Assembly (NCBI RefSeq): GCF_963921235.1
Contig: NC_086108.1
Location: forward strand, 52,516,001 to 52,580,000
Reading direction: 5' to 3'
Origin: Mobula hypostoma
Lineage: Eukaryota
DNA: 64,000 bases
The translations under genes and the position numbers were made by a program. The notes beneath the pieces are model-generated. The model was not told the DNA's origin. It worked only from the letters and a program-made list of their open reading frames with translations, and ran no database searches. Shown one piece after another: positions 1-64,000 of this stretch (the stretch's first letter is position 1; the number at the start of each line of letters is the position of its first letter).

Positions 1-976
1 CTTAAAAGATCTTTTGTTAAAATAGAAATGCTTTGTCTGTGTATGCACTACTATTCAGTTGGTTGGTGGAGGGGAGAGGGGTGGAGGGGGGATGGTGATG
101 AAGGTTGGGGGGTGGTTGTGATAAGCAGTCAAAATGTAATTAGCAACTGGTTGTATTGAATGTAATTTCTTGGTGTTGCAATAAAAGATTAGTAATAAAT
201 AATTTGTAAGATTTTGTCTTTTAGGAGTATTTCCTAATAGGACATTACACTGTGAAATAGAAATCATATCATCATTTCTGACAAATTATAATGTTTAAGA
301 AACTCGGAATTATTTTGTTAGGCTTCCCAAAAGGAAACTTTTGTTTGATTGTTTTAATTGTATATTTTGCCAACTGCTCTGGCAAATAAGTTATTCTATT
401 AATGAGCATAATTAGAAACCTATTTATATGCCAGGTCTCCATCATCCTTTCAGGCGGTGCGTTACAAAGTATAATCATTGTTTCCTTAAGAATCCTCTTC
501 TCTCTTGGTTTTATTCAACACTTTGAATCTGTATACTCTGGTTCTTGAATATCTGTTAATCATTTATATGGAATTTAATACAGTCACAATACTCAGTGAA
601 ATCACAAAGTAACATCAACTGACTTTTCATAAAACATGTTAATTTATATTTGTTTGAAATTCTTTTAGCGACATATTCTTTCACTGCACGTAGCATTTGT
701 AATTAAAGCTAGCAATATTCGTGTTTTCCTGATAGGGTGATAGGATTTATGTGTTTAGTATGGTACAAGGTTGGATTCAGGTGTCTGGCAATGTCAGCAG
801 ATACTAAATTTGCATTTTGATCCATTTCCTAATTTGATTTTCGTACTGGTTTCATAAAGCAACTTAAAGAGATCTGTAACAGGCTTTAAACAATTCATAA
901 TGCACTAAATTCATATACTTAACAAGATCATAGTTATCTAATCCACAATATTTGTTTCTGTTTTCTAGTGAAGAGG

Positions 977-1140
977 ATGCCTGGCCTAGTCCAGAACGAG
1001 TGTAATGGAAGGGGGAGCCCTAACAAAAGAAAACGACTTTCCCTTAAATTCTTTCAGAAAAAAGAAGCCAAACGAGCTCTTGATTTTACTGAGAAGGAAG
1101 AAACTGAACACTGTCCTTCAGAGCCAAAAAGGCCAGATAA
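977..1140 (+). CDS. USP1: USP1 first coding exon (exon 2; acceptor at 968/969, ATG at 977)
   Basis: MPGLVQNECNGRGSPNKRKRLSLKFFQKKEAKRALDF matches the USP1 N-terminus; ttttctag acceptor, gtatgt donor at 1141, phase 2. Confidence 0.95.
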
Positions 1141-1651
1141 GTATGTTGCAATATTTACTACACATATAAAGTTTTGCAAACTAAATTTTGCTATCATCAG
1201 CATTATTTGGTTTATTTTTTTCAATCAAGATAACTATACATAGCTACATCATAAATGTGCCCTCAAGTGTTGAAATAATAAGGGAACTTTCTAGATTGTT
1301 TGTCATGTTGTGCCATTTTGTTTCTTGAACTTCAGCTTATCAGCACAGGTGGTCTCTGGTTTCAGATTGAAATGCTAGGACACAGAAAGAAGCCACCTGC
1401 CTCAGTGAATCCCTCCTGGTGCCAGTCCCATATCACCCTCTTTCCTTTAACCTTGCTGGTTATTTTCCCAAAAGCGCCTATCCAGTTTTGAAAACCTTCA
1501 TTGACTGTCTCCATCATCCTTGCTAGCAGTGAGTTACAAATTACAAAATTCTATTTTCTTAAAAATTTTGTCATTGCTTGGTTTTCATTCAGTACTTTGA
1601 ATTTGTATCCTCTGCTTCTGTCATATGCACAAGTACATATGCAATTCTGAA

Positions 1652-1872
1652 AAGCAACACACATAAAAGTTGCTGGTGAACGCAGCAGGCCAGGCAGCAT
1701 CTGTAGGAAGAGGTGCAGTCGACGTTTCAGGCCGAGAGTCCTGATGAAGGGTCTCGGCCTGAAACGTCGACTGCACCTCTTCCTACAGATGCTGCCTGGC
1801 CTGCTGCGTTCACCAGCAACTTTTATGTGTGTTACTTGAATTTCCAGCATCTGCAGAATTCCTGTTGTTTGC
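1652..1872. mobile_element. Short palindromic Penelope-like (PLE) 3'-end insertion
   Basis: About 85-bp inverted arms (1652-1737 / 1753-1837); same sequence as the termini of the GIY-YIG element at 54353-55744; flanking direct repeat tgcaattctgaa at 1640-1651 and 1870-1881. Confidence 0.85.
1737..1772 (+). ncRNA. Minimal type I hammerhead ribozyme motif (PLE-associated)
   Basis: AGUC-CUGAUGA-AGGGUCUCGGCCU-GAAAC-GUC-GACU: both core boxes, stem I AGUC/GACU, stem II AGG/CCU, palindromic ACGU in place of stem III. Confidence 0.75.
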
Positions 1873-1881
1873 AATTCTGAA

Positions 1882-2965
1882 TATCTTATTAAGTAAGGAG
1901 ACAGGGCGGGTGACAACTGTGTAGGACCTTGTGATCATAATTTTATTAATTTCAAGATAATTATGGAGAAGGATGGGACTGGTCCTTGAGATTCTAAATT
2001 GAAGAAAGGATCTGACAAGTATGGATTGGGAGAGGTAGTTTTCTGGTAAGTAGGAAGCCTTCAAAAGTGAAATATTGAGAGTACAGAAATTACATATTCC
2101 TGTTAGAAAAGAAGGCAAGGCTAACGGGCTAGGGAATCTTGGTTTTCGAGGGGTATTGAGGTCCTGGTAAAGAAGAAGGTATATATTAGGCAAAGGCAGT
2201 AAGGAACAAATAGAGCTCTTATAAGAGAACATTTAAGAGGGAAACCATGGTTAAAAGAATGCAAGAGAACATTTACAAGGGAAACCGATGGTTAAAAGAA
2301 GGCATGAGGTTACTCTGATAGACAAGGTGAAAGAGAACCTCAAGGGTAAAGAGAGCTTTTGGCATATTGGCCTTTATAAATCAGTGCTGAGTGCAAGAGT
2401 TGGGATGTTATTGTGAAATTGTTTAAGATGTTGGTGAGGCCAAGTTTTAAGTATTCTCTCCAGTTTTGGTCACCTACCAACAGGAAAAATATCAATAAGA
2501 CTGAAAGAATACAGAGAAAATTTACAAGGATGTTGCTAGGATTTGAGACCTGAGTTACAGAGAAAGGTAGAATATGTTCGGATTTTATTCCCTCGAGTGT
2601 AAGAAAATGAGGGGAGATTAGCAGGATACAAAATTAAGGGTAAATGTAAGCAAGCTTTTTCCAGCGAACTTGGGTAAGACTAGAACTAGGGTTATAGTTT
2701 AAGGATGAAAGGTGAAATATTTAAGAGGAACCTGAGGGGGATCCACTTCAGATGATAACGTGACTGTGGAATGAGTTGCCAGTGGAAGTGCTGGATGCAG
2801 GCTCAGTTGCAATATTTAAGAGAACTTTTGATAGGTACATGAATAGGAGGGGTATTGAGGGCTATAGTCTAGGTATGGGTCGATGGGACTATGCAGATTA
2901 ACAGTTTGGCACATACTAGATGGGCCAAAGGGCCTGTTTCTGTGCTTTAGTAGCTTATGACTATA
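1882..2965 (+). mobile_element. Decayed, internally deleted CR1-type LINE
   Basis: Typical CR1 3' region (cagttttggtcacct..., acaaggatgttgc..., gggccaaagggcctgtttctgtgct); homologous to 35000-35450 and 37750-38345; boundaries approximate. Confidence 0.7.
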
Positions 2966-3674
2966 CATGTATGCGTAGGTGCTTCGAAAAAATTTCCTGT
3001 ACTGGATCACAGGTACATGGCTTCAGATTTACAACCTTTACAAGGAATCCCATCCCCGCTTTTGTATAGTTGTTTTATTAATATTTAGGATCCCATTTGA
3101 TTTTTCAGCAAGTCTCAACACGCTGTGTAATTTCAAAAGTTTATGCACTTGTATGCCCAGATTCCTCTGTTACTGAATCGCAGAGGTTCACAACCTTGTC
3201 TGGAACAAGGAGGTCAACCCCAATTTGTTTAGTAAATCCACAGAATAACACTGATCTCTAGAATAATTTTTGTAAATACACGCTCCCTTTCAACCTATCA
3301 CATCTTTCCTAAGGTGTGGCATCCAGTGCAGATCAGAATAGTCCAGGGTGGCTGAGATTTTTTTTTAAATTATAAAGATATGTTAGCTACTACTTGCTTT
3401 TGTGACTTTTTTTTCTCAACATGCCCTGTCAAAGTACAATGTAAGTATAGCTCCAGATCTCTATGTTCTTAATGTTACACAATTCTCATACCGTCTCTTC
3501 TTATTCTCCATACCAAGAACTTTACACTTACCAGTATTAAAATTCATCTGGAATCTGTCAAAATAGTACTAGGTGGTGCTCCAGTATGTCTGTCTTTCCA
3601 GGCAGCGAAACAATCTTTTGCCATCAGTCTTTCATTTTGACAAGTCAATTATCAAATGCCTTCGGTAGTGCAAA

Positions 3675-4075
3675 CAGTACTGTGCAAAAGTCTTAAGGCA
3701 GGTGGCAGAGATGGAACGCCAGAGGTGGGGAGATGGTGCAGACACACTTGGCACTGAAACATCAGGCAAGGTAATTTGATTCCAAGCAATTGGCTTATTG
3801 ATCATTATGAATGTCTCTCTGGTGCTTCCCACTCTCTCCTCTCCCTTCACCTTCTGTCAACTATGATTCCCTTCTCTCTGTCCCCTTCCCACTCTCAGTC
3901 CACAGGAGACACATATCGGAATCAGGTTTATCATCACTCATGTCATGAAATTAGTTTTTTTTTGTGGCTCAAGTATGGTGCAATGCGTAAAATTACTACA
4001 GTTTTGTGCATAATTGTCTTAAGCATCTTGGTGCTCTCCCTCTACATATAATATCTAAGACTTCACATACTATTG
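3675..4075. mobile_element. Composite Tc1/mariner-type MITE, copy 1
   Basis: TIR cagtactgtgcaaaagtctta(a)ggca; internal part is the reverse complement of 47403-47790. Confidence 0.6.
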
Positions 4076-5679
4076 TATATACAACATCATATACATTTCC
4101 CTCGTTGACCACCTTCTTGTATGGGGGAAAAAAACCAAATGTGGCAAGAAAGATGAGACAGGGAGGGGAAAGGGAGGCATTTATATCAAATACAAAAAAG
4201 TGTTGCAGCTACTAGGGTAGGTAGTAGGTACAGAAGATAGGAGACTGTGGACTAGGTTAAGGCTGGGGCACTGTACGTTAAACAAAACATTGAAAATGAT
4301 AGGGAAACATCAGACAGGATTGTGTGAGGAATGTCAGGAAGAAGAGACAGTAGACATGTAGTTCTGAGTTGCAGGAAGTATGGGATACGGAGAGATGATG
4401 ATTATCGATCTAAGGGAATTGGGAGTGCAGGAATTCACATTAAAAGGGTTGCTGGGCTGGGTGAGAAAGCACAGGTCAGGGTATTTTTAGCTTTCTTAAG
4501 GGGTACAGGGTTTTTTTTATAGGATATGATGAATAAGCAGGCAACTTCCCTTCCTGAACTATTTTTTGTAATTACCCTTGTTCTCACATTAAAAACCTAG
4601 TATCCATGCTCTTTCTACTCTCTAATGTTTTGGGAAGATAGAGGAGCCTGTAGCCCATCCTACTTTAGTGTCATTTGCGAATCTGAAATTTTACATCACA
4701 AATTTATATGGTAGTGGTCATGGCACTGATTCTTGGTATCTATGCTAACTACAATCCTCCTTCAAAAACAGCAGAAGGTTAACTGTTTTTTATCATTGAC
4801 ACTTTTATTCAGTGATTCTCATTTACTAACCAGCCTTTGGAAATCTATATTGACAAAATTCCTTGTGTTCCCTTTGGCAATTTTCATTATTATCTGCAAA
4901 TAAGTTTACTCAAATATTGGGTAATGTAATAGAATTTGAAGGAACATTTATTCAACTTACTTTCAAAGAACATCTACTTAAAATTTTTGCAATAAACATC
5001 AGTTTAAATATTCACACAATTGTATAATCTCAACCAGTTCATATTATTTTCAAATTCAAAGTAGATTTGTATTCTATTACATAAAATGTAACAAATCTAA
5101 CAGATTAGCCATCTGTACAATATTAGAGCATTGTTGAAACTTAACTTTAAATTTGGGAGACTGGGCAGCTGAAGGAAGAGGAAGGCTGTGAACAAACAAA
5201 TGGGAGAATTAGTTCTTCTGATTGAACATTGCTCACCTGGTTCCTGCACCAGAAAGGACTTTCTATAAAGCTGATTCAAATCATGTTGAGAATCAGTGTT
5301 CAAGTAGATTGAGAATAGTTAATAAATCTACACATTTGTAGTCAATCCATAAGGTTCTTTCATATGTAGACAAACTGGATTGGAGAGAGCTTATTAACTT
5401 ATATAGGTTTATTGTTTTCTTCATATATAATTTTCTTTAATTATTCTGAGTTGATAATTTCTGCAAATGCTTTTCAATATTCTGATTGTTATTAAATTCC
5501 ATAGCTGAAAATGTAATTTCCCTTGCTATGATCAACAAGCTGTTCAGTTTTAATAGTTCATATATGCTACCTAGCAATTAAGAACTAACATTTTGTTTTT
5601 TTGAAAATATAACTAATGTTCTTCATTCTTCTTACCTGTTCACTTCCGTATTTTAAATTGTATTAATACATCTATACCA

Positions 5680-6012
5680 AAGGTGCTCCTTCCCTCTGCT
5701 AGCCTGCAAGCCACCCTTGAGTAATGTGTAGCACTTGCTTAGCCCACTGACCAGGGTATTGTGAAGGCATGGAAGCAGGTGGTGGATGATCGTATAAGCA
5801 GCTGATGCATATCTCAAGTCTTGGTTATGCAACTATGCCAGGCAGACAATCTCTGAAGAGTATTGATAATAGTTGGGGTCGCCCGCCTTGTAAAGACTCT
5901 GTCCAGAAGAAGGCAATGGCAAGCCACTTCTGTAGAAAAATTTGCCAAGAAAAATTCTGGTCATGAGACCATGATCACCTATGTCATACAACACTGCACA
6001 TGATGATGGTGA
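5680..6012 (+). mobile_element. SINE-like repeat with RTE-type 3' core
   Basis: agaaggcaatggcaagccact...ttgccaagaaaa resembles RTE/Bov-A 3' ends; ends in a (tga)n tail. Confidence 0.45.
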
Positions 6013-6336
6013 ATAAAGGCTACCTTTAAAATACTTTACACACCATGTCAAAAATATCAGATTAGCAGACTGCAGGGTGAACAGTAGTCTTCAGTTAACT
6101 GAGGTGATTTTATGTGACCCACAAATGACATCTATGCTTGTCATCCTTTTACCAGTTCATGGTTATCATGTATTTACCATCTATATTGCAGCTATCCATT
6201 GTTCCTTTTTTACATTGAGTCACTTACTTAATGTGATCTGACTTTGAACTGTTGTAATTTGTTTTTTGTTCAGAATTGATTATTGTTCTGGTATCCCGGT
6301 GTATCACTTTTACCCCATCTGTTGAAATTTAAATAG

Positions 6337-6466
6337 GTGTGACAAGACTGTTTCTGGAACCCAGCTGGTAGCTTCTGCAGTTGATTATGAAAAGAGAGAG
6401 CAGCTTCTGCCATTTGTTGGCCTAAACAATTTGGGAAATACATGTTACCTCAATAGTGTGCTTCAG
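6337..6466 (+). CDS. USP1: USP1 exon 3 (Cys box)
   Basis: Translates to ...EKREQLLPFVGLNNLGNTCYLNSVLQ with the catalytic Cys; tag acceptor, gtaaag donor; phase fits exon 2. Confidence 0.97.
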
Positions 6467-6894
6467 GTAAAGTATTCTGACGTTGGTAGTGTCAATTCCC
6501 AGAAATGTCTTCGTTAGTAGCATCAGCCAAGTTGTATTAATCCTTTTCTGTTTTTGTAACTAAGGAAGCAGCTATTTTAAAAATTGTGATCATTTGGTAA
6601 GTTATAAATTTAAATGTGAGTTTTTAAATCTGTGTTCTTTTAACTTAAATTGCCTTGCTTCCAGTGTGGATTATTATCTTCATGACTTAAACTGGAATGC
6701 TAGTCTCAAAAATGTACTCTAATTTAAAAAAAATCACGATGTGAGATTTCGATCAATTGATTTGACATTAAAAGTAAACATGAATTGGATGAAAATGGAA
6801 ATACTTAGTTTTTAAACTGAACCTTGGTAACCAAAGTGAGTATATTTTGTTTAAATTCTTGGCTCACATCTTGTTTGATGGGGACGATATGCAC

Positions 6895-8175
6895 ATTCAC
6901 TTCTATAACATCCACCATTGTTCCTGTACCTAAAAAAGACCAAGATAATACGTCTGAATGACTGGCGCCTGTTGCACTCACCTCAATAGTAAGCAAATGT
7001 TTTGAGTGGCTGGTCAAGGACTACATCTGTAGCATGCTACCACCCACACTGGACCCCTTACGATTTGCTTACCAACACAACTGATCGACAGACGACACAA
7101 TAGCCACAGCTCTACACACCGCCCTTGCACATCCGGAAAAGAGGATGCTTATGTGAGAATGCTGTTCCTGGACTACAGTTCAGCATTCAACACCATAATT
7201 CCCTCCATGCTCGACAAGAAACTCAGAGAGCTCGGCCTTCACCCTTCTGGAATTCTTGTCAGATTGCCAGCAGGTGGTAAGAGTGGGCTCCCACACCTCC
7301 GACCTGCACACAGGCGCCCCTGAGAGCTGAATAAGCCCCCTCCTTTACTCTCTGTATACCCATGACTGTGTCCAATCTGCTAATTAAATTTGCAGGCGCT
7401 ACCACACTGGTTGGCCTAATCTCAAATAATAATGAGGCAGTCTACAGAGAAGAAATCATCACCCTGACACAGTGGTGTCAAAACAACCCTCAATGTCGCA
7501 AAAACAAAGGAGCTGGTTGTGGACTACAGGAGGACTGGGGGACATTCCGTATTGCCATCAATGGATCTGGGGTTGAAAGGATGAACAGCTTTTAAGTTCC
7601 TTGGCAGAAACATCATCGAGGATCTTGTGTGGTCTGTACACACCAGGTGTGTGGTGAAAAAGGTACAACAGCGCCTCTTTCACCTCAAAGACAGTTGAAG
7701 AAGTTTGGTATGGGTCCTCAAATCCTAAGAACTTCCTACAGGGGCGCAATTGAGAGCATCCTAACTGGCTGCATCACTGCCTGGTATGGGAACTGTACTT
7801 CCCTCAATCACAAGACCCTGCAGAGAGTGGTGCAGACAGCCCAGCACAGCTGTAGAAGTGAACTTCCCACTATTCAGGACATTTACAAACACAGGTGTGT
7901 AAAAAGGGCCCAAAGGATCATTGTGGGCCCGAGTCACCCCAACCACAAACTGTTCCAGCTGCTACAATCTGGGAGAAGGTACCGTAGCATTAAAGCCAGG
8001 ACCAACAGGCTCTGGGACAGCTTCTTCCACCAGGCCATCTATGTTATGTTGATTGTCCTGTTGTACATGATATTTATTATAAATCACTATAAATTGCACA
8101 TTTAGACGGAGATGTAACGTAAAGATATTTACTCCTCATGTATATGAAGGATGTTAGTAATAAAGTCAATTCAGT
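6895..8175 (+). mobile_element. Rex1/Babar-type LINE 3' fragment (RT pseudogene)
   Basis: Frameshifted RT motifs ([49 protein letters not shown]); aataaagtcaattca tail. Confidence 0.8.
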
Positions 8176-8408
8176 AAGTTCCTGTTTTTAGGCAATTCAA
8201 TATTTTGGGCCATTTCTGGTAAATATATCGAGTAGGTGATTCTAATTTCATTCTCTGCTTAGTATTTCAATGAGGATAGAAAAAGACCTGCAATTCAGTC
8301 AGTTCCATTAATTACTTTGCATGTTTCAGAAACAAGCTATGCAGCCCAACCTGTCCATTTACACCCCATTCAAGCCATCTGCTCTGTTGAATAGCTTCGT
8401 ATAATTTA

Positions 8409-9515
8409 GGCTACGTCCTCACTACGCCGGATAATTTTGAAAACAAAGCTTTTTCTCTTCCTTTTGACCCTCCGTCCACACTGAACCGGTGTTTTCATGC
8501 CCCGAAAACAGAGATTTTCGAGAACACTCTCCAGAGTGTGTAAATTTGAAAACGATTGTTTCGCGTTGTAGTGTGTACGGGGTAAACGGAGAGATTTTAA
8601 AAACGTTGTCATGAAAACACCACAACAACAATACTTTTTCTGCTTCTGCTTGGGACTGCGCAAGCACTGTCGGATGGCTGTTCTTGGTTCTTGATCCTCC
8701 AAAATATTCCGCATGGAATTTAAACTGAAGGTGGCTTTCAAGCTGGTCCCCTCGGTTTCTCTGTTTGCATCCTTTGTTCTTCTGCCCGTACCCTCCGGTC
8801 TCCCAGTCTGCGGTGGTCGTACCCTCGATCTCCTGTACCCCGGGGTCTCCAGGCTGGCACTGTTGCTGACTGACCACCGCTGTTATAACGCGCAGTCGGT
8901 GTGAACGGCGTGAGAGTTAAATTGTAAAGTGAGCTTTTTTGACTAGATCCCCTAAATTGATTTGATTGAGTCTATCTTTAAAAATATTAATGTCAGAAAT
9001 ACTGTGCAGGTCTGGCTGCAGAAGATTCCACTCACTTGTTGATCTTGGATAGAGGACGGCTTTATGTGTGTGTTGTTTACTTTATTGTCTACGTTAATAG
9101 TTTATTTGGAATGAAACATCTCCACTGCTTTACTGACTTTGTAGTCGTTTGTAACTCGCAGAAACAGCTCGACCTCATTGTCTGTCTAAACGGAGAAGTC
9201 CGGTCTGATTTTTCCAGCGGAGGTTTTCTTTGTATTCCTCGAAGACATCGTTGAAAACTTTCTTTCGCTGTTGTTGGTACTCTAGTTTTATTCTATGGAA
9301 ATAGCACAACGCCACCACGGAAACATAAATATTATACTGTTTCCTCTTCGCTTGTTTTCTGTAGATGTGTCTGCGTATGCCCAGTAGGAGTAGGTTCGCC
9401 CAAATATCTGTTTTGGTATGGACAGAGATATTTTGAAAATGCGTAGTGTGGACGCCTGTCGTTTTTACTCGAAACCGGCGTTTTCAAAATTATCCAGCGT
9501 AGTATGGACGTAGCC
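8409..9515. mobile_element. Non-autonomous PIF/Harbinger DNA transposon
   Basis: About 36-bp TIRs ggctacgtcc..actacgc.ggataattttgaaaac; 3-bp TTA TSD at 8406-8408 and 9516-9518; Myb/SANT-like remnant on - (9248-9118). Confidence 0.85.
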
Positions 9516-10144
9516 TTAGAAGCTAGGAATCTTCTATTTTCAGTATTTCCCTATATCAAAAAAAATTGAAGTCAGTAAACAGCAGTCTGATTTCTTAATT
9601 TATCAGTGAAGAAATGAAAGGCCACAGCTTATTCCAGGTTACTCCAAAATAAATTAGATTGGGGAGGGTTTTCATGGGTAGATATATCAGTTAGAAAATA
9701 ATTTTATAACAGTAGATTAGAATATGCCATTGAATAATTGGCTGCCAGATTTGCCGCAAGTAGTAGTACTTTCATTTAGCCAGGATGTAAAAGATCCCAG
9801 GGAACTACTATGAAGAACTGTAGGAGAGTTATAGAGGAACATTCTCCTTGTAAGCAAAAATGATTAGATAACCACTTTTGGGATCATAAACAGGATGCCA
9901 GTTATTTCACTATAAAACAATTCTGGATGTCCTAATATCTTGCCTTATTGAAACAGATGATAAAATATTTTAAATTTTAATTGTATGGTAGATTCAAAGA
10001 ACATTGAATGTTAGATGAAAGCTTGAAGAACGGAGTATGTTAATGTGATGTGTTAAGCAGTTCATAGTGATTTTAAGCTGATAGAGGTCCCTCTAAATTC
10101 ATACAATTGTAACAGTTTTCAAAAAATATTTTTTTAATAACTAG

Positions 10145-10252
10145 GTGTTGTATTATTGCCCTGGATTTAAAACTAGGATGGAATTTATGAATGACATAAT
10201 CATCAAGAATCAAGAGATGCTGAAGAGTGACGAGGATCCCAAAACAGATCAG
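10145..10252 (+). CDS. USP1: USP1 exon 4
   Basis: VLYYCPGFKTRMEF...PKTDQ; ctag acceptor, gtaatt donor, 108 nt, phase 0/0. Confidence 0.95.
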
Positions 10253-10720
10253 GTAATTCAGAAGGAAAATAAACATATATGTTATAAGGCTGAAAGTCTT
10301 GTGCAATTATTAGGTCATTGTAATTTGCCACAACATATGTAACTAAAATAGGTTTGTTTACTAGTATTGTGTGATCAAAACAATGAATTACTAATATATT
10401 GTCCACTGGTAATGCTACAAACAGATTTAAACTGGGTAATTTTAGCACTAGATTGGTATCTTAGAACAGTGTGCAGTAGGAGAAATAACAGGATTCTAAC
10501 AAAGTAAAACTGCAAAGTCAGTAAAGGAGAATAAAAGTAATTAAAAGCACAATGCCATTTTTTCTTTTCAAAATAATGTGAATATGTATAGAAGATTGGT
10601 ATTGCAGAAGAATAGAAGCTATTTTAATGAAGTATATCCTGATAATTGCTGGATTTGAAAGATTAAAACCAACTAAATTTTGAACAGCATTGCTGATCTG
10701 TGAATGCTCGTTTGCTGTAG

Positions 10721-10890
10721 GACATGACAGATGGTCGAGAGGAATTGCCAGTTTGCTTAGAGCTGATCTGTAATTTGCATAGTTTGATTGGGTTGATGGA
10801 ACAGACTCAGGCCAGCTACCTTCTCAATGCCGAGAATTACACAGAGGGGGAGCTTGCTATTCAGCCTAAAAGACTGATGTGTACGTTGAG
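10721..10890 (+). CDS. USP1: USP1 exon 5
   Basis: ...LELICNLHSLIGLMEQTQASYLLNAENYTEGELAIQPKRLMCTL(R); gtag acceptor, gtaagt donor. Confidence 0.95.
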
Positions 10891-11153
10891 GTAAGTTTTT
10901 AAATGCAAGAATAAATTGTTAAGTGTATGTAAGGAAGAAATGTGGAAGTTAGATTTTGGTGTTTTAAAAAAAATTGTATGCATAGGATGATTAGCCATAA
11001 GCAAAAAAAATGGTGTCTGAATACTTTTGTCTTTCACTAATTATCCTAACTATCAGAATCCTTGCAAAGATCAGAATATATGAACATTTATTTATTCGTG
11101 TCCAGTTGAACTTTCTGAACTACATGTGGTAGGACAAATTTCGCTGCACTATA

Positions 11154-11642
11154 CAAGGGGTGATTGTTAAGTTCGTGGCCTAAGGTAGGAGGAGTCAATT
11201 TTAGAAAACCTAGCATATTTATTTTTCCTACATTTACACACTTAGTCCAGCGGTCATGGAGCATACAGATATCCCTTCTTTGTAGAAGTCGGCATCTTGG
11301 ACCTCCGGAAGTGGTCCACAGCAGGGATGATTGATAAGGTCGTGGCCTAAAGTAGAAGGAGATGAGGAGAAACTTCAAACTTGTTGCATTTTTACTCAAA
11401 GAGTTGAACTGCACATGCATGTAATGAGAGCTGTATAACTCATCTCCTTCTACCTTAGGCCATGAACATATCAATCTCTCCTGCTGTGGACCACTTCTAC
11501 AAAGAAGGGATCCGTATGCTCCACGACCACTGGACTAAGTGTGTAAATGTACGAGGGGGGACTATGTTGAAAAATAAATGTGCTAGGTTTTCTAAAACTG
11601 ACTCCTTCTACCTTAGGCCATGAACTTATCAATCACCCCTCG
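11154..11642. mobile_element. Mariner-derived non-autonomous foldback element, copy 1
   Basis: TA TSDs at 11152-11153 and 11643-11644; TIR c(g/a)aggggtgattg(a/t)taagttc(g/a)tggcctaaggtag; mariner C-terminal remnant FYKEGIRMLHD.WTKCVNV. Confidence 0.85.
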
Positions 11643-12911
11643 TATTGCTGCTTTTTTCTATACTTGCCTTCATGCCACTTATCTTAAAGATGATGATTAC
11701 AGAACTACAATATGACTCCATTGGCATGCTTCAGTCATCTGGTAGCTTGCTTAAAGTATCCACTTTTCCATGAGCCTAAAAATCATTAATCTGGCTTTTT
11801 TTCTGTTGGCCTCTGCCTGAATTCCACTGGCAGGTTACTCAATATCAGAAAAAGATAGGAAGCTAAGATTATCATTTTCCTCCATTTTTATTTGTCCATC
11901 TCAGTTTTGCATCGATTTGTATGCTTCTGAAATTGTAATTGAATCATTTAGTTTATCACTGTAATTAAATTCTGATTTATCCTTGCCAGTTATGTTGGTA
12001 TTATACACAATTCTGTTACTTAGAGAATCAAAATAGTCTTATTTTTAGCCATGAACGTTATACAGAAATGTTCTGGGACAAATTCAACTATCCCTGTTCT
12101 TACTTCCTGCTTCATCTGACCCCTCCCACTCCCAATTCGTAATATATATTCATAATATTTACTGTGGGATATGGGCATCACTGGCAAGCCATCATTGTTT
12201 GAACTGCTGTACGCTCTGGTGACTGTATTTTCAAGTGCAATTGAATAGGGAGTTCCAGTGCTCAGACTCTGAGGGTAAAGGAATATAGATCTATTTTCAA
12301 GTCAAGATGCTAGGTGACATAACTCCAAAGGCATGTTCCTGATGAATTGGTGGTAGAAATTGTGGATTTAGGAGGTGCTATGCATTGTACCTTAATAACC
12401 TTCGTAGTGGTATATCCAAAGTATTTTGCAAACCAAATCTACATTGATTGTTTTCCCTTCCTTATTCTAATTATGATTACTAAATCTGTTTTCTGGCTAA
12501 TTTGATAAATATGAATCACAGCTCAGTACCACTAAACCCATTTAAGGTAACTCACTTGATTTTGATTCAACTAGCAACCATTTCACTTGCTTACATATTA
12601 CAGAGAGCTAAAAATGAATTTCTTTTCCCAAACCTTGTATTTTAAAGTTTAACATTTTAATTTTCTGTATCAAAATCATAGACAGATTTATTATCACTGA
12701 CTTACTTGTCATCAGTTATCTTGTCTCTTCTTTTGAAGACTGATCTTGGAGTTCATGACTTTGGTTTAATGTAACGACTAAGTTGTATGAATAATATGAT
12801 TATTGCAGTTGCCATTTAACAGCATAAGTTCTAGTTCTGTGCAAAAAGCAAATTAAATGAGAGCACAAGTGTCCCACCAAATAATTAATAGACTGTCCAC
12901 ATGTATTTTAG

Positions 12912-13651
12912 AGAGCTGAATCCAATGTATGACGGATATCTCCAGCATGATGCACAGGAAGTTTTGCAGTGTATTTTAGGATACATCTTAGAAGCTTGCC
13001 AGTTATTGAAGAGTCATGCATCTGCTGAAGAAAAGATTGATCCTGAAACATGTGTGGAGAATAAAATATCCACTGAAATCGCTGAAATATCTTCTGAAAT
13101 CTCAAGCGTCAGAAATGTTGTTGTACAAGAAAACCATGAAATGCCCGATCTGGAGAAAGAGGAAACGCTGAAGAAGAAAAATGGTAAAAGAAAAAGTGTT
13201 ACGCAAGAGGGCAATGCCATGAAAAGGTCTAAACTGCCAAAAGATCCAAAAAATATACAAGGGAAGCGACAAACTAAAGGGAAGAGAAAATCTTCGGGAG
13301 ACAATATTGAGCAAGAGTTTGATACTGATACTAGGAATGTATCTGAAAATAGCACTGCTGGCATGGTTGCCCAGAAAAAGACACGACTTGGGTTAAGGTG
13401 GCTGAAGCCAACAGTGAACCAGCCAAGTATACTTTCAAAATTCTGTAGTCTTGGAAAAGTGACATCAACCATAAGCACAAAAGAACCAAGTAACAATGAT
13501 GCAAGTGGATGTCAGCCAAATTATGCTGTAAACTCAGTGGTGACAGATTACCACTGTTCTTCATCAGGCTCTGCAACCCAATGTGATAAGGAAATCAGTG
13601 AGAAAAATCAAGACCTGTGTGAAATTGAGGGTACGAGCACAAGTAAAGCAG
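12912..13651 (+). CDS. USP1: USP1 exon 6 (large insert-1 exon)
   Basis: ELNPMYDGYLQHDAQEVLQCILG...QPSILSKFCSLGK; tttag acceptor, gttagt donor, phases 2/1 consistent. Confidence 0.96.
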
Positions 13652-14194
13652 GTTAGTAAGTCTACAAGTTGCATTACATTTTTTTCTTTTGAACCAAATC
13701 AAGGATTCATTGATTTTCTTAATTGACATTTCGTAATGCCATTTGTAAGTTGGACCCATCTAAATAAATATTCTGGGAATGGTGCCATTATTAATAAACA
13801 TTTTTCTACATAGAGTTGTAAGAAGGTAAATAAGAGCGGGGGGGGGGTGCGTGAAGAAAAGGAAAGCTACAAAATGCAAATACGTTGAAAGTTAAGAAGA
13901 ATGGGAGATGCATGTTGAGATCTTATCAAAAAGCCATCTGGTTAATATTAAAACATACTTGTAATTTACAGTTATACAGTACAGTAGTTAACATCTTTTC
14001 CACTGAACTTGGTAGGTTTGAAGGAACACGATAAACTACTAGGTGAGTTTTTAAGGTACTGTAGGAACCAAAGTCTGTGTGTTGGAGAGTGTGGTAATTG
14101 AGGCTCCAAAGCATCAGGATTTCTGAACAGTTGGATAGTGATTTAGTGATCAGCCAGCTAATACTCTACATTTGGAGTTTTATTTAAAGTTGCA

Positions 14195-14648
14195 TGTGAA
14201 GGATTGGGATAAAATGGCTCTGGGCCTGTATTCACTAGAATTAAGAAGAATAATGGGTAACCTTATTGAAACCTATCGAATGGTGAAAGGTCTTGATAGA
14301 ATGGATATGGAGAGGATGTTTTCTATGATGGGAGAGTCTAAGACCTGAGGACATAGCCTCAGAATAGAGGGGTGTTCTTTTAGAATGGAGATGTGGAGGA
14401 ATTTCTTTAGCCAGAGAGTGGTGAGTCTGTGGAATTCTTTGCCACAGGCAACAGTGGAGGCCAAGTCTTTATGTGTATTTAAGGCAAAGGTCGATAGATT
14501 CTTGATCGGTCAGGGCATGAAGGAATATGGGGAATATGGGGAGAAGGCCAGAGATTGGGGCTGAGAGGAAAATTGGATCAGCCACGATAAATTGGCACAG
14601 ACTCGATGGGCCAAAAGGGCCTATTCTGCTCCTATATTGTATGGTATT
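14195..14648 (+). mobile_element. CR1 LINE 3' fragment
   Basis: Typical CR1 3' end (gaggaatttctttagccagagagtggtg...gactcgatgggccaaaagggcctattctgctcctat). Confidence 0.75.
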
Positions 14649-15378
14649 ACAGCTTTACAGCTTTTTGATAATTGATTATTTTCCAACACATTTCCTATTT
14701 AAAACTAAGATCTGACTAATGAAGGTGACGCTGCTGAGTATTTTTATAGAAGATGCAAGCTACTTATTTCCTTATTTGTATAACTATATTCCACATGGCA
14801 TACTTTTAATGCTTGTGGACAATTCAATCATTTTTCCATGTTAGTACAATGATTAGGTACAATGGTATTGTAAAATATCAAAGGGGAATCTATTTCCTCC
14901 TTTAATCGGGTTTATAATTGTGGCCCTCCGCAGGAGAAAGTTTGAAATGCTTTTCTTGTCTCTGGATTGTATCACATCATTCGAAACTGTATTTGAGCTT
15001 TAGTGTTTCTCTTTTTCTTTCAATTTGTGATCAACTGTTGTTTAGTTGGAATTTACAGAGGAAGTACTCAATTGCCGTTTAAATTTTATGATGAGATTTG
15101 TATGTGGCATTCCATATATAGAAATGCTTCCTATACAATACTTAATGGTTTCTAGCATTTGTTGCCTCATTCATAATGTCTCAGCAAATAATTTGGTTTG
15201 CTGATATCTGTTCCAGTGGATAAAACAAAAAGATATGAAATATTCTGACAGGCAAGTGTGCAGGAACTTTACCTTTTGCAAATTATCTGTTTCAAAAATT
15301 TCAACTCTCTTGGCTCCACAGACACATGGTTTCTGTTTTACAAACTGTTGTTTTAACAGTTGCTTTTTGTTTGTCTAG

Positions 15379-15537
15379 AGCTGTCTGGCTTAGAGATGAT
15401 AGATGGAATGTTCCAAGGACAATTAGTCCTAAGGACACGATGCTTAGAGTGTGAGTGTTACTCTGAGCGAAGAGAGAATTTCCAAGACATTAGTGTACCT
15501 GTTCAAGAGAATGACACCAAGGACAAAGGATCTGAGA
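15379..15537 (+). CDS. USP1: USP1 exon 7
   Basis: FQGQLVLRTRCLECECYSERRENFQDISVPVQE; ctag acceptor, gtaagt donor, phase 1/1. Confidence 0.96.
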
Positions 15538-15964
15538 GTAAGTTATTAAATAAATAGACTTCTACCATTACTGTGGCAACCTGGAAATAACTTGATTTGC
15601 AGTTAGTAAATGCAGTATTTAATTTTATAGTGGTGCAGCATCTGATTTTAGTGCTGGAAATCTGATATAAAAGTAGAAAATGGTGGAAGTACTTAACCTG
15701 CTGGGTATTCTCTCCTTTCCCTATTTATCTTTTTCTCTTGCACTTGGGTAGATTGGAGGAAGACTGAGAGTAGTGGTGGAGAGGTGTTATTCTGACCAAA
15801 GGTTTGTGACCATTGGTGTTGATAGTGTATTGTTTGTGTGTGGTCAACATAGATTGGCAGAGTTGTACGTTTGTAGAAAACTTGGTTATTAAATGATTAA
15901 GCAGTATATAGTTCAGTTGGAAATGTTGACAAAGAAATCACAGATGGAGTTTAATCTGAACAAG

Positions 15965-16086
15965 TATTATTGCCCTGGATTTAAAACTAGGATGGAATTT
16001 ATGAATGACATAATCATCAGGAGTCAAGAGATGCTGAAGAGTGACAAGGATCCCAAAACAGACCAGGTAATTCAGAAGGAAAATAA
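15965..16086 (+). pseudogene. Intronic duplicate of USP1 exon 4 plus 20 nt of the following intron
   Basis: 122-bp match to 10151-10272 with 4 substitutions, including the gtaatt donor. Confidence 0.92.
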
Positions 16087-16197
16087 GATTAATTAAGATT
16101 AAACAATGTCACGAGCCTTGTGGCCCATCAGGCCGGTGCTTATGCTGGTTTACGTGGCGTGAAGCGACTGAGAGTATAAGACCCCCCCCCCCCGATA

Positions 16198-16347
16198 GGC
16201 GTGTGGCCAAGTGATTAGGGCGTTGGACTAGCAATCTGAGGGTCGTGGGTTCGAGCCTCGACTGAGGCAGCGTGTGTGTCCTTGAGCAAGGCACTTAACC
16301 ACACAATGCTCAGTCTACCCAGCTGAGAATGGGTACTGACAAAAATG
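16198..16347 (+). mobile_element. tRNA-derived SINE
   Basis: A-box-like tggccaagtga, B-box ggttcgagcc, followed by the SINE core gtgtccttgagcaaggcacttaaccac. Confidence 0.75.
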
Positions 16348-16747
16348 CTGAAAAAGCGTGTGCAAGCAAGGAGGCCTACAAACCTGACTCAGTTACACCA
16401 GTTCTGTCTGGAGGAATGGAACAAAATTCCAGCAACTTACTGTGAGAAGCTTGTGGAAGGCTACCCAAAACATTTGACCCAAGTTAAACATTTTAAAGGC
16501 AATGCTACCAAATACTAACAAAGTGTATGTAAACTTCTGACCCACTGAGAAAGTGATGGAAGAAATAAAAGCTGAAATAAATCATTCTCTCTACTATTAT
16601 TCTGACATTTCACATTCTTAAAATAAAGTAGTGATCCTAACTGACCTAAGCCAGGGAATGTTTTCTAGGATTAAATGTCAGGAATTTTTGAAAAACTGAG
16701 TTTAAATGTATTTGCTTAAGGTGTATGTAAACTTCTGACTTCAACTG
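16348..16747 (+). mobile_element. Right half of a Sleeping Beauty-like Tc1 transposon
   Basis: 16348-16518 encodes LKKRVQARRPTNLTQLHQFCLEEWNKIPATYCEKLVEGYPKHLTQVKHFKGNATKY*; full right IR/DR with two gtgtatgtaaacttctgac repeats ending ttcaactg, then TA. Confidence 0.9.
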
Positions 16748-16991
16748 TACATGTAAAATTCAGTAAAAATATTGTTTAAAAAAAATCTGACCTTATGGGG
16801 ACAGGGAGTGGAACTACTTGGATTGTTTATACACAACTGATAGGAATCAACAGACCAAATGGTCTCCTTCCAACTGAATCACTGGGGAGTCAGTCTGTGA
16901 AGTCTCTTGAGGCTGATTCTAGGAACTAAAGGGAAAAATTACAAGAAAAGTTGGAGTGATTTTTTGATTTTTGTAATTCCATTTCTTCCAG

Positions 16992-17193
16992 TCTCACCAG
17001 AACCGAAGATGGAGATAAAAACACTGAACTGGGCAATATCACAGTTTGCTTCAGTGGAAAGAATCGTTGGTGAAGACAAATATTTCTGTGAAAACTGTCA
17101 TCATTACACAGAAGCTGAACGCAGCTTGTTGTTTGACAAGATGCCAGAAGTTGTGACAATCCACTTAAAGTGCTTCGCAGCATGTAACTCGGA
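16992..17193 (+). CDS. USP1: USP1 exon 8
   Basis: (I)SPEPKMEIKTLNWAISQFASVERIVGEDKYFCENCHHYTEAERSLLFDKMPEVVTIHLKCFAA; ccag acceptor, gtaagt donor. Confidence 0.97.
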
Positions 17194-18194
17194 GTAAGTA
17201 TGAAAATTGATTAAATCAATGTAATCTGTTTTATACTGCTACCCCCAACACTTTTCTTTGCTCTTTGTTATAAATAGCCATCATATTTGACTGAAAGCTA
17301 GAGGGATAACAATTTCACATTCCTGTGTATTATTTAAGAATATGAACAATTTCTCTGTTCCCCCAGTAGTGCAAAGTATTTATTTTTCAGGTGAAGAGAA
17401 TGACGGATAGGGGTGGGTAGTTGTTTATTGATAGTATGCCAATGTTGGCTGCTTTGTTCTGGATAGTTTGAAGCTCCTTGAGAATAATTGCAGTTGTATC
17501 CCTCCAGGCAGGTGTGGAGTATTCATTTGCAGCCTTGACTTTGAGCATATAGATGGTGAAAAAAATTTGCAGTAGTAGGAAGTCAGTCATTTGGTGCTGC
17601 TCAACCAGCCTCTGACCTTCTCTTGCCAGCACACATTATTTGTGGTTGGACCAGTTGAGTTTCTGCTGAATAATGTCTCAATTTTTGACGGTGGGGTAAT
17701 CTGGCATTGAATGTTGATTGCCTTTGTTGGAGATAATCATTGTTTGGCACTTCTGAGATACAGAGAAGCAGAAGAATGGACCATTTTTAGAGGTCATCTA
17801 TGTGAAATTACTTTTTTCATGGACTAGATATAGCAACTAAGGCTACATGCAAAATATTATACGAACCTACATTAGAGTCGTAGAGGCAGTGGGCTCTTTG
17901 GCCCAACTGGTGATCCTCTCTAGTAACTTAGCTACTACAGACGTTAGACTTACTGTCCTACAGTTCCCAGAATTTTATTGGTTGCTGCCCTTTTTTTTTT
18001 AAAGTAAAGGCCCAATATCCTCCACCATACCAGCGCCTCACTCATGGTTAGCATTGATGCAAATACCTCTGAGCTCTTCCAATTTCTTTAGCCTACCACT
18101 GTATTCTTGGATTTATACGGTCAGGCTCTGGAGATTTGCCTACCTTCATAACTTTTAAAATTTGGAGCATGTCCTGCACTGAGAAAAGATTAAA

Positions 18195-18400
18195 AAAGAT
18201 TAGCTTTATTTGTCACATGTTCATTGAAACATACAGTGAAATGCGTCAGAGTGTCACCATGCTTACAGACCAACAAGGCATGGCCAGAACTTACTTACCA
18301 TAACCCATTCATCTTTGGAATGTGGGAGGAAACTGGAGGCACCCTGAGGAAATCCACACGGTCACGGGGAGAACATACAGATTCCTTACAGACAGTACTA
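18195..18400 (-). mobile_element. V-SINE/HE1-like SINE remnant
   Basis: tctttggaatgtgggaggaaactggag..cacc..gaggaaatccacacggtcacggggagaacatacaga core; related copy near 44170-44330. Confidence 0.6.
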
Positions 18401-18533
18401 GGGTCTTCCAGCTGTTTTTGCAGAGCTTTACCCTAACCTTTACACTACTATGTCTGCAATGTGGACTACTGCCCAAGACCTCTCCATTCATATCTCACTC
18501 TCCCTCTCTCGTTATAATTTCTCCATTAAAATA

Positions 18534-19458
18534 CAGTCGGCCCTCCTTATCCGCAAGGGATTGGTTCCGGGACCCCTTGCAGATACCAAAAAATGCGGAT
18601 GCTCAAGTCCCTTATTCAACCTGTCTAAATGCAGTGGGACTTTAGGACCCAGTGGAACCCTGGACCTTATTTAACCTGTCTCAGTGCGGTGGACATTAGG
18701 ACCCAGCGGCGGAGCTCTGAATCCACAGTGTTTCCATTCACGAAAATAATCACAATCGCAATTTAAAATAAAGTGGAAATAATAAAGCGATCGGAAAGAG
18801 GTGAAATGCCATCGGTCATTAGAAAGGCGTTAGGCTACAGTCGGTCAACGATCGGAACAATTTTAAAGGATAAAATGAGAAAGGCCCTGCCCCGATGAAA
18901 GCTACAATTATTACTAAGCAACACAGGGGTTTAATTATTGGGTTTTGGGTTTTTGATCCTTCACATCAACCCGGCAAGGATGGACAGCACGCTTGGGAGC
19001 GATCTGTCACTGGATCGAACTCGGGAATTTCCATTCCCGAGCCCGGCGCTGAAACATACATCTCTTAAGTGTTTTTTATGCATAGAAAGGTAAAATATAT
19101 ACTATATACTAAGACAAACGTTTGACTAACTGACGCTAAATAATACCAGATGTACCTGTTCCAACTTACTTAGTAAGAGAACTTACGGGTTTTTTTTTGA
19201 TCCCGATCCATGACAACCTATGCACATCCTCCTGTATACTTTAAACCATCTCTAGGTTACTTATAATATCTAATACAATGTAAATGTAAATGCTATGTAA
19301 AATAGTTGTTATACTGCATTGTTTAGGGAATAATGACAAGAAAAAAAAAGTCTGTACATGTTCGAACAACAAGTGCTGGAAGTGCACTTCCGGGTTTTCT
19401 TGATTCGCGGTTGGTTGAATTCGCACATGCGGAACTCACGGGTAAGGAGGGCTGACTG
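18534..19458 (+). mobile_element. Tigger/pogo (MER2/Tigger3-like) internally deleted DNA transposon
   Basis: TA TSDs; TIRs cagtcggccctccttatcc / ggtaaggagggctgactg; CENP-B-type HTH remnant KVEIIKRSERGEMPSVIRKALGYSRSTIGTILKDK at about 18770-18875. Confidence 0.88.
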
Positions 19459-20039
19459 TACTTAATTTCTTTGGCTTATCCTTTATTTTCTCAGCCAAAG
19501 TTATTTCACGCTTCCTTTATCTCCTTCCAATGCCAACATACACCAAATGCTGGAACAATTCAGCAGGGCAGGCAACATCTATGGAAATGAATAAACAGTC
19601 AACATTTTGGGCTGTGACCCTTCTTCAGGGCCTCAATTTCCTATGACATTCTCCTAGCATATGACACTGGAAGTAATCCAGAGATTACTACTCTCAAGGT
19701 CCTGCTTTTTAACTTCCTCCCTTGTTCCCTATATTTACTCTGCAGGACTTCATCCCTTTATCTACCTATGTTATTTGTGCCAATCTGCACCATTTTTGGA
19801 TGTTTATCCTCCACCTTGAGAATGTTACATGCAGAATTAATGCATTTGTCACAAATTACCAGAGCTGGAAAACATATTTAATGCACCGTCCCTATCTAAA
19901 AGAGTAGAAGTTTCAGTTTATGATTGTGACATTAGAATGTAATCCAGTGTTTAAATATTTGGAGTCTGTGGCCAGCATTGAATTCATGAATGATCTTGAG
20001 ATTCCCACAAAATCCAACCATGTTTTAGACTTTAGAGAG

Positions 20040-21420
20040 TCATTTGGTCCAACTCATCCTTGCTGACCAACACTAATTCCATTTACCTGCAGTAGCCCCA
20101 CCTACATCATTCTACTCCTTTCCTATCCAAGTTCAAATTCCTTTTTAAAATGTGTAATTGTATATACCTTTACCACTTTATCTGGCAGTTCATTCTGTAT
20201 AATCATTTCCCTCTGTGGAAAATCTCACTCTTGAATCTTCTTTTAATTTCTCTCCCCTCACCTTAAACATGCCCTCTAGTGTTTACACTTCTCTTCCCTG
20301 GGGAAAAAGCTTCTGCCTATACTGTCTATGCCTTCAGAATTTTATATTCCTCCACGTCTCTCAGCTTACATTTCAGTGAGAATAGACCCAGCCTATCCAA
20401 TCTCTTTTAAGTTAAGACTTCTATTCCAGACAACATGCTAATGAATCTCCTTTGAACTCTTTCTAATCCTGCCACATTGTTCCTGTAGTATGGTGACTGG
20501 AACTGTACATTGTTCTGTGTGGCTTGACCAATGTTTAGTGAAGTTGTAATATGAAGGCAAAATGCCAAGTGCCACCTTCCCTACGCTCTCTACCTGTATT
20601 GCCATTTTTAGGGAGCTGTGAACTTACACCCCAAGATCTCTACCATTTATTATACATGTCCTGTTAGTGTTTGATTTCCCCAAATGCATTACCTTCATCT
20701 GTCTGAATTAAATTCCCTTTGCCTCCCTACCCAACTCCCACTGTGTCTCTCACAATCTTCACTATCTACTGCTCCACCAATTTTTATGTCACCAGTGACC
20801 CTACTGAAAAGTCTACCATATATGATAAGTTTCTGACAAATAACAACGGTCCCAGCACCAGTCCCTCTGGTAAATCACTAGTTACTGACTAGTCAGAAAA
20901 AGTGCCCCATGATCACTTGTTCCATATAACCAGCACACTCTGTGTAGGAAAAACTTGCTCCTTGGATCTCCTTTAAATTTCTCCTGTTAAACCAATTTAA
21001 GCTCATCAATTTGCTTATAACGTACTCAGAAGAACTCATCTGATTTGTGAGACAAGATTTCCCCTTGCACAAAATAATCAGCCTCTGCCTTTCCAAGAGA
21101 ACATTAATCCGTTCCTTAAATTTTTTTCCCCAATAGTTTTCATTTAATTGATGAAATGCTTATTGGTCTGTAGATTCCTGGCTCATCTCAACTGCCCTCT
21201 TTGAAAAAGGGAGTATCATTCGCTACCCTCTGTGGCTAATGAAGATGCAAGAATCTTTGTTAGAGCTCCAGCAATCTCCTCTCTTGCTTCCAAAAGCTTC
21301 TTGGGATTGATTTCATCAGATACTGAGAATATATTCACCTTTAATGGTGGCAATATCTCTCAACAGTTCCTCCTTCATGACAGATCTGTTCCACAGTATC
21401 AGTGTAATCCCCTCCAACTC
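20040..21420 (-). mobile_element. Decayed CR1 LINE fragments
   Basis: Reverse-complement CR1 3' region and RT remnants (e.g. LCKGKSCLTN); boundaries approximate. Confidence 0.6.
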
Positions 21421-22057
21421 TCCATCCTTCAAATCCTTGCTCCTGCTCATACCTCTTGGCTCCATGTATAAATTCAGCATTGTAATTGTTTTGCTTTCCA
21501 GTAAGCTGTTTGAAAAATGAGATCTCAGCTGTTGGAGATGTTACTCTCTGGAATTAGTTCACAAGGACAACAACTGTGAAGACTAATTCTCAGCAGTACA
21601 AACATTTTTAAACATTATACTGTGCTGCTTAAAGATCAAAACATAATTAGAAGGTGATATAACACAAAACTCTTGTTTTAAGCTGTTCATGTAAAGACAC
21701 TGCACTTAAGATAAAAAAAATTTTTGGGGCAAATCAATTCTAGATATATCTGTTATTAAGATTTATAATACAATACAAAGGGTCAGAGTTAGAGTTATTT
21801 TACAGCAGAACCAGTTCATATTCATCAGCTGGCATCAGTTCAAGTGAATGTTCTTCATATCATTGTAGAAGGCTACAACTGGAGGCGACTGTATTGGTTC
21901 TATTACCAAATCAACAAAAGAAACTTTGTAATTTCTACGAAACATGGAAACCCTCAAGTTGCTGTTATATTCATGCAGAAATAATGGTGAATGGCAGTTG
22001 TTGCACTTATAAAATCTAGACCTATATCATTGCCACTCATGGTCTCTTTGCTTTTAG

Positions 22058-22826
22058 GTTGGAACCTTATGGCAATCTCTCAAAAGTGAACACTCCCTTA
22101 CTGACTCCTCTTACACTTTCACTGGAAGAATGGAGTACTAAAGAGGCCAATGACAGCTATGAACTATTTGCTGTGGTTATGCATAATGGGGTGAGTATTA
22201 GTAGTGGTCATTACACAGCCTATATAAAAATGACATATCTTGGCAGTCAAGAGATGACCAATGAAGAACCTGCATTGAACTGTGCATATAGTACGAAACA
22301 GGAATCAGTCAGTGAAGAACAGGCAAAAATCTCTATTTATTCACATGAATATGATGATGGAGAAATATCAGTGAAATTAAAAGGAAACTTCCAAGCAGCA
22401 GCATCTGGTAAAACTACAAAGAAGAATGCAGAAAGTGTTGGACTCCTAGGTGGACAAAAAAAATTGTCTGGCTTTGAACCGTACGCCTCCAAGAATAAGA
22501 ATGACCCTGAAAAACCTGGTTTTGCACTGAAAGAAAATGACAAATTGGACCTGGTTAACCTTGAAGACAAATATAATGGTTTCCTCAACAGCCAAAGCAG
22601 TTTTAACAGTCTATGTGGAATACCAAAAATTGGAAGAAATACCCCAGAAAATGGGGTTCCTCAACGCTGCTGTAGTCTGCAGGAGTATGAAGGAAAATGG
22701 ATGTTGTTTGATGATGCCGAGGTGAAGCTTATAGATGAGCAAGATTTTCTCAACTCACTTTCTCCATCGACCTCTTGTACATCAACCCCATATTTGTTGT
22801 TTTATAAGAAAATGGCAAACCCATAA
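22058..22826 (+). CDS. USP1: USP1 last coding exon (His box, Gly-Gly autocleavage site, stop)
   Basis: LFAVVMHNGVSISSGHYTAY, VGLLGGQK, WMLFDDAEV, TPYLLFYKK; tttag acceptor; TAA at 22824-22826; spliced CDS totals 2442 nt. Confidence 0.97.
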
Positions 22827-25305
22827 AAAAATGAACTTTAAGAAATTTGCTCCAAGTAATTTCACTGCTTGTTGTTTAAGAGGATTACTTTCAAACCTTG
22901 CTAGTGAAGCTTCATGAATCAAGCATAATCAAAACAGTCTGATTAAAATAAGCCTCCAAATTGATATTTAACTGAAAATTGCAGGCTCTAAATTTCTGAA
23001 CATTAACACCACTACACTATTCACACAGATTATGTGCAAAATATAATTTTTTTTTGTCTCCTTAGGAGATGGTTTTGATTTTACAATTGTACTCCACCTC
23101 AATTTGTTTGGTTATAAGTTTTCAAAGGTGATTAAAATCACCACAGTTAAGTGTAAAACACCTTGTGATATTTATAACTGTCAACAATGTGATCGGCTAC
23201 ATTTTAGAAGGATGGTAAAAGGTAGAGTTTGACCTGAATCCCTCTGCCTGAACCTTCTTCCATCCCTAATGTTTCCAAGTACCTTGAGGAACTGCTGTGT
23301 TACTCCATCCAGAAGTCAAAGATAAGTATGATCACTGCCAGATATTTGCTATTTCTTCTGTTCCTATTTAGTTGGTTGAGATCAACTCTGAACAAACCTG
23401 AACTTTGGACTGCATATATAGTGCGGAAAGAATCTACTAAATTATAGTCTTGGCACTACTGCTGAGTTGTCTTAATAAAACCACACACCATTTAAAAGTT
23501 TATAAAGTTTGGCTCTTAATTCAAGCTTTTGATGTAGATGATTGTAGATACTTCATATCCTATCCTAAAAAAGGACCTTTCTTTCTAGGTTACTTTCTCA
23601 AAAATTCTCCACATGTTTAAGAATATGTATATTAAATCTGGAATATAGTCACTGATTTCTATTTTCTTAAACATTGTAATGTAGATAATTGTAAATATAA
23701 AACTTTGTACAAAATAACTATAAAGTTTAATTATACAACTAGTGTATAGTTCCTAAGGTATTTTAAAATCTACCCTATTAATTCACATCAAATTTGTAAA
23801 TGGACTTAAAGGTTATACATTGACTCCATTAACATTTATTTGAATTGACAAGCCTGCACGCTAATGTCGATATTATGTCTTGGGACTTCTTAAATTTCTC
23901 AGAAGTGATATGTTTAACATAATGTGAAGACTAAGCAAGGTCTATCAGTGTGTATTAGTAAACCACAGCAACATTACTGCTGCAAAAACTAACGTGTTTT
24001 TGTTTTACACATGTTTTACAACTCTTAATTAAAAGCAAAGGCCATTACCACAAATCTGATACCTACCATTATTTTTTACTTTAACATTGACAATTTGTCT
24101 TCAGTTTGTTTTCCTGAATTTAATAATTTCAGTGTTGTAATATAGAAATACTATTGTGATCATAAACTTTTTACTTCTGATTTGAACCTCACCTTGGATA
24201 TAACTTACTGTAGCATAATGAGCTAATGAAGTTCAATTATTTTTTCACTTCCTAATAAAACAATGGCAAAAGCATATAATGTATTATTACAAATAATTTC
24301 TTTAATACTTTCATTAACCTAAAGTGTACTATTGCATGCCAATTGTGTTAATTAGAATGTGAGCAGGTATTAACACCAATCCAAATCTATTGTTCACAAT
24401 TCCTGCAGTCATGCAATAATCCTGGCTAATATATATTTCTCACTTTTCTTTCCTAAAGGAATTCACATTCTAATATAAACCATGGATTATTCAATTGTAG
24501 GAAATTGCTATTATATCTCACTTTACTTTGGCATTAATATCATTGTAGTCTCATGTGAAATCAACTTTTGAACATGAGCTGAACCTGGAGAGATCTTCAG
24601 GTACAGTACTGCACTAAATCATATACTTGTTAATTTGAGGGAGTAAAATTTTGCATTAATCCAGAGCTGTTAAGTGTCGGAACTAATGTTTGATAGGAGT
24701 TTATTTAAAACATTCCTATCTTGGGTTATTACCAAGGCATACATTATGTGGGCTTAATTCCTCTTCATTAAGTAGAAGCTCTCTCAGTAATAAAACACTT
24801 GTATAAAAAGTGAACAGGCTGGAGCAAAGCAAATCAATGTACTAGATATTTAGTAATTTCATTATTTAATCGTACCTTTTTTTTTAGAAAATAATTGCCA
24901 ATTACACAACAAAACCTAACAAGGGATCTTGTTCAAATTTGATAAATAGTGCATGAGATAACAATATATAATGATACATAAATACATGACTGTTAGTGAA
25001 TCTGAACAATTGTAAATGCTCATGACAAAACAAACAACAGCACAATACTGAGACTTTGTGCAATCAAATGTAACCATAGCAGTATCAAAATAATCACTAG
25101 TACCATCACGGCTGACATTTATCCTTGCCTTCATATTTAAAGAAATGTAGTGTATTTAAAATATCCACACTTGTATAAAAATTTGAGGTATGAATTTGTT
25201 CCTTTTATGTACTTTTGATTACCATGTTTGTTGCCCGATGATGAAATGGAAAGGCTTTTATTGTATTCCTTCACATGCAATTGTAGATAAATGTCAAGTT
25301 CACTT
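22827..25305. other. Convergent 3' UTR region of USP1 (+) and DOCK7 (-)
   Basis: AT-rich, no recognisable TE; AATAAA on + at 23474, 24254, 24789; on - at 25257-25262, 24700-24705, 23835-23840. Confidence 0.7.
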
Positions 25306-25348
25306 TCAGATGTCCATTTTTCGAAGGCTTAGTCGACTGAAAGAATCC
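25306..25348 (-). CDS. DOCK7: DOCK7 last coding exon
   Basis: (R)DSFSRLSLRKMDI*, matching the DOCK7 C-terminus; ttacag acceptor. Confidence 0.93.
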
Positions 25349-25963
25349 CTGTAACCACAATAATGAATCAACAAATAAGCATTTTTTTTGTAATTTTCAT
25401 TATTTCAGTTATAGTGGGAAAATTGAAGCCATTTTCTAAAAGATTTAACTGATACATTGTATGCAACTCACAAGATTCTATATTTATAGCAAGCTGTTTA
25501 CTGATGTTTTGTAGTCAGATGTGGCCTGCTTTCAACCAAATATCTACAAGTGGAAAGCCAGGCAGTTTATAATGCTTTAATACTGATCTAAGTTAAGCTT
25601 GATAATTACTTCAGATTTGACTGTAAACTATCAAACCACACAGTTCAAGAAAAATTAATCAAATAGTGGATAGTGATAGAGCACTGATGTGATTGTGAAT
25701 GGCATTTACAAAACAGCCCCCCTTAAGAGCAAATACCAGTTTTAACAGAATCCTAAGCTAAAATCAATAGAAATAATGTGATGATTTTAATGAAGTGTAA
25801 TTCTGAGAGTATTTCCCATTCTTCCATGACAGAGCTTTTTTTCATGATTAAATCTTTTACAGCATTAAAAGAGAAAAAAATTAAGTAAAGCACTATCTGT
25901 TTTATTTCAGTTAATCTCATCACCAGGAACAACAACATTCCTGTTTATATGAACTGTAACCTA

Positions 25964-26161
<198 letters not shown>

Positions 26162-26720
26162 TCAACACCCTTGTACTGTTACTAATCAGCAGAACTGGGT
26201 TTTGGCACTAGATTTGGTTATTAATCACAGCAGTAATTTCTTTTAATGTTTCCAAATACAGTACTTCATCTCAATTTTGCCTCCACCTTTACTATCTCAA
26301 GTGACTGACTTAACAATACATTTTAGCTAAATAAAAACAGGAAGTGTCTCAAGAAATCTTGCTGTAAATGGATGTAATTTATATTGGACCATGACTTGAT
26401 CCTAAATAACACCCAATTGATCAATGGAAGAATATATGAAAACAGCCACCACTTTCTTGCCTAGAGAGAGAAAGAATATTATGTCAACCTTTCCTAACTT
26501 AATAACATAGCTGAAATACAATGTTCAGTCTCAATATTATCAGCCCTGCAGTTGCCAACAGCAACAGCCCAAAGATTTCTATCGAGGTGATGAAATGACA
26601 GTGCAAGGTCTTTTGAACTAAAGGCTTTCTGTTGCACTTCTAGCTGGTTGAGAGTTCAGTTTTATCTGGACGTTGTCATGAATAACATCAACAATATGGA
26701 AAACAATTTAAAAAATCTCA

Positions 26721-26870
<150 letters not shown>

Positions 26871-27166
26871 TCATTACCATCAAAACCTTAATGCATGTTG
26901 AAAGCATAATACAAAGAATTTGGTTCTTTGGTCAAAGAACAGAGATTCATCACCAGCAGACTCCTATACTGATGTTATAAAATATAAATAGTAGCATTAT
27001 TGGTGTATTAATCCTAAACAAACAACACAATTGAAACAAAAAAGTTTAAACTTAAATTGTATATTCAGGTTTAATTTTTCTTTTTGCGTGTGTTCCTACT
27101 TTAAAAACTATTTAAGATACTTAGTTTTCTTGTTTTACACAATATACCTTCCCAGTGCCAGATATA

Positions 27167-27770
27167 CAAGGGGTGATTGTTAAGTTTGTGGCCTAAGATA
27201 GAAGGAGTCAATTTTAGAAAACCTAGCACATTTATTTTTCCTACATTTACACACTTAGTCCAGTGGTCGTGGAGCATACAGATCCCCTGTAGAAGTCAGT
27301 GTCTGGGACCTCCAGAAGTGGTTCACAGCAGGGGTGATTGATAAATTCGTGGCTTGAAGGAGATGAGGAGAAACTTCAAACTTTCTGCATTTTCACTTAG
27401 AGTTGAACTGCACATGCATGTTACAAGAGCTGTATAACTCATCTCCTTCTACCATAGGCCACAAACTTATCAATCACCCCTGCTGTGGACCACCTGGAGG
27501 TCCAAGACGCTCTCGTTACATGCACGTGCAGTTCAACTCTTTGAATGATGATGCAGAAAGTTTGAAGTTAATAACTAATCTCCTTCTACCTTAGGCCAAG
27601 AACTTATCAATCACCCCTGCTGTGGACCACTTCTACAAAGAAGGGATCCGTATGCTCCATGACCACTAGACTAAGTGTGTACATGTAGGAGGGGACTATG
27701 TTGAAAAGTAAATGTGCTAGGTTTTCTAAAATTGACTCCTACCTTAGGCCACGAATTTATCAATCACCCC
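27167..27770. mobile_element. Mariner-derived non-autonomous foldback element, copy 2
   Basis: Same family as 11154-11642 with one extra internal TIR unit; last bases of the right TIR are missing. Confidence 0.85.
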
Positions 27771-28495
27771 AAAAAAGGATAAGGCATTTCATTCACAATG
27801 AAGTGTTTTTAAATGCCAAATATATAATACAATTATGTAATGATACTTCTTGTATCATCAGTCCTTTCTCTCAGCATGCCTAAGCATTTCCAGGAATTGG
27901 CCTCAATAATTCACAAGCATTAAAATTTAACAAAAGCCATTTAACTAAAGATTTAAATTAGACCAATATGAAAACTTGAGTCCTCCTTTATCTTTTTGTG
28001 CATAATCCTTAATTCTGATCAATTCCACAATGTTTGTACCTTGCACATGATATTTCCTCCCTTACCAGCCAACCTTTGTCGCATCAACCAAATAGCTACT
28101 ACCAATTTCAACACCAAACTTCAAGTAGGTTGTAGGACCGGAAACATAAGATAGAAATATCTCAGAGAAACTGAGGTTAAGTGCTCAAATGGAAATTTCC
28201 CTTTTCCTTCCCAACTGGGGATTTGGGGTGGGAAAATATGTTCATTTAGGCTGAAGACAATGCAAAACCCAGACTTGCAACTGAGCAACGTTTGAACTTG
28301 GGCCATTCCATAGCTGTATAATGGCACATATATTAGAGTAATCAGAGCACCCTGATGTGAACTTTGGAAAAATAATGTTACATCGGTATAGAATTCTGAA
28401 AAACTTTAGAGGTTGTTACAGTTTCAATCAGTGAATATAGTAACATGCTAAATGTTACTAGATTTTATCCCTCTCTGGTAGGTTTGAAGCCATAC

Positions 28496-28639
28496 TTGAT
28501 TAACCGTTGTTCCTACTGAACCCTGCAACACCATCTGAAGCATCTTAGGATCAGCTGGATCTTGATGTGTTGCAAAAGCCAGCTCTTGAGTTTTTTTCTG
28601 CATATCTTCAATGGCCACTTCGATTGGTGTTAAAATGAC
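28496..28639 (-). CDS. DOCK7: DOCK7 exon (DHR-2 nucleotide-sensor region)
   Basis: [48 protein letters not shown], 144 nt, AG/GT. Confidence 0.97.
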
Positions 28640-29538
28640 CTGTAGATAATAAAGGTAACATTTCATCATGCTTCAATCAGCATGATTTCCACTAAATTCA
28701 GTTACATTTCTCAAAGCAATTATATCCATGCCTGTCATTTTTGTAAAGTTTAATTTCTATGAAACAGTAATAATGCGTGTTTAGTAACAAACCCATCACA
28801 AAAGCTTGATCTCCCCAAACTCCATGCAGCTGAGATCTTCATCTCCACTGTGAAAAGTGTGAAGGAGTAGAGAGGACCAAAATGAAGGATTAGTCCCTAC
28901 AAATACCATATTTCATTTATGTCATTTCAGAACAGTAGGCATCCATTTACCCTATTGGCTGCAATTAGTGCAGTCTATGAAGTTGAAGTTACCCAGAAAG
29001 CAACAGCCATGCATCTTATAAAATACATTTACTGTATATTTAGATATACTCATTGGTCACTTTATTAAGTACTCCCACATGTTCATGTTTTCTGTTGCTG
29101 TAGCCCATCCACTTCATGTAAGTTCAAATATGCTCTTATGCACACCACTGTTATAACATGTGGTTACCTGAGTTAGTGTTACCTTCCTAGATTATGCATT
29201 ATAGAGTGTCTTTTCAAAGACAGAATCACAGTAAAAGACTTTAACTAGCTACTGAATTCCTTTAGGTCTGCAATAAGTTCTCTCTTCTTGGCTCACAGTG
29301 GAACGTTTGGGTTATAGACGGCTTTGTCAGTGCTGGAATGTCCATATGTGGTTGTAATCTGGTTGCTGAATCTCTTGCATTCTTTCTTTCTATACCCACC
29401 AAATTTAGATACAATATTCTACAATACTTGGAAGAAAATCATTAAGTTCTGGATTTATAACTGGAATATCAGTTTCTCTATTAATGTGTTTTGGCAGTGG
29501 ATGAATGAAAATAAAATATTAGCTCAGTTATTATAAAA

Positions 29539-29618
29539 CAGGGGTTTCCAACCTGGGGCCCACAGACCTCTTCGTTAATGGTCAGGCTCCATAGCATAAA
29601 AATGGTTGGGAATCCCTG
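29539..29618. mobile_element. 80-bp hAT (Charlie-type) MITE
   Basis: TIRs caggggtttccaacc / ggttgggaatccctg; 8-bp TSD ttataaaa / ttacaaaa (7 of 8 match). Confidence 0.8.
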
Positions 29619-29845
29619 TTACAAAAGTACATTGATGAATGCAAAACTAAAACCACGAATGTAGGCAGATTGCTCTGAATCACTGTCTATGTCTTCTACT
29701 GCCTGCTGAATGGGTTAATCATGTTCCAATAAAAGATAGGCTAGAGATTAGAACACATTACCAGTCTTGCATTCATTGCAAAGTAAGATGCAGAACTTAA
29801 TATTTTCTATTCATTTGGAGTGAAATTATTTAAATGTAATAGTCA

Positions 29846-30148
<303 letters not shown>

Positions 30149-30370
30149 TTACAACTTTGTCAAAGTACATCACCAATTGTAAATGGGTTTTTACAGATAT
30201 CTGAATTGTCTATTTCCTTACTAGCCAACTCTGAGAAATTCAGAAGATCCCATTCTGCCAATTCCCACTGTATCTACTCTTCAGTGGGCTTCTACTCAAG
30301 TAGTTATGTCACTGCACCTAATTTATGGCCTAAAGCTGTTGGCAACCCAGCCTTTACAAGGAGCAAAGAC

Positions 30371-30965
30371 AAAAAAGATTGCAGGTGCTGAAATCTGGAG
30401 CAGCAAACAATAAACAAATTCAGCAGGTGGGGGGAGGGACCTGTTGACATTTTTGGCTGAAACTGCACTAGGTCTGATACAGAATTTCATCCTGAAATGT
30501 TGACAATTCCTTTTTTAAACTAACCTACCCCACCAACACACTGCATGACCTGCTGATCCCTCAAGCAGATTGTTTACAAGTACTAAAGCCACTCAGCTGA
30601 ATCCTGCAAAACAGCTCCTTTACTGAAGATCTTTACTGCTGCTGCAGCTTCCTCACCTTCCCCTCCCTCTTGAGCGCTTTGCCTGTTCACCTATCATCTC
30701 CCAGCTTCTCACGTTATTCCTTTTCTCTCCCTCCTCACCTTTCTGCCTACCACCTGGATTCACCTACACCTGCCAGCTCATGCTACTCTCCCTCCCTTAC
30801 CCTTTATTCTTGCTTCTGTACTCTTTCTTTCCTCTCCTGATAAAAGGGCCTCAGCCTGAAATGTCTGTTCATTTCTTTCCATAGATGCTACCTGACCTGC
30901 TGAATTCCACCAGCATTCTTTGTGTGTTGCTCCAGATTTCCAGCATCTGCAGAATCTCATGTTTC
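30371..30965. mobile_element. Old degenerate PLE-terminus repeats (palindromic copy about 30371-30575; + copy about 30640-30965)
   Basis: Diverged homologues of the 1652 and 54353 termini (gatgctacctgacctgctgaattccaccagca...tttccagcatctgcagaat); hammerhead core mutated. Confidence 0.6.
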
Positions 30966-31916
30966 CTTATAAAGCACTCTGTGTGCCTTCTCAACTATAT
31001 ATTGAGCTGTCCTGCTACCTTTTTAAAAAAAAAGACACTTCAAGGTCCTTCTGTTCTTCTACACCTTTGAGTTCCCCCCTGGTTTGTTGCACCTCTCCAA
31101 ATAAATCTCTTTGCATTTCTCTGGATTAAATTGCATTTTCTGCCCAACCAACCAGCTCACTTACACTTTCCCCCTTAGTGTCAAGCACTATTTTTGTATC
31201 ATCTACAAATCTTCATTAGTCTTCACTTTTAATGCTAAATCGCTAATTAAAATCAAGGGTGATGAGAATTCTAGTGGCAATGGCCTTCCAGTTACAAAAA
31301 CACACTTCAAGCTTTTGCTTTCTGCCATTGAACAAATTTTGCATCCAATTTGTCAATCACCCTTGTGTCCCATGAGCTTATATTTTTCTGACCAGCCTTG
31401 TACGAGAGGCCTTGTGAGAACCTTGCTGAAATCCATGTTAACAACATCAAATGTACTGCCCTTACCTTCCTTGCCCTTACGACCTCAACCAAGTTCTTCA
31501 GAGACAAACTTACCTTAAAAATCTATGCCTATAGTCCTTGATTATTATATGCCATACTATGATGTATTTATTTGGTATACTTTCCCTCGGAATTGACTTC
31601 AATATTTTCCCCAAATCAAAACTAAACAGCAGCCTTATAATCACAGTTATTTTTAAAATAACAATACAACATGAATGATTCTTCAATTCTCTGGCACTGG
31701 GGTGCTGTATCTCGCTTCAACAATGCAGATAGGAAGGTGAGAAACGAATACACATTGGTAAAAATCAAGTGTATTCCTAATCTATTTTGTTTTCAAGCAA
31801 CCTAACAGACCTCACTAGCTGGACTGACACATGAAGAACAACCATCTGAGGAACAAGAACTGGGTTGCCAAATATCAGCAAAAATCAAACGAGCAGAATT
31901 TCTTTTGAGAGGATTA

Positions 31917-32045
<129 letters not shown>

Positions 32046-33172
32046 CTAACCCAAAAGAAAATGTAATTTTTCATGATGGGGGTGCAGGGTTATTTTTCAA
32101 AATACTTGCAAGTGTGTGGAAAAGTGTTGCTATGTGCTTGCAGTACCATTTATGATATTAGGTGGCACTGGAACTGCCTTGTGTCCCAGGAACTTCTATA
32201 TTTCTAATCATGCAGAGGCCTTGTTAAAATCCTTGAAGAAATCCTACATCAGATGGTGCCCCTTTTTGACCTTCAAATAAAATCTCAATCAAGTTCATCA
32301 GAGATGGCCCTCCCCTAAAAAAATCCATGCCTATAGTCCTTGATTAATACGTGCATTGATTTGGTGAGTAAGTGCTCTGTTGAAATACTACTACAAAATG
32401 TATTTTACCTACTTTTTGAGACATTTTCTTATTTCTTTTACTATAGAGGACCACAATCTGTGTGCTGATTTTAGAGTACGTTCCTAACATCTATCCAAAT
32501 CAAGCAATCGTGCTTCCATTAATCTCCAGTCCCAAGGCTTGTGAGATGTCCTGGGACAATTCCATATACATCATGCTTGTTGTGAAAACATAATTTTACT
32601 ACTGCCTCTCTAAGTCTAGGTCCAGGAAAACACAGAATTTCCTACCAACACACCCAACCCTTCTACCAGGAAAGCATCAGTATTGTAGTGATATCTTTCT
32701 CCTAATTTTGATCTGGGAAGTGTTCTCTTTTGATAGAATACACAGTCTATATTATTCCCTACACTAGCTGCTTTCTTTTACTACCTTGGCCCGGCCATCA
32801 CCTCCTTTCACGTTCATGTTCTCTGGCTTCTACCTCTTTAAGTTTTCCTTCTTTCTAAACTTGGAGCTACCTACCTCTCTGCTCAACTAGTTCACTTTAT
32901 CTACTCCAGTATCATATGGTCAAAGGCATCACAGTCCTCGTGTCTCAGTATAATTATCTCCTCTCCTCCAACCAGACAAGATCTTTCGATTTCATTCATT
33001 CCTGTTTCCTCATCTACAATATTATAACTGACTTGTTTTATTGAAGTAAAAGTCTGTGAACAAATGATTCAAACTAGCTACTTTTGCAGAAAGAATATCA
33101 ATAACCAATAACCAATTTCCCCCGGGATCAATAAAGTATGACTATGACTAATATTATCCCATCATTGTCTTA

Positions 33173-33313
<141 letters not shown>

Positions 33314-33599
33314 CTATAGAAGGAGTAATTTTCATAATTAAGTTGGAGAAACTAGATACATCCATACAGAGCAGATTTTGATTTATTAAAACATGAAATG
33401 AGAAACACCTATCAAGCCCACTTTGCGTATACACTCTGCTGTATCTTTTCAAACTCAGTGTGAGGCTTGACATAAATATTGTTTGATTTGCAAAAGAACT
33501 AATATTTTTCAATCACCCATATGCGGTAGATTTAAAAAGTTAAAAAAGTCCCTGTTGGGGTTTCCTACAGAAATTCAGGTCACAGAACAGCTGCTTGCT

Positions 33600-35560
33600 A
33601 AGAGTATGTGCCAGATTTAAAATGTGAGTGGGGCCTGTTGGGACCTTCTACAAAGCTTGGAATTGTTTGGGTTATTGGGCAGTTGGCAGGGGCAAAACAA
33701 AAAGAACTTGGGTTTAAGCAGAACAACCGTTGTGGGAGTGGGCCAGGATTGGAGTGGAGAGCTGAAGCTTTGGCTCAAGAGACTTCAGCACAAAGAGATG
33801 GGGGAGTTATTTTTTCTTTCTTTCTTATTGCAGTTAGAGCACTGGAAATGCTCGTCATGATGGTGTAGCTCTCCTCTTGCAGGACACGGGAAGACAGGGA
33901 GACATTTAGTATTCCTGACAACTACATCTGCAAGAAGTGCATTCAATTGCAGGTTGTTCCAAACTGCCTTAGGGACCTGGAGCTGGACGACCTTTGGATC
34001 ACTTGGGAGACAGAGAAGTTGAATGATAGGAGATATAGGGATGTAGTTACAGCTAAGGTGCTAGACACAGGTACTCGAGTGACCATCAGAAGGAAAGGGC
34101 AACCAGTACAGGGTACGTCTGTGGCCATTTCCCTCAATTACAAGTATATTGTTTTGGATACTATTGGGAGCAATGAGCTAGCAGAGGAAGGCCACAGCAT
34201 TCAAGTCTCTGGCATTGAGTCTGCTCTATGACTCAGAGGGGAATTGGTGGGGGCGGGGGGGAGAAGAGTAGTCTTGGGGTATTCATTAGTCAGGGGAACA
34301 GAAAGGAGTTTTATTGACGAAAATAAGATTTCCAGATGGTATATTGCCGCCTGGGTGCCAAGGTCAGTTGCATCTTAGATAAGTCCACACCATTCTTAAG
34401 GGAGAGGGTGAGCAACCAGAGGTAATGGTTCACGTAGGTACCAATGACACAGGCAAGATGGTGATGAGTCCTCCAAAGTGAGTTCAGTGGTGCTAAATTA
34501 AAGGACAGGACCTCCAGGGTGATTACTTCAGAATTGCTACCTGTGCCACATGCTAGTCAGGCTAGATAACATGGTTTAACACACGGCTAAGGAGATGGTA
34601 CAGAAGAGACAGTTTCACATTTTTTTGTCATAGAAGTGTTCAAGCAGGACAGGCTGGAGGGCTCATGCACTCAAGCTCTAATGTGTGGAAAGGGATGACC
34701 ACATTAATTGGATTATATTAAAGCACTCTCAATAGTTAGTGGGATTTAGAGGAGCCAATTTGTAGAGAGGCAGCAGACAGATGCAAGAAAAATAAGGTTG
34801 TGATAGGTGATTTTAACTTTCCATATATTGACTGGGGTTCCATTACTGTAAACAGATTGGATAGGATAAGATTTGTAAAATGTGCTCAGGAAAGCTTCCT
34901 TAATCAATGAATACACAGGTTCCAACTATAGAGAGCATGATTCTGGATCTCTTATTAGGGAATGAGACAGGGCTGGAGACAGAATTAGATGTAGGGGAAC
35001 AACTTGGATCTAGAGATCAAAATTCCATTATTTTCAAGATAATTGTGGAGGATAGGTCTAGTCCTCAGGTTGAGATTCTAAATTGGAGAAAGGCATCGGC
35101 AAGGGTAGGATTGAGTGTGGATTGAGATAGATTGTTTTCTGGCAAAGGGATGCGTTGTAAGTGAGAAGCCTTCCAAGTGAAATATTGAGAGTACAGCGTT
35201 CATATGTTCCTGTTTGAATAAAAAGGTAAGACTAACAGGTTTACAAAACCTTGGTTTTTGAGGCGATATTGAGGCCCTGGTTAAGAAAAAGGAAGTGCAT
35301 AGCAGGTTTAGTCAGCAAGGAAAAAATTATGTGCTTGAGAAGCACAATAAATACAAGAGAATATTTAAGGACGTAATCAAGAGGGCTAAAATAAAAGCAC
35401 AAAGAGAATTTTAAGAGCAATAGGAAAGCAAGGAACAAAATTGATCCCACTTGAGGATGGAGACAAAACAAATAGGTTTGATTTTAAATGGATTTTTGTA
35501 GCCGTATTTACTTGGGTGACAGACAGCCTATGAACTGCATGTGGATCGTAGAAGAGGAAG
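33600..35560 (+). mobile_element. CR1 LINE 5' part (ORF1 zinc-finger/esterase and endonuclease remnants)
   Basis: PDNYICKKCIQLQ, GDSLVRGTERSF, VIGDFNFPYIDW, ILDLLLGNE motifs, all disrupted. Confidence 0.75.
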
Positions 35561-35593
35561 TGCTTGTGCCTTGAAGCAAATTAGGGTGCTTAA

Positions 35594-35876
35594 ATTTTGT
35601 GCGCCACAGTTCCCGAGGAGATATTGGGTTGTGTAGAGGGAGAGGGAGTCTAAAAGAAGTGACCGCAGGCAGTCGGGACTTCTTGCGCACTGCAGTTCCC
35701 AATGAGACATTGGATTGCATAGAGAGAGGTTAAAAGAAGAGTTTGCACATTTTGTGCGCCACAGTTCCCAAGAAGACACTGGATTACGTAGAGAGTGAGA
35801 GAATTTAAAAGAAGTAGGTGGGAGCAGTTGTGACATTCTGCACGCCAGAATTCCCAGGCAGATTTTGAATTGCACA
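35594..35876 (+). repeat. Four diverged 70-90 bp tandem monomers upstream of a CR1 ORF1
   Basis: Units start near 35594, 35681, 35750, 35836 with tt(t/c)tg.gc.c..cagttccc..g.gaca.tggatt. Confidence 0.7.
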
Positions 35877-35879
35877 CAA

Positions 35880-37340
35880 TTAGGCACGGGCAAGGTCTGA
35901 TAAATACGTTAAGCAGAGCGACTATTGTGGGAGCATCCATTATGCGACTAGCCAATGTTAAGAGTAGGAAGTTGAGGGTGTGACTCATCGAGGCTTTGAC
36001 AAGGAGAGGCACAGGCCAAAGGTGGATTTTTTTTGGGTTATGCATTCTTTCTTTCTTATTGCACATTTGGAGCAGTGGGGATGCCAGGCAGGATAATGAA
36101 ATGCTCATCTTGTGGGATATGGGAAGGCAGGGAGACCTCTGATGTCCCTAGGGACTACAACTGCAGCTTCTAAAAGACCGTGCTAAGGAGTTGGGAGCTG
36201 GAACTGGAAGAACTCTGGATCATTTGAGAGGCTGAGAGGTTGATAGACAGGACATACAGGGAGGTAGTTACACCATAGGTGTAGCACACAGATAACTGGG
36301 GACAGATAAAATCAGGAAGGGGCAAGGGGATAGGCAGCCAGTGGAGAGTACTCCTGAGGTTGTTCCCCTCAACAAAAGCTAAACAGCTTTGGATTCTGTT
36401 GGAGGGACAACCTAGCAGAGTAAAGCCAAAGTGGCTCTGTGTGGAAGGGAAGTGGGAGGGAGGAAAGAAGAGATGAGCTGTAGTAATGGGGGATTTGTTG
36501 GCTAGGGCAACAGAAAGGAAGTTCTGCGAGGAGGATGAGATTCTCTTAAGGTATGTTGCCTTCCAGGTGCCAGGGTCAAGGACATCTCAGATAAAGTACA
36601 CAGCATTCTTAAGTGGGAGGGTGAGCAGCCAGAGATCATGGTCCCCTTCAGTTTCATTAACATGGGATAGGAGGGTGACAAGGTCCTGCAAATTGAGTTC
36701 AAGGAGTTAGGTGCTAAGTTAAAGGAAAGGATGTCCAAGATTCTGACCTCAGGACTGCAACCTGTGCCACGTGCTGGTGAGGCCAGAATTAAGAAGATCA
36801 TATAGTTTAACACATGGCAAAGGAGGTGGTGCAGGAGGGAAGGCTTCAGATTTTTGGATCATTAGGCTCTCTTCCAGGTGGGACCTGTACAGAAGGCAAC
36901 TGAACTAGAGAGGGACTAATATCTTAGCTGGAAGGTTTGCTAGAGTTTCAGGGAGTTGGGGGTTGGTGGGATTTGGGTTTAAACTATAAGTAGCAGGGGG
37001 ATGGGAACAGAGCATCAGAACAGATAGTGGAGTGGTGGTGGAGAAAGATGTTGCTAAGACCACATACACGGTCAGGAATCAAAAGGGTGAGCATGGTGGG
37101 ACTAATGTTCTGAGCTGCATATATTTCAAAGCAAGGAGTATTGTAGGAGCTTGGGGCATGGATCAGCATGTGGAATTATGACATTGTAGACATTAGTGAG
37201 ACTTGGTTGCAGGAGGGGCAGGACTGGCAGCTCAATGTTCCAAGGTTCCGTTATTTTAGACATGATAGATTGGGAGGGATTAAAGGGGGAGAGGTGGCAT
37301 TAGTCGTCAGGGAAAATGTCACAGCAGTTCTCAGTCAGAA
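35880..37340 (+). mobile_element. Second CR1 5' part (ORF1 remnant and start of ORF2 endonuclease)
   Basis: Paralogous to 33600-34700; MGDLLARATERKFC; WNYDIVDISETWLQEGQDWQLNVPRF endonuclease motif. Confidence 0.75.
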
Positions 37341-37344
37341 TTCT

Positions 37345-37745
37345 GAAGAAATACTGGATAAATACCATCCACAAACCCGTAAGGAGGCTCAAATCACAGC
37401 TTATGTGGGTCAAAGATGACGTGGGACTCAGGAAAGGGGGCGTGTATAGGAATCCCTGTTAGTGCGGAGCAGCGTATTATCGGTCAGATGGAATGCACGG
37501 TGGAAACCTGAATCAAGCAACATAGGAGGTCAATCCGTTTGGATCACCCAGAGAAATCAGTGGCAGCAGAACACTGCATATGCAATGACCACAGGATTGA
37601 CTTTGACAGCACAGAACTATTGTGCCATGCCAACGGCTTTTGGGAGTGCCTGGTGAAGGAAGCCATTGAAACACACTAGAGAATAAGAACTTCAACAAAA
37701 ACAAAGGTTCTAAGTAAGAACTGGAATTCGATTGTAAACAAGGTG
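37345..37745 (+). mobile_element. Penelope-like GIY-YIG fragment of a second family, interrupting the CR1
   Basis: Frameshifted TIHKPVRRLKSQL..VKDD.GLRKG.VYR.PC.CGAAY.IGQ...TVET.IKQHRR. Confidence 0.65.
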
Positions 37746-37749
37746 TAAA

Positions 37750-39205
37750 CAAAGTATTGGGTACAGGAGTTGAGATGTTATGCTGAAGATGTTAGTAAGG
37801 CCAAATCTGGGGTATTGTGTGCAATTCTGGTCACCTACCAACAGGAAAGATATCAACAAGAAAGTGTGTAGAGAAAATTTACAAGGATGTACCATCACAA
37901 GTGGAAGATTGAATGGCTAGGACTTTATTCCCTGGAGCCTAGGAGAATTTCACAACACATGCTGGTGATAATAAACCCGATTCTGATTCTGATGAGGGGA
38001 GATTTGATAGAGGTATTCAAAATTATGAGGGGTATAGATAGGGTAATGCAAGTAGGGTCTTCCCACTGAGGTTGGGTGAGACTAGAAGGTCATAGGTTAA
38101 GAATGAAAGGCTATCTATTTAAGGGGAACCCCTTTACACAGAGGGTACTGTGAGTCTGGAATGAGCCGCCAGCAGAAGTGGCGGTCGTGAGTTTGATTCC
38201 AACACTTAAGAGAAGTCTGGATAAGTGCATGAATGGGAAGGATATGGAGGGCTATGGTCCAGGTGTGGGTCGATAGAACTCAGCAGAATAACAATTTAGC
38301 ATGGACTAGGTGAGGCAAAGGGCCTGGTTCTCTTTGACTCTGAACCGAAAAAGCAGTTTCTTTTTAGGTCAATCATTTTAGTTATTTTACCCATGATGAT
38401 CTATCACAATGTGGACTAATGACTTAATCTGATGTATTTTCTATTGTCTATTCCAGGAACAGCAAGCAAAACTACCTGTGCCAGCTTTATTTTCTAAAAC
38501 ATATAGCCTGGAATGAGAATTTCCTCACTACTGCAGACAAGTATGATATGTTACACTTCAGAAGATCAACTCTAAAGGGAAAGTACACAGTAAATGGCAA
38601 AACACTTAGGAATGTTGATGTTGAGTTGTAAAGTCGGGAAGTTATGCTGCAGCTGTTAAAACTTCAGTGAAGCCACATTTGGAGTATTGTGTTGAGTTAT
38701 GGCACTGGATTACAGGAAGGATGTAGAAGCTTTGGAGAATACGTAGACGAGGTTTGCCATGATGCTGCCTGAATTAGAAAGTGTTCGCTAAAAGAAGAGG
38801 TTGGACAAACTTGGATTGTTTCTTTGTGAACAGGAAGCTGAGGGGCAAACTGACATAAACGTGTAAAATGATAATAGACATATTTAGGGTAGATGGAGTC
38901 CTTTTTCCATGGTGGAAATGTCAAATACTAGAAGGCAAAGCTTTGAGACGAGAAAGGGACCATTTAAAGGCGATTTACAAGGCAAGTCTTTGTATTACAT
39001 AGAGTGGTAGGTACTTGGAATGCACTGTTAGGGCAAGTAATGAAAACAGATATGATAGCAGTGTTTAAGAGGCATTTAGACAGATACATGAAGGGGCAAA
39101 GAATCGAGGGATATGAATCTCATGCAGACAGATGGGATTAATTTAAATAGACATCACGGTCAGCACAGGCATTGTGGGTTGAAGGAACTGTCCCTATGCT
39201 ATATT
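37750..39205 (+). mobile_element. CR1 3' fragments (two in tandem)
   Basis: tattgtgtgcaattctggtcacc..., MRGDLIEVFKIMRGIDRV; CR1 3' UTR ends near 38345 and 39205. Confidence 0.7.
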
Positions 39206-42200
39206 TTTACTGTACATCTTTACATATTTATCCCCTCCCCAGATCTTAACAAATCACTCAGCCAGAACAGGGTTTACTTCCATCAGTTGCATGCATCTTT
39301 CTGCTGCTTGCCTCTGTGTGACCATTGTTCACATATAAAGTGAGTCATGATGACATTTAGCTGTGGAATCATCACCACTGATCCAAGTCAATTTAAATGC
39401 ACACTGTCTATCAGGAGCCTTTTCTGCCCTAACTCTCAAGATTGGGAACACTGATGCAAGTTCTAGTGTACTGATTTCTTGCCTTCATCAAGACAATCTT
39501 ACTAAATACAGCCTATAAGACTGGATTCAAGACCTTCTCTGCCTCCATCTAAGAACAATCAAAGGCAATTTTTCAGTATGTGTAATGATATAAAGACTAA
39601 AGTCATTAGAATTCTTCTGTTAAACCATGACAATGTCTTTATCCAATAATAACTATAATGTGGACAGACAGGGCAAGAATTTCATTCTGTTAGACACTGG
39701 AGGCTTAGGAAGAGTTGGCCAGATTGTGTTGGATACTGAAATGCAAGCCTCACATTTCCAAAATGCTAATACTGTATGTTCCACCATCTCTGAAAGTAAT
39801 AATAGATGAAGTCTGTCATTCCATCTATAATATATATAAGATATACAATGATATTAATATTAAGGTACAATTCACAGCACATTTTGGGCAGATTTAATAC
39901 AAGGAAAAAAATTGCTGAAAGCAATCCACACCAAGTGTTGAAAACATGAAGTAAACATATTGTTAGTCATTAACTGACAACAAAAGACCGGAATGTTAAT
40001 AAAGAGTACTTTAATTGCATCTGATGACTTCGTTATATAAATTGTAAAAGAATGAAAATGAAAATATGTTTTATAATCCTGAACTATTTTGCCTGTTTTT
40101 TAGTTTATGATGTCATTTCTAGATGTATGTGATGTATGTTTAAAAACAGAAGGCTTCGAAAAATTCCTTTTGCCTAACAAATTGCCATTTCCAGACAAAG
40201 AGCAGCTTTAAGCATGTAATGTCTCTATTATATAATGGAAAGGAAGGAGCTACTTTTTTACTGCTTTATTCTTATTGCTGTAACAGCAGTTTGCATATCA
40301 ATATTTAGAAGTTTCAACTGTGCATCATTTATGCCAGTGAGGCAGCAATTGCGCAGGTTGTTGCCCATCTCTTCTATTGCCCTCTTTGGTAGCTTTAAAA
40401 TCTACATGTAATATGGCAACAACACCCACTAGCTTAATTTGATAATAATGTAGAACAGAGAAATAGAACTTGCCTTCCCTATCTGTACTTCTATATTTGT
40501 GTTTGCCCATATGAATATTTTTGTTTTTTTTCTCTCTATGTAACCGCTACAGTATTTCCCATGTATTTGCAACATATGGAAAGTCTACAGGCAAAAACGA
40601 CACGGAAGGTAACAGCAGAAAAAAGCAACATGAGGATTAGAAATACAATAGATAATTATGTTCTTTCAGACTGCAGAGAGCGCAACGTGCAGGAGATGAG
40701 CCTGAGGTGATTTAACATCAATTCATGCAATATTCACTCCAGTTCCTACTTACAAATAAATAAATAAAATTATGGATTATTTTTCTACATGAATGTGTTT
40801 GGAAAAACCTGTTTATATGAAGCCGTACGCATGGTTTTATTACAGTTAAGACACGTTTAATGAGGTGAACGTTCTGATGTCACAAATAAGGTTGATAACT
40901 GAACCCTTGAACATATTGTTTATGTGGACAGAGACAAGACATTCGATATGGTGCATAAGATATTATTGGAGACAGTGAGACTGTGCTGTACTGGACTGGT
41001 TTCGGAATTTGGTACAGGAAATAGGAATCAGGGATATGTATTATGTATGGTGAGATATCATACATAACATTTTCCAGGGACATACTCTGGAGCCTCAACT
41101 TCTCATGATATTTATGAATGACCTGAGAATATGGAATAGGTGGTTGTATTTGTCCTTGAGTAGAAGCAACAGTTAGTGATCTGAACATTATAGAGATTCA
41201 GATTAAATGTGGGCAAAGGAAGAGCAAATGGCATTTTATATAGCCAAGTATAAGGCTATCTTCTTTGAAATTAAAATAAAATAAACTGAAAAACTGGAAT
41301 GTATATAAAAAAAATAGAAGAGTGATCAACTAGAAATCAGTAAAAACACGCAGGTCAATTAAAAAATGAAATTACAAGATTAGCAGGCATTTATTTATGG
41401 CCGACTTACAAAAGAACATCTCATACTGTCTGGAAATGTCTGGCAACATCTCTACCCTGAAGGGTGTGGAAGTGAGATGATTGGGGTTACTGACAGAAGA
41501 AGTAGATACACTTCTGAAAGTTAAGGGATTGAGAGCTATGGGAAAGTGGCACAGATGAGGAACGCCTAGGGCAAATCAGCCTTGATTAAGGTTAATGGAC
41601 AGCAGGCTTGTAGGGCCAAGTGATCCACTGTTCCTATTTTCTTATGTGCCTGTGTTTTTATTGATGTAGGAAGCAGACTCCATTTCAAAGGGGTTGGAAA
41701 ACAAACAAAAGGAAGTTATGCTAAAGTTCTACAGAGTATTAAATGCTGGCCATAAATACAAGTTTTGTTTTTGGCACCACTTGTGCAAGTAAGAAGCCTG
41801 GCCTCGGAGGGCCTGCAGCACCAATTCATTAGAATGATAACAGATCGAGAGGGTTAAGTTATGAAAACGACTTGAACATACAAACTTAATCTCTTGTATA
41901 TGCAGGCAACTGAAAGGTAATTTGATGAGGTATGAACATTTATTATGTAATCAGATCCTGATTCCATAGATGCTCCAGAAACACCAATTAGACTATCAGT
42001 TTTTGATGGTTCAACTGATAGAAATCATAACTCTTGGGACTCCAAATTAGCCAATGAAAGAGCAGGTTCATTATGGTAATGTTGAATCCCTGACCACTTT
42101 GTCACTATCTTTTATGTTATGTAGTGCAACAACTTTCTTAAATGATCATACTTGCATTCATGACTCCACATTAAAACAGTATGTAGAAAATTAAGTTTTC

Positions 42201-45200
42201 AAAAAAGGTTTTCGCTTGGGGTCCTCACAAGGTTAAAACCATTCCTAAGAGAAATTATGACTACAGAATGAAACAGTTTCCACAGGACCTTCAATGCCAG
42301 TCAACACTGTAGATATAGCTAAGATATTGGACAATATAGGCCTTTATTTCATGGTCTTCCAAGGGAAGGTTACTAATCCAATGGAACAGAAAACTTTTGG
42401 TCTCTGCTCCTCATACACCATCTTACGATTGAGAAATTCCTGTGAGCTGGAGTGTCTACTTCTACCATAGCCCATGAAGAGTGGAGCAGCACATTTGGAA
42501 GCTGTTCCTGCTCTTTCACCTTAGTGTGCTCTGCGACCCAGTGTGCTGGCCATTTTAAAGAGAACTTAGAGAAAGCAGGTCAAGAGAACAAAGAGTGAAA
42601 GTCAGCAATAAAAGAAATTAACAACAGATTTAATTTAGCATGGGGTCAAATGTCTAGGGAGCATCACCACAGGACTCATGGCTTTCTGGACAACAGCCAA
42701 CAGAACTGATCCAGCAGCACTATCCTCTTTCCAGATGGAACGTATTCAGGAAGTGCCTAGCATTTTAAATGACTAATCCTGCAAATAAAGCTGGGTTCCA
42801 TTCCATCAGAGATATAGATTGAGTGCAGTACTCATACATATACTGGTCAGCTCTCAATTGAAAAATCAGGCTTCATGTCCACAATAGTTACACTATATTG
42901 AGAGTCATTGGTCACTCATGATCTAATTACATTTTAGCAAATTCAGAATATTTAAAAAACTTCCTTAGATTACAGAAGGTTAAATATCAATCCAACAAAA
43001 ATCACCTGTTTGAGCTTAGTCATCAATTGCAAAATCATCTTGAGAAGTAACTTTAAACAGCGGATCAATTCTAAGTGGTTGAAGAGGTTTTGCAAAAGGG
43101 AATGATTAGATTCCTGAAGCACTGGGACCAGTTAAGTCAACATCATATGCCCAAGTATATGTACGCACAGGTACAATGAAAAAGTACTTCTTCTGGAGAG
43201 AAGTGGGACCTGGACAGGAAATATGGAATGCCTTCTTGACAAAGCTGTGACCTATGTCCTTGTAGGGACAATTGCTAGCCTTGGGCAGAGAGGATTATAT
43301 TAATTCAGCAGGTGCAGGAAGGTAGCATTGAAAGGAACCTAAAACTATGCTAAAAGGATTGGAAGAATTAAATAGCATCAGAAATAAATATAAACAATTT
43401 TTGATATGTTTACATATGATTTAAGATATGTTTACATATTAAGACACTAACGAAGATTTACTAATGGTAAGGGGAGAATCAATGAGGAAAATGCAGTTCA
43501 CCTATAAATGTATTTCCAAAAGGTGTTTGTTGAAGTTGTGTATAATAGGCTTATCATTAAGATTGCAGGCAGTGCAACAAAATAAAGTGTCATAACATGG
43601 ACAGAAAATTGGTTAAAGGAAACAATATCGAAAAGTAATTCAGACTAAAGTGAAGTGTACTATATATTTCTCCAGAGATCAGTACTAGATCACAGCTTAT
43701 ATATAGATCACTTAGACTTGGGTATACAAAGAATAATTTTAAAATATTTAAAGAAGGATAGTAATACAGGTTAAAAAATCTCTACTCTGGCATCCTTGTG
43801 ACCTCATCGGTGTCTAAACACAGGATCCTCCGATGATCACCTTTTGAGCAGGGTGACTGTTCTTTTAAATATAGGCACTCCCCAGCTTATGAGTTCTGGG
43901 AACTGACAATACCCTGGAATTTCTGTAAACTGGAAATGCTGTCAATCAAGACTGCAACCGTTGCATTCATAAGTGGATTAACTAGAGATTAGTAGAAATC
44001 TTAGTTAATTTTAAATTTGAATTAAATCTTACTTCGAATTAGTTTATTAAGTTCAGATTTGTACTACAGATTCAGAATATGCTGGATAACAGAAGCTACC
44101 AGACCACAGAGTCTCAAGCTGTAGAGAACAAGGCAGATGGAAATGGGCAGATAGCAAATTAACTTGTTTTTTTTATATAGATCCTTTCCAGTCCAATGAG
44201 TCTGTGCTGGCTAATTACACTCATGACCAATTAACCCACGAACCTGCACATCTCGGGACTGTGAGAGGAAACCAATGCAGCCGGTGGAAACCCAAGCAGT
44301 CACGAGGAGAACATATAAACTTACTCCCTGTTTTTAAACAAAGTTTTTAACGGTTGCAGCACTTTGTCCCATGTCCCAATTACTGTGGAGTAAACTATAA
44401 AAATATTCATGACAGCCCATCACACATGGTTTGACCTGTTGAAACTGTGTTGGAGTGATAGGGGCTGGGATGTTGGCTTGTGGGAAGGAGTTTCTTGACA
44501 GGTTGTAAATTTTAAGTTTTTGCAAAGAATGAAAAGAGGCAAAATTCAGAACAACAGAGAGATCTGGGAATGTAAGCGCATTATTAATTTGAAGTGGTAG
44601 GCCACGTTGCGAAGGTAGTTTAATTGCAAATAGGATCCTGGGCTTCAAAAACAGAGACATCAGTTATAAGAGTTATGAAATCATGGATCGCTAAAAACAT
44701 TGGCTTGATCACATTTGGAGTATTCTTTCTGGTTCCTTCCCTTAAGGAAAGATTTAAAGGCTTTAATAGGTGAGGGAAATATTTACTAAAGTGATTCCAC
44801 AGGAGAGGCATTCATTATGTGGATACAAATGCTTTGGAGAAGCTGGTGCTGTTCTCTAACAGAGGGAGGAGATTCTGCTGAAATATGATAAAGATATTAT
44901 AATTGTGAAGGGTGTCAACCAAGCAGGCAGAGACAAAACCATGGATCAGAAAACCTAAAATGAAGGTAACCGGCAACAGAACCAAATATGACATGTGGAT
45001 AAACCTGTGACTGTTTAGAATTCGGAAAGGAGGTTCAGAAGAGATTGGGATAAACAAATGAAAGGAAAGAACTTAGAGGTGTGGGGAGAAAGTAGGGGAG
45101 TGGGACTGCTGGATTGTTCTTAAATAAAGCCTAACTGGACTTGCTGAACCAAATGGCCTTCACCTGGACTGTAATCGTTCTGTGATAACTAGTTATGAAA

Positions 45201-46006
45201 GCTTTCAGGTATTCAATTCTGTTGAACTTGCTACAGAAAGCAAGTAACCACTGTGGTATTTAACATAAAATGAAGAGGATATAGCAAAACTATTCTACCT
45301 ATGTTAGGGTTATTTGCCCCATCTTTTCCCTCTACTAAAATTAACAATAACTACAGAAAAGATGTTGAAATTAAGCTTACAGGAGTGAATGTTGCAAATT
45401 TATTAGAATATTTAGTCAGACCAAACAGCATGATTCCAACATAATAAATACAGGTATGTGGAATGCAATACCAAAAGTGCCCAGAGAGAAAACAAAAAGT
45501 TATGCAATTGACAGCAAATTTAATATTTTTTCCTCAGTAAGGACTGCTCACTGATTGCATCAGCTATTGCAATAGATCAACAAAGTGCAAAACTTACCAC
45601 AATAGGAAAGTAATAAAAGTGGGAAGAAGGGGCCAGCACCAGGGCGAGCAAAAGGGAGAGAGGGGAGAAAACAAATTACTTTAATCAGGGTGGGGATCTT
45701 TGAAACAAAAAAAGCAATAAATTCCAGCAATAAAATTAAATAAGAAAAAGACAAATATCAAACCCACTCAAACAGCACAGCACAACAGGCAGTACCTGTA
45801 TAAGAGGGTTAAAATATTCACTATACCATAAGATAAATGATCAAGAATGTAAAGGAAGCTAACAGTGATCACAATTGGACAAGCAAACAGACTAGAAAGA
45901 TATTTTACCATGCAATGTTGTAATGTGTGACTCGTGAACAATGAACATAAATAATTGCACTGAGAAAAAAATGTATAAATCAGAACCAGAAAAATAAAAA
46001 TCTTAC

Positions 46007-46036
46007 TGCCAGCAGCAGTGAGAGGCAATAAGATGT
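46007..46036 (-). CDS. Candidate 30-nt DOCK7 cassette microexon (TSYCLSLLLA)
   Basis: ttttaattttttttgtttcacag acceptor, gtaaga donor, in frame, phase 0/0; no transcript evidence. Confidence 0.45.
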
Positions 46037-46322
46037 CTGTGAAACAAAAAAAATTAAAAGCTAGTGATAATGGAAGTGACTCATTCACAGGACTCTTCAT
46101 TAGTGAGAAAATGTTTATTTGACATGCACCATCTGTGAGATCTGTTCATCTGAAAGCATTTCATATGACCTCAGCAAAAGGATTTACAATTCTGAGATCA
46201 AAGGAAATGTTTTCTTAACAAGACAACAACAGAATACCCACAGGCAGCACACACGGGCAAAGCATTCGCATGAGTCTTAGAAAAGACATTAGTGCTCCAA
46301 CATCAACTGAAGTGACACCTAC

Positions 46323-46337
46323 CTCCCAGCCAGTACT
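46323..46337 (-). CDS. DOCK7: DOCK7 15-nt microexon STGWE
   Basis: ttctgttatacag|AGT ACT GGC TGG GAG|gtaggt; matches the KIVHQ-STGWE-RMFGTYF isoform recalled for human DOCK7. Confidence 0.9.
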
Positions 46338-46552
46338 CTGTATAACAGAAAGTAGAGTCATGTCAAATAGTCACACAACAGACAAGTTCCTGTAAAGTTG
46401 GGATTACATATGCAAAAAGAAAAGCATGCATGTACACATTTAAATGTACTGTATTCTTCTGGACACATTAATTCCAACTGTGCTATTCTTAGAGGGAAAC
46501 TGAATTAAAGTCACTACTTTAAGAACTTACCCAAATCAAATATTGACAATTA

Positions 46553-46741
<189 letters not shown>

Positions 46742-47347
46742 TTATTTGAAAGCCCAAAGTTATTACTAACAGCAAGTACAATGAGCCTCCTGTACAACAG
46801 TATTTGTTTAATTAAAGTATATTCAAGGCAAGTTATGATTTTGCAGACATCAACAAACAATTGAGAATGTTTTCTTGCATCAAGAGGCCAAGCTAGAAAG
46901 TTTCTTTGAGCATTATTTCTCTGTACATATCTGTTAATGGTCACTAAGTGAAGCACTGCTCAGTTATAGATAGAGGTGATGAGCGAGACCTGTGAACTGA
47001 TTGTAAGTGGCATTTATAGGCAATCTAATTTTGATTCATGTAGATAGCCATCTAAGCTGTTATCAAGGTAACTATCTATTATTCAATAAATGAACAGTAT
47101 TAAAGTCTAGTAATGCTTAATAATTTCTAATGAAGTCACAGAGGAAATAGTTAATATAATATATTTAGACTTTCAAAAGGTCTTTGATAAGGACAAGTTT
47201 ATCATTAAGATTGAAGGCTGAGGAATGAAAGAAACATCAAGGGATATAAAACTAGATTGTGCAGCAGGAAACAGAGCATGGTTAAGAGTTATTTTTCAGA
47301 CTGTAAGTGAGTGTTGGAACCTGGACTGCTGTTTTCCTTAAAATATA

Positions 47348-47861
47348 CAGCACTGTGTAAAAGTCTTAGGCACATATATATATAGCTAAGTGCAAATTAC
47401 TGTAGTAATTTTATGTATTGCACTGTACTTGTGCTAAAAAAAAAACAAATTTGGTAACATCTGTGAGTGATGATAAACCTGATTCTGATATGGGTCTCTA
47501 TTGTGGACTGAGAGTGGGAAGGGGCCAGGAAGAGGGGAATCATGGTTGGCAAAAGGGGAAGGGAGAAGGGAGGGAGTGAGATGCAACAGAGAGACCTTCT
47601 GTAATGATCAATAAATCATTTGTTTGCAATCAAATTACCTGGCCTGGTATCTCAAGATCTGCACCCAGACCCCTCCCTGTCCCTGGCATTCCTTCTCTGC
47701 CAGCTGTCCTGCAGCGCTCCTCCCTTGCCATTCCCAACATCATTTGCTCTCACCAGATTTAAAACTCGCTCTCTGCTCCACATTGACAAATACAGTACTG
47801 TGCAAAAATCTTAGGCACCCTAGCTATACGTATGCATGCCTAAGACTTTTGCATGGTACTG
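47348..47861. mobile_element. Composite Tc1/mariner-type MITE, copy 2 (two mini-MITEs flanking about 390 bp)
   Basis: Mini-MITEs at 47348-47402 and 47793-47861 (25-bp TIRs, TA flanks); cargo homologous to about 3710-3998 in reverse. Confidence 0.65.
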
Positions 47862-48334
47862 TAATCAATGACTTCGAGCTGAATGCACAGGGCACAATTT
47901 CCAAATTTCCAAGTGTGAGGGACAGAAACAGTTTCAAGGGAAAAGGTAGAAATGAGAGACTGATAGCAAATAAAAATTACTAAGAAATGCCATGTTTGAT
48001 ATTTTGGTAGGAAAAAAATGAGAAATGCAATCTAAACTGGAGGGCACACAATTACAGCGGAGACATAGGGTAAAGCGAAAAAACTCAGTTACCTGTGAGA
48101 CCTATGTCTGTGGTACAGACACCATAATGATGTCAGTGGTTGATATAACGCTGGTTACAAGAAGATCAGATAGAGGTAGTTAAAATCACAAAGGGTATAT
48201 AGAGAGAGAAGATATGGGGAAATTGTCCCCATTGTTTCAGGGAACAAAGAATAAAGATGACTGGAAAAAAAATGCAAAAGTGACATGCAGAAAGACATCT
48301 TTATTCAGGCCGGTACACTAGCAGAGAGGAGTCA

Positions 48335-48850
48335 CAGTGTCATAGTAGTACAGCACAGAAACAGGGCCTTTGGACCCCCACATCCTCTCTAACTAAGCTG
48401 CTCAATTAAACTCGCCCTATTTGCCTGCATTGGGCCCATGTCCTTCTGAACTTCTCCTATCCATGTATGTCCAAGTGCCTTTTAAATGTTATAGCTATAC
48501 ATGCTTCAAGCAGTTTCTCAGCAGCTCCTTCCACATATTCACTACCCTCTGCAGAAAGAAATTGGTCCTCAGATCCTTTTCAAGTATTTCCTCTTTCACC
48601 TTAAAACTACACCCTTGCCCTGGAAAAAGTAGACTGTGCACATTCAACTTAGTTATACCCCTAATAGTTCCATGCACTTCTTTAAAGTCATCCTTCCGTC
48701 TCCTACATTCGAAGGAATAAAGTACTAAATGGCCCAACCTTTCACTATAACTCAGACCCTCGAGCTCTGGCAAAATTCTTATAAATCTTCTTTGCTCTCT
48801 TTCCAGCATAGTGATGTCTTTTCTGTAACTGAGGGACCAAAACTGTATAC
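48335..48850 (-). mobile_element. CR1 3' fragment
   Basis: ORF 48495-48809 LEREQRRFIRILPELEGLSYSERL...NFFLQRVVNMW resembles the CR1 ORF2 C-terminus. Confidence 0.75.
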
Positions 48851-50418
48851 AAAGCTGATCAAAATCCCCCCATCATTTTCGAAAATCTTTTTCACTGTCT
48901 ATGATACTTTCTATTCCAGGGCATTCAAAAGGAATCTGGTAATCTGGTAGACTACTAGACAGGTATATGGAGGAATTTAAGGTGGGGGGTTATATGGGAG
49001 GCAGGGTTTGAGGGTCGGCACAACATTGTGGGCCGAAGGGCCTGTAATGTGCTGTACTGTTCTATGTTCTAAATAGCCGAGAGGAAAGATTTGCAGGGAA
49101 GGGGGACCGATTTGGGGGAGTGGGGTAGAGACTCACTGCACCCAATATCCTTCCACCGTGCTGCAACTGTTCTCTGTAAGGAGCCCATGTTGTAATTCAT
49201 GACAAATACCCAAAGCTCAAAGTTCTGTGGCTAAGGTGCTCTACTTAATTGCTAAATTATATTTACCTACATTCTGAACAGTAATAGGCACAGCTTAGGT
49301 TGTGAAAGATGAGTGTTCACCAAATGGGATAGCCTTAATGACAAAGATCTACCAAAATATGAAAATGTAATCCAAAATTAAATTCAAATATTCTTGTTCA
49401 GGGAAGAATAAATAGGCCACTCTTATTAATCATTGATCATTGTGTAAATGGATTTATTAACCTGCTGCAGCAACATAACGAAATATTCCCTTTGGGCACC
49501 CTGATGGTAATTGTTCAGCACTGCGTTTGAACAATACAAAAGCAACAAAGCTACAAGCTATAGAATGGGATGGAGAGGAAATTGAGCCGTGAGTCTCTGC
49601 ACTTTGTTTCCTGTACCTTGTAATATAGCATTTCATAAACAAACATTGTGTTGCGTGGTCAATATTTTACCAAACAGATAAACTTTCTTTGGCTTTTTTT
49701 GTTGTCTAAATAAAATTTCACTGAGGGGACTCAGCAATGTATATGTTGATGTAAGGCATGAATTAATAATCCTTAAACTACAGGAAACTCAATGCAAAAA
49801 TCCTTATCTAGGTGAAATGCAGGAGATGTTTCCTCATGCCTCCTTATTTTCCATTATTAGTATTGATTGATCAGGTCATAATGGGCCAAATGGCTTACTA
49901 CACTATTCCACATTCTGGAGTCTATAAATAAACTCTTGATCTGTTCCCTGCACACATTTGTGCACAGAACTTGAAATGCAGAAAGCACATCCAGGAACCA
50001 AGGCATTTTTTCTAACTGTACACAAAAAGCTGGGATTAGATTTGTCATTGGTACATAATTAGTCCACCTAAATGCATTCTGCAAGCAGATAAACAGTGAA
50101 ATAATACCAATACACACACACACACACTATATATTCCCCCCCCCCACCCCTCCCCTTTACCACATTGGAAAATAAGGAACGTGAAATCAGAACAGGTTGT
50201 TCAGATCATCAGACCCACTCTTTTGATGGACTATGTACCTAATTTTAACTCTAATTAACTCATTTAAGCTCATTTTTTCTCAAATACTAGGTGTCTATCT
50301 GTAAAAGATAGGCATTCACTAACTTTTATGTCATTCACATTGCACCTGGTCTGGTGACCTTCACTCCACCCACCAAGAGAGCAGTACAAGACAGCAAGAC
50401 AAGTGAAACAATACATAC

Positions 50419-50562
50419 CATTGAAAACAGGTCTGCAGCTTGTTCCATCAATCCCACAAGACCAGCCTCTGTAAAATATTTTCCAGAGCAGATTCCTTCC
50501 TCATCTGGTGAAAGTACATCATCCGAAACTGCAGACTCCTCCAAAACATTAAAAGAGATGTT
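50419..50562 (-). CDS. DOCK7: DOCK7 exon (most 5' DOCK7 exon in the window)
   Basis: [48 protein letters not shown], 144 nt, AG/GT. Confidence 0.97.
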
Positions 50563-50969
50563 CTGGAAGGAAATAGAGAAAGGTATAAACCACAGATAAT
50601 TTCAATGACAGAAAGCTTTTAATTAGGGTAATCAAGTTAGCTCATTATTGATCAAAGTCTCCACAAATACAGGAGACAAACAACCATGAAAAACAATTTC
50701 CCTATATTTCTCTCAGGAATTATTAATGTAACCAATTAACTTCAGTCCATTCAGAGGGTATTTCTAGAGTCCCCATGGGGATTGTGCCTCTACAGAACAG
50801 GCAAATCCTGACCTAAGCTTTGTTCCACTTTATAGTCCTGCAGAATTGCTGTGAATGAAGAGCAGAGGTTCCCAACTTTATTTGGGTTACTACCCCCTTG
50901 GCTCCCAGACCACATTCCCAGTGACCCCTCTCCGTTTCTGGCCGTTCCATAAAAACTATAATAAATCTA

Positions 50970-53261
50970 AAAAATCACTAAGCAACTACCATCAACAGAT
51001 CACTTGCAATACCACAGAAACACACTGGATCATTGCTACACCACCAAGAATACCTACCGTGCTATTCTATGCCCTCACTTCGGGAAGTCTGATCACCTGG
51101 CTGTACTTCAGCTCCCTGAGTATAGGCAGAGACTGAAGACTGCAGCACCAGTAGTGAGGACCAAGAAGGTTATGGACAAGGGAAGCACGGGATCACCTAC
51201 AGGACAGCTTTGAATCAGCGGACTGGACTGTATGCAGGGATTCATCTTCGAATCTGAATGAGTATCCTGCAGTTGTTACCAACTTCATTAAAACCTGTGT
51301 GGATGGGTGTGTGCCTACAAAGACTTACTGTACATTCCCAAACCAAAAGCCATGGATGAACCAGGAGGTACATTGTCTGCTGAAGGCTAGATCTGTGGCA
51401 TTCAAGTCTGGCAACCCAGGCCTGTACCAGGAAACCAGGTATGATTTGCGGAGGACTATTTCAAGGGAGTAGAGACAATTCTGAACGAGGTTGGAGGCGA
51501 CATCGGATGCACGGCAACTCTGGCAGGGTCTGCAAGACAGTACTTCCTACAAAGCGAAACCCAATAGCATGAATGGCTACCAGATGAACTCAACGCCTTC
51601 TATGCACGCTTTGAAAGGGAGAACACAACTACAGCTGTGGAGATCCCTGCTGCACCTGACAACCCTGTGATCTCTGTCTCAGAGGCCGATGTTAGGCTGT
51701 CTTTAAAGAGAGTGAACCCTCAAAAGGCAGAAGGTCCCAATAGAGTACCTGGTAAGGCTCTGAAAACCTGTGCCGACCAACTGGCGGGAGAATTCAGGGA
51801 CATGTTCAACCTCTCACTGCTATGGGCGTAAGTTCCCAACTGCTTCAAAAAAGCAACAATTATACCAGTGCCTAAGAAGAATAATGTAAGCTGCCTTAAT
51901 GACTATCGCCCAATAGCACTCACATCAACAGTGATGAAATGCTTTGAGAGGTTGGTCATGACTAGACTGAACTCCTGCCTCAGCAAGGACATGGACCCAT
52001 TGCAATTTGCCTATCGCCACAATAGGTCAATGGCAGATGCAATCTCAATGGCTCTCCACACGGCTTTAGACCACTGGGACAACAAACACCTACGTCAGGA
52101 TGCTGTTCATCAGTTATAGCTTACCATCATTCCCACAATCCTGATTGAGAAGTTGCAGAACCTGGGGCACTTTACCTCCCTCAGCAACTGGATCCTTGAC
52201 TTCCTAACCAGAAGACCACAGTCTGTGCAGATTGGTGATAACATATCCTCCTCGCTGACCATCAACACTCAGGGGTGTGTGCTTAGCCCACTGCTCTACT
52301 CTCTATATACACATGACTGTGTGGCTAGGCATAGCTCAAATACCATCTATAAATTTGCTGACGATACAACCATTGTTGGTAGAATCTCAGGTTGTAACGA
52401 GAGGACGTACAGAAGTGAGATATGCCAACTAGTGAAATAGTGCCACAGCAACAACCTGGCACTCAATGTCAGTAAGACGAAAGAGCCGTTTGTAGACTTC
52501 AGGAAGGGTAAGGCGAAGGAACACATACCAATCCTCATAGAGGGATCAGAAGTGGAGAGAGTGAGCAGCTTCAAGCTCCTTAGTGTCAAGATCTCTGAGG
52601 ATCTAACCTGGTCCCAACATGTCGATGTAGTCATAAAGAAGGCAAGGCAGCAGCAATACTTTATTAGGAGTTTGAAGAAATTTGGCAGTCAACAAATACA
52701 CTCAAAAACTTCTATAGTTGTACAGTGGAGAGCATTCTGACAAGCTACATCACTGTCTGGTATGGAGGGGCTACTGCACAGGACCAAAAGAAGCTGCAGA
52801 AGGTTGTAAATCTAGTCAGCTCCATCTTGGATACTAGCCTACAAAGTACCCAGGACATCTTCAGGGAGCGGTGTCTCAGAAAGGCAGCGTCCATTATTAA
52901 GGACCTCCAGCACCCAGGACATGCCCTTTTCTCACTGTTACCATCAGGTAGGAGGTACAGAAGCCTGAAGGCACACACTCAGCGATTCACGAACAGCTTC
53001 TTCCCCTCTGCCATTGATTCCTAAATGGGCATTGAAGCTTTGGACACTACCTCACTTAAAAAAAAAAGTCTTTCTGTTTTTGCGCTTTTTAAAAAATCTA
53101 TTCAATATACATAATTGATTTACTCATTTATTATTATTTTTATTTTATTTATTACTACTTTTTTCTCTCTGCTAGATTATGTATTATATTGAACTGCTGC
53201 TGCTGCTAAGTTAACAAATTTCATGTCACATGCCAGTGATAATAAACCTGATTCTGATTCT
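50970..53261 (+). mobile_element. Rex1/Babar-type LINE, 5'-truncated
   Basis: Endonuclease end (TLDHCYTT, HFGKSDHLAV), RT ([48 protein letters not shown]) with stops and frameshifts; aataaacct(gattct)n tail. Confidence 0.88.
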
Positions 53262-54457
53262 TGAATTAGGATATACAGTGAAAGAATATAGGAACTACAA
53301 ACTCAAAGTAGTGAAAATAATAGCAAAAGATATTCAAATCTCTTTAAAGCTACAAATAAAATTATTTCCTTAATTACAGTAAAAACAATTTTCATCAACA
53401 ATTTTACAGTGTACATTAGTAGTTCAACTATTCACTGCTTCATTGCTTTTCAAGTTTCAATGAGATGGATGGGCCTGGTGCAATGATATCAGCTTCTCAA
53501 TATCAGGCTGAAGGTCCCAGGAGTTTCCAATCCACATGTTCAGTCATTTGTGCCCGTTTCCTTGCTTTGAAAGAAGTTGGGTGACTGCACTGAAATTGTG
53601 CTCCACTAAATATGATATTGGAAAGGCAATAGAGAACATTTTGAAATTTTTACACAGTACAGGATATTGTTCAGAGATTTCTTACCGCAAGCAAAAGTTT
53701 TGATATGATTTTTTAAAATCCCAGCTTCAGCTCAAAATCAACTTGTGGAGAGATCAGTTCTGCCACCATCCTTCCTGTTACTACCTCATTACAAGAATCC
53801 AGGAATGGAATTATTACTCAATCTAGAATTTGGATCAAGAGAAGTTCCTGAAATCTCCCTGACATGTCTTTGTGCAGTTCACCCAGGTGGTCACAATACG
53901 CTTGAAGATCATTATCTGGTATGCTTTCTTTCTCTTCCAACTGAGAGAGACTCGGCAATTGGAAAAGGCTGTGAGGGCCAATGTTGCACTTAAATAGGGT
54001 TAACTTGGACAGAAATGCGGATACAGCTGATTTGACTTTGATAAGATTCACATCATGTCCTTGCAATTAAAGATTGATTTCAGTAAAATTTGTAAATAAT
54101 TCTGACAAATAAGTAATGTCATGCCTAATATTCTTGAATTGATTACTGAATGCATTTGAGTCTTCAAGGAATTTCATCAGTTACAAATAGTGCAAAAAAG
54201 CATCTCAGGTAGTTTCCTTTTGAGAGCCATCTGACTTCTGTGTCCAAAGCAAGCAGATAAACCATTCATCAATCTCAATACAAAGCTCTTGAAATAGTTG
54301 AGAATTGAGAGTATGGGACTTGACTTTATTTACCGATGTGATAACAGTATTTTAAAACGCAAACAACAGGAATTCTGCAGATGCTGGAAATTCAAGCAAC
54401 ACACATCAAAGTTGCTGGTGAACGCAGTAGGCCAGGCAGCATCTCTAGGAAAGGTAC

Positions 54458-54493
54458 AGTCAACGTTTCAGGCCGAGACCCTTCGTCAGGACT
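54458..54493 (-). ncRNA. Minimal hammerhead ribozyme motif (GUU triplet variant)
   Basis: Reverse complement AGUC-CUGACGA-AGGGUCUCGGCCU-GAAAC-GUU-GACU. Confidence 0.65.
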
Positions 54494-55641
54494 AACTGAA
54501 GGAAGAGTGAGTAAGGGATTTGAAAGTTGGAGGGGGAGGGGGAGATCCAAAATGATAGGAGAAGACAGGAGGGGGAGGAATGGAGCCAAGAGCTGGACAG
54601 GTGATAGGCAAAAGGGATACGAGAGAATCATGGGACAGGATGTCCCGGAAGAAAGACAAGGGGGGGGGACCCAGAGGATGGGCAAGGGGTATATTCAGAG
54701 GGACAGAGGGAGAAAAAGGAGAGTGAGAGAAAGAATGTGTGTATAAAAATAAATAACGGAGGGGGTACGAGGGGGACGTGGGGCATTAGCGGAAGTTAGA
54801 GAAGTCAATGTTCATGCCATCAGGTTGGAGGCTACCCAGACGGAATATAAGGTGTTGTTCTTCCAACTTGAGTGTGGCTTCATCCTTACAGTAGAGGAGG
54901 CCTTGGATAGACATGTCAGAATGGGAATGGGATGTGGAATTAAAATGTGTGGCCACTGGGAGATCCTGCTTTCTCTGGTGGACAGAGCGTAGGTGTTCAG
55001 CAAAGCGGTCTCCCAATCTGCGTCGGGTCTTGCCAATATATAGAAGGCCACATCGGGAGCACTGGACGCAGTATATCACCCCAGCCGACTCACAGGTTAT
55101 ATATTGGCGAGACCCGACGCAGACTAGGAGACCGCTTTGCTGAACACCTACGCTCTGTCTGCCAGAGAAAGCAGGATCTCCCAGTGGCCACACATTTTAA
55201 TTCCACATCCTATTCTGACATGTCTACCCACGGCCTCCTCTACTGTAAAGATGCAGCCACACTCAGGTTGGAGGAACAACACCTTATATTCCCTCTGGGT
55301 AGCCTCCAATCTGATGACATGAACATTGACTTCTCTAACTTCCGCTAATGCCCCACCTCCCCCTCGTATCCCATCCATTATTTATTTTTATACACACATT
55401 CTTTCTCTCACTCTCCTTTGTCTCCCTCTGTCCCTCTGACTATACCCCTTGCCCATCCTCTGGGTTCCCCCCCACTTGTCTTTCTCCCCGGGCCTCCTGT
55501 CCCATGATCCTCCCATATCCCCTTTGCCAATCACCTGTCCAGCTCTTGGCTCCATCCCTCTTCCTCCTGTCTTCTCCTACCATTTTGGATCTCCCCCTCC
55601 CCCTCCCACTTTCAAGTCTCTTACTAACTCTTCCTTCAGTT

Positions 55642-55677
55642 AGTCCTGACGAAGGGTCTCGGCCTGAAACGTCGACT
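55642..55677 (+). ncRNA. Minimal hammerhead ribozyme motif
   Basis: AGUC-CUGACGA-AGGGUCUCGGCCU-GAAAC-GUC-GACU. Confidence 0.75.
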
Positions 55678-56692
55678 GTACCTCTTCCTAGAGATGCTGC
55701 CTGGCCTGCTGCGTTCACCAGCAACTTTGATGTGTGTTGCTTGATAACAGTATTTAATGGTTTGTGCAATTGAAAACTTAGATTTTTGCGACAAGGTGTT
55801 GTTTGTGAATTACACAATGGTACATATGATAGGTACAAGCTTTTTTCAAGAAAGTAATAGCCCCATGGTGATGGGACTGCCTGGACTTGTTGCCTGGCAA
55901 AGTTGATTCATCCAACTGTAGAGCAAATTCTGTTGTCCTAAATATGTTGCACCAGTATCTTCCACATTCTCAGACATTTAATTCATTCATCTTTGAACAG
56001 AGTTGTCGCTGAGTAGAATAGCTTTAATTATTTGGTTTGATGACTAATGCAAAGTTGGTTTCAAAACCTCCATTACTGCTGGCAGATCAGTTCTTCTCCA
56101 ATTGTATGAGGCTTTCCAGATCTAGCAATGAGCAATGAAATGTATGAAGCACACAAACCATCACTGTTTTGTTGTGAAGCACAGACAAACATGTTTTGAA
56201 GTGTTTTTCATTTCTGAAAGTTTTCATAGAGTGATTGAAAGTACGCCAAGTTCCTGTTTGCTTTATCAGAGTGCACCCTCTTCAAATGTTCAAGGAGCCT
56301 GGACAGTTTCATTGCCTCATTTGAAAAAACTTTTTCACACAACAGATACATTGGCTGAGTTGGTTGTTTGGTGCTGGAATCAGTCCATATTTCAGATACT
56401 CCTTTTATACTGTCTATACTTTTTTTTGTTCGATCTGCTTCTGCCATTTTCATGATGGATTAATACCGAGAGTCAGTCACTTATTGTTTAAGGCCAACCT
56501 CAAACACTGTGATCAATAAAGGCAAAAGTTATGACATAATCATAGCTCAGGCAAAACCTAACTCTCTGTCTGAAGGTACTTTAAGGGGGGGGCGGGGAAG
56601 CATTATCTTGATTGGGCTGTGGGCTAGACAAATGAAGTCAAGACCATTCGAAAGAGCAGATTCTGAACCTTCCCCTATTGAATGCCATACCC

Positions 56693-57553
56693 TGTTACGA
56701 GAATACACATAAAATTAAGATGTTTGCTGGCCTGGGCTAGCATCAGTGGCATCAGCAGTTGGTCTGCCACCTGCCCTCAGGGGAAGGAGAGATAAGGAAC
56801 AATGGAGCAGCGTCTGGAGATGTGTAATGAAGGGATGTGGGGGAGAGAGCTGTCTGGAGCGGCTCCCCCCCTTTGAACCCTGAACTGTTTGAAGTGATGG
56901 ACAGGCGATACCCCAGCAGGGGGATTAAAAAGGGACAGGTTCGCTAAGACAGACACACACGCCACCCGAGGTAACGAGACCCTGGAAGCGGTACGCTTCT
57001 CACGAGTGGGTGAGAAGTACCAGACAACGACCAGGGTGGAAAGGTACGATCAGCGGGAACCCGGTGTGTGTCCGCCCTTGCCTGGGTGCCGGGTTCACTG
57101 CAGAGGATCGACCGCATCTGGAGGAGGGGTCACAGTCGGTGACCTCAGGTGACATCACCAAGGACCCGCCCAAATGCTGTTTGTGAGCCATCTCGCTAGT
57201 CTGTGAGTGAAGCCGTTCTGAATGATGAGTTGTTCCTGTTCTCTCTGTCTCTTCCCCCACGTTGTCCACCGCCATGGCAACGATTACTGCGAACTGAACT
57301 ACTAACTGGACTGAACTTTGAGTCATTTTGAAATTGGTCATTTACCCCTAGACAACGATAGAGCTTGATTGATGCTGTTATCTTAATTCTGTGCACATGT
57401 GCGTTTATCATCGCTGAACTGTTGCATTTATTATCCTTTCGATTAATGTGTTGCTTGTTTCTTTAATAAAATTTTCTTAGTTCTAGTACTCCAGACTCCA
57501 ACTGAGTGATCCATTTCTGCTGGTTTGGCAACCCAGTTACGGGGTACGTAACA
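56693..57553 (+). repeat. 5' LTR (861 bp)
   Basis: tgttacg...cgtaaca terminal inverted repeat; about 5 differences from the 3' LTR by eye. Confidence 0.96.
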
Positions 57554-57557
57554 TAAG

Positions 57558-57576
57558 TGGGGTTCTCGTCCGCGAT
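57558..57576 (+). promoter_or_regulatory. Primer binding site, degenerate tRNA-Pro type
   Basis: tggggttctcgtccgcgat versus canonical TGGGGGCTCGTCCGGGAT, 4 nt after the LTR. Confidence 0.7.
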
Positions 57577-57652
57577 TTTGAACGCTAAATTTGGGACGGA
57601 GTAAATTGATTGGGTTAAAATTCCCGAAAGAAAGAAAAGACAAACAGCAGAA

Positions 57653-58979
57653 ATGGAGGTTGAGGAATTTATAAAGGCGCCGACCTTGGAGGCATTAGAG
57701 GATGCCAGGAAATCGGAATTGATAGCTGTGGCCAAACGGGTGAATCTTGCTAAGGTGAAGTCGACAATGAGGAGAGAGGAGATACACAGAGCTATTGTAG
57801 AGCATTATGTATCTAAAGGTGTGTTTCCCCAAGGTGAGCTGGGGGTGGTGTCTATTGAAAAACCTGCTGGAGACGCGGTACAGGTACAGCTTGAAAAACT
57901 GAGACTCGAGCACGAGTTCCGGGTACGGCAGTTAGAACACGAAGAGAAGCAGTTAGAAAGGCAGGAGAAAGAGAGAGAGTTAGAAAGGCGGGAGAAAGAG
58001 AGAGTTAGAAAGGCGGGAGAAAGAGAGAGAGTTAGAAAGGCGGGAGAGAGAGAAAGAGGTAGAAAGGCAAGAGAGAGAAAGACAGTTGGAGAGAGAAGAG
58101 AGAGAGAGGGACAGACAGTTGGAGAGAGAGGAGAAACAGAGGGAAAGGGAATTTGAGCTGGAGAAGTTAAAGATAAGGGCCGAGCAGGGGCTCGTGCCGA
58201 ACCAAGGTGGAGGGTTCCGGGCGACCCAGGAGGTTAGGCTGGTTCCCCCATTTGACGATACCGATGTGGATCGGTACTTTCTCCATTTCGAAAAAGTGGC
58301 TATAAGTCAGGACTGGCCGAGGGATAAGTGGGTTGTTTTACTTCAGAGTGTACTGAAAGGGAAGGCCCAAGAAGCTTACTCCGCTTTATCCGCGGAAGAT
58401 GCCCAGAAGTATGAGGTGGTGAAGGAGGCCATCCTCAGGATTTATGAGTTGGTCCCGGAGGCATACCGGCAGAGGTTCCGGAATGCGAGGAAGCAGTGGG
58501 ACCGCACGTATTTGGAGTTTGCTCGCGAGATGCAAACATATTGTGAGCGTTGGTGCGCCTCGAAAGGGGTAGAGGGGGATTATGACAGACTGCTGCAGCT
58601 GATTCTGATTGAGCAGTTTAAAGGTTGTGTCCCTGAGGGTATGAGACCCTACCTCGATGAGAAAGAGGCAGCCACGTTAGCCGCAACTGCTAAGTTAGCG
58701 GATGAGTATGCGTTGACGCATAAAATGAAGTTTGCCCCGAGTAAAGGCTACCAGAAGGGTAGTCAGGACGGAGGGGAGAGTCCGCCGGAAAAGTCAGAAA
58801 GTAAGCCGGGGACTAGTGAAAAGGATAAGGTAGACCGGGAGCAGTCTGGTCGGAAGTCTCCTGGGGTCGTCTGTTATAATTGTGGGAAAGTCGGACACTT
58901 TGCGTCCAGGTGCTTTGCCCCAAGGAAGGAGACGGGGAAAGGAAAAGCGGAAATTTTGAATGGCTGTATCGAGCTGTAA
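57653..58979 (+). CDS. gag (coiled-coil repeat, capsid/SCAN-like region, CCHC knuckle), one 2-bp frameshift near 58003
   Basis: ORFs 57653-58156 and 58086-58979; VPPFDDTDVDRYFLHFEK, YELVPEAYRQRFR, LIEQFKGC, CYNCGKVGHFASRC. Confidence 0.88.
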
Positions 58980-59822
58980 AGCGAACCGCTAGGGAAGGAC
59001 AGGTCTGAAAAAGTCCAGGAAGGGCGCGAGAGGTTTATCTCGGCCGGACTGGTGTCAGTGAAAAAGAGGTTAAAACCAGTTCCAGTGCGGATCTGGAGAG
59101 ACACGGGAGCGTGTCAGTCACTAATACTGAAGAGTGTATTAGAGTTTAGCTCAGAGACCCAGACTGGGGAGGTAGAGGTCAAAGGTGTTGGGGAAGGGAC
59201 AGAGTCAGTCCCTTTGCACCAGATACATTTACAGAGCAACCTGGTCTCTGGACTAGTCACGATCGGGGTGAGGTCCGAATTACCGATGAAAGACGTGGAA
59301 GTCTTGCTCGGTAATGACATCGCCGGAGGAATCGTGTTCCCAGTCGTGAGATTGACGGGTCAGCCTGCCAGCATGGAGGCCCCGCCCGCGATGGTGAATT
59401 TGGCTGAAACATTTCTGCCAACCTTGTATGAGACAGGGTGTAGTGAGATAAGAGGTAGTGAGGGAGCTGGGACGGACGTAGCAGTAGCCAGGAAAGAATT
59501 TGTGCAGACGCAGGAGCGAGACGAGGGGCTGATGGTTTTTGCCGAGACCGCTCTCTCTGACACAGCCTTGACAAGGGAACTGGTAGGCTATTGTGCGGAG
59601 GAGGAAGTGCTAAGGAAAAAAGGGAAATCAAGGACAGTATCCGCAGATGAGGAGTGGGGGGTGGTGCAAAAGAGTTATGGGGATGAGGTTTTTAACATGG
59701 CCCACGAGGTACCCCCCGGTGGACATTTTGCGGTGCTGGAGGAAACAGTTGGTGGAATCATGAAAGAGATTTACCGGCTGCCCGGGGGAAAAATGTTATT
59801 GATCATGACCGACGCGAACTGA
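58980..59822 (+). CDS. Aspartic protease followed by an integrase N-terminal remnant (same frame as gag, after a TAA)
   Basis: IWRDTGACQSLIL and VLLGNDIAG; then FNMAHEVPPGGHFAV resembling the HH half of the integrase zinc-binding motif. Confidence 0.75.
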   Translation, partial: SEPLGKDRSEKVQEGRERFISAGLVSVKKRLKPVPVRIWRDTGACQSLILKSVLEFSSETQTGEVEVKGVGEGTESVPLHQIHLQSNLVSGLVTIGVRSELPMKDVEVLLGNDIAGGIVFPVVRLTGQPASMEAPPAMVNLAETFLPTLYETGCSEIRGSEGAGTDVAVARKEFVQTQERDEGLMVFAETALSDTALTRELVGYCAEEEVLRKKGKSRTVSADEEWGVVQKSYGDEVFNMAHEVPPGGHFAVLEETVGGIMKEIYRLPGGKMLLIMTDAN

Positions 59823-59842
59823 GACGGTCACCGGCTTTTGAT

Positions 59843-60583
59843 ATGCTAACAAACCTAGTCGGTGTTAGCGTGGAAATCAATGAAGCTAGGGGCCCCCTGC
59901 TAAGAGGAAAAAACCATTTTGAAAAGATTAGGATGGGATCGGTCAGATGGGAGAAGGCTATTGTTTTGGCCAGGTCTACTGATAAGGTCTCTCCCTTAAT
60001 CCCCGAAGGAGTAATTAAACGACTCGCACCCATGTGTTTGATTGTCCCGAGGAAATGCAAAGAACTGGGACGTTGGGTGATTGTGGTTACAATAGGGCAG
60101 CCAAGTAAACAACACCCATATTTTTTGAGTAATTCAGTGACTAAAGGGCTGATGAACACAGAGGTGTGTATTGGCAATTTAATACGGCTGTCTGAAGCCA
60201 GTTTGATAGTGAACCTTGAAAAAAATGAATTCGGCCACACGAGGGTCACTTACCTGGGAATTGTGGTGACACAGGGGCAGCTGGCAGTGATGCAAGCTAC
60301 AGTGCAGGCTATCGCTGACCTCCCAACCCCGACAGACAAGAGGGCCCTCAGAAGGCTTTTGGAGATGGTGGGGTACTGCAGGAAGTTTTGCAATAACTCT
60401 GCGGTCAATACCCGTCCCCCTCCTACTAAGCCCTTGCGAGAGAAAACTGAGTCGGAATGGGACGACCCTTGTTATTGTGGTCCGGGACAAAACCAAATGA
60501 GAGGTTACATTGGTCGCAATTCATCAGTGTTTTTGGCCACTATGAAGTTTGCTGAGTTGGAGCCTGGTCTAAGGGATTATTAA
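59843..60583 (+). pseudogene. Collapsed reverse-transcriptase remnant, open for 246 codons
   Basis: QPSKQHPY, NTEVCIGNL (YIDD position lost), LIVNLEKNEFGHTRVTYLG, LPTPTDKRALRRLLEMVGYCRKFC; no RNase H. Confidence 0.8.
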
Positions 60584-60743
60584 TAACACGTGTAAAAGGA
60601 ACAGAAAATGTGATGACTGTCTGTCAAGGTGTTGACAGCTTCAAATTCTCTGTATTAGCTAAATAACTGTTAAAGATGTATATTGTGTATGTATCAGATA
60701 ATGTAGTCATGTTTGTAATTTTTACCTCCCGGTAAAAATCCTT

Positions 60744-60755
60744 AAAGGGGGGAAG
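60744..60755 (+). promoter_or_regulatory. Polypurine tract
   Basis: aaaggggggaag immediately before the 3' LTR. Confidence 0.9.
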
Positions 60756-61615
60756 TGTTACGAGAATACACATAAAATTAAGATGTTTGCTGGCCTGGGC
60801 TAGCATCAGTGGCATCAGCAGTTGGTCTGCCACCTGCCCTCAGGGGAAGGAGAGATAAGGAACAATGGAGCAGCGTCTGGAGATGTGTAATGAAGGGATG
60901 TGGGAGAGAGAGCTGTCTGGAGCGGCTCCCCCCCTTTGAACCCTGAACTGTTTGAAGTGATGGACAGGCGATACCCCAGCAGGGGGATAAAAAGGGACAG
61001 GTTCGCTAAGACAGACACACACGCCACCCGAGGTAACGAGACCCTGGAAGCGGTACGCTTCTCACGAGTGGGTGAGAAGTATCAGACAACGACCAGGGTG
61101 GAAAGGTACGATCAGCGGGAACCCGGTGTGTGTCCGCCCTTGCCTGGGTGCCGGGTTCACTGCAGAGGATCGACCGCATCTGGAGGAGGGGTCACAGTCG
61201 GTGACCTCAGGTGACATCACCAAGGACCCGCCCAAATGCTGTTTGTGAGCCATCTCGCTGGTCTGTGAGTGAAGCCGTTCTGAATGATGAGTTGTTCCTG
61301 TTCTCTCTGTCTCTTCCCCCACGTTGTCCACCGCCATGGCAACGATTACTGCGAACTGAACTACTAACTGGACTGAACTTTGAGTCATTTTGAAATTGGT
61401 CATTTACCCCTAGACAACGATAGAGCTTGATTGATGCTGTTATCTTAATTCTGTGCACATGTGCGTTTATCATCGCTGAACTGTTGCATTTATTATCCTT
61501 TCGATTAATGTGTTGCTTGTTTCTTTAATAAAACTTTCTTAGTTCTAGTACTCCAGACTCCAACTGAGTGATCCATTTCTGCTGGTTTGGCAACCCAGTT
61601 ACGGGGTACGTAACA
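60756..61615 (+). repeat. 3' LTR (860 bp)
   Basis: Direct repeat of 56693-57553. Confidence 0.96.
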
Positions 61616-62164
61616 ACCCTAATTCACAGGAATTGTGTCGCTGTGTGATTAGAGTATGGGAATTATACTAGCTAACACTGTACTACAATTGTGAGTGGCA
61701 AAAATGCATGGGCCAGCCCAGAAGTAACAAAAATTCTTCTGTCCAGATTTCTCATTATTTGTCAAATACGGAAGTGTCACATTGCCTTTCACCAAGTATA
61801 AGGGCTCTAAGCAAAGTTTAAGAGAATGGTGGGTTAGCAAGAGATGAGGTGATTACATGATGATTGTAATCAATGATGAGGCACCAAGGATCAAATGCTT
61901 ATAAGTAGTTATCTTCTTAAATTAAGCCTGTAATCCCACAGCTGCTCCATTTGCTACCGAATGTGCCCCCCCCCACCGTCCTATTTATCGCTTCCTTAGA
62001 AACTCCCACCATCCCCGGGGGGGGGGGGGGGGGCTGATATCAACCACTTTGGGAACAACTGCAGAGCTATCCCAACAAATACAGCTGTTGTGAATGTCCT
62101 CTATCCTTTATTACAAAGAGTTTTAATATGGAAACACAGGATAATGTAGCCTTGGTGATAAATA

Positions 62165-63728
62165 CAGTGCCTATAAAAGAAAGATATTCCCCCCCCCCCA
62201 CCCGGAAGTTTTCATGTTTTGTTTTACAGCATTGAATCACAGTGGATTTAGTTTGGCTTTTTTGACACTGATCAACAGAAAAACTCTTTCGTGTCAAAGT
62301 GAAAACAGATCTCCACAAAGTGTTTTAAATTAGTTACAGATATAAAACACAAATTAATTAATTTCATAAGTATTCACCCCCCTTCAAGTCAGTATTTAAA
62401 GATTGCACCTTTGGCAGCAATTACAGCCTTGAGTCTGTGTGGATCGGTCTCTATCAGCTTTGCACATCGGGACACTGCAATTTTTCGGCATTCTTCTTTA
62501 CTGTGGAAGCTCTGTCAAATTACATTGAGATTGTGAATGAACAACCCTTTTCAAGTCCATCCACAATTTCTCAATTGGATTGAGGTCTGGACTCTGACTT
62601 GGCCACTCCAGGACATTGACTTCTTTGTTTTCAAGTCATTCATCCGTAGCCTTGGCTTTATGCTTGGGGTCATTATCTTGCGAGAAAACAAATCTCCCAA
62701 GATGCAGTTCTCTTGCAAACTGCATGAGGTGTTCCTCCAGGATTTCCCTGTATCTTCCTGCATTCATTTTACCCTCTACCTTCACAAGCCTTCCAGGGCC
62801 TGCCGCAGTGAAGCATCCCCCCAGCATGATGCAGCCATCGCCATGCTTCACAGTAGGGATGGTGTGTTTTTGATCATGTGCAGTGTTTGGCTTACACCAA
62901 GCATAGCATTTAGTCTGATGGCCATAAAACACAATTTTGGTTTCATCAGACAATAGATCCTTCTTCCAGCTGACCTCAGAGTCTCCCACATGCCTTCTGG
63001 CAAACCCTAGTCAAGATTTCATGTGAGTTTTTTTTCCCAAAAGTGGCTGTCTCTTTGCCACTCCCCCATAAAGCTGCGACTGGTGAAGCACCCAGGCAAC
63101 AGTTGTTGTATGCGCAGTCTCTCCCATCTCAGCTACCGAAGCTTGTAATTCCTCCAGAGTTGTCTTGGGTCTCTGGTGCCCCCCCTCACTTGTCCCCTTC
63201 CTGCAGTCCCTCAGTTTTTGAGAATGGACTGCTCTAGTTGGAATTACAGCTGTGCCATATTCTTTCTGTTTCTTGATGATTGACTTTAGTGTACCCCAAG
63301 GGATATTCAGTGACTGGGAAATTTTCTTGTATCCATCTCCTGACTTGCTTTTCAATGACCTTTTTGCAGAGTTGCTTGGAGTGTTCTTTTGTCTTCATGG
63401 TTTACTTTTTGTCAGGATACTGACTCACCAGCAGTTGGACCTTCCAGATACAGGTGTATTTTTACTACAATCAATCGCCTGCACCAGTGGTGATTTGGTG
63501 TGTCATATTAAAGGAGGATGAACACTTAGGCAATCAATTATTTTGTGTTTCATTATTTGTAATTACTTGAGATCATTTTATGGCAATCTGTTTTCACTGA
63601 CACAGAAGAGCCTTTTTCTGTTGATCAGTGTCAAAAAAGCCAAATTAAATCCAGTGTGATTCAATGTTGTAAAACAATAAAACATGAAAACCCTCCTGGG
63701 GGGGGGTGAATATTTTTTAGAGGCACTG
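62165..63728 (-). mobile_element. Full-length decayed Tc1 (DD34E) transposon with long IR/DR ends
   Basis: TA TSDs; about 215-bp TIRs beginning cagtgcct; transposase remnant 63398-62389 with SGDGYKKIS, LSDETKI, FSQDNDPKH, SPDLNPIE, frameshifted. Confidence 0.92.
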
Positions 63729-64000
63729 TATTTGGTGATATGGTGATATATTGTTGAAGTAGCAGTTAAATGTAAAATGTTCTAAGGAAATGCATAAAGC
63801 ACCAAAAACCAAGGAGAAGAGACAGGGAGCATATGAGAGAACGTCTCACAAACAAATGTGACATTTACAGAATAGAAAAAAAAAAGTGATTTTCATTATT
63901 CCTAGTTCAGGACCCAAGCATTGCTAGTGTTATTTTCCCTTTTCAAGTCACCTTTGAACTGAGGTTTTGTACGACCATTTCAGAGGGCTTTTAGGAGTGG

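Follow-up and report, generated by a model that had tools for sequence, protein, structure and literature searches.

How can a long terminal repeat (LTR) retrotransposon with two nearly identical LTRs carry a pol region reduced to fragments, and why do those fragments remain open to translation? The question is raised by an element of the devil ray Mobula hypostoma, found in a stretch of 64,000 nucleotides (contig NC_086108.1, positions 52,516,001 to 52,580,000; hereafter the window). An earlier note on this DNA had proposed a recently mobile Gmr1-like element that kept gag and protease, lost pol long before insertion and may have put its reverse transcriptase (RT) remnant to a new use. We argue that the element is a member of a Mobula family of semi-autonomous Gmr1-like (Ty3/gypsy) retrotransposons, which is probably mobilised in trans, and that selection has probably kept its frame open instead of shaping a new RT function.

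Structure of the element

The LTR element hallmarks of Ty3/gypsy, namely TG...CA termini, target-site duplication (TSD), primer-binding site (PBS) and polypurine tract (PPT), are all present (Table 1). The LTRs differ by four substitutions and one indel, in agreement with the roughly 5 of 860 positions counted before, and the TSD and PPT were also as first described. By eye, the PBS shows two mismatches and one extra base relative to the MLV PBS-Pro probe (PMC4587795). The window element lacks the features of autonomy, namely an intact DDE integrase, YxDD RT and RNase H.

Table 1. Features of the Mobula hypostoma element, in window positions, all on the (+) strand.
Feature	Position	Strand	Remarks
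TSD ACCC, left copy	56689..56692	+	matches right copy
5' LTR, 861 nt	56693..57553	+	TATA-like box near 56,924; AATAAA at 57,465
PBS, degenerate tRNA-Pro type	57558..57578	+	by-eye comparison with MLV PBS-Pro probe
gag N-terminal part from ATG	57653..57955	+	99% identity with natural copy P0046
27- and 33-nt repeat array, E/R-rich coding	57942..58147	+	carries first frameshift of window copy
Capsid	58215..58724	+	SCAN domain inside, 58,455-58,724
CCHC zinc knuckle	58869..58913	+	E 2.3e-6
In-frame stop, gag/protease boundary region	58977..58979	+	upstream of protease
Retropepsin-type protease	59034..59348	+	DTG at 59,100-59,108
Integrase N-terminal remnant	59481..59812	+	both HHCC His kept; both Cys and DDE core lost
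Second frameshift of window copy	~59,783-59,800	+	inside integrase N-terminal remnant
Junction of ~290-residue integrase deletion	~59,810	+	alignment to relatives
Integrase C-terminal end and IN-RT linker	59813..60130	+	alignment to relatives
Junction of ~128-residue RT fingers/palm deletion	~60,122-60,130	+	alignment to relatives
RT palm piece	60131..60184	+	CIGN at YIDD place (60,167-60,178); 18-residue deletion next
RT primer grip, thumb, connection start	60185..60470	+	73-residue thumb block 63% identical to P0055
RNase H patch (~20 residues), then 11 off-frame codons	60500..60583	+	family's stop at 60,581-60,583
Ancestral RNase H C-terminus	60549..60635	+	lies in three different frames
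PPT	60744..60755	+	directly 5' of 3' LTR
3' LTR, 860 nt	60756..61615	+	AATAAA at 61,527
TSD ACCC, right copy	61616..61619	+	matches left copy

The SCAN domain (PF02023) passed the Pfam cut-off with E 8.6e-14, and the E/R-rich stretch encoded by the repeat array differs in length between family copies. The frames of the protease and the remnant had no Pfam match, nor did the protease have one in the PDB; its ESM Atlas features scored 0.94 to retroviral aspartyl proteases, with 162 of 256 shared. The family encodes one polyprotein, Gag (SCAN, CCHC)-protease-remnant, and five gene models consist of a single frame of 939-1,004 amino acids in this order. That gag and protease are kept is therefore true of the family, with its five intact, full-length natural frames, and not of the window copy, which is interrupted by a frameshift in the 27-nt repeats (~57,950-58,150), by the in-frame stop, rare in the family at ~0.3% of depth in run X1, and by the second frameshift. 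An uninterrupted natural copy aligns to the window as three blocks, in frames 2, 3 and 2. The window copy itself is ordinary and broken, either dead on arrival or broken since.

Downstream of the protease, alignment bore out both the integrase N-terminal remnant without DDE core and CIGN at the YIDD position. The reported absence of RNase H applies to about 90 residues including the first catalytic motifs, but the short patch and the off-frame C-terminus persist; the patch outscored 2,000 of 2,000 shuffles, as a segment picked after inspection. The supposed 246-codon RT remnant is not a separate gene; it forms the 3' portion of the one gag-pol frame and comprises ~105 codons of integrase end and IN-RT linker and ~110 codons of RT palm piece, thumb and connection. 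A PDB search with the thumb gave Ty3 RT as best match. Structure models carried no information, as AlphaFold, on a 6-row alignment, reached pLDDT 29 and the Atlas model 0.40.

Relatives and the shared loss of pol

The nearest full-length relative found is a protein of the sawfish Pristis pectinata (XP_051888858.1, P0055), in which Pfam gives the order SCAN, CCHC, IN, RT, RH. The Gmr1-like assignment holds, given a SCAN-type capsid and remnants colinear with P0055 in the order PR-IN-RT-RNase H; features of such Ty3/gypsy elements are described in bioRxiv 10.1101/2025.03.03.638093 and PMC8321522. In a capsid tree with midpoint root only (the RT core of the window element being deleted), the family joins Hypanus P0022 (100/96) and lies among full-length SCAN-IN-RT elements. 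Gmr1-like elements such as P0055 share with it the SCAN capsid (60% identical to that of P0055), the CCHC knuckle, a protease (52%), the domain order, the single frame, and LTRs with PBS and PPT. Unlike P0055, the Mobula family is without DDE core, RT catalytic aspartates and RNase H core, and would be incapable of copying itself.

Judged against P0055 and less-deleted Mobula copies, the loss of pol comprises ten deletions, all in frame, and three one-codon insertions, all seen in the window DNA; about 600 residues are missing relative to P0055. The junction of the integrase deletion was found in 21 of 270 scanned proteins (20 database proteins and the window), all from Mobula, and the 20 gene models come from two species; in sequencing runs that carry three different organism labels, contigs span the deletion junctions. 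The deletions are thus inherited, and deletions private to the window copy are refuted. Through these shared, stepwise losses, the integrase, RT and RNase H of the family are catalytically dead.

The collapse of pol is far older than the insertion, as had been proposed: the integrase remnant and linker differ by 16-29% of amino acids between the window copy and M. birostris copies with the same deletions, against 0.5% between the LTRs. The description as recently mobile stands in this relative sense only. If rates between 2 and 0.5e-9 per year are assumed, the four substitutions in 860 LTR positions would correspond to 1.2-4.7 Myr (Poisson range 1.1-10.2 changes), and the rate of 7e-10 per generation given in PMC10587355 would make it ~3 million generations.

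Different LTR-flank records number 138 in run X1 and 111 in run X9; summed read depth was not taken as copy number. Because the junctions occur in 20 proteins and LTR-flank records are many, the family amplified after RT and integrase were lost. For each of three indel pairs all four combinations were seen among copies, which therefore recombine. No empty insertion site occurred among the records listed, the flank itself being repetitive. Run X7, which is RNA only by guess, covers the element, with similar depth relative to X1 in the flank (3.5-6.8 per 1,000) and in the interior (1.8-9.3 per 1,000). A full-length Mobula Pol was absent among 61 matches; P0019 has an undeleted integrase start and ends early. 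Relatives were confirmed in 0 of 55 metagenome and 0 of 12 viral pattern matches. No description of this Mobula family was found in a search of mainly open literature, and it may already be catalogued, for instance in Repbase, Dfam or the original Gmr1 papers.

Constraint on protein sequence and, probably, on the reading frame

Constraint on capsid and protease is borne out at family level. Conserved residues are kept at 45 of 49 and 18 of 21 positions in the gag-protease of the family. Against P0022, the capsid changed at 2 of 45 conserved sites versus 40 of 111 others (p 2e-5), and against P0019 the protease changed at 2 of 21 versus 30 of 82 (p 0.018). Within Mobula, 9 of 12 rows of the capsid and protease site tests were not significant; the tests leave out the IN-RT linker, owing to poor alignment of young copies. 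By these comparisons, capsid and protease are conserved as in working domains.

The remnant behaves differently: at all 4 loci tested, its divergence is 1.7-3.5 times that of gag-protease at that locus (Fisher p 0.0008-0.046). Along the deletion series, the integrase N-part is 60, 51, 45, 39 and 35% identical to P0055, whereas the capsid holds steady at 58-60%. Synonymous changes make up 8 of 15 gag-protease and 1 of 6 remnant variants among the 21 coding variant rows listed. The thumb changed at half the rate of the rest of the remnant, 10-13% versus 17-25%; four comparisons, which are not independent of each other, gave p 0.015-0.19, with p 0.05 against P0009. This slow thumb and the mostly non-significant site tests within Mobula both count against our reading.

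As for the frame, ten in-frame deletions are expected by chance with a probability of (1/3)^10 = 1.7e-5, or 1e-3 if each is in frame one half of the time. The last ~30 ancestral codons contain three frame changes, and this off-frame RNase H tail serves as an internal control, showing that frameshifts were fixed where they hardly shortened the frame. A no-stop test gave P 0.04-0.06 on one branch, a weak result, and 0.006-0.0005 over the whole path. Set against selection on the frame, a repeated dipeptide (RR, RM) sits at the junction of each of the two largest deletions, so in-frame loss could be favoured without selection, and the database proteins were chosen for open frames. On balance the tests point to selection that acts on the frame and not on the sequence, contrary to the idea that an open RT remnant signals a new role.

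Competing explanations

That the remnant acts as a protein, with the thumb, alone or with the integrase N-part, binding nucleic acid or recruiting helper Pol to mixed particles, seems to us unlikely. Within the remnant the thumb changes most slowly, retains 27 of 36 conserved residues and outlasted every deletion, and the PR-IN and IN-RT junction regions are both retained. Its changes between collapsed lineages, however, do not avoid conserved sites (9 of 34 versus 11 of 35, p 0.79), and where 21 of 28 full-length relatives have a Gly in the thumb motif, 15 of 15 listed collapsed proteins have Glu; its identity lies about two SD under the value for full-length relatives whose capsid is similar, and its poverty in CpG (observed/expected 0.35 versus 0.60-0.89) can by itself slow change. 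A sister family, moreover, uses unrelated filler. It is quite improbable that the pieces were kept because packaging or reverse transcription needs RNA signals in them or a genome of minimum length, the frame being kept separately or by in-frame template switching. In-frame microhomology at both large junctions and nearly equal post-protease lengths in two families would fit, but RNA folding gave no segment under z = -2 between 59,350 and 60,760, this reading accounts for neither the eight other deletions nor the off-frame tail, and the family kept shrinking, by 4-18 codons per step.

Ordinary decay or artefact, whether as private deletions, as LTRs made alike by gene conversion or a collapsed assembly, or as a domesticated host gene, we regard as highly improbable. 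One of the four LTR substitutions, at 61,082, involves two letters that are each common among family copies (59% versus 41% of X1 depth), so that LTR divergence may be an imperfect clock, and both frameshifts fall within low-complexity sequence and could be errors of sequencing. Yet the junctions recur across species and runs, the LTRs differ and are flanked by the TSD, and many copies have LTRs; the two LTRs, the TSD, the broken frame and the many copies also argue against a domesticated gag/pol gene.

Under the preferred explanation, selection for an open frame, the family RNA would be translated into capsid and protease and packaged by its own Gag, with RT and integrase borrowed in mixed particles from a full-length Gmr1-like helper. 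The ~370 codons after the protease would be filler in which residue identity matters little. Nonsense-mediated decay targets long 3' UTRs. Translation to within ~1 kb of the poly(A) signal may protect the RNA or hold it on a packaging route, and the leftovers most likely stay readable since reaching the end outweighs content.

Parallels in other elements

Semi-autonomous Gag-Pro gypsy families are represented in wheat by RLG_Sabrina_SA and RLG_WHAM, which likewise kept Gag and protease, lost RT and integrase, and amplify with partner enzymes, according to PMC9744471; RLG_Quinta (PMC11302176) and plant TR-GAG elements are of a similar kind. Unlike the wheat families, the Mobula lineage is vertebrate and Gmr1-like, and its pol patchwork is fused in frame after the protease. 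For mouse IAP 1Δ1 the primary paper is reportedly that of Saito et al. in 2008. PMC6466679 and PMC7411935 describe the element as non-autonomous, its in-frame gag-pol fusion arising from an internal deletion and acting in cis, which is a precedent for the one gag-pol fusion frame that deletions have left in the Mobula family; in IAP 1Δ1, a single 1.9-kb deletion removed part of gag from a betaretrovirus-like ERV, whereas the Mobula family shows ten serial deletions, whole gag and protease, and presence in at least two species.

Another parallel is the sister family in stingrays (gene models P0024 and P0026-P0029 of Hypanus sabinus and Hemitrygon akajei), a separate branch of the capsid tree (100/99 support). 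It also has a Gmr1-like gag-protease, followed by ~330 open codons in place of pol, but its filler is a decayed in-frame duplicate of gag end-NC-protease, in contrast to the pol remnants of Mobula. Residues after DTG number 503-506 in three of five stingray proteins, the other two ending early, and 490-505 in all six Mobula proteins measured. In stingrays the filler shows no clear excess in rate over the protease (67-80% versus 73-82%), which speaks against the filler reading.

Implications

Gag-protease-only LTR families in cereals and in-frame fusions in mouse IAP are known already; the ray elements add a graded natural series of ten serial in-frame deletions, an off-frame tail as control, and an independent sister family with different filler. 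We also put forward, as a speculative and unlikely reading, that ray Gmr1-like elements twice evolved a capsid-donor form, supplying extra Gag-protease and needing a ~500-residue tail, by its length or its thumb, for mixed particles with helper enzymes. If so, single-frame helpers would yield Gag and Pol one to one, the tail would be a structural spacer or recruiter instead of filler, and helper and donor would form a mutualism. The Mobula family accounts for wrong RefSeq isoforms of MACC1, PPM1Lb, PISD and UBE2G2 in Mobula, and it makes testable from genome data whether non-autonomous LTR elements are selected for end-to-end translation regardless of coding.

The element and its surroundings

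Gmr1-like elements are defined by the PR-IN-RT-RH order together with SCAN (10.1101/2025.03.03.638093; PMC8321522). Four substitutions and one indel separate the 861-nt and 860-nt LTRs of the element in the window. The element is flanked by ACCC on either side and has a purine tract just before the 3′ LTR; its primer site resembles, by eye, the MLV PBS-Pro probe given in PMC4587795. Pfam matches place a SCAN domain and a CCHC knuckle in gag. The protease carries DTG and is 52% identical to that of P0055 (XP_051888858.1, sawfish Pristis pectinata), the nearest full-length relative found; by ESM features it is closest to retroviral aspartyl proteases (0.94, a lead only). The sole LTR indel falls in a TATA-like box of the 5′ LTR that is length-variable across the family.

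No second copy of the element was found elsewhere in the 64-kb window. It lies antisense among the exons of a DOCK-family gene, whose nearest DHR-2 lobe is at 46,553-46,741, and is probably intronic. We take this gene to be DOCK7 and its tail-to-tail neighbor to be USP1. The surroundings hold other repeats: a near-palindrome 950 nt upstream, presumably an inverted Penelope-type insertion; a Tc1/mariner-type element; an 83-codon frame adjoining the target site, without a Pfam match, which resembles a hAT/Buster transposase fragment; and a 3′ flank of multi-copy sequence.

Features of the window, with positions and strands
Feature	Position	Strand	Remarks
Ubiquitin-hydrolase gene	12,892-22,826	+	tail to tail with DOCK-family exons
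Seven DOCK-family exons	25,964-46,741	-	five with DHR-2 Pfam matches
Near-palindrome	54,392-55,744		1.35 kb; arms 91-98% complementary, 55-nt loop
83-codon frame	56,208-56,459	-	
LTR element	56,693-61,615	+	paired LTRs, ACCC flanks, purine tract
Region of LTR indel, TATA-like box of 5′ LTR	56,920-56,930		
E/R-rich gag repeat	57,942-58,147		
In-frame stop	58,977-58,979		before protease
Tc1/mariner-type element	62,160-63,733		long terminal inverted repeats, broken transposase

An inherited family with stepwise loss of pol

Protein searches recovered family members as gene models of Mobula hypostoma and M. birostris. Five of them (P0014, P0038, P0041, P0044 and P0046), on four different contigs, run in a single frame from ATG to the family stop over 939-1,004 residues. 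Among 270 proteins scanned, the integrase junction occurs in 21, the RT junction in 17 and the RNase H junction in 12, the window frame being counted in each, and all named carriers are Mobula; the deletions are therefore inherited and not private to the window copy, as the earlier note had proposed. When 1.84 billion representatives were searched, the 150 matches listed included just two, P0009 and P0013, that were close relatives aligned across the integrase junction. Runs with three different organism labels yielded contigs that span the collapsed region (X9, 59,778-59,977, gapless; X15, 59,679-59,862, one gap), and the LTR end leads into unlike flanks in 138 records of X1 and 111 of X9. 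For three small indels, every one of the four pairwise combinations is seen, which would be expected from recombination between copies or from recurrent indels. This is a real and inherited Gmr1-like, non-autonomous family that keeps gag-protease. In RefSeq, Mobula isoforms named MACC1, PISD, UBE2G2 and PPM1Lb (P0014, P0023, P0043, P0048) are made up of the element's frame, which points to mis-annotation or else to chimeric transcripts.

Taking P0055 as the reference, and the less-deleted Mobula proteins P0019, P0009 and P0017 as intermediate steps, we reconstructed three large deletions: ~290 residues (zinc-finger cysteines, DDE core and most of the integrase C-terminal domain), ~128 residues (RT fingers and palm, including the first aspartate) and ~90 residues (RNase H core). 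P0009 can be aligned to P0055 over the full length of its integrase end and IN-RT linker (score 135; the highest among 2,000 shuffles was 23). Later came seven smaller deletions, each of 5-18 residues, and three one-codon insertions, and the YIDD position reads YIGD, CIGD and CIGN along the series. In the window DNA, all deletions and insertions in the remnant are net in frame, whereas the final ~30 ancestral codons are spread over three frames. That ten deletions would all be in frame by chance has a probability of 1.7e-5 if each is given one third, or 1e-3 if each is given one half, with the caveats that the two largest junctions lie on repeated dipeptides, that compensated frameshift pairs are invisible at the protein level, and that database proteins, unlike the window copy, were chosen for open frames.

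The window copy is a broken member of this family. P0046 maps onto it at 97-99% identity as three blocks without gaps, which lie in frames 2, 3 and 2. Its reading frame is interrupted by a frameshift in the gag repeat array, by the stop ahead of the protease and by another frameshift at about 59,790. Both frameshifts lie in low-complexity runs and so may be errors. In the family this stop is uncommon: other letters account for 243,075/243,879 depth units in X1, for 64,608/64,666 in X9 and for the whole depth in X15. Because of these three breaks, the description of gag-protease as kept fits the family and not this copy, and the 246-codon open frame is the cut-off end of a single gag-pol frame. 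The number of units in the gag repeat varies greatly from one natural copy to another, yet the frame is preserved.

That pol decayed long before this insertion is borne out, because copies in M. birostris that carry these deletions are 16-29% different in the integrase remnant and linker, against 0.5% LTR divergence. The insertion would be 1-5 Myr old at assumed rates, and far older at the epaulette-shark pedigree rate; at 61,082 each of the two LTR letters is a common variant in the family.

Gene models P0024 and P0026-P0029, from Hypanus sabinus and Hemitrygon akajei, represent a Gmr1-like sister family on a separate branch (support 100/99; tree of 32 rows, all kept). It keeps gag-protease, followed in place of pol by ~330 open codons, a decayed gag-end/NC/protease duplicate in frame and common to both genera. 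The distance from DTG to the end of the frame is 503-506 residues in its complete frames and 490-505 in Mobula.

Frame or fold

The remnant shows 1.7-3.5 times more difference than gag-protease at four loci with both parts (p 0.0008-0.046). Of the residues at which at least 80% of 28 full-length relatives agree with P0055, the family keeps 45/49 in capsid, 18/21 in protease, 13/25 in the integrase N-part and 27/36 in the thumb. Capsid and protease differences avoid such sites in deeper comparisons (p 2e-5, 0.025, 0.018), 9/12 rows of these tests being without significance.

The frame has probably been held open by selection for read-through itself. Between the family stop and the AATAAA in the 3′ LTR lie ~950 nt, a distance that would grow to ~2.2 kb with a stop after the protease; RNAs with long 3′ UTRs can undergo decay. 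For Ty1, PMC3945221 suggests that some translation is necessary for RNA stability, but it also describes Ty1 as packaging well in trans. Against read-through stands the thumb, whose rate of change is about half that of the remnant outside it (10-13% vs 17-25%). A protein role for the thumb, akin to the new role that the earlier note suggested for the open RT remnant, would account for this but is not favored and seems unlikely: the thumb is CpG-poor, and its differences avoid conserved sites in none of five comparisons (9/34 vs 11/35 against P0009). Predicted structure was uninformative. It is more doubtful still that RNA signals or length are what is preserved, as the remnant shows no conspicuous RNA structure, and an artefact is very improbable.

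Proposed life cycle and significance

Structure, shared deletions, capsid and protease constraint, open frame and amplification are established. RNA from the 5′ LTR would be translated into Gag-protease-remnant and packaged with the element's own Gag, and a helper's RT and integrase would perform copying and integration. No such helper was found, as none of 61 long matches is a full-length Mobula Pol; this is weak evidence against one, because gene models under-represent repeats. Semi-autonomous Gag-Pro families have been described in wheat (PMC9744471; PMC11302176), and IAP 1Δ1 carries an in-frame fusion stated to act in cis (PMC6466679, PMC7411935). Our literature search, which lay outside repeat libraries, found no paper on the Mobula family. 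The value of the finding lies in the serial record of in-frame deletions and the parallel stingray family, with which selection for translation becomes testable.
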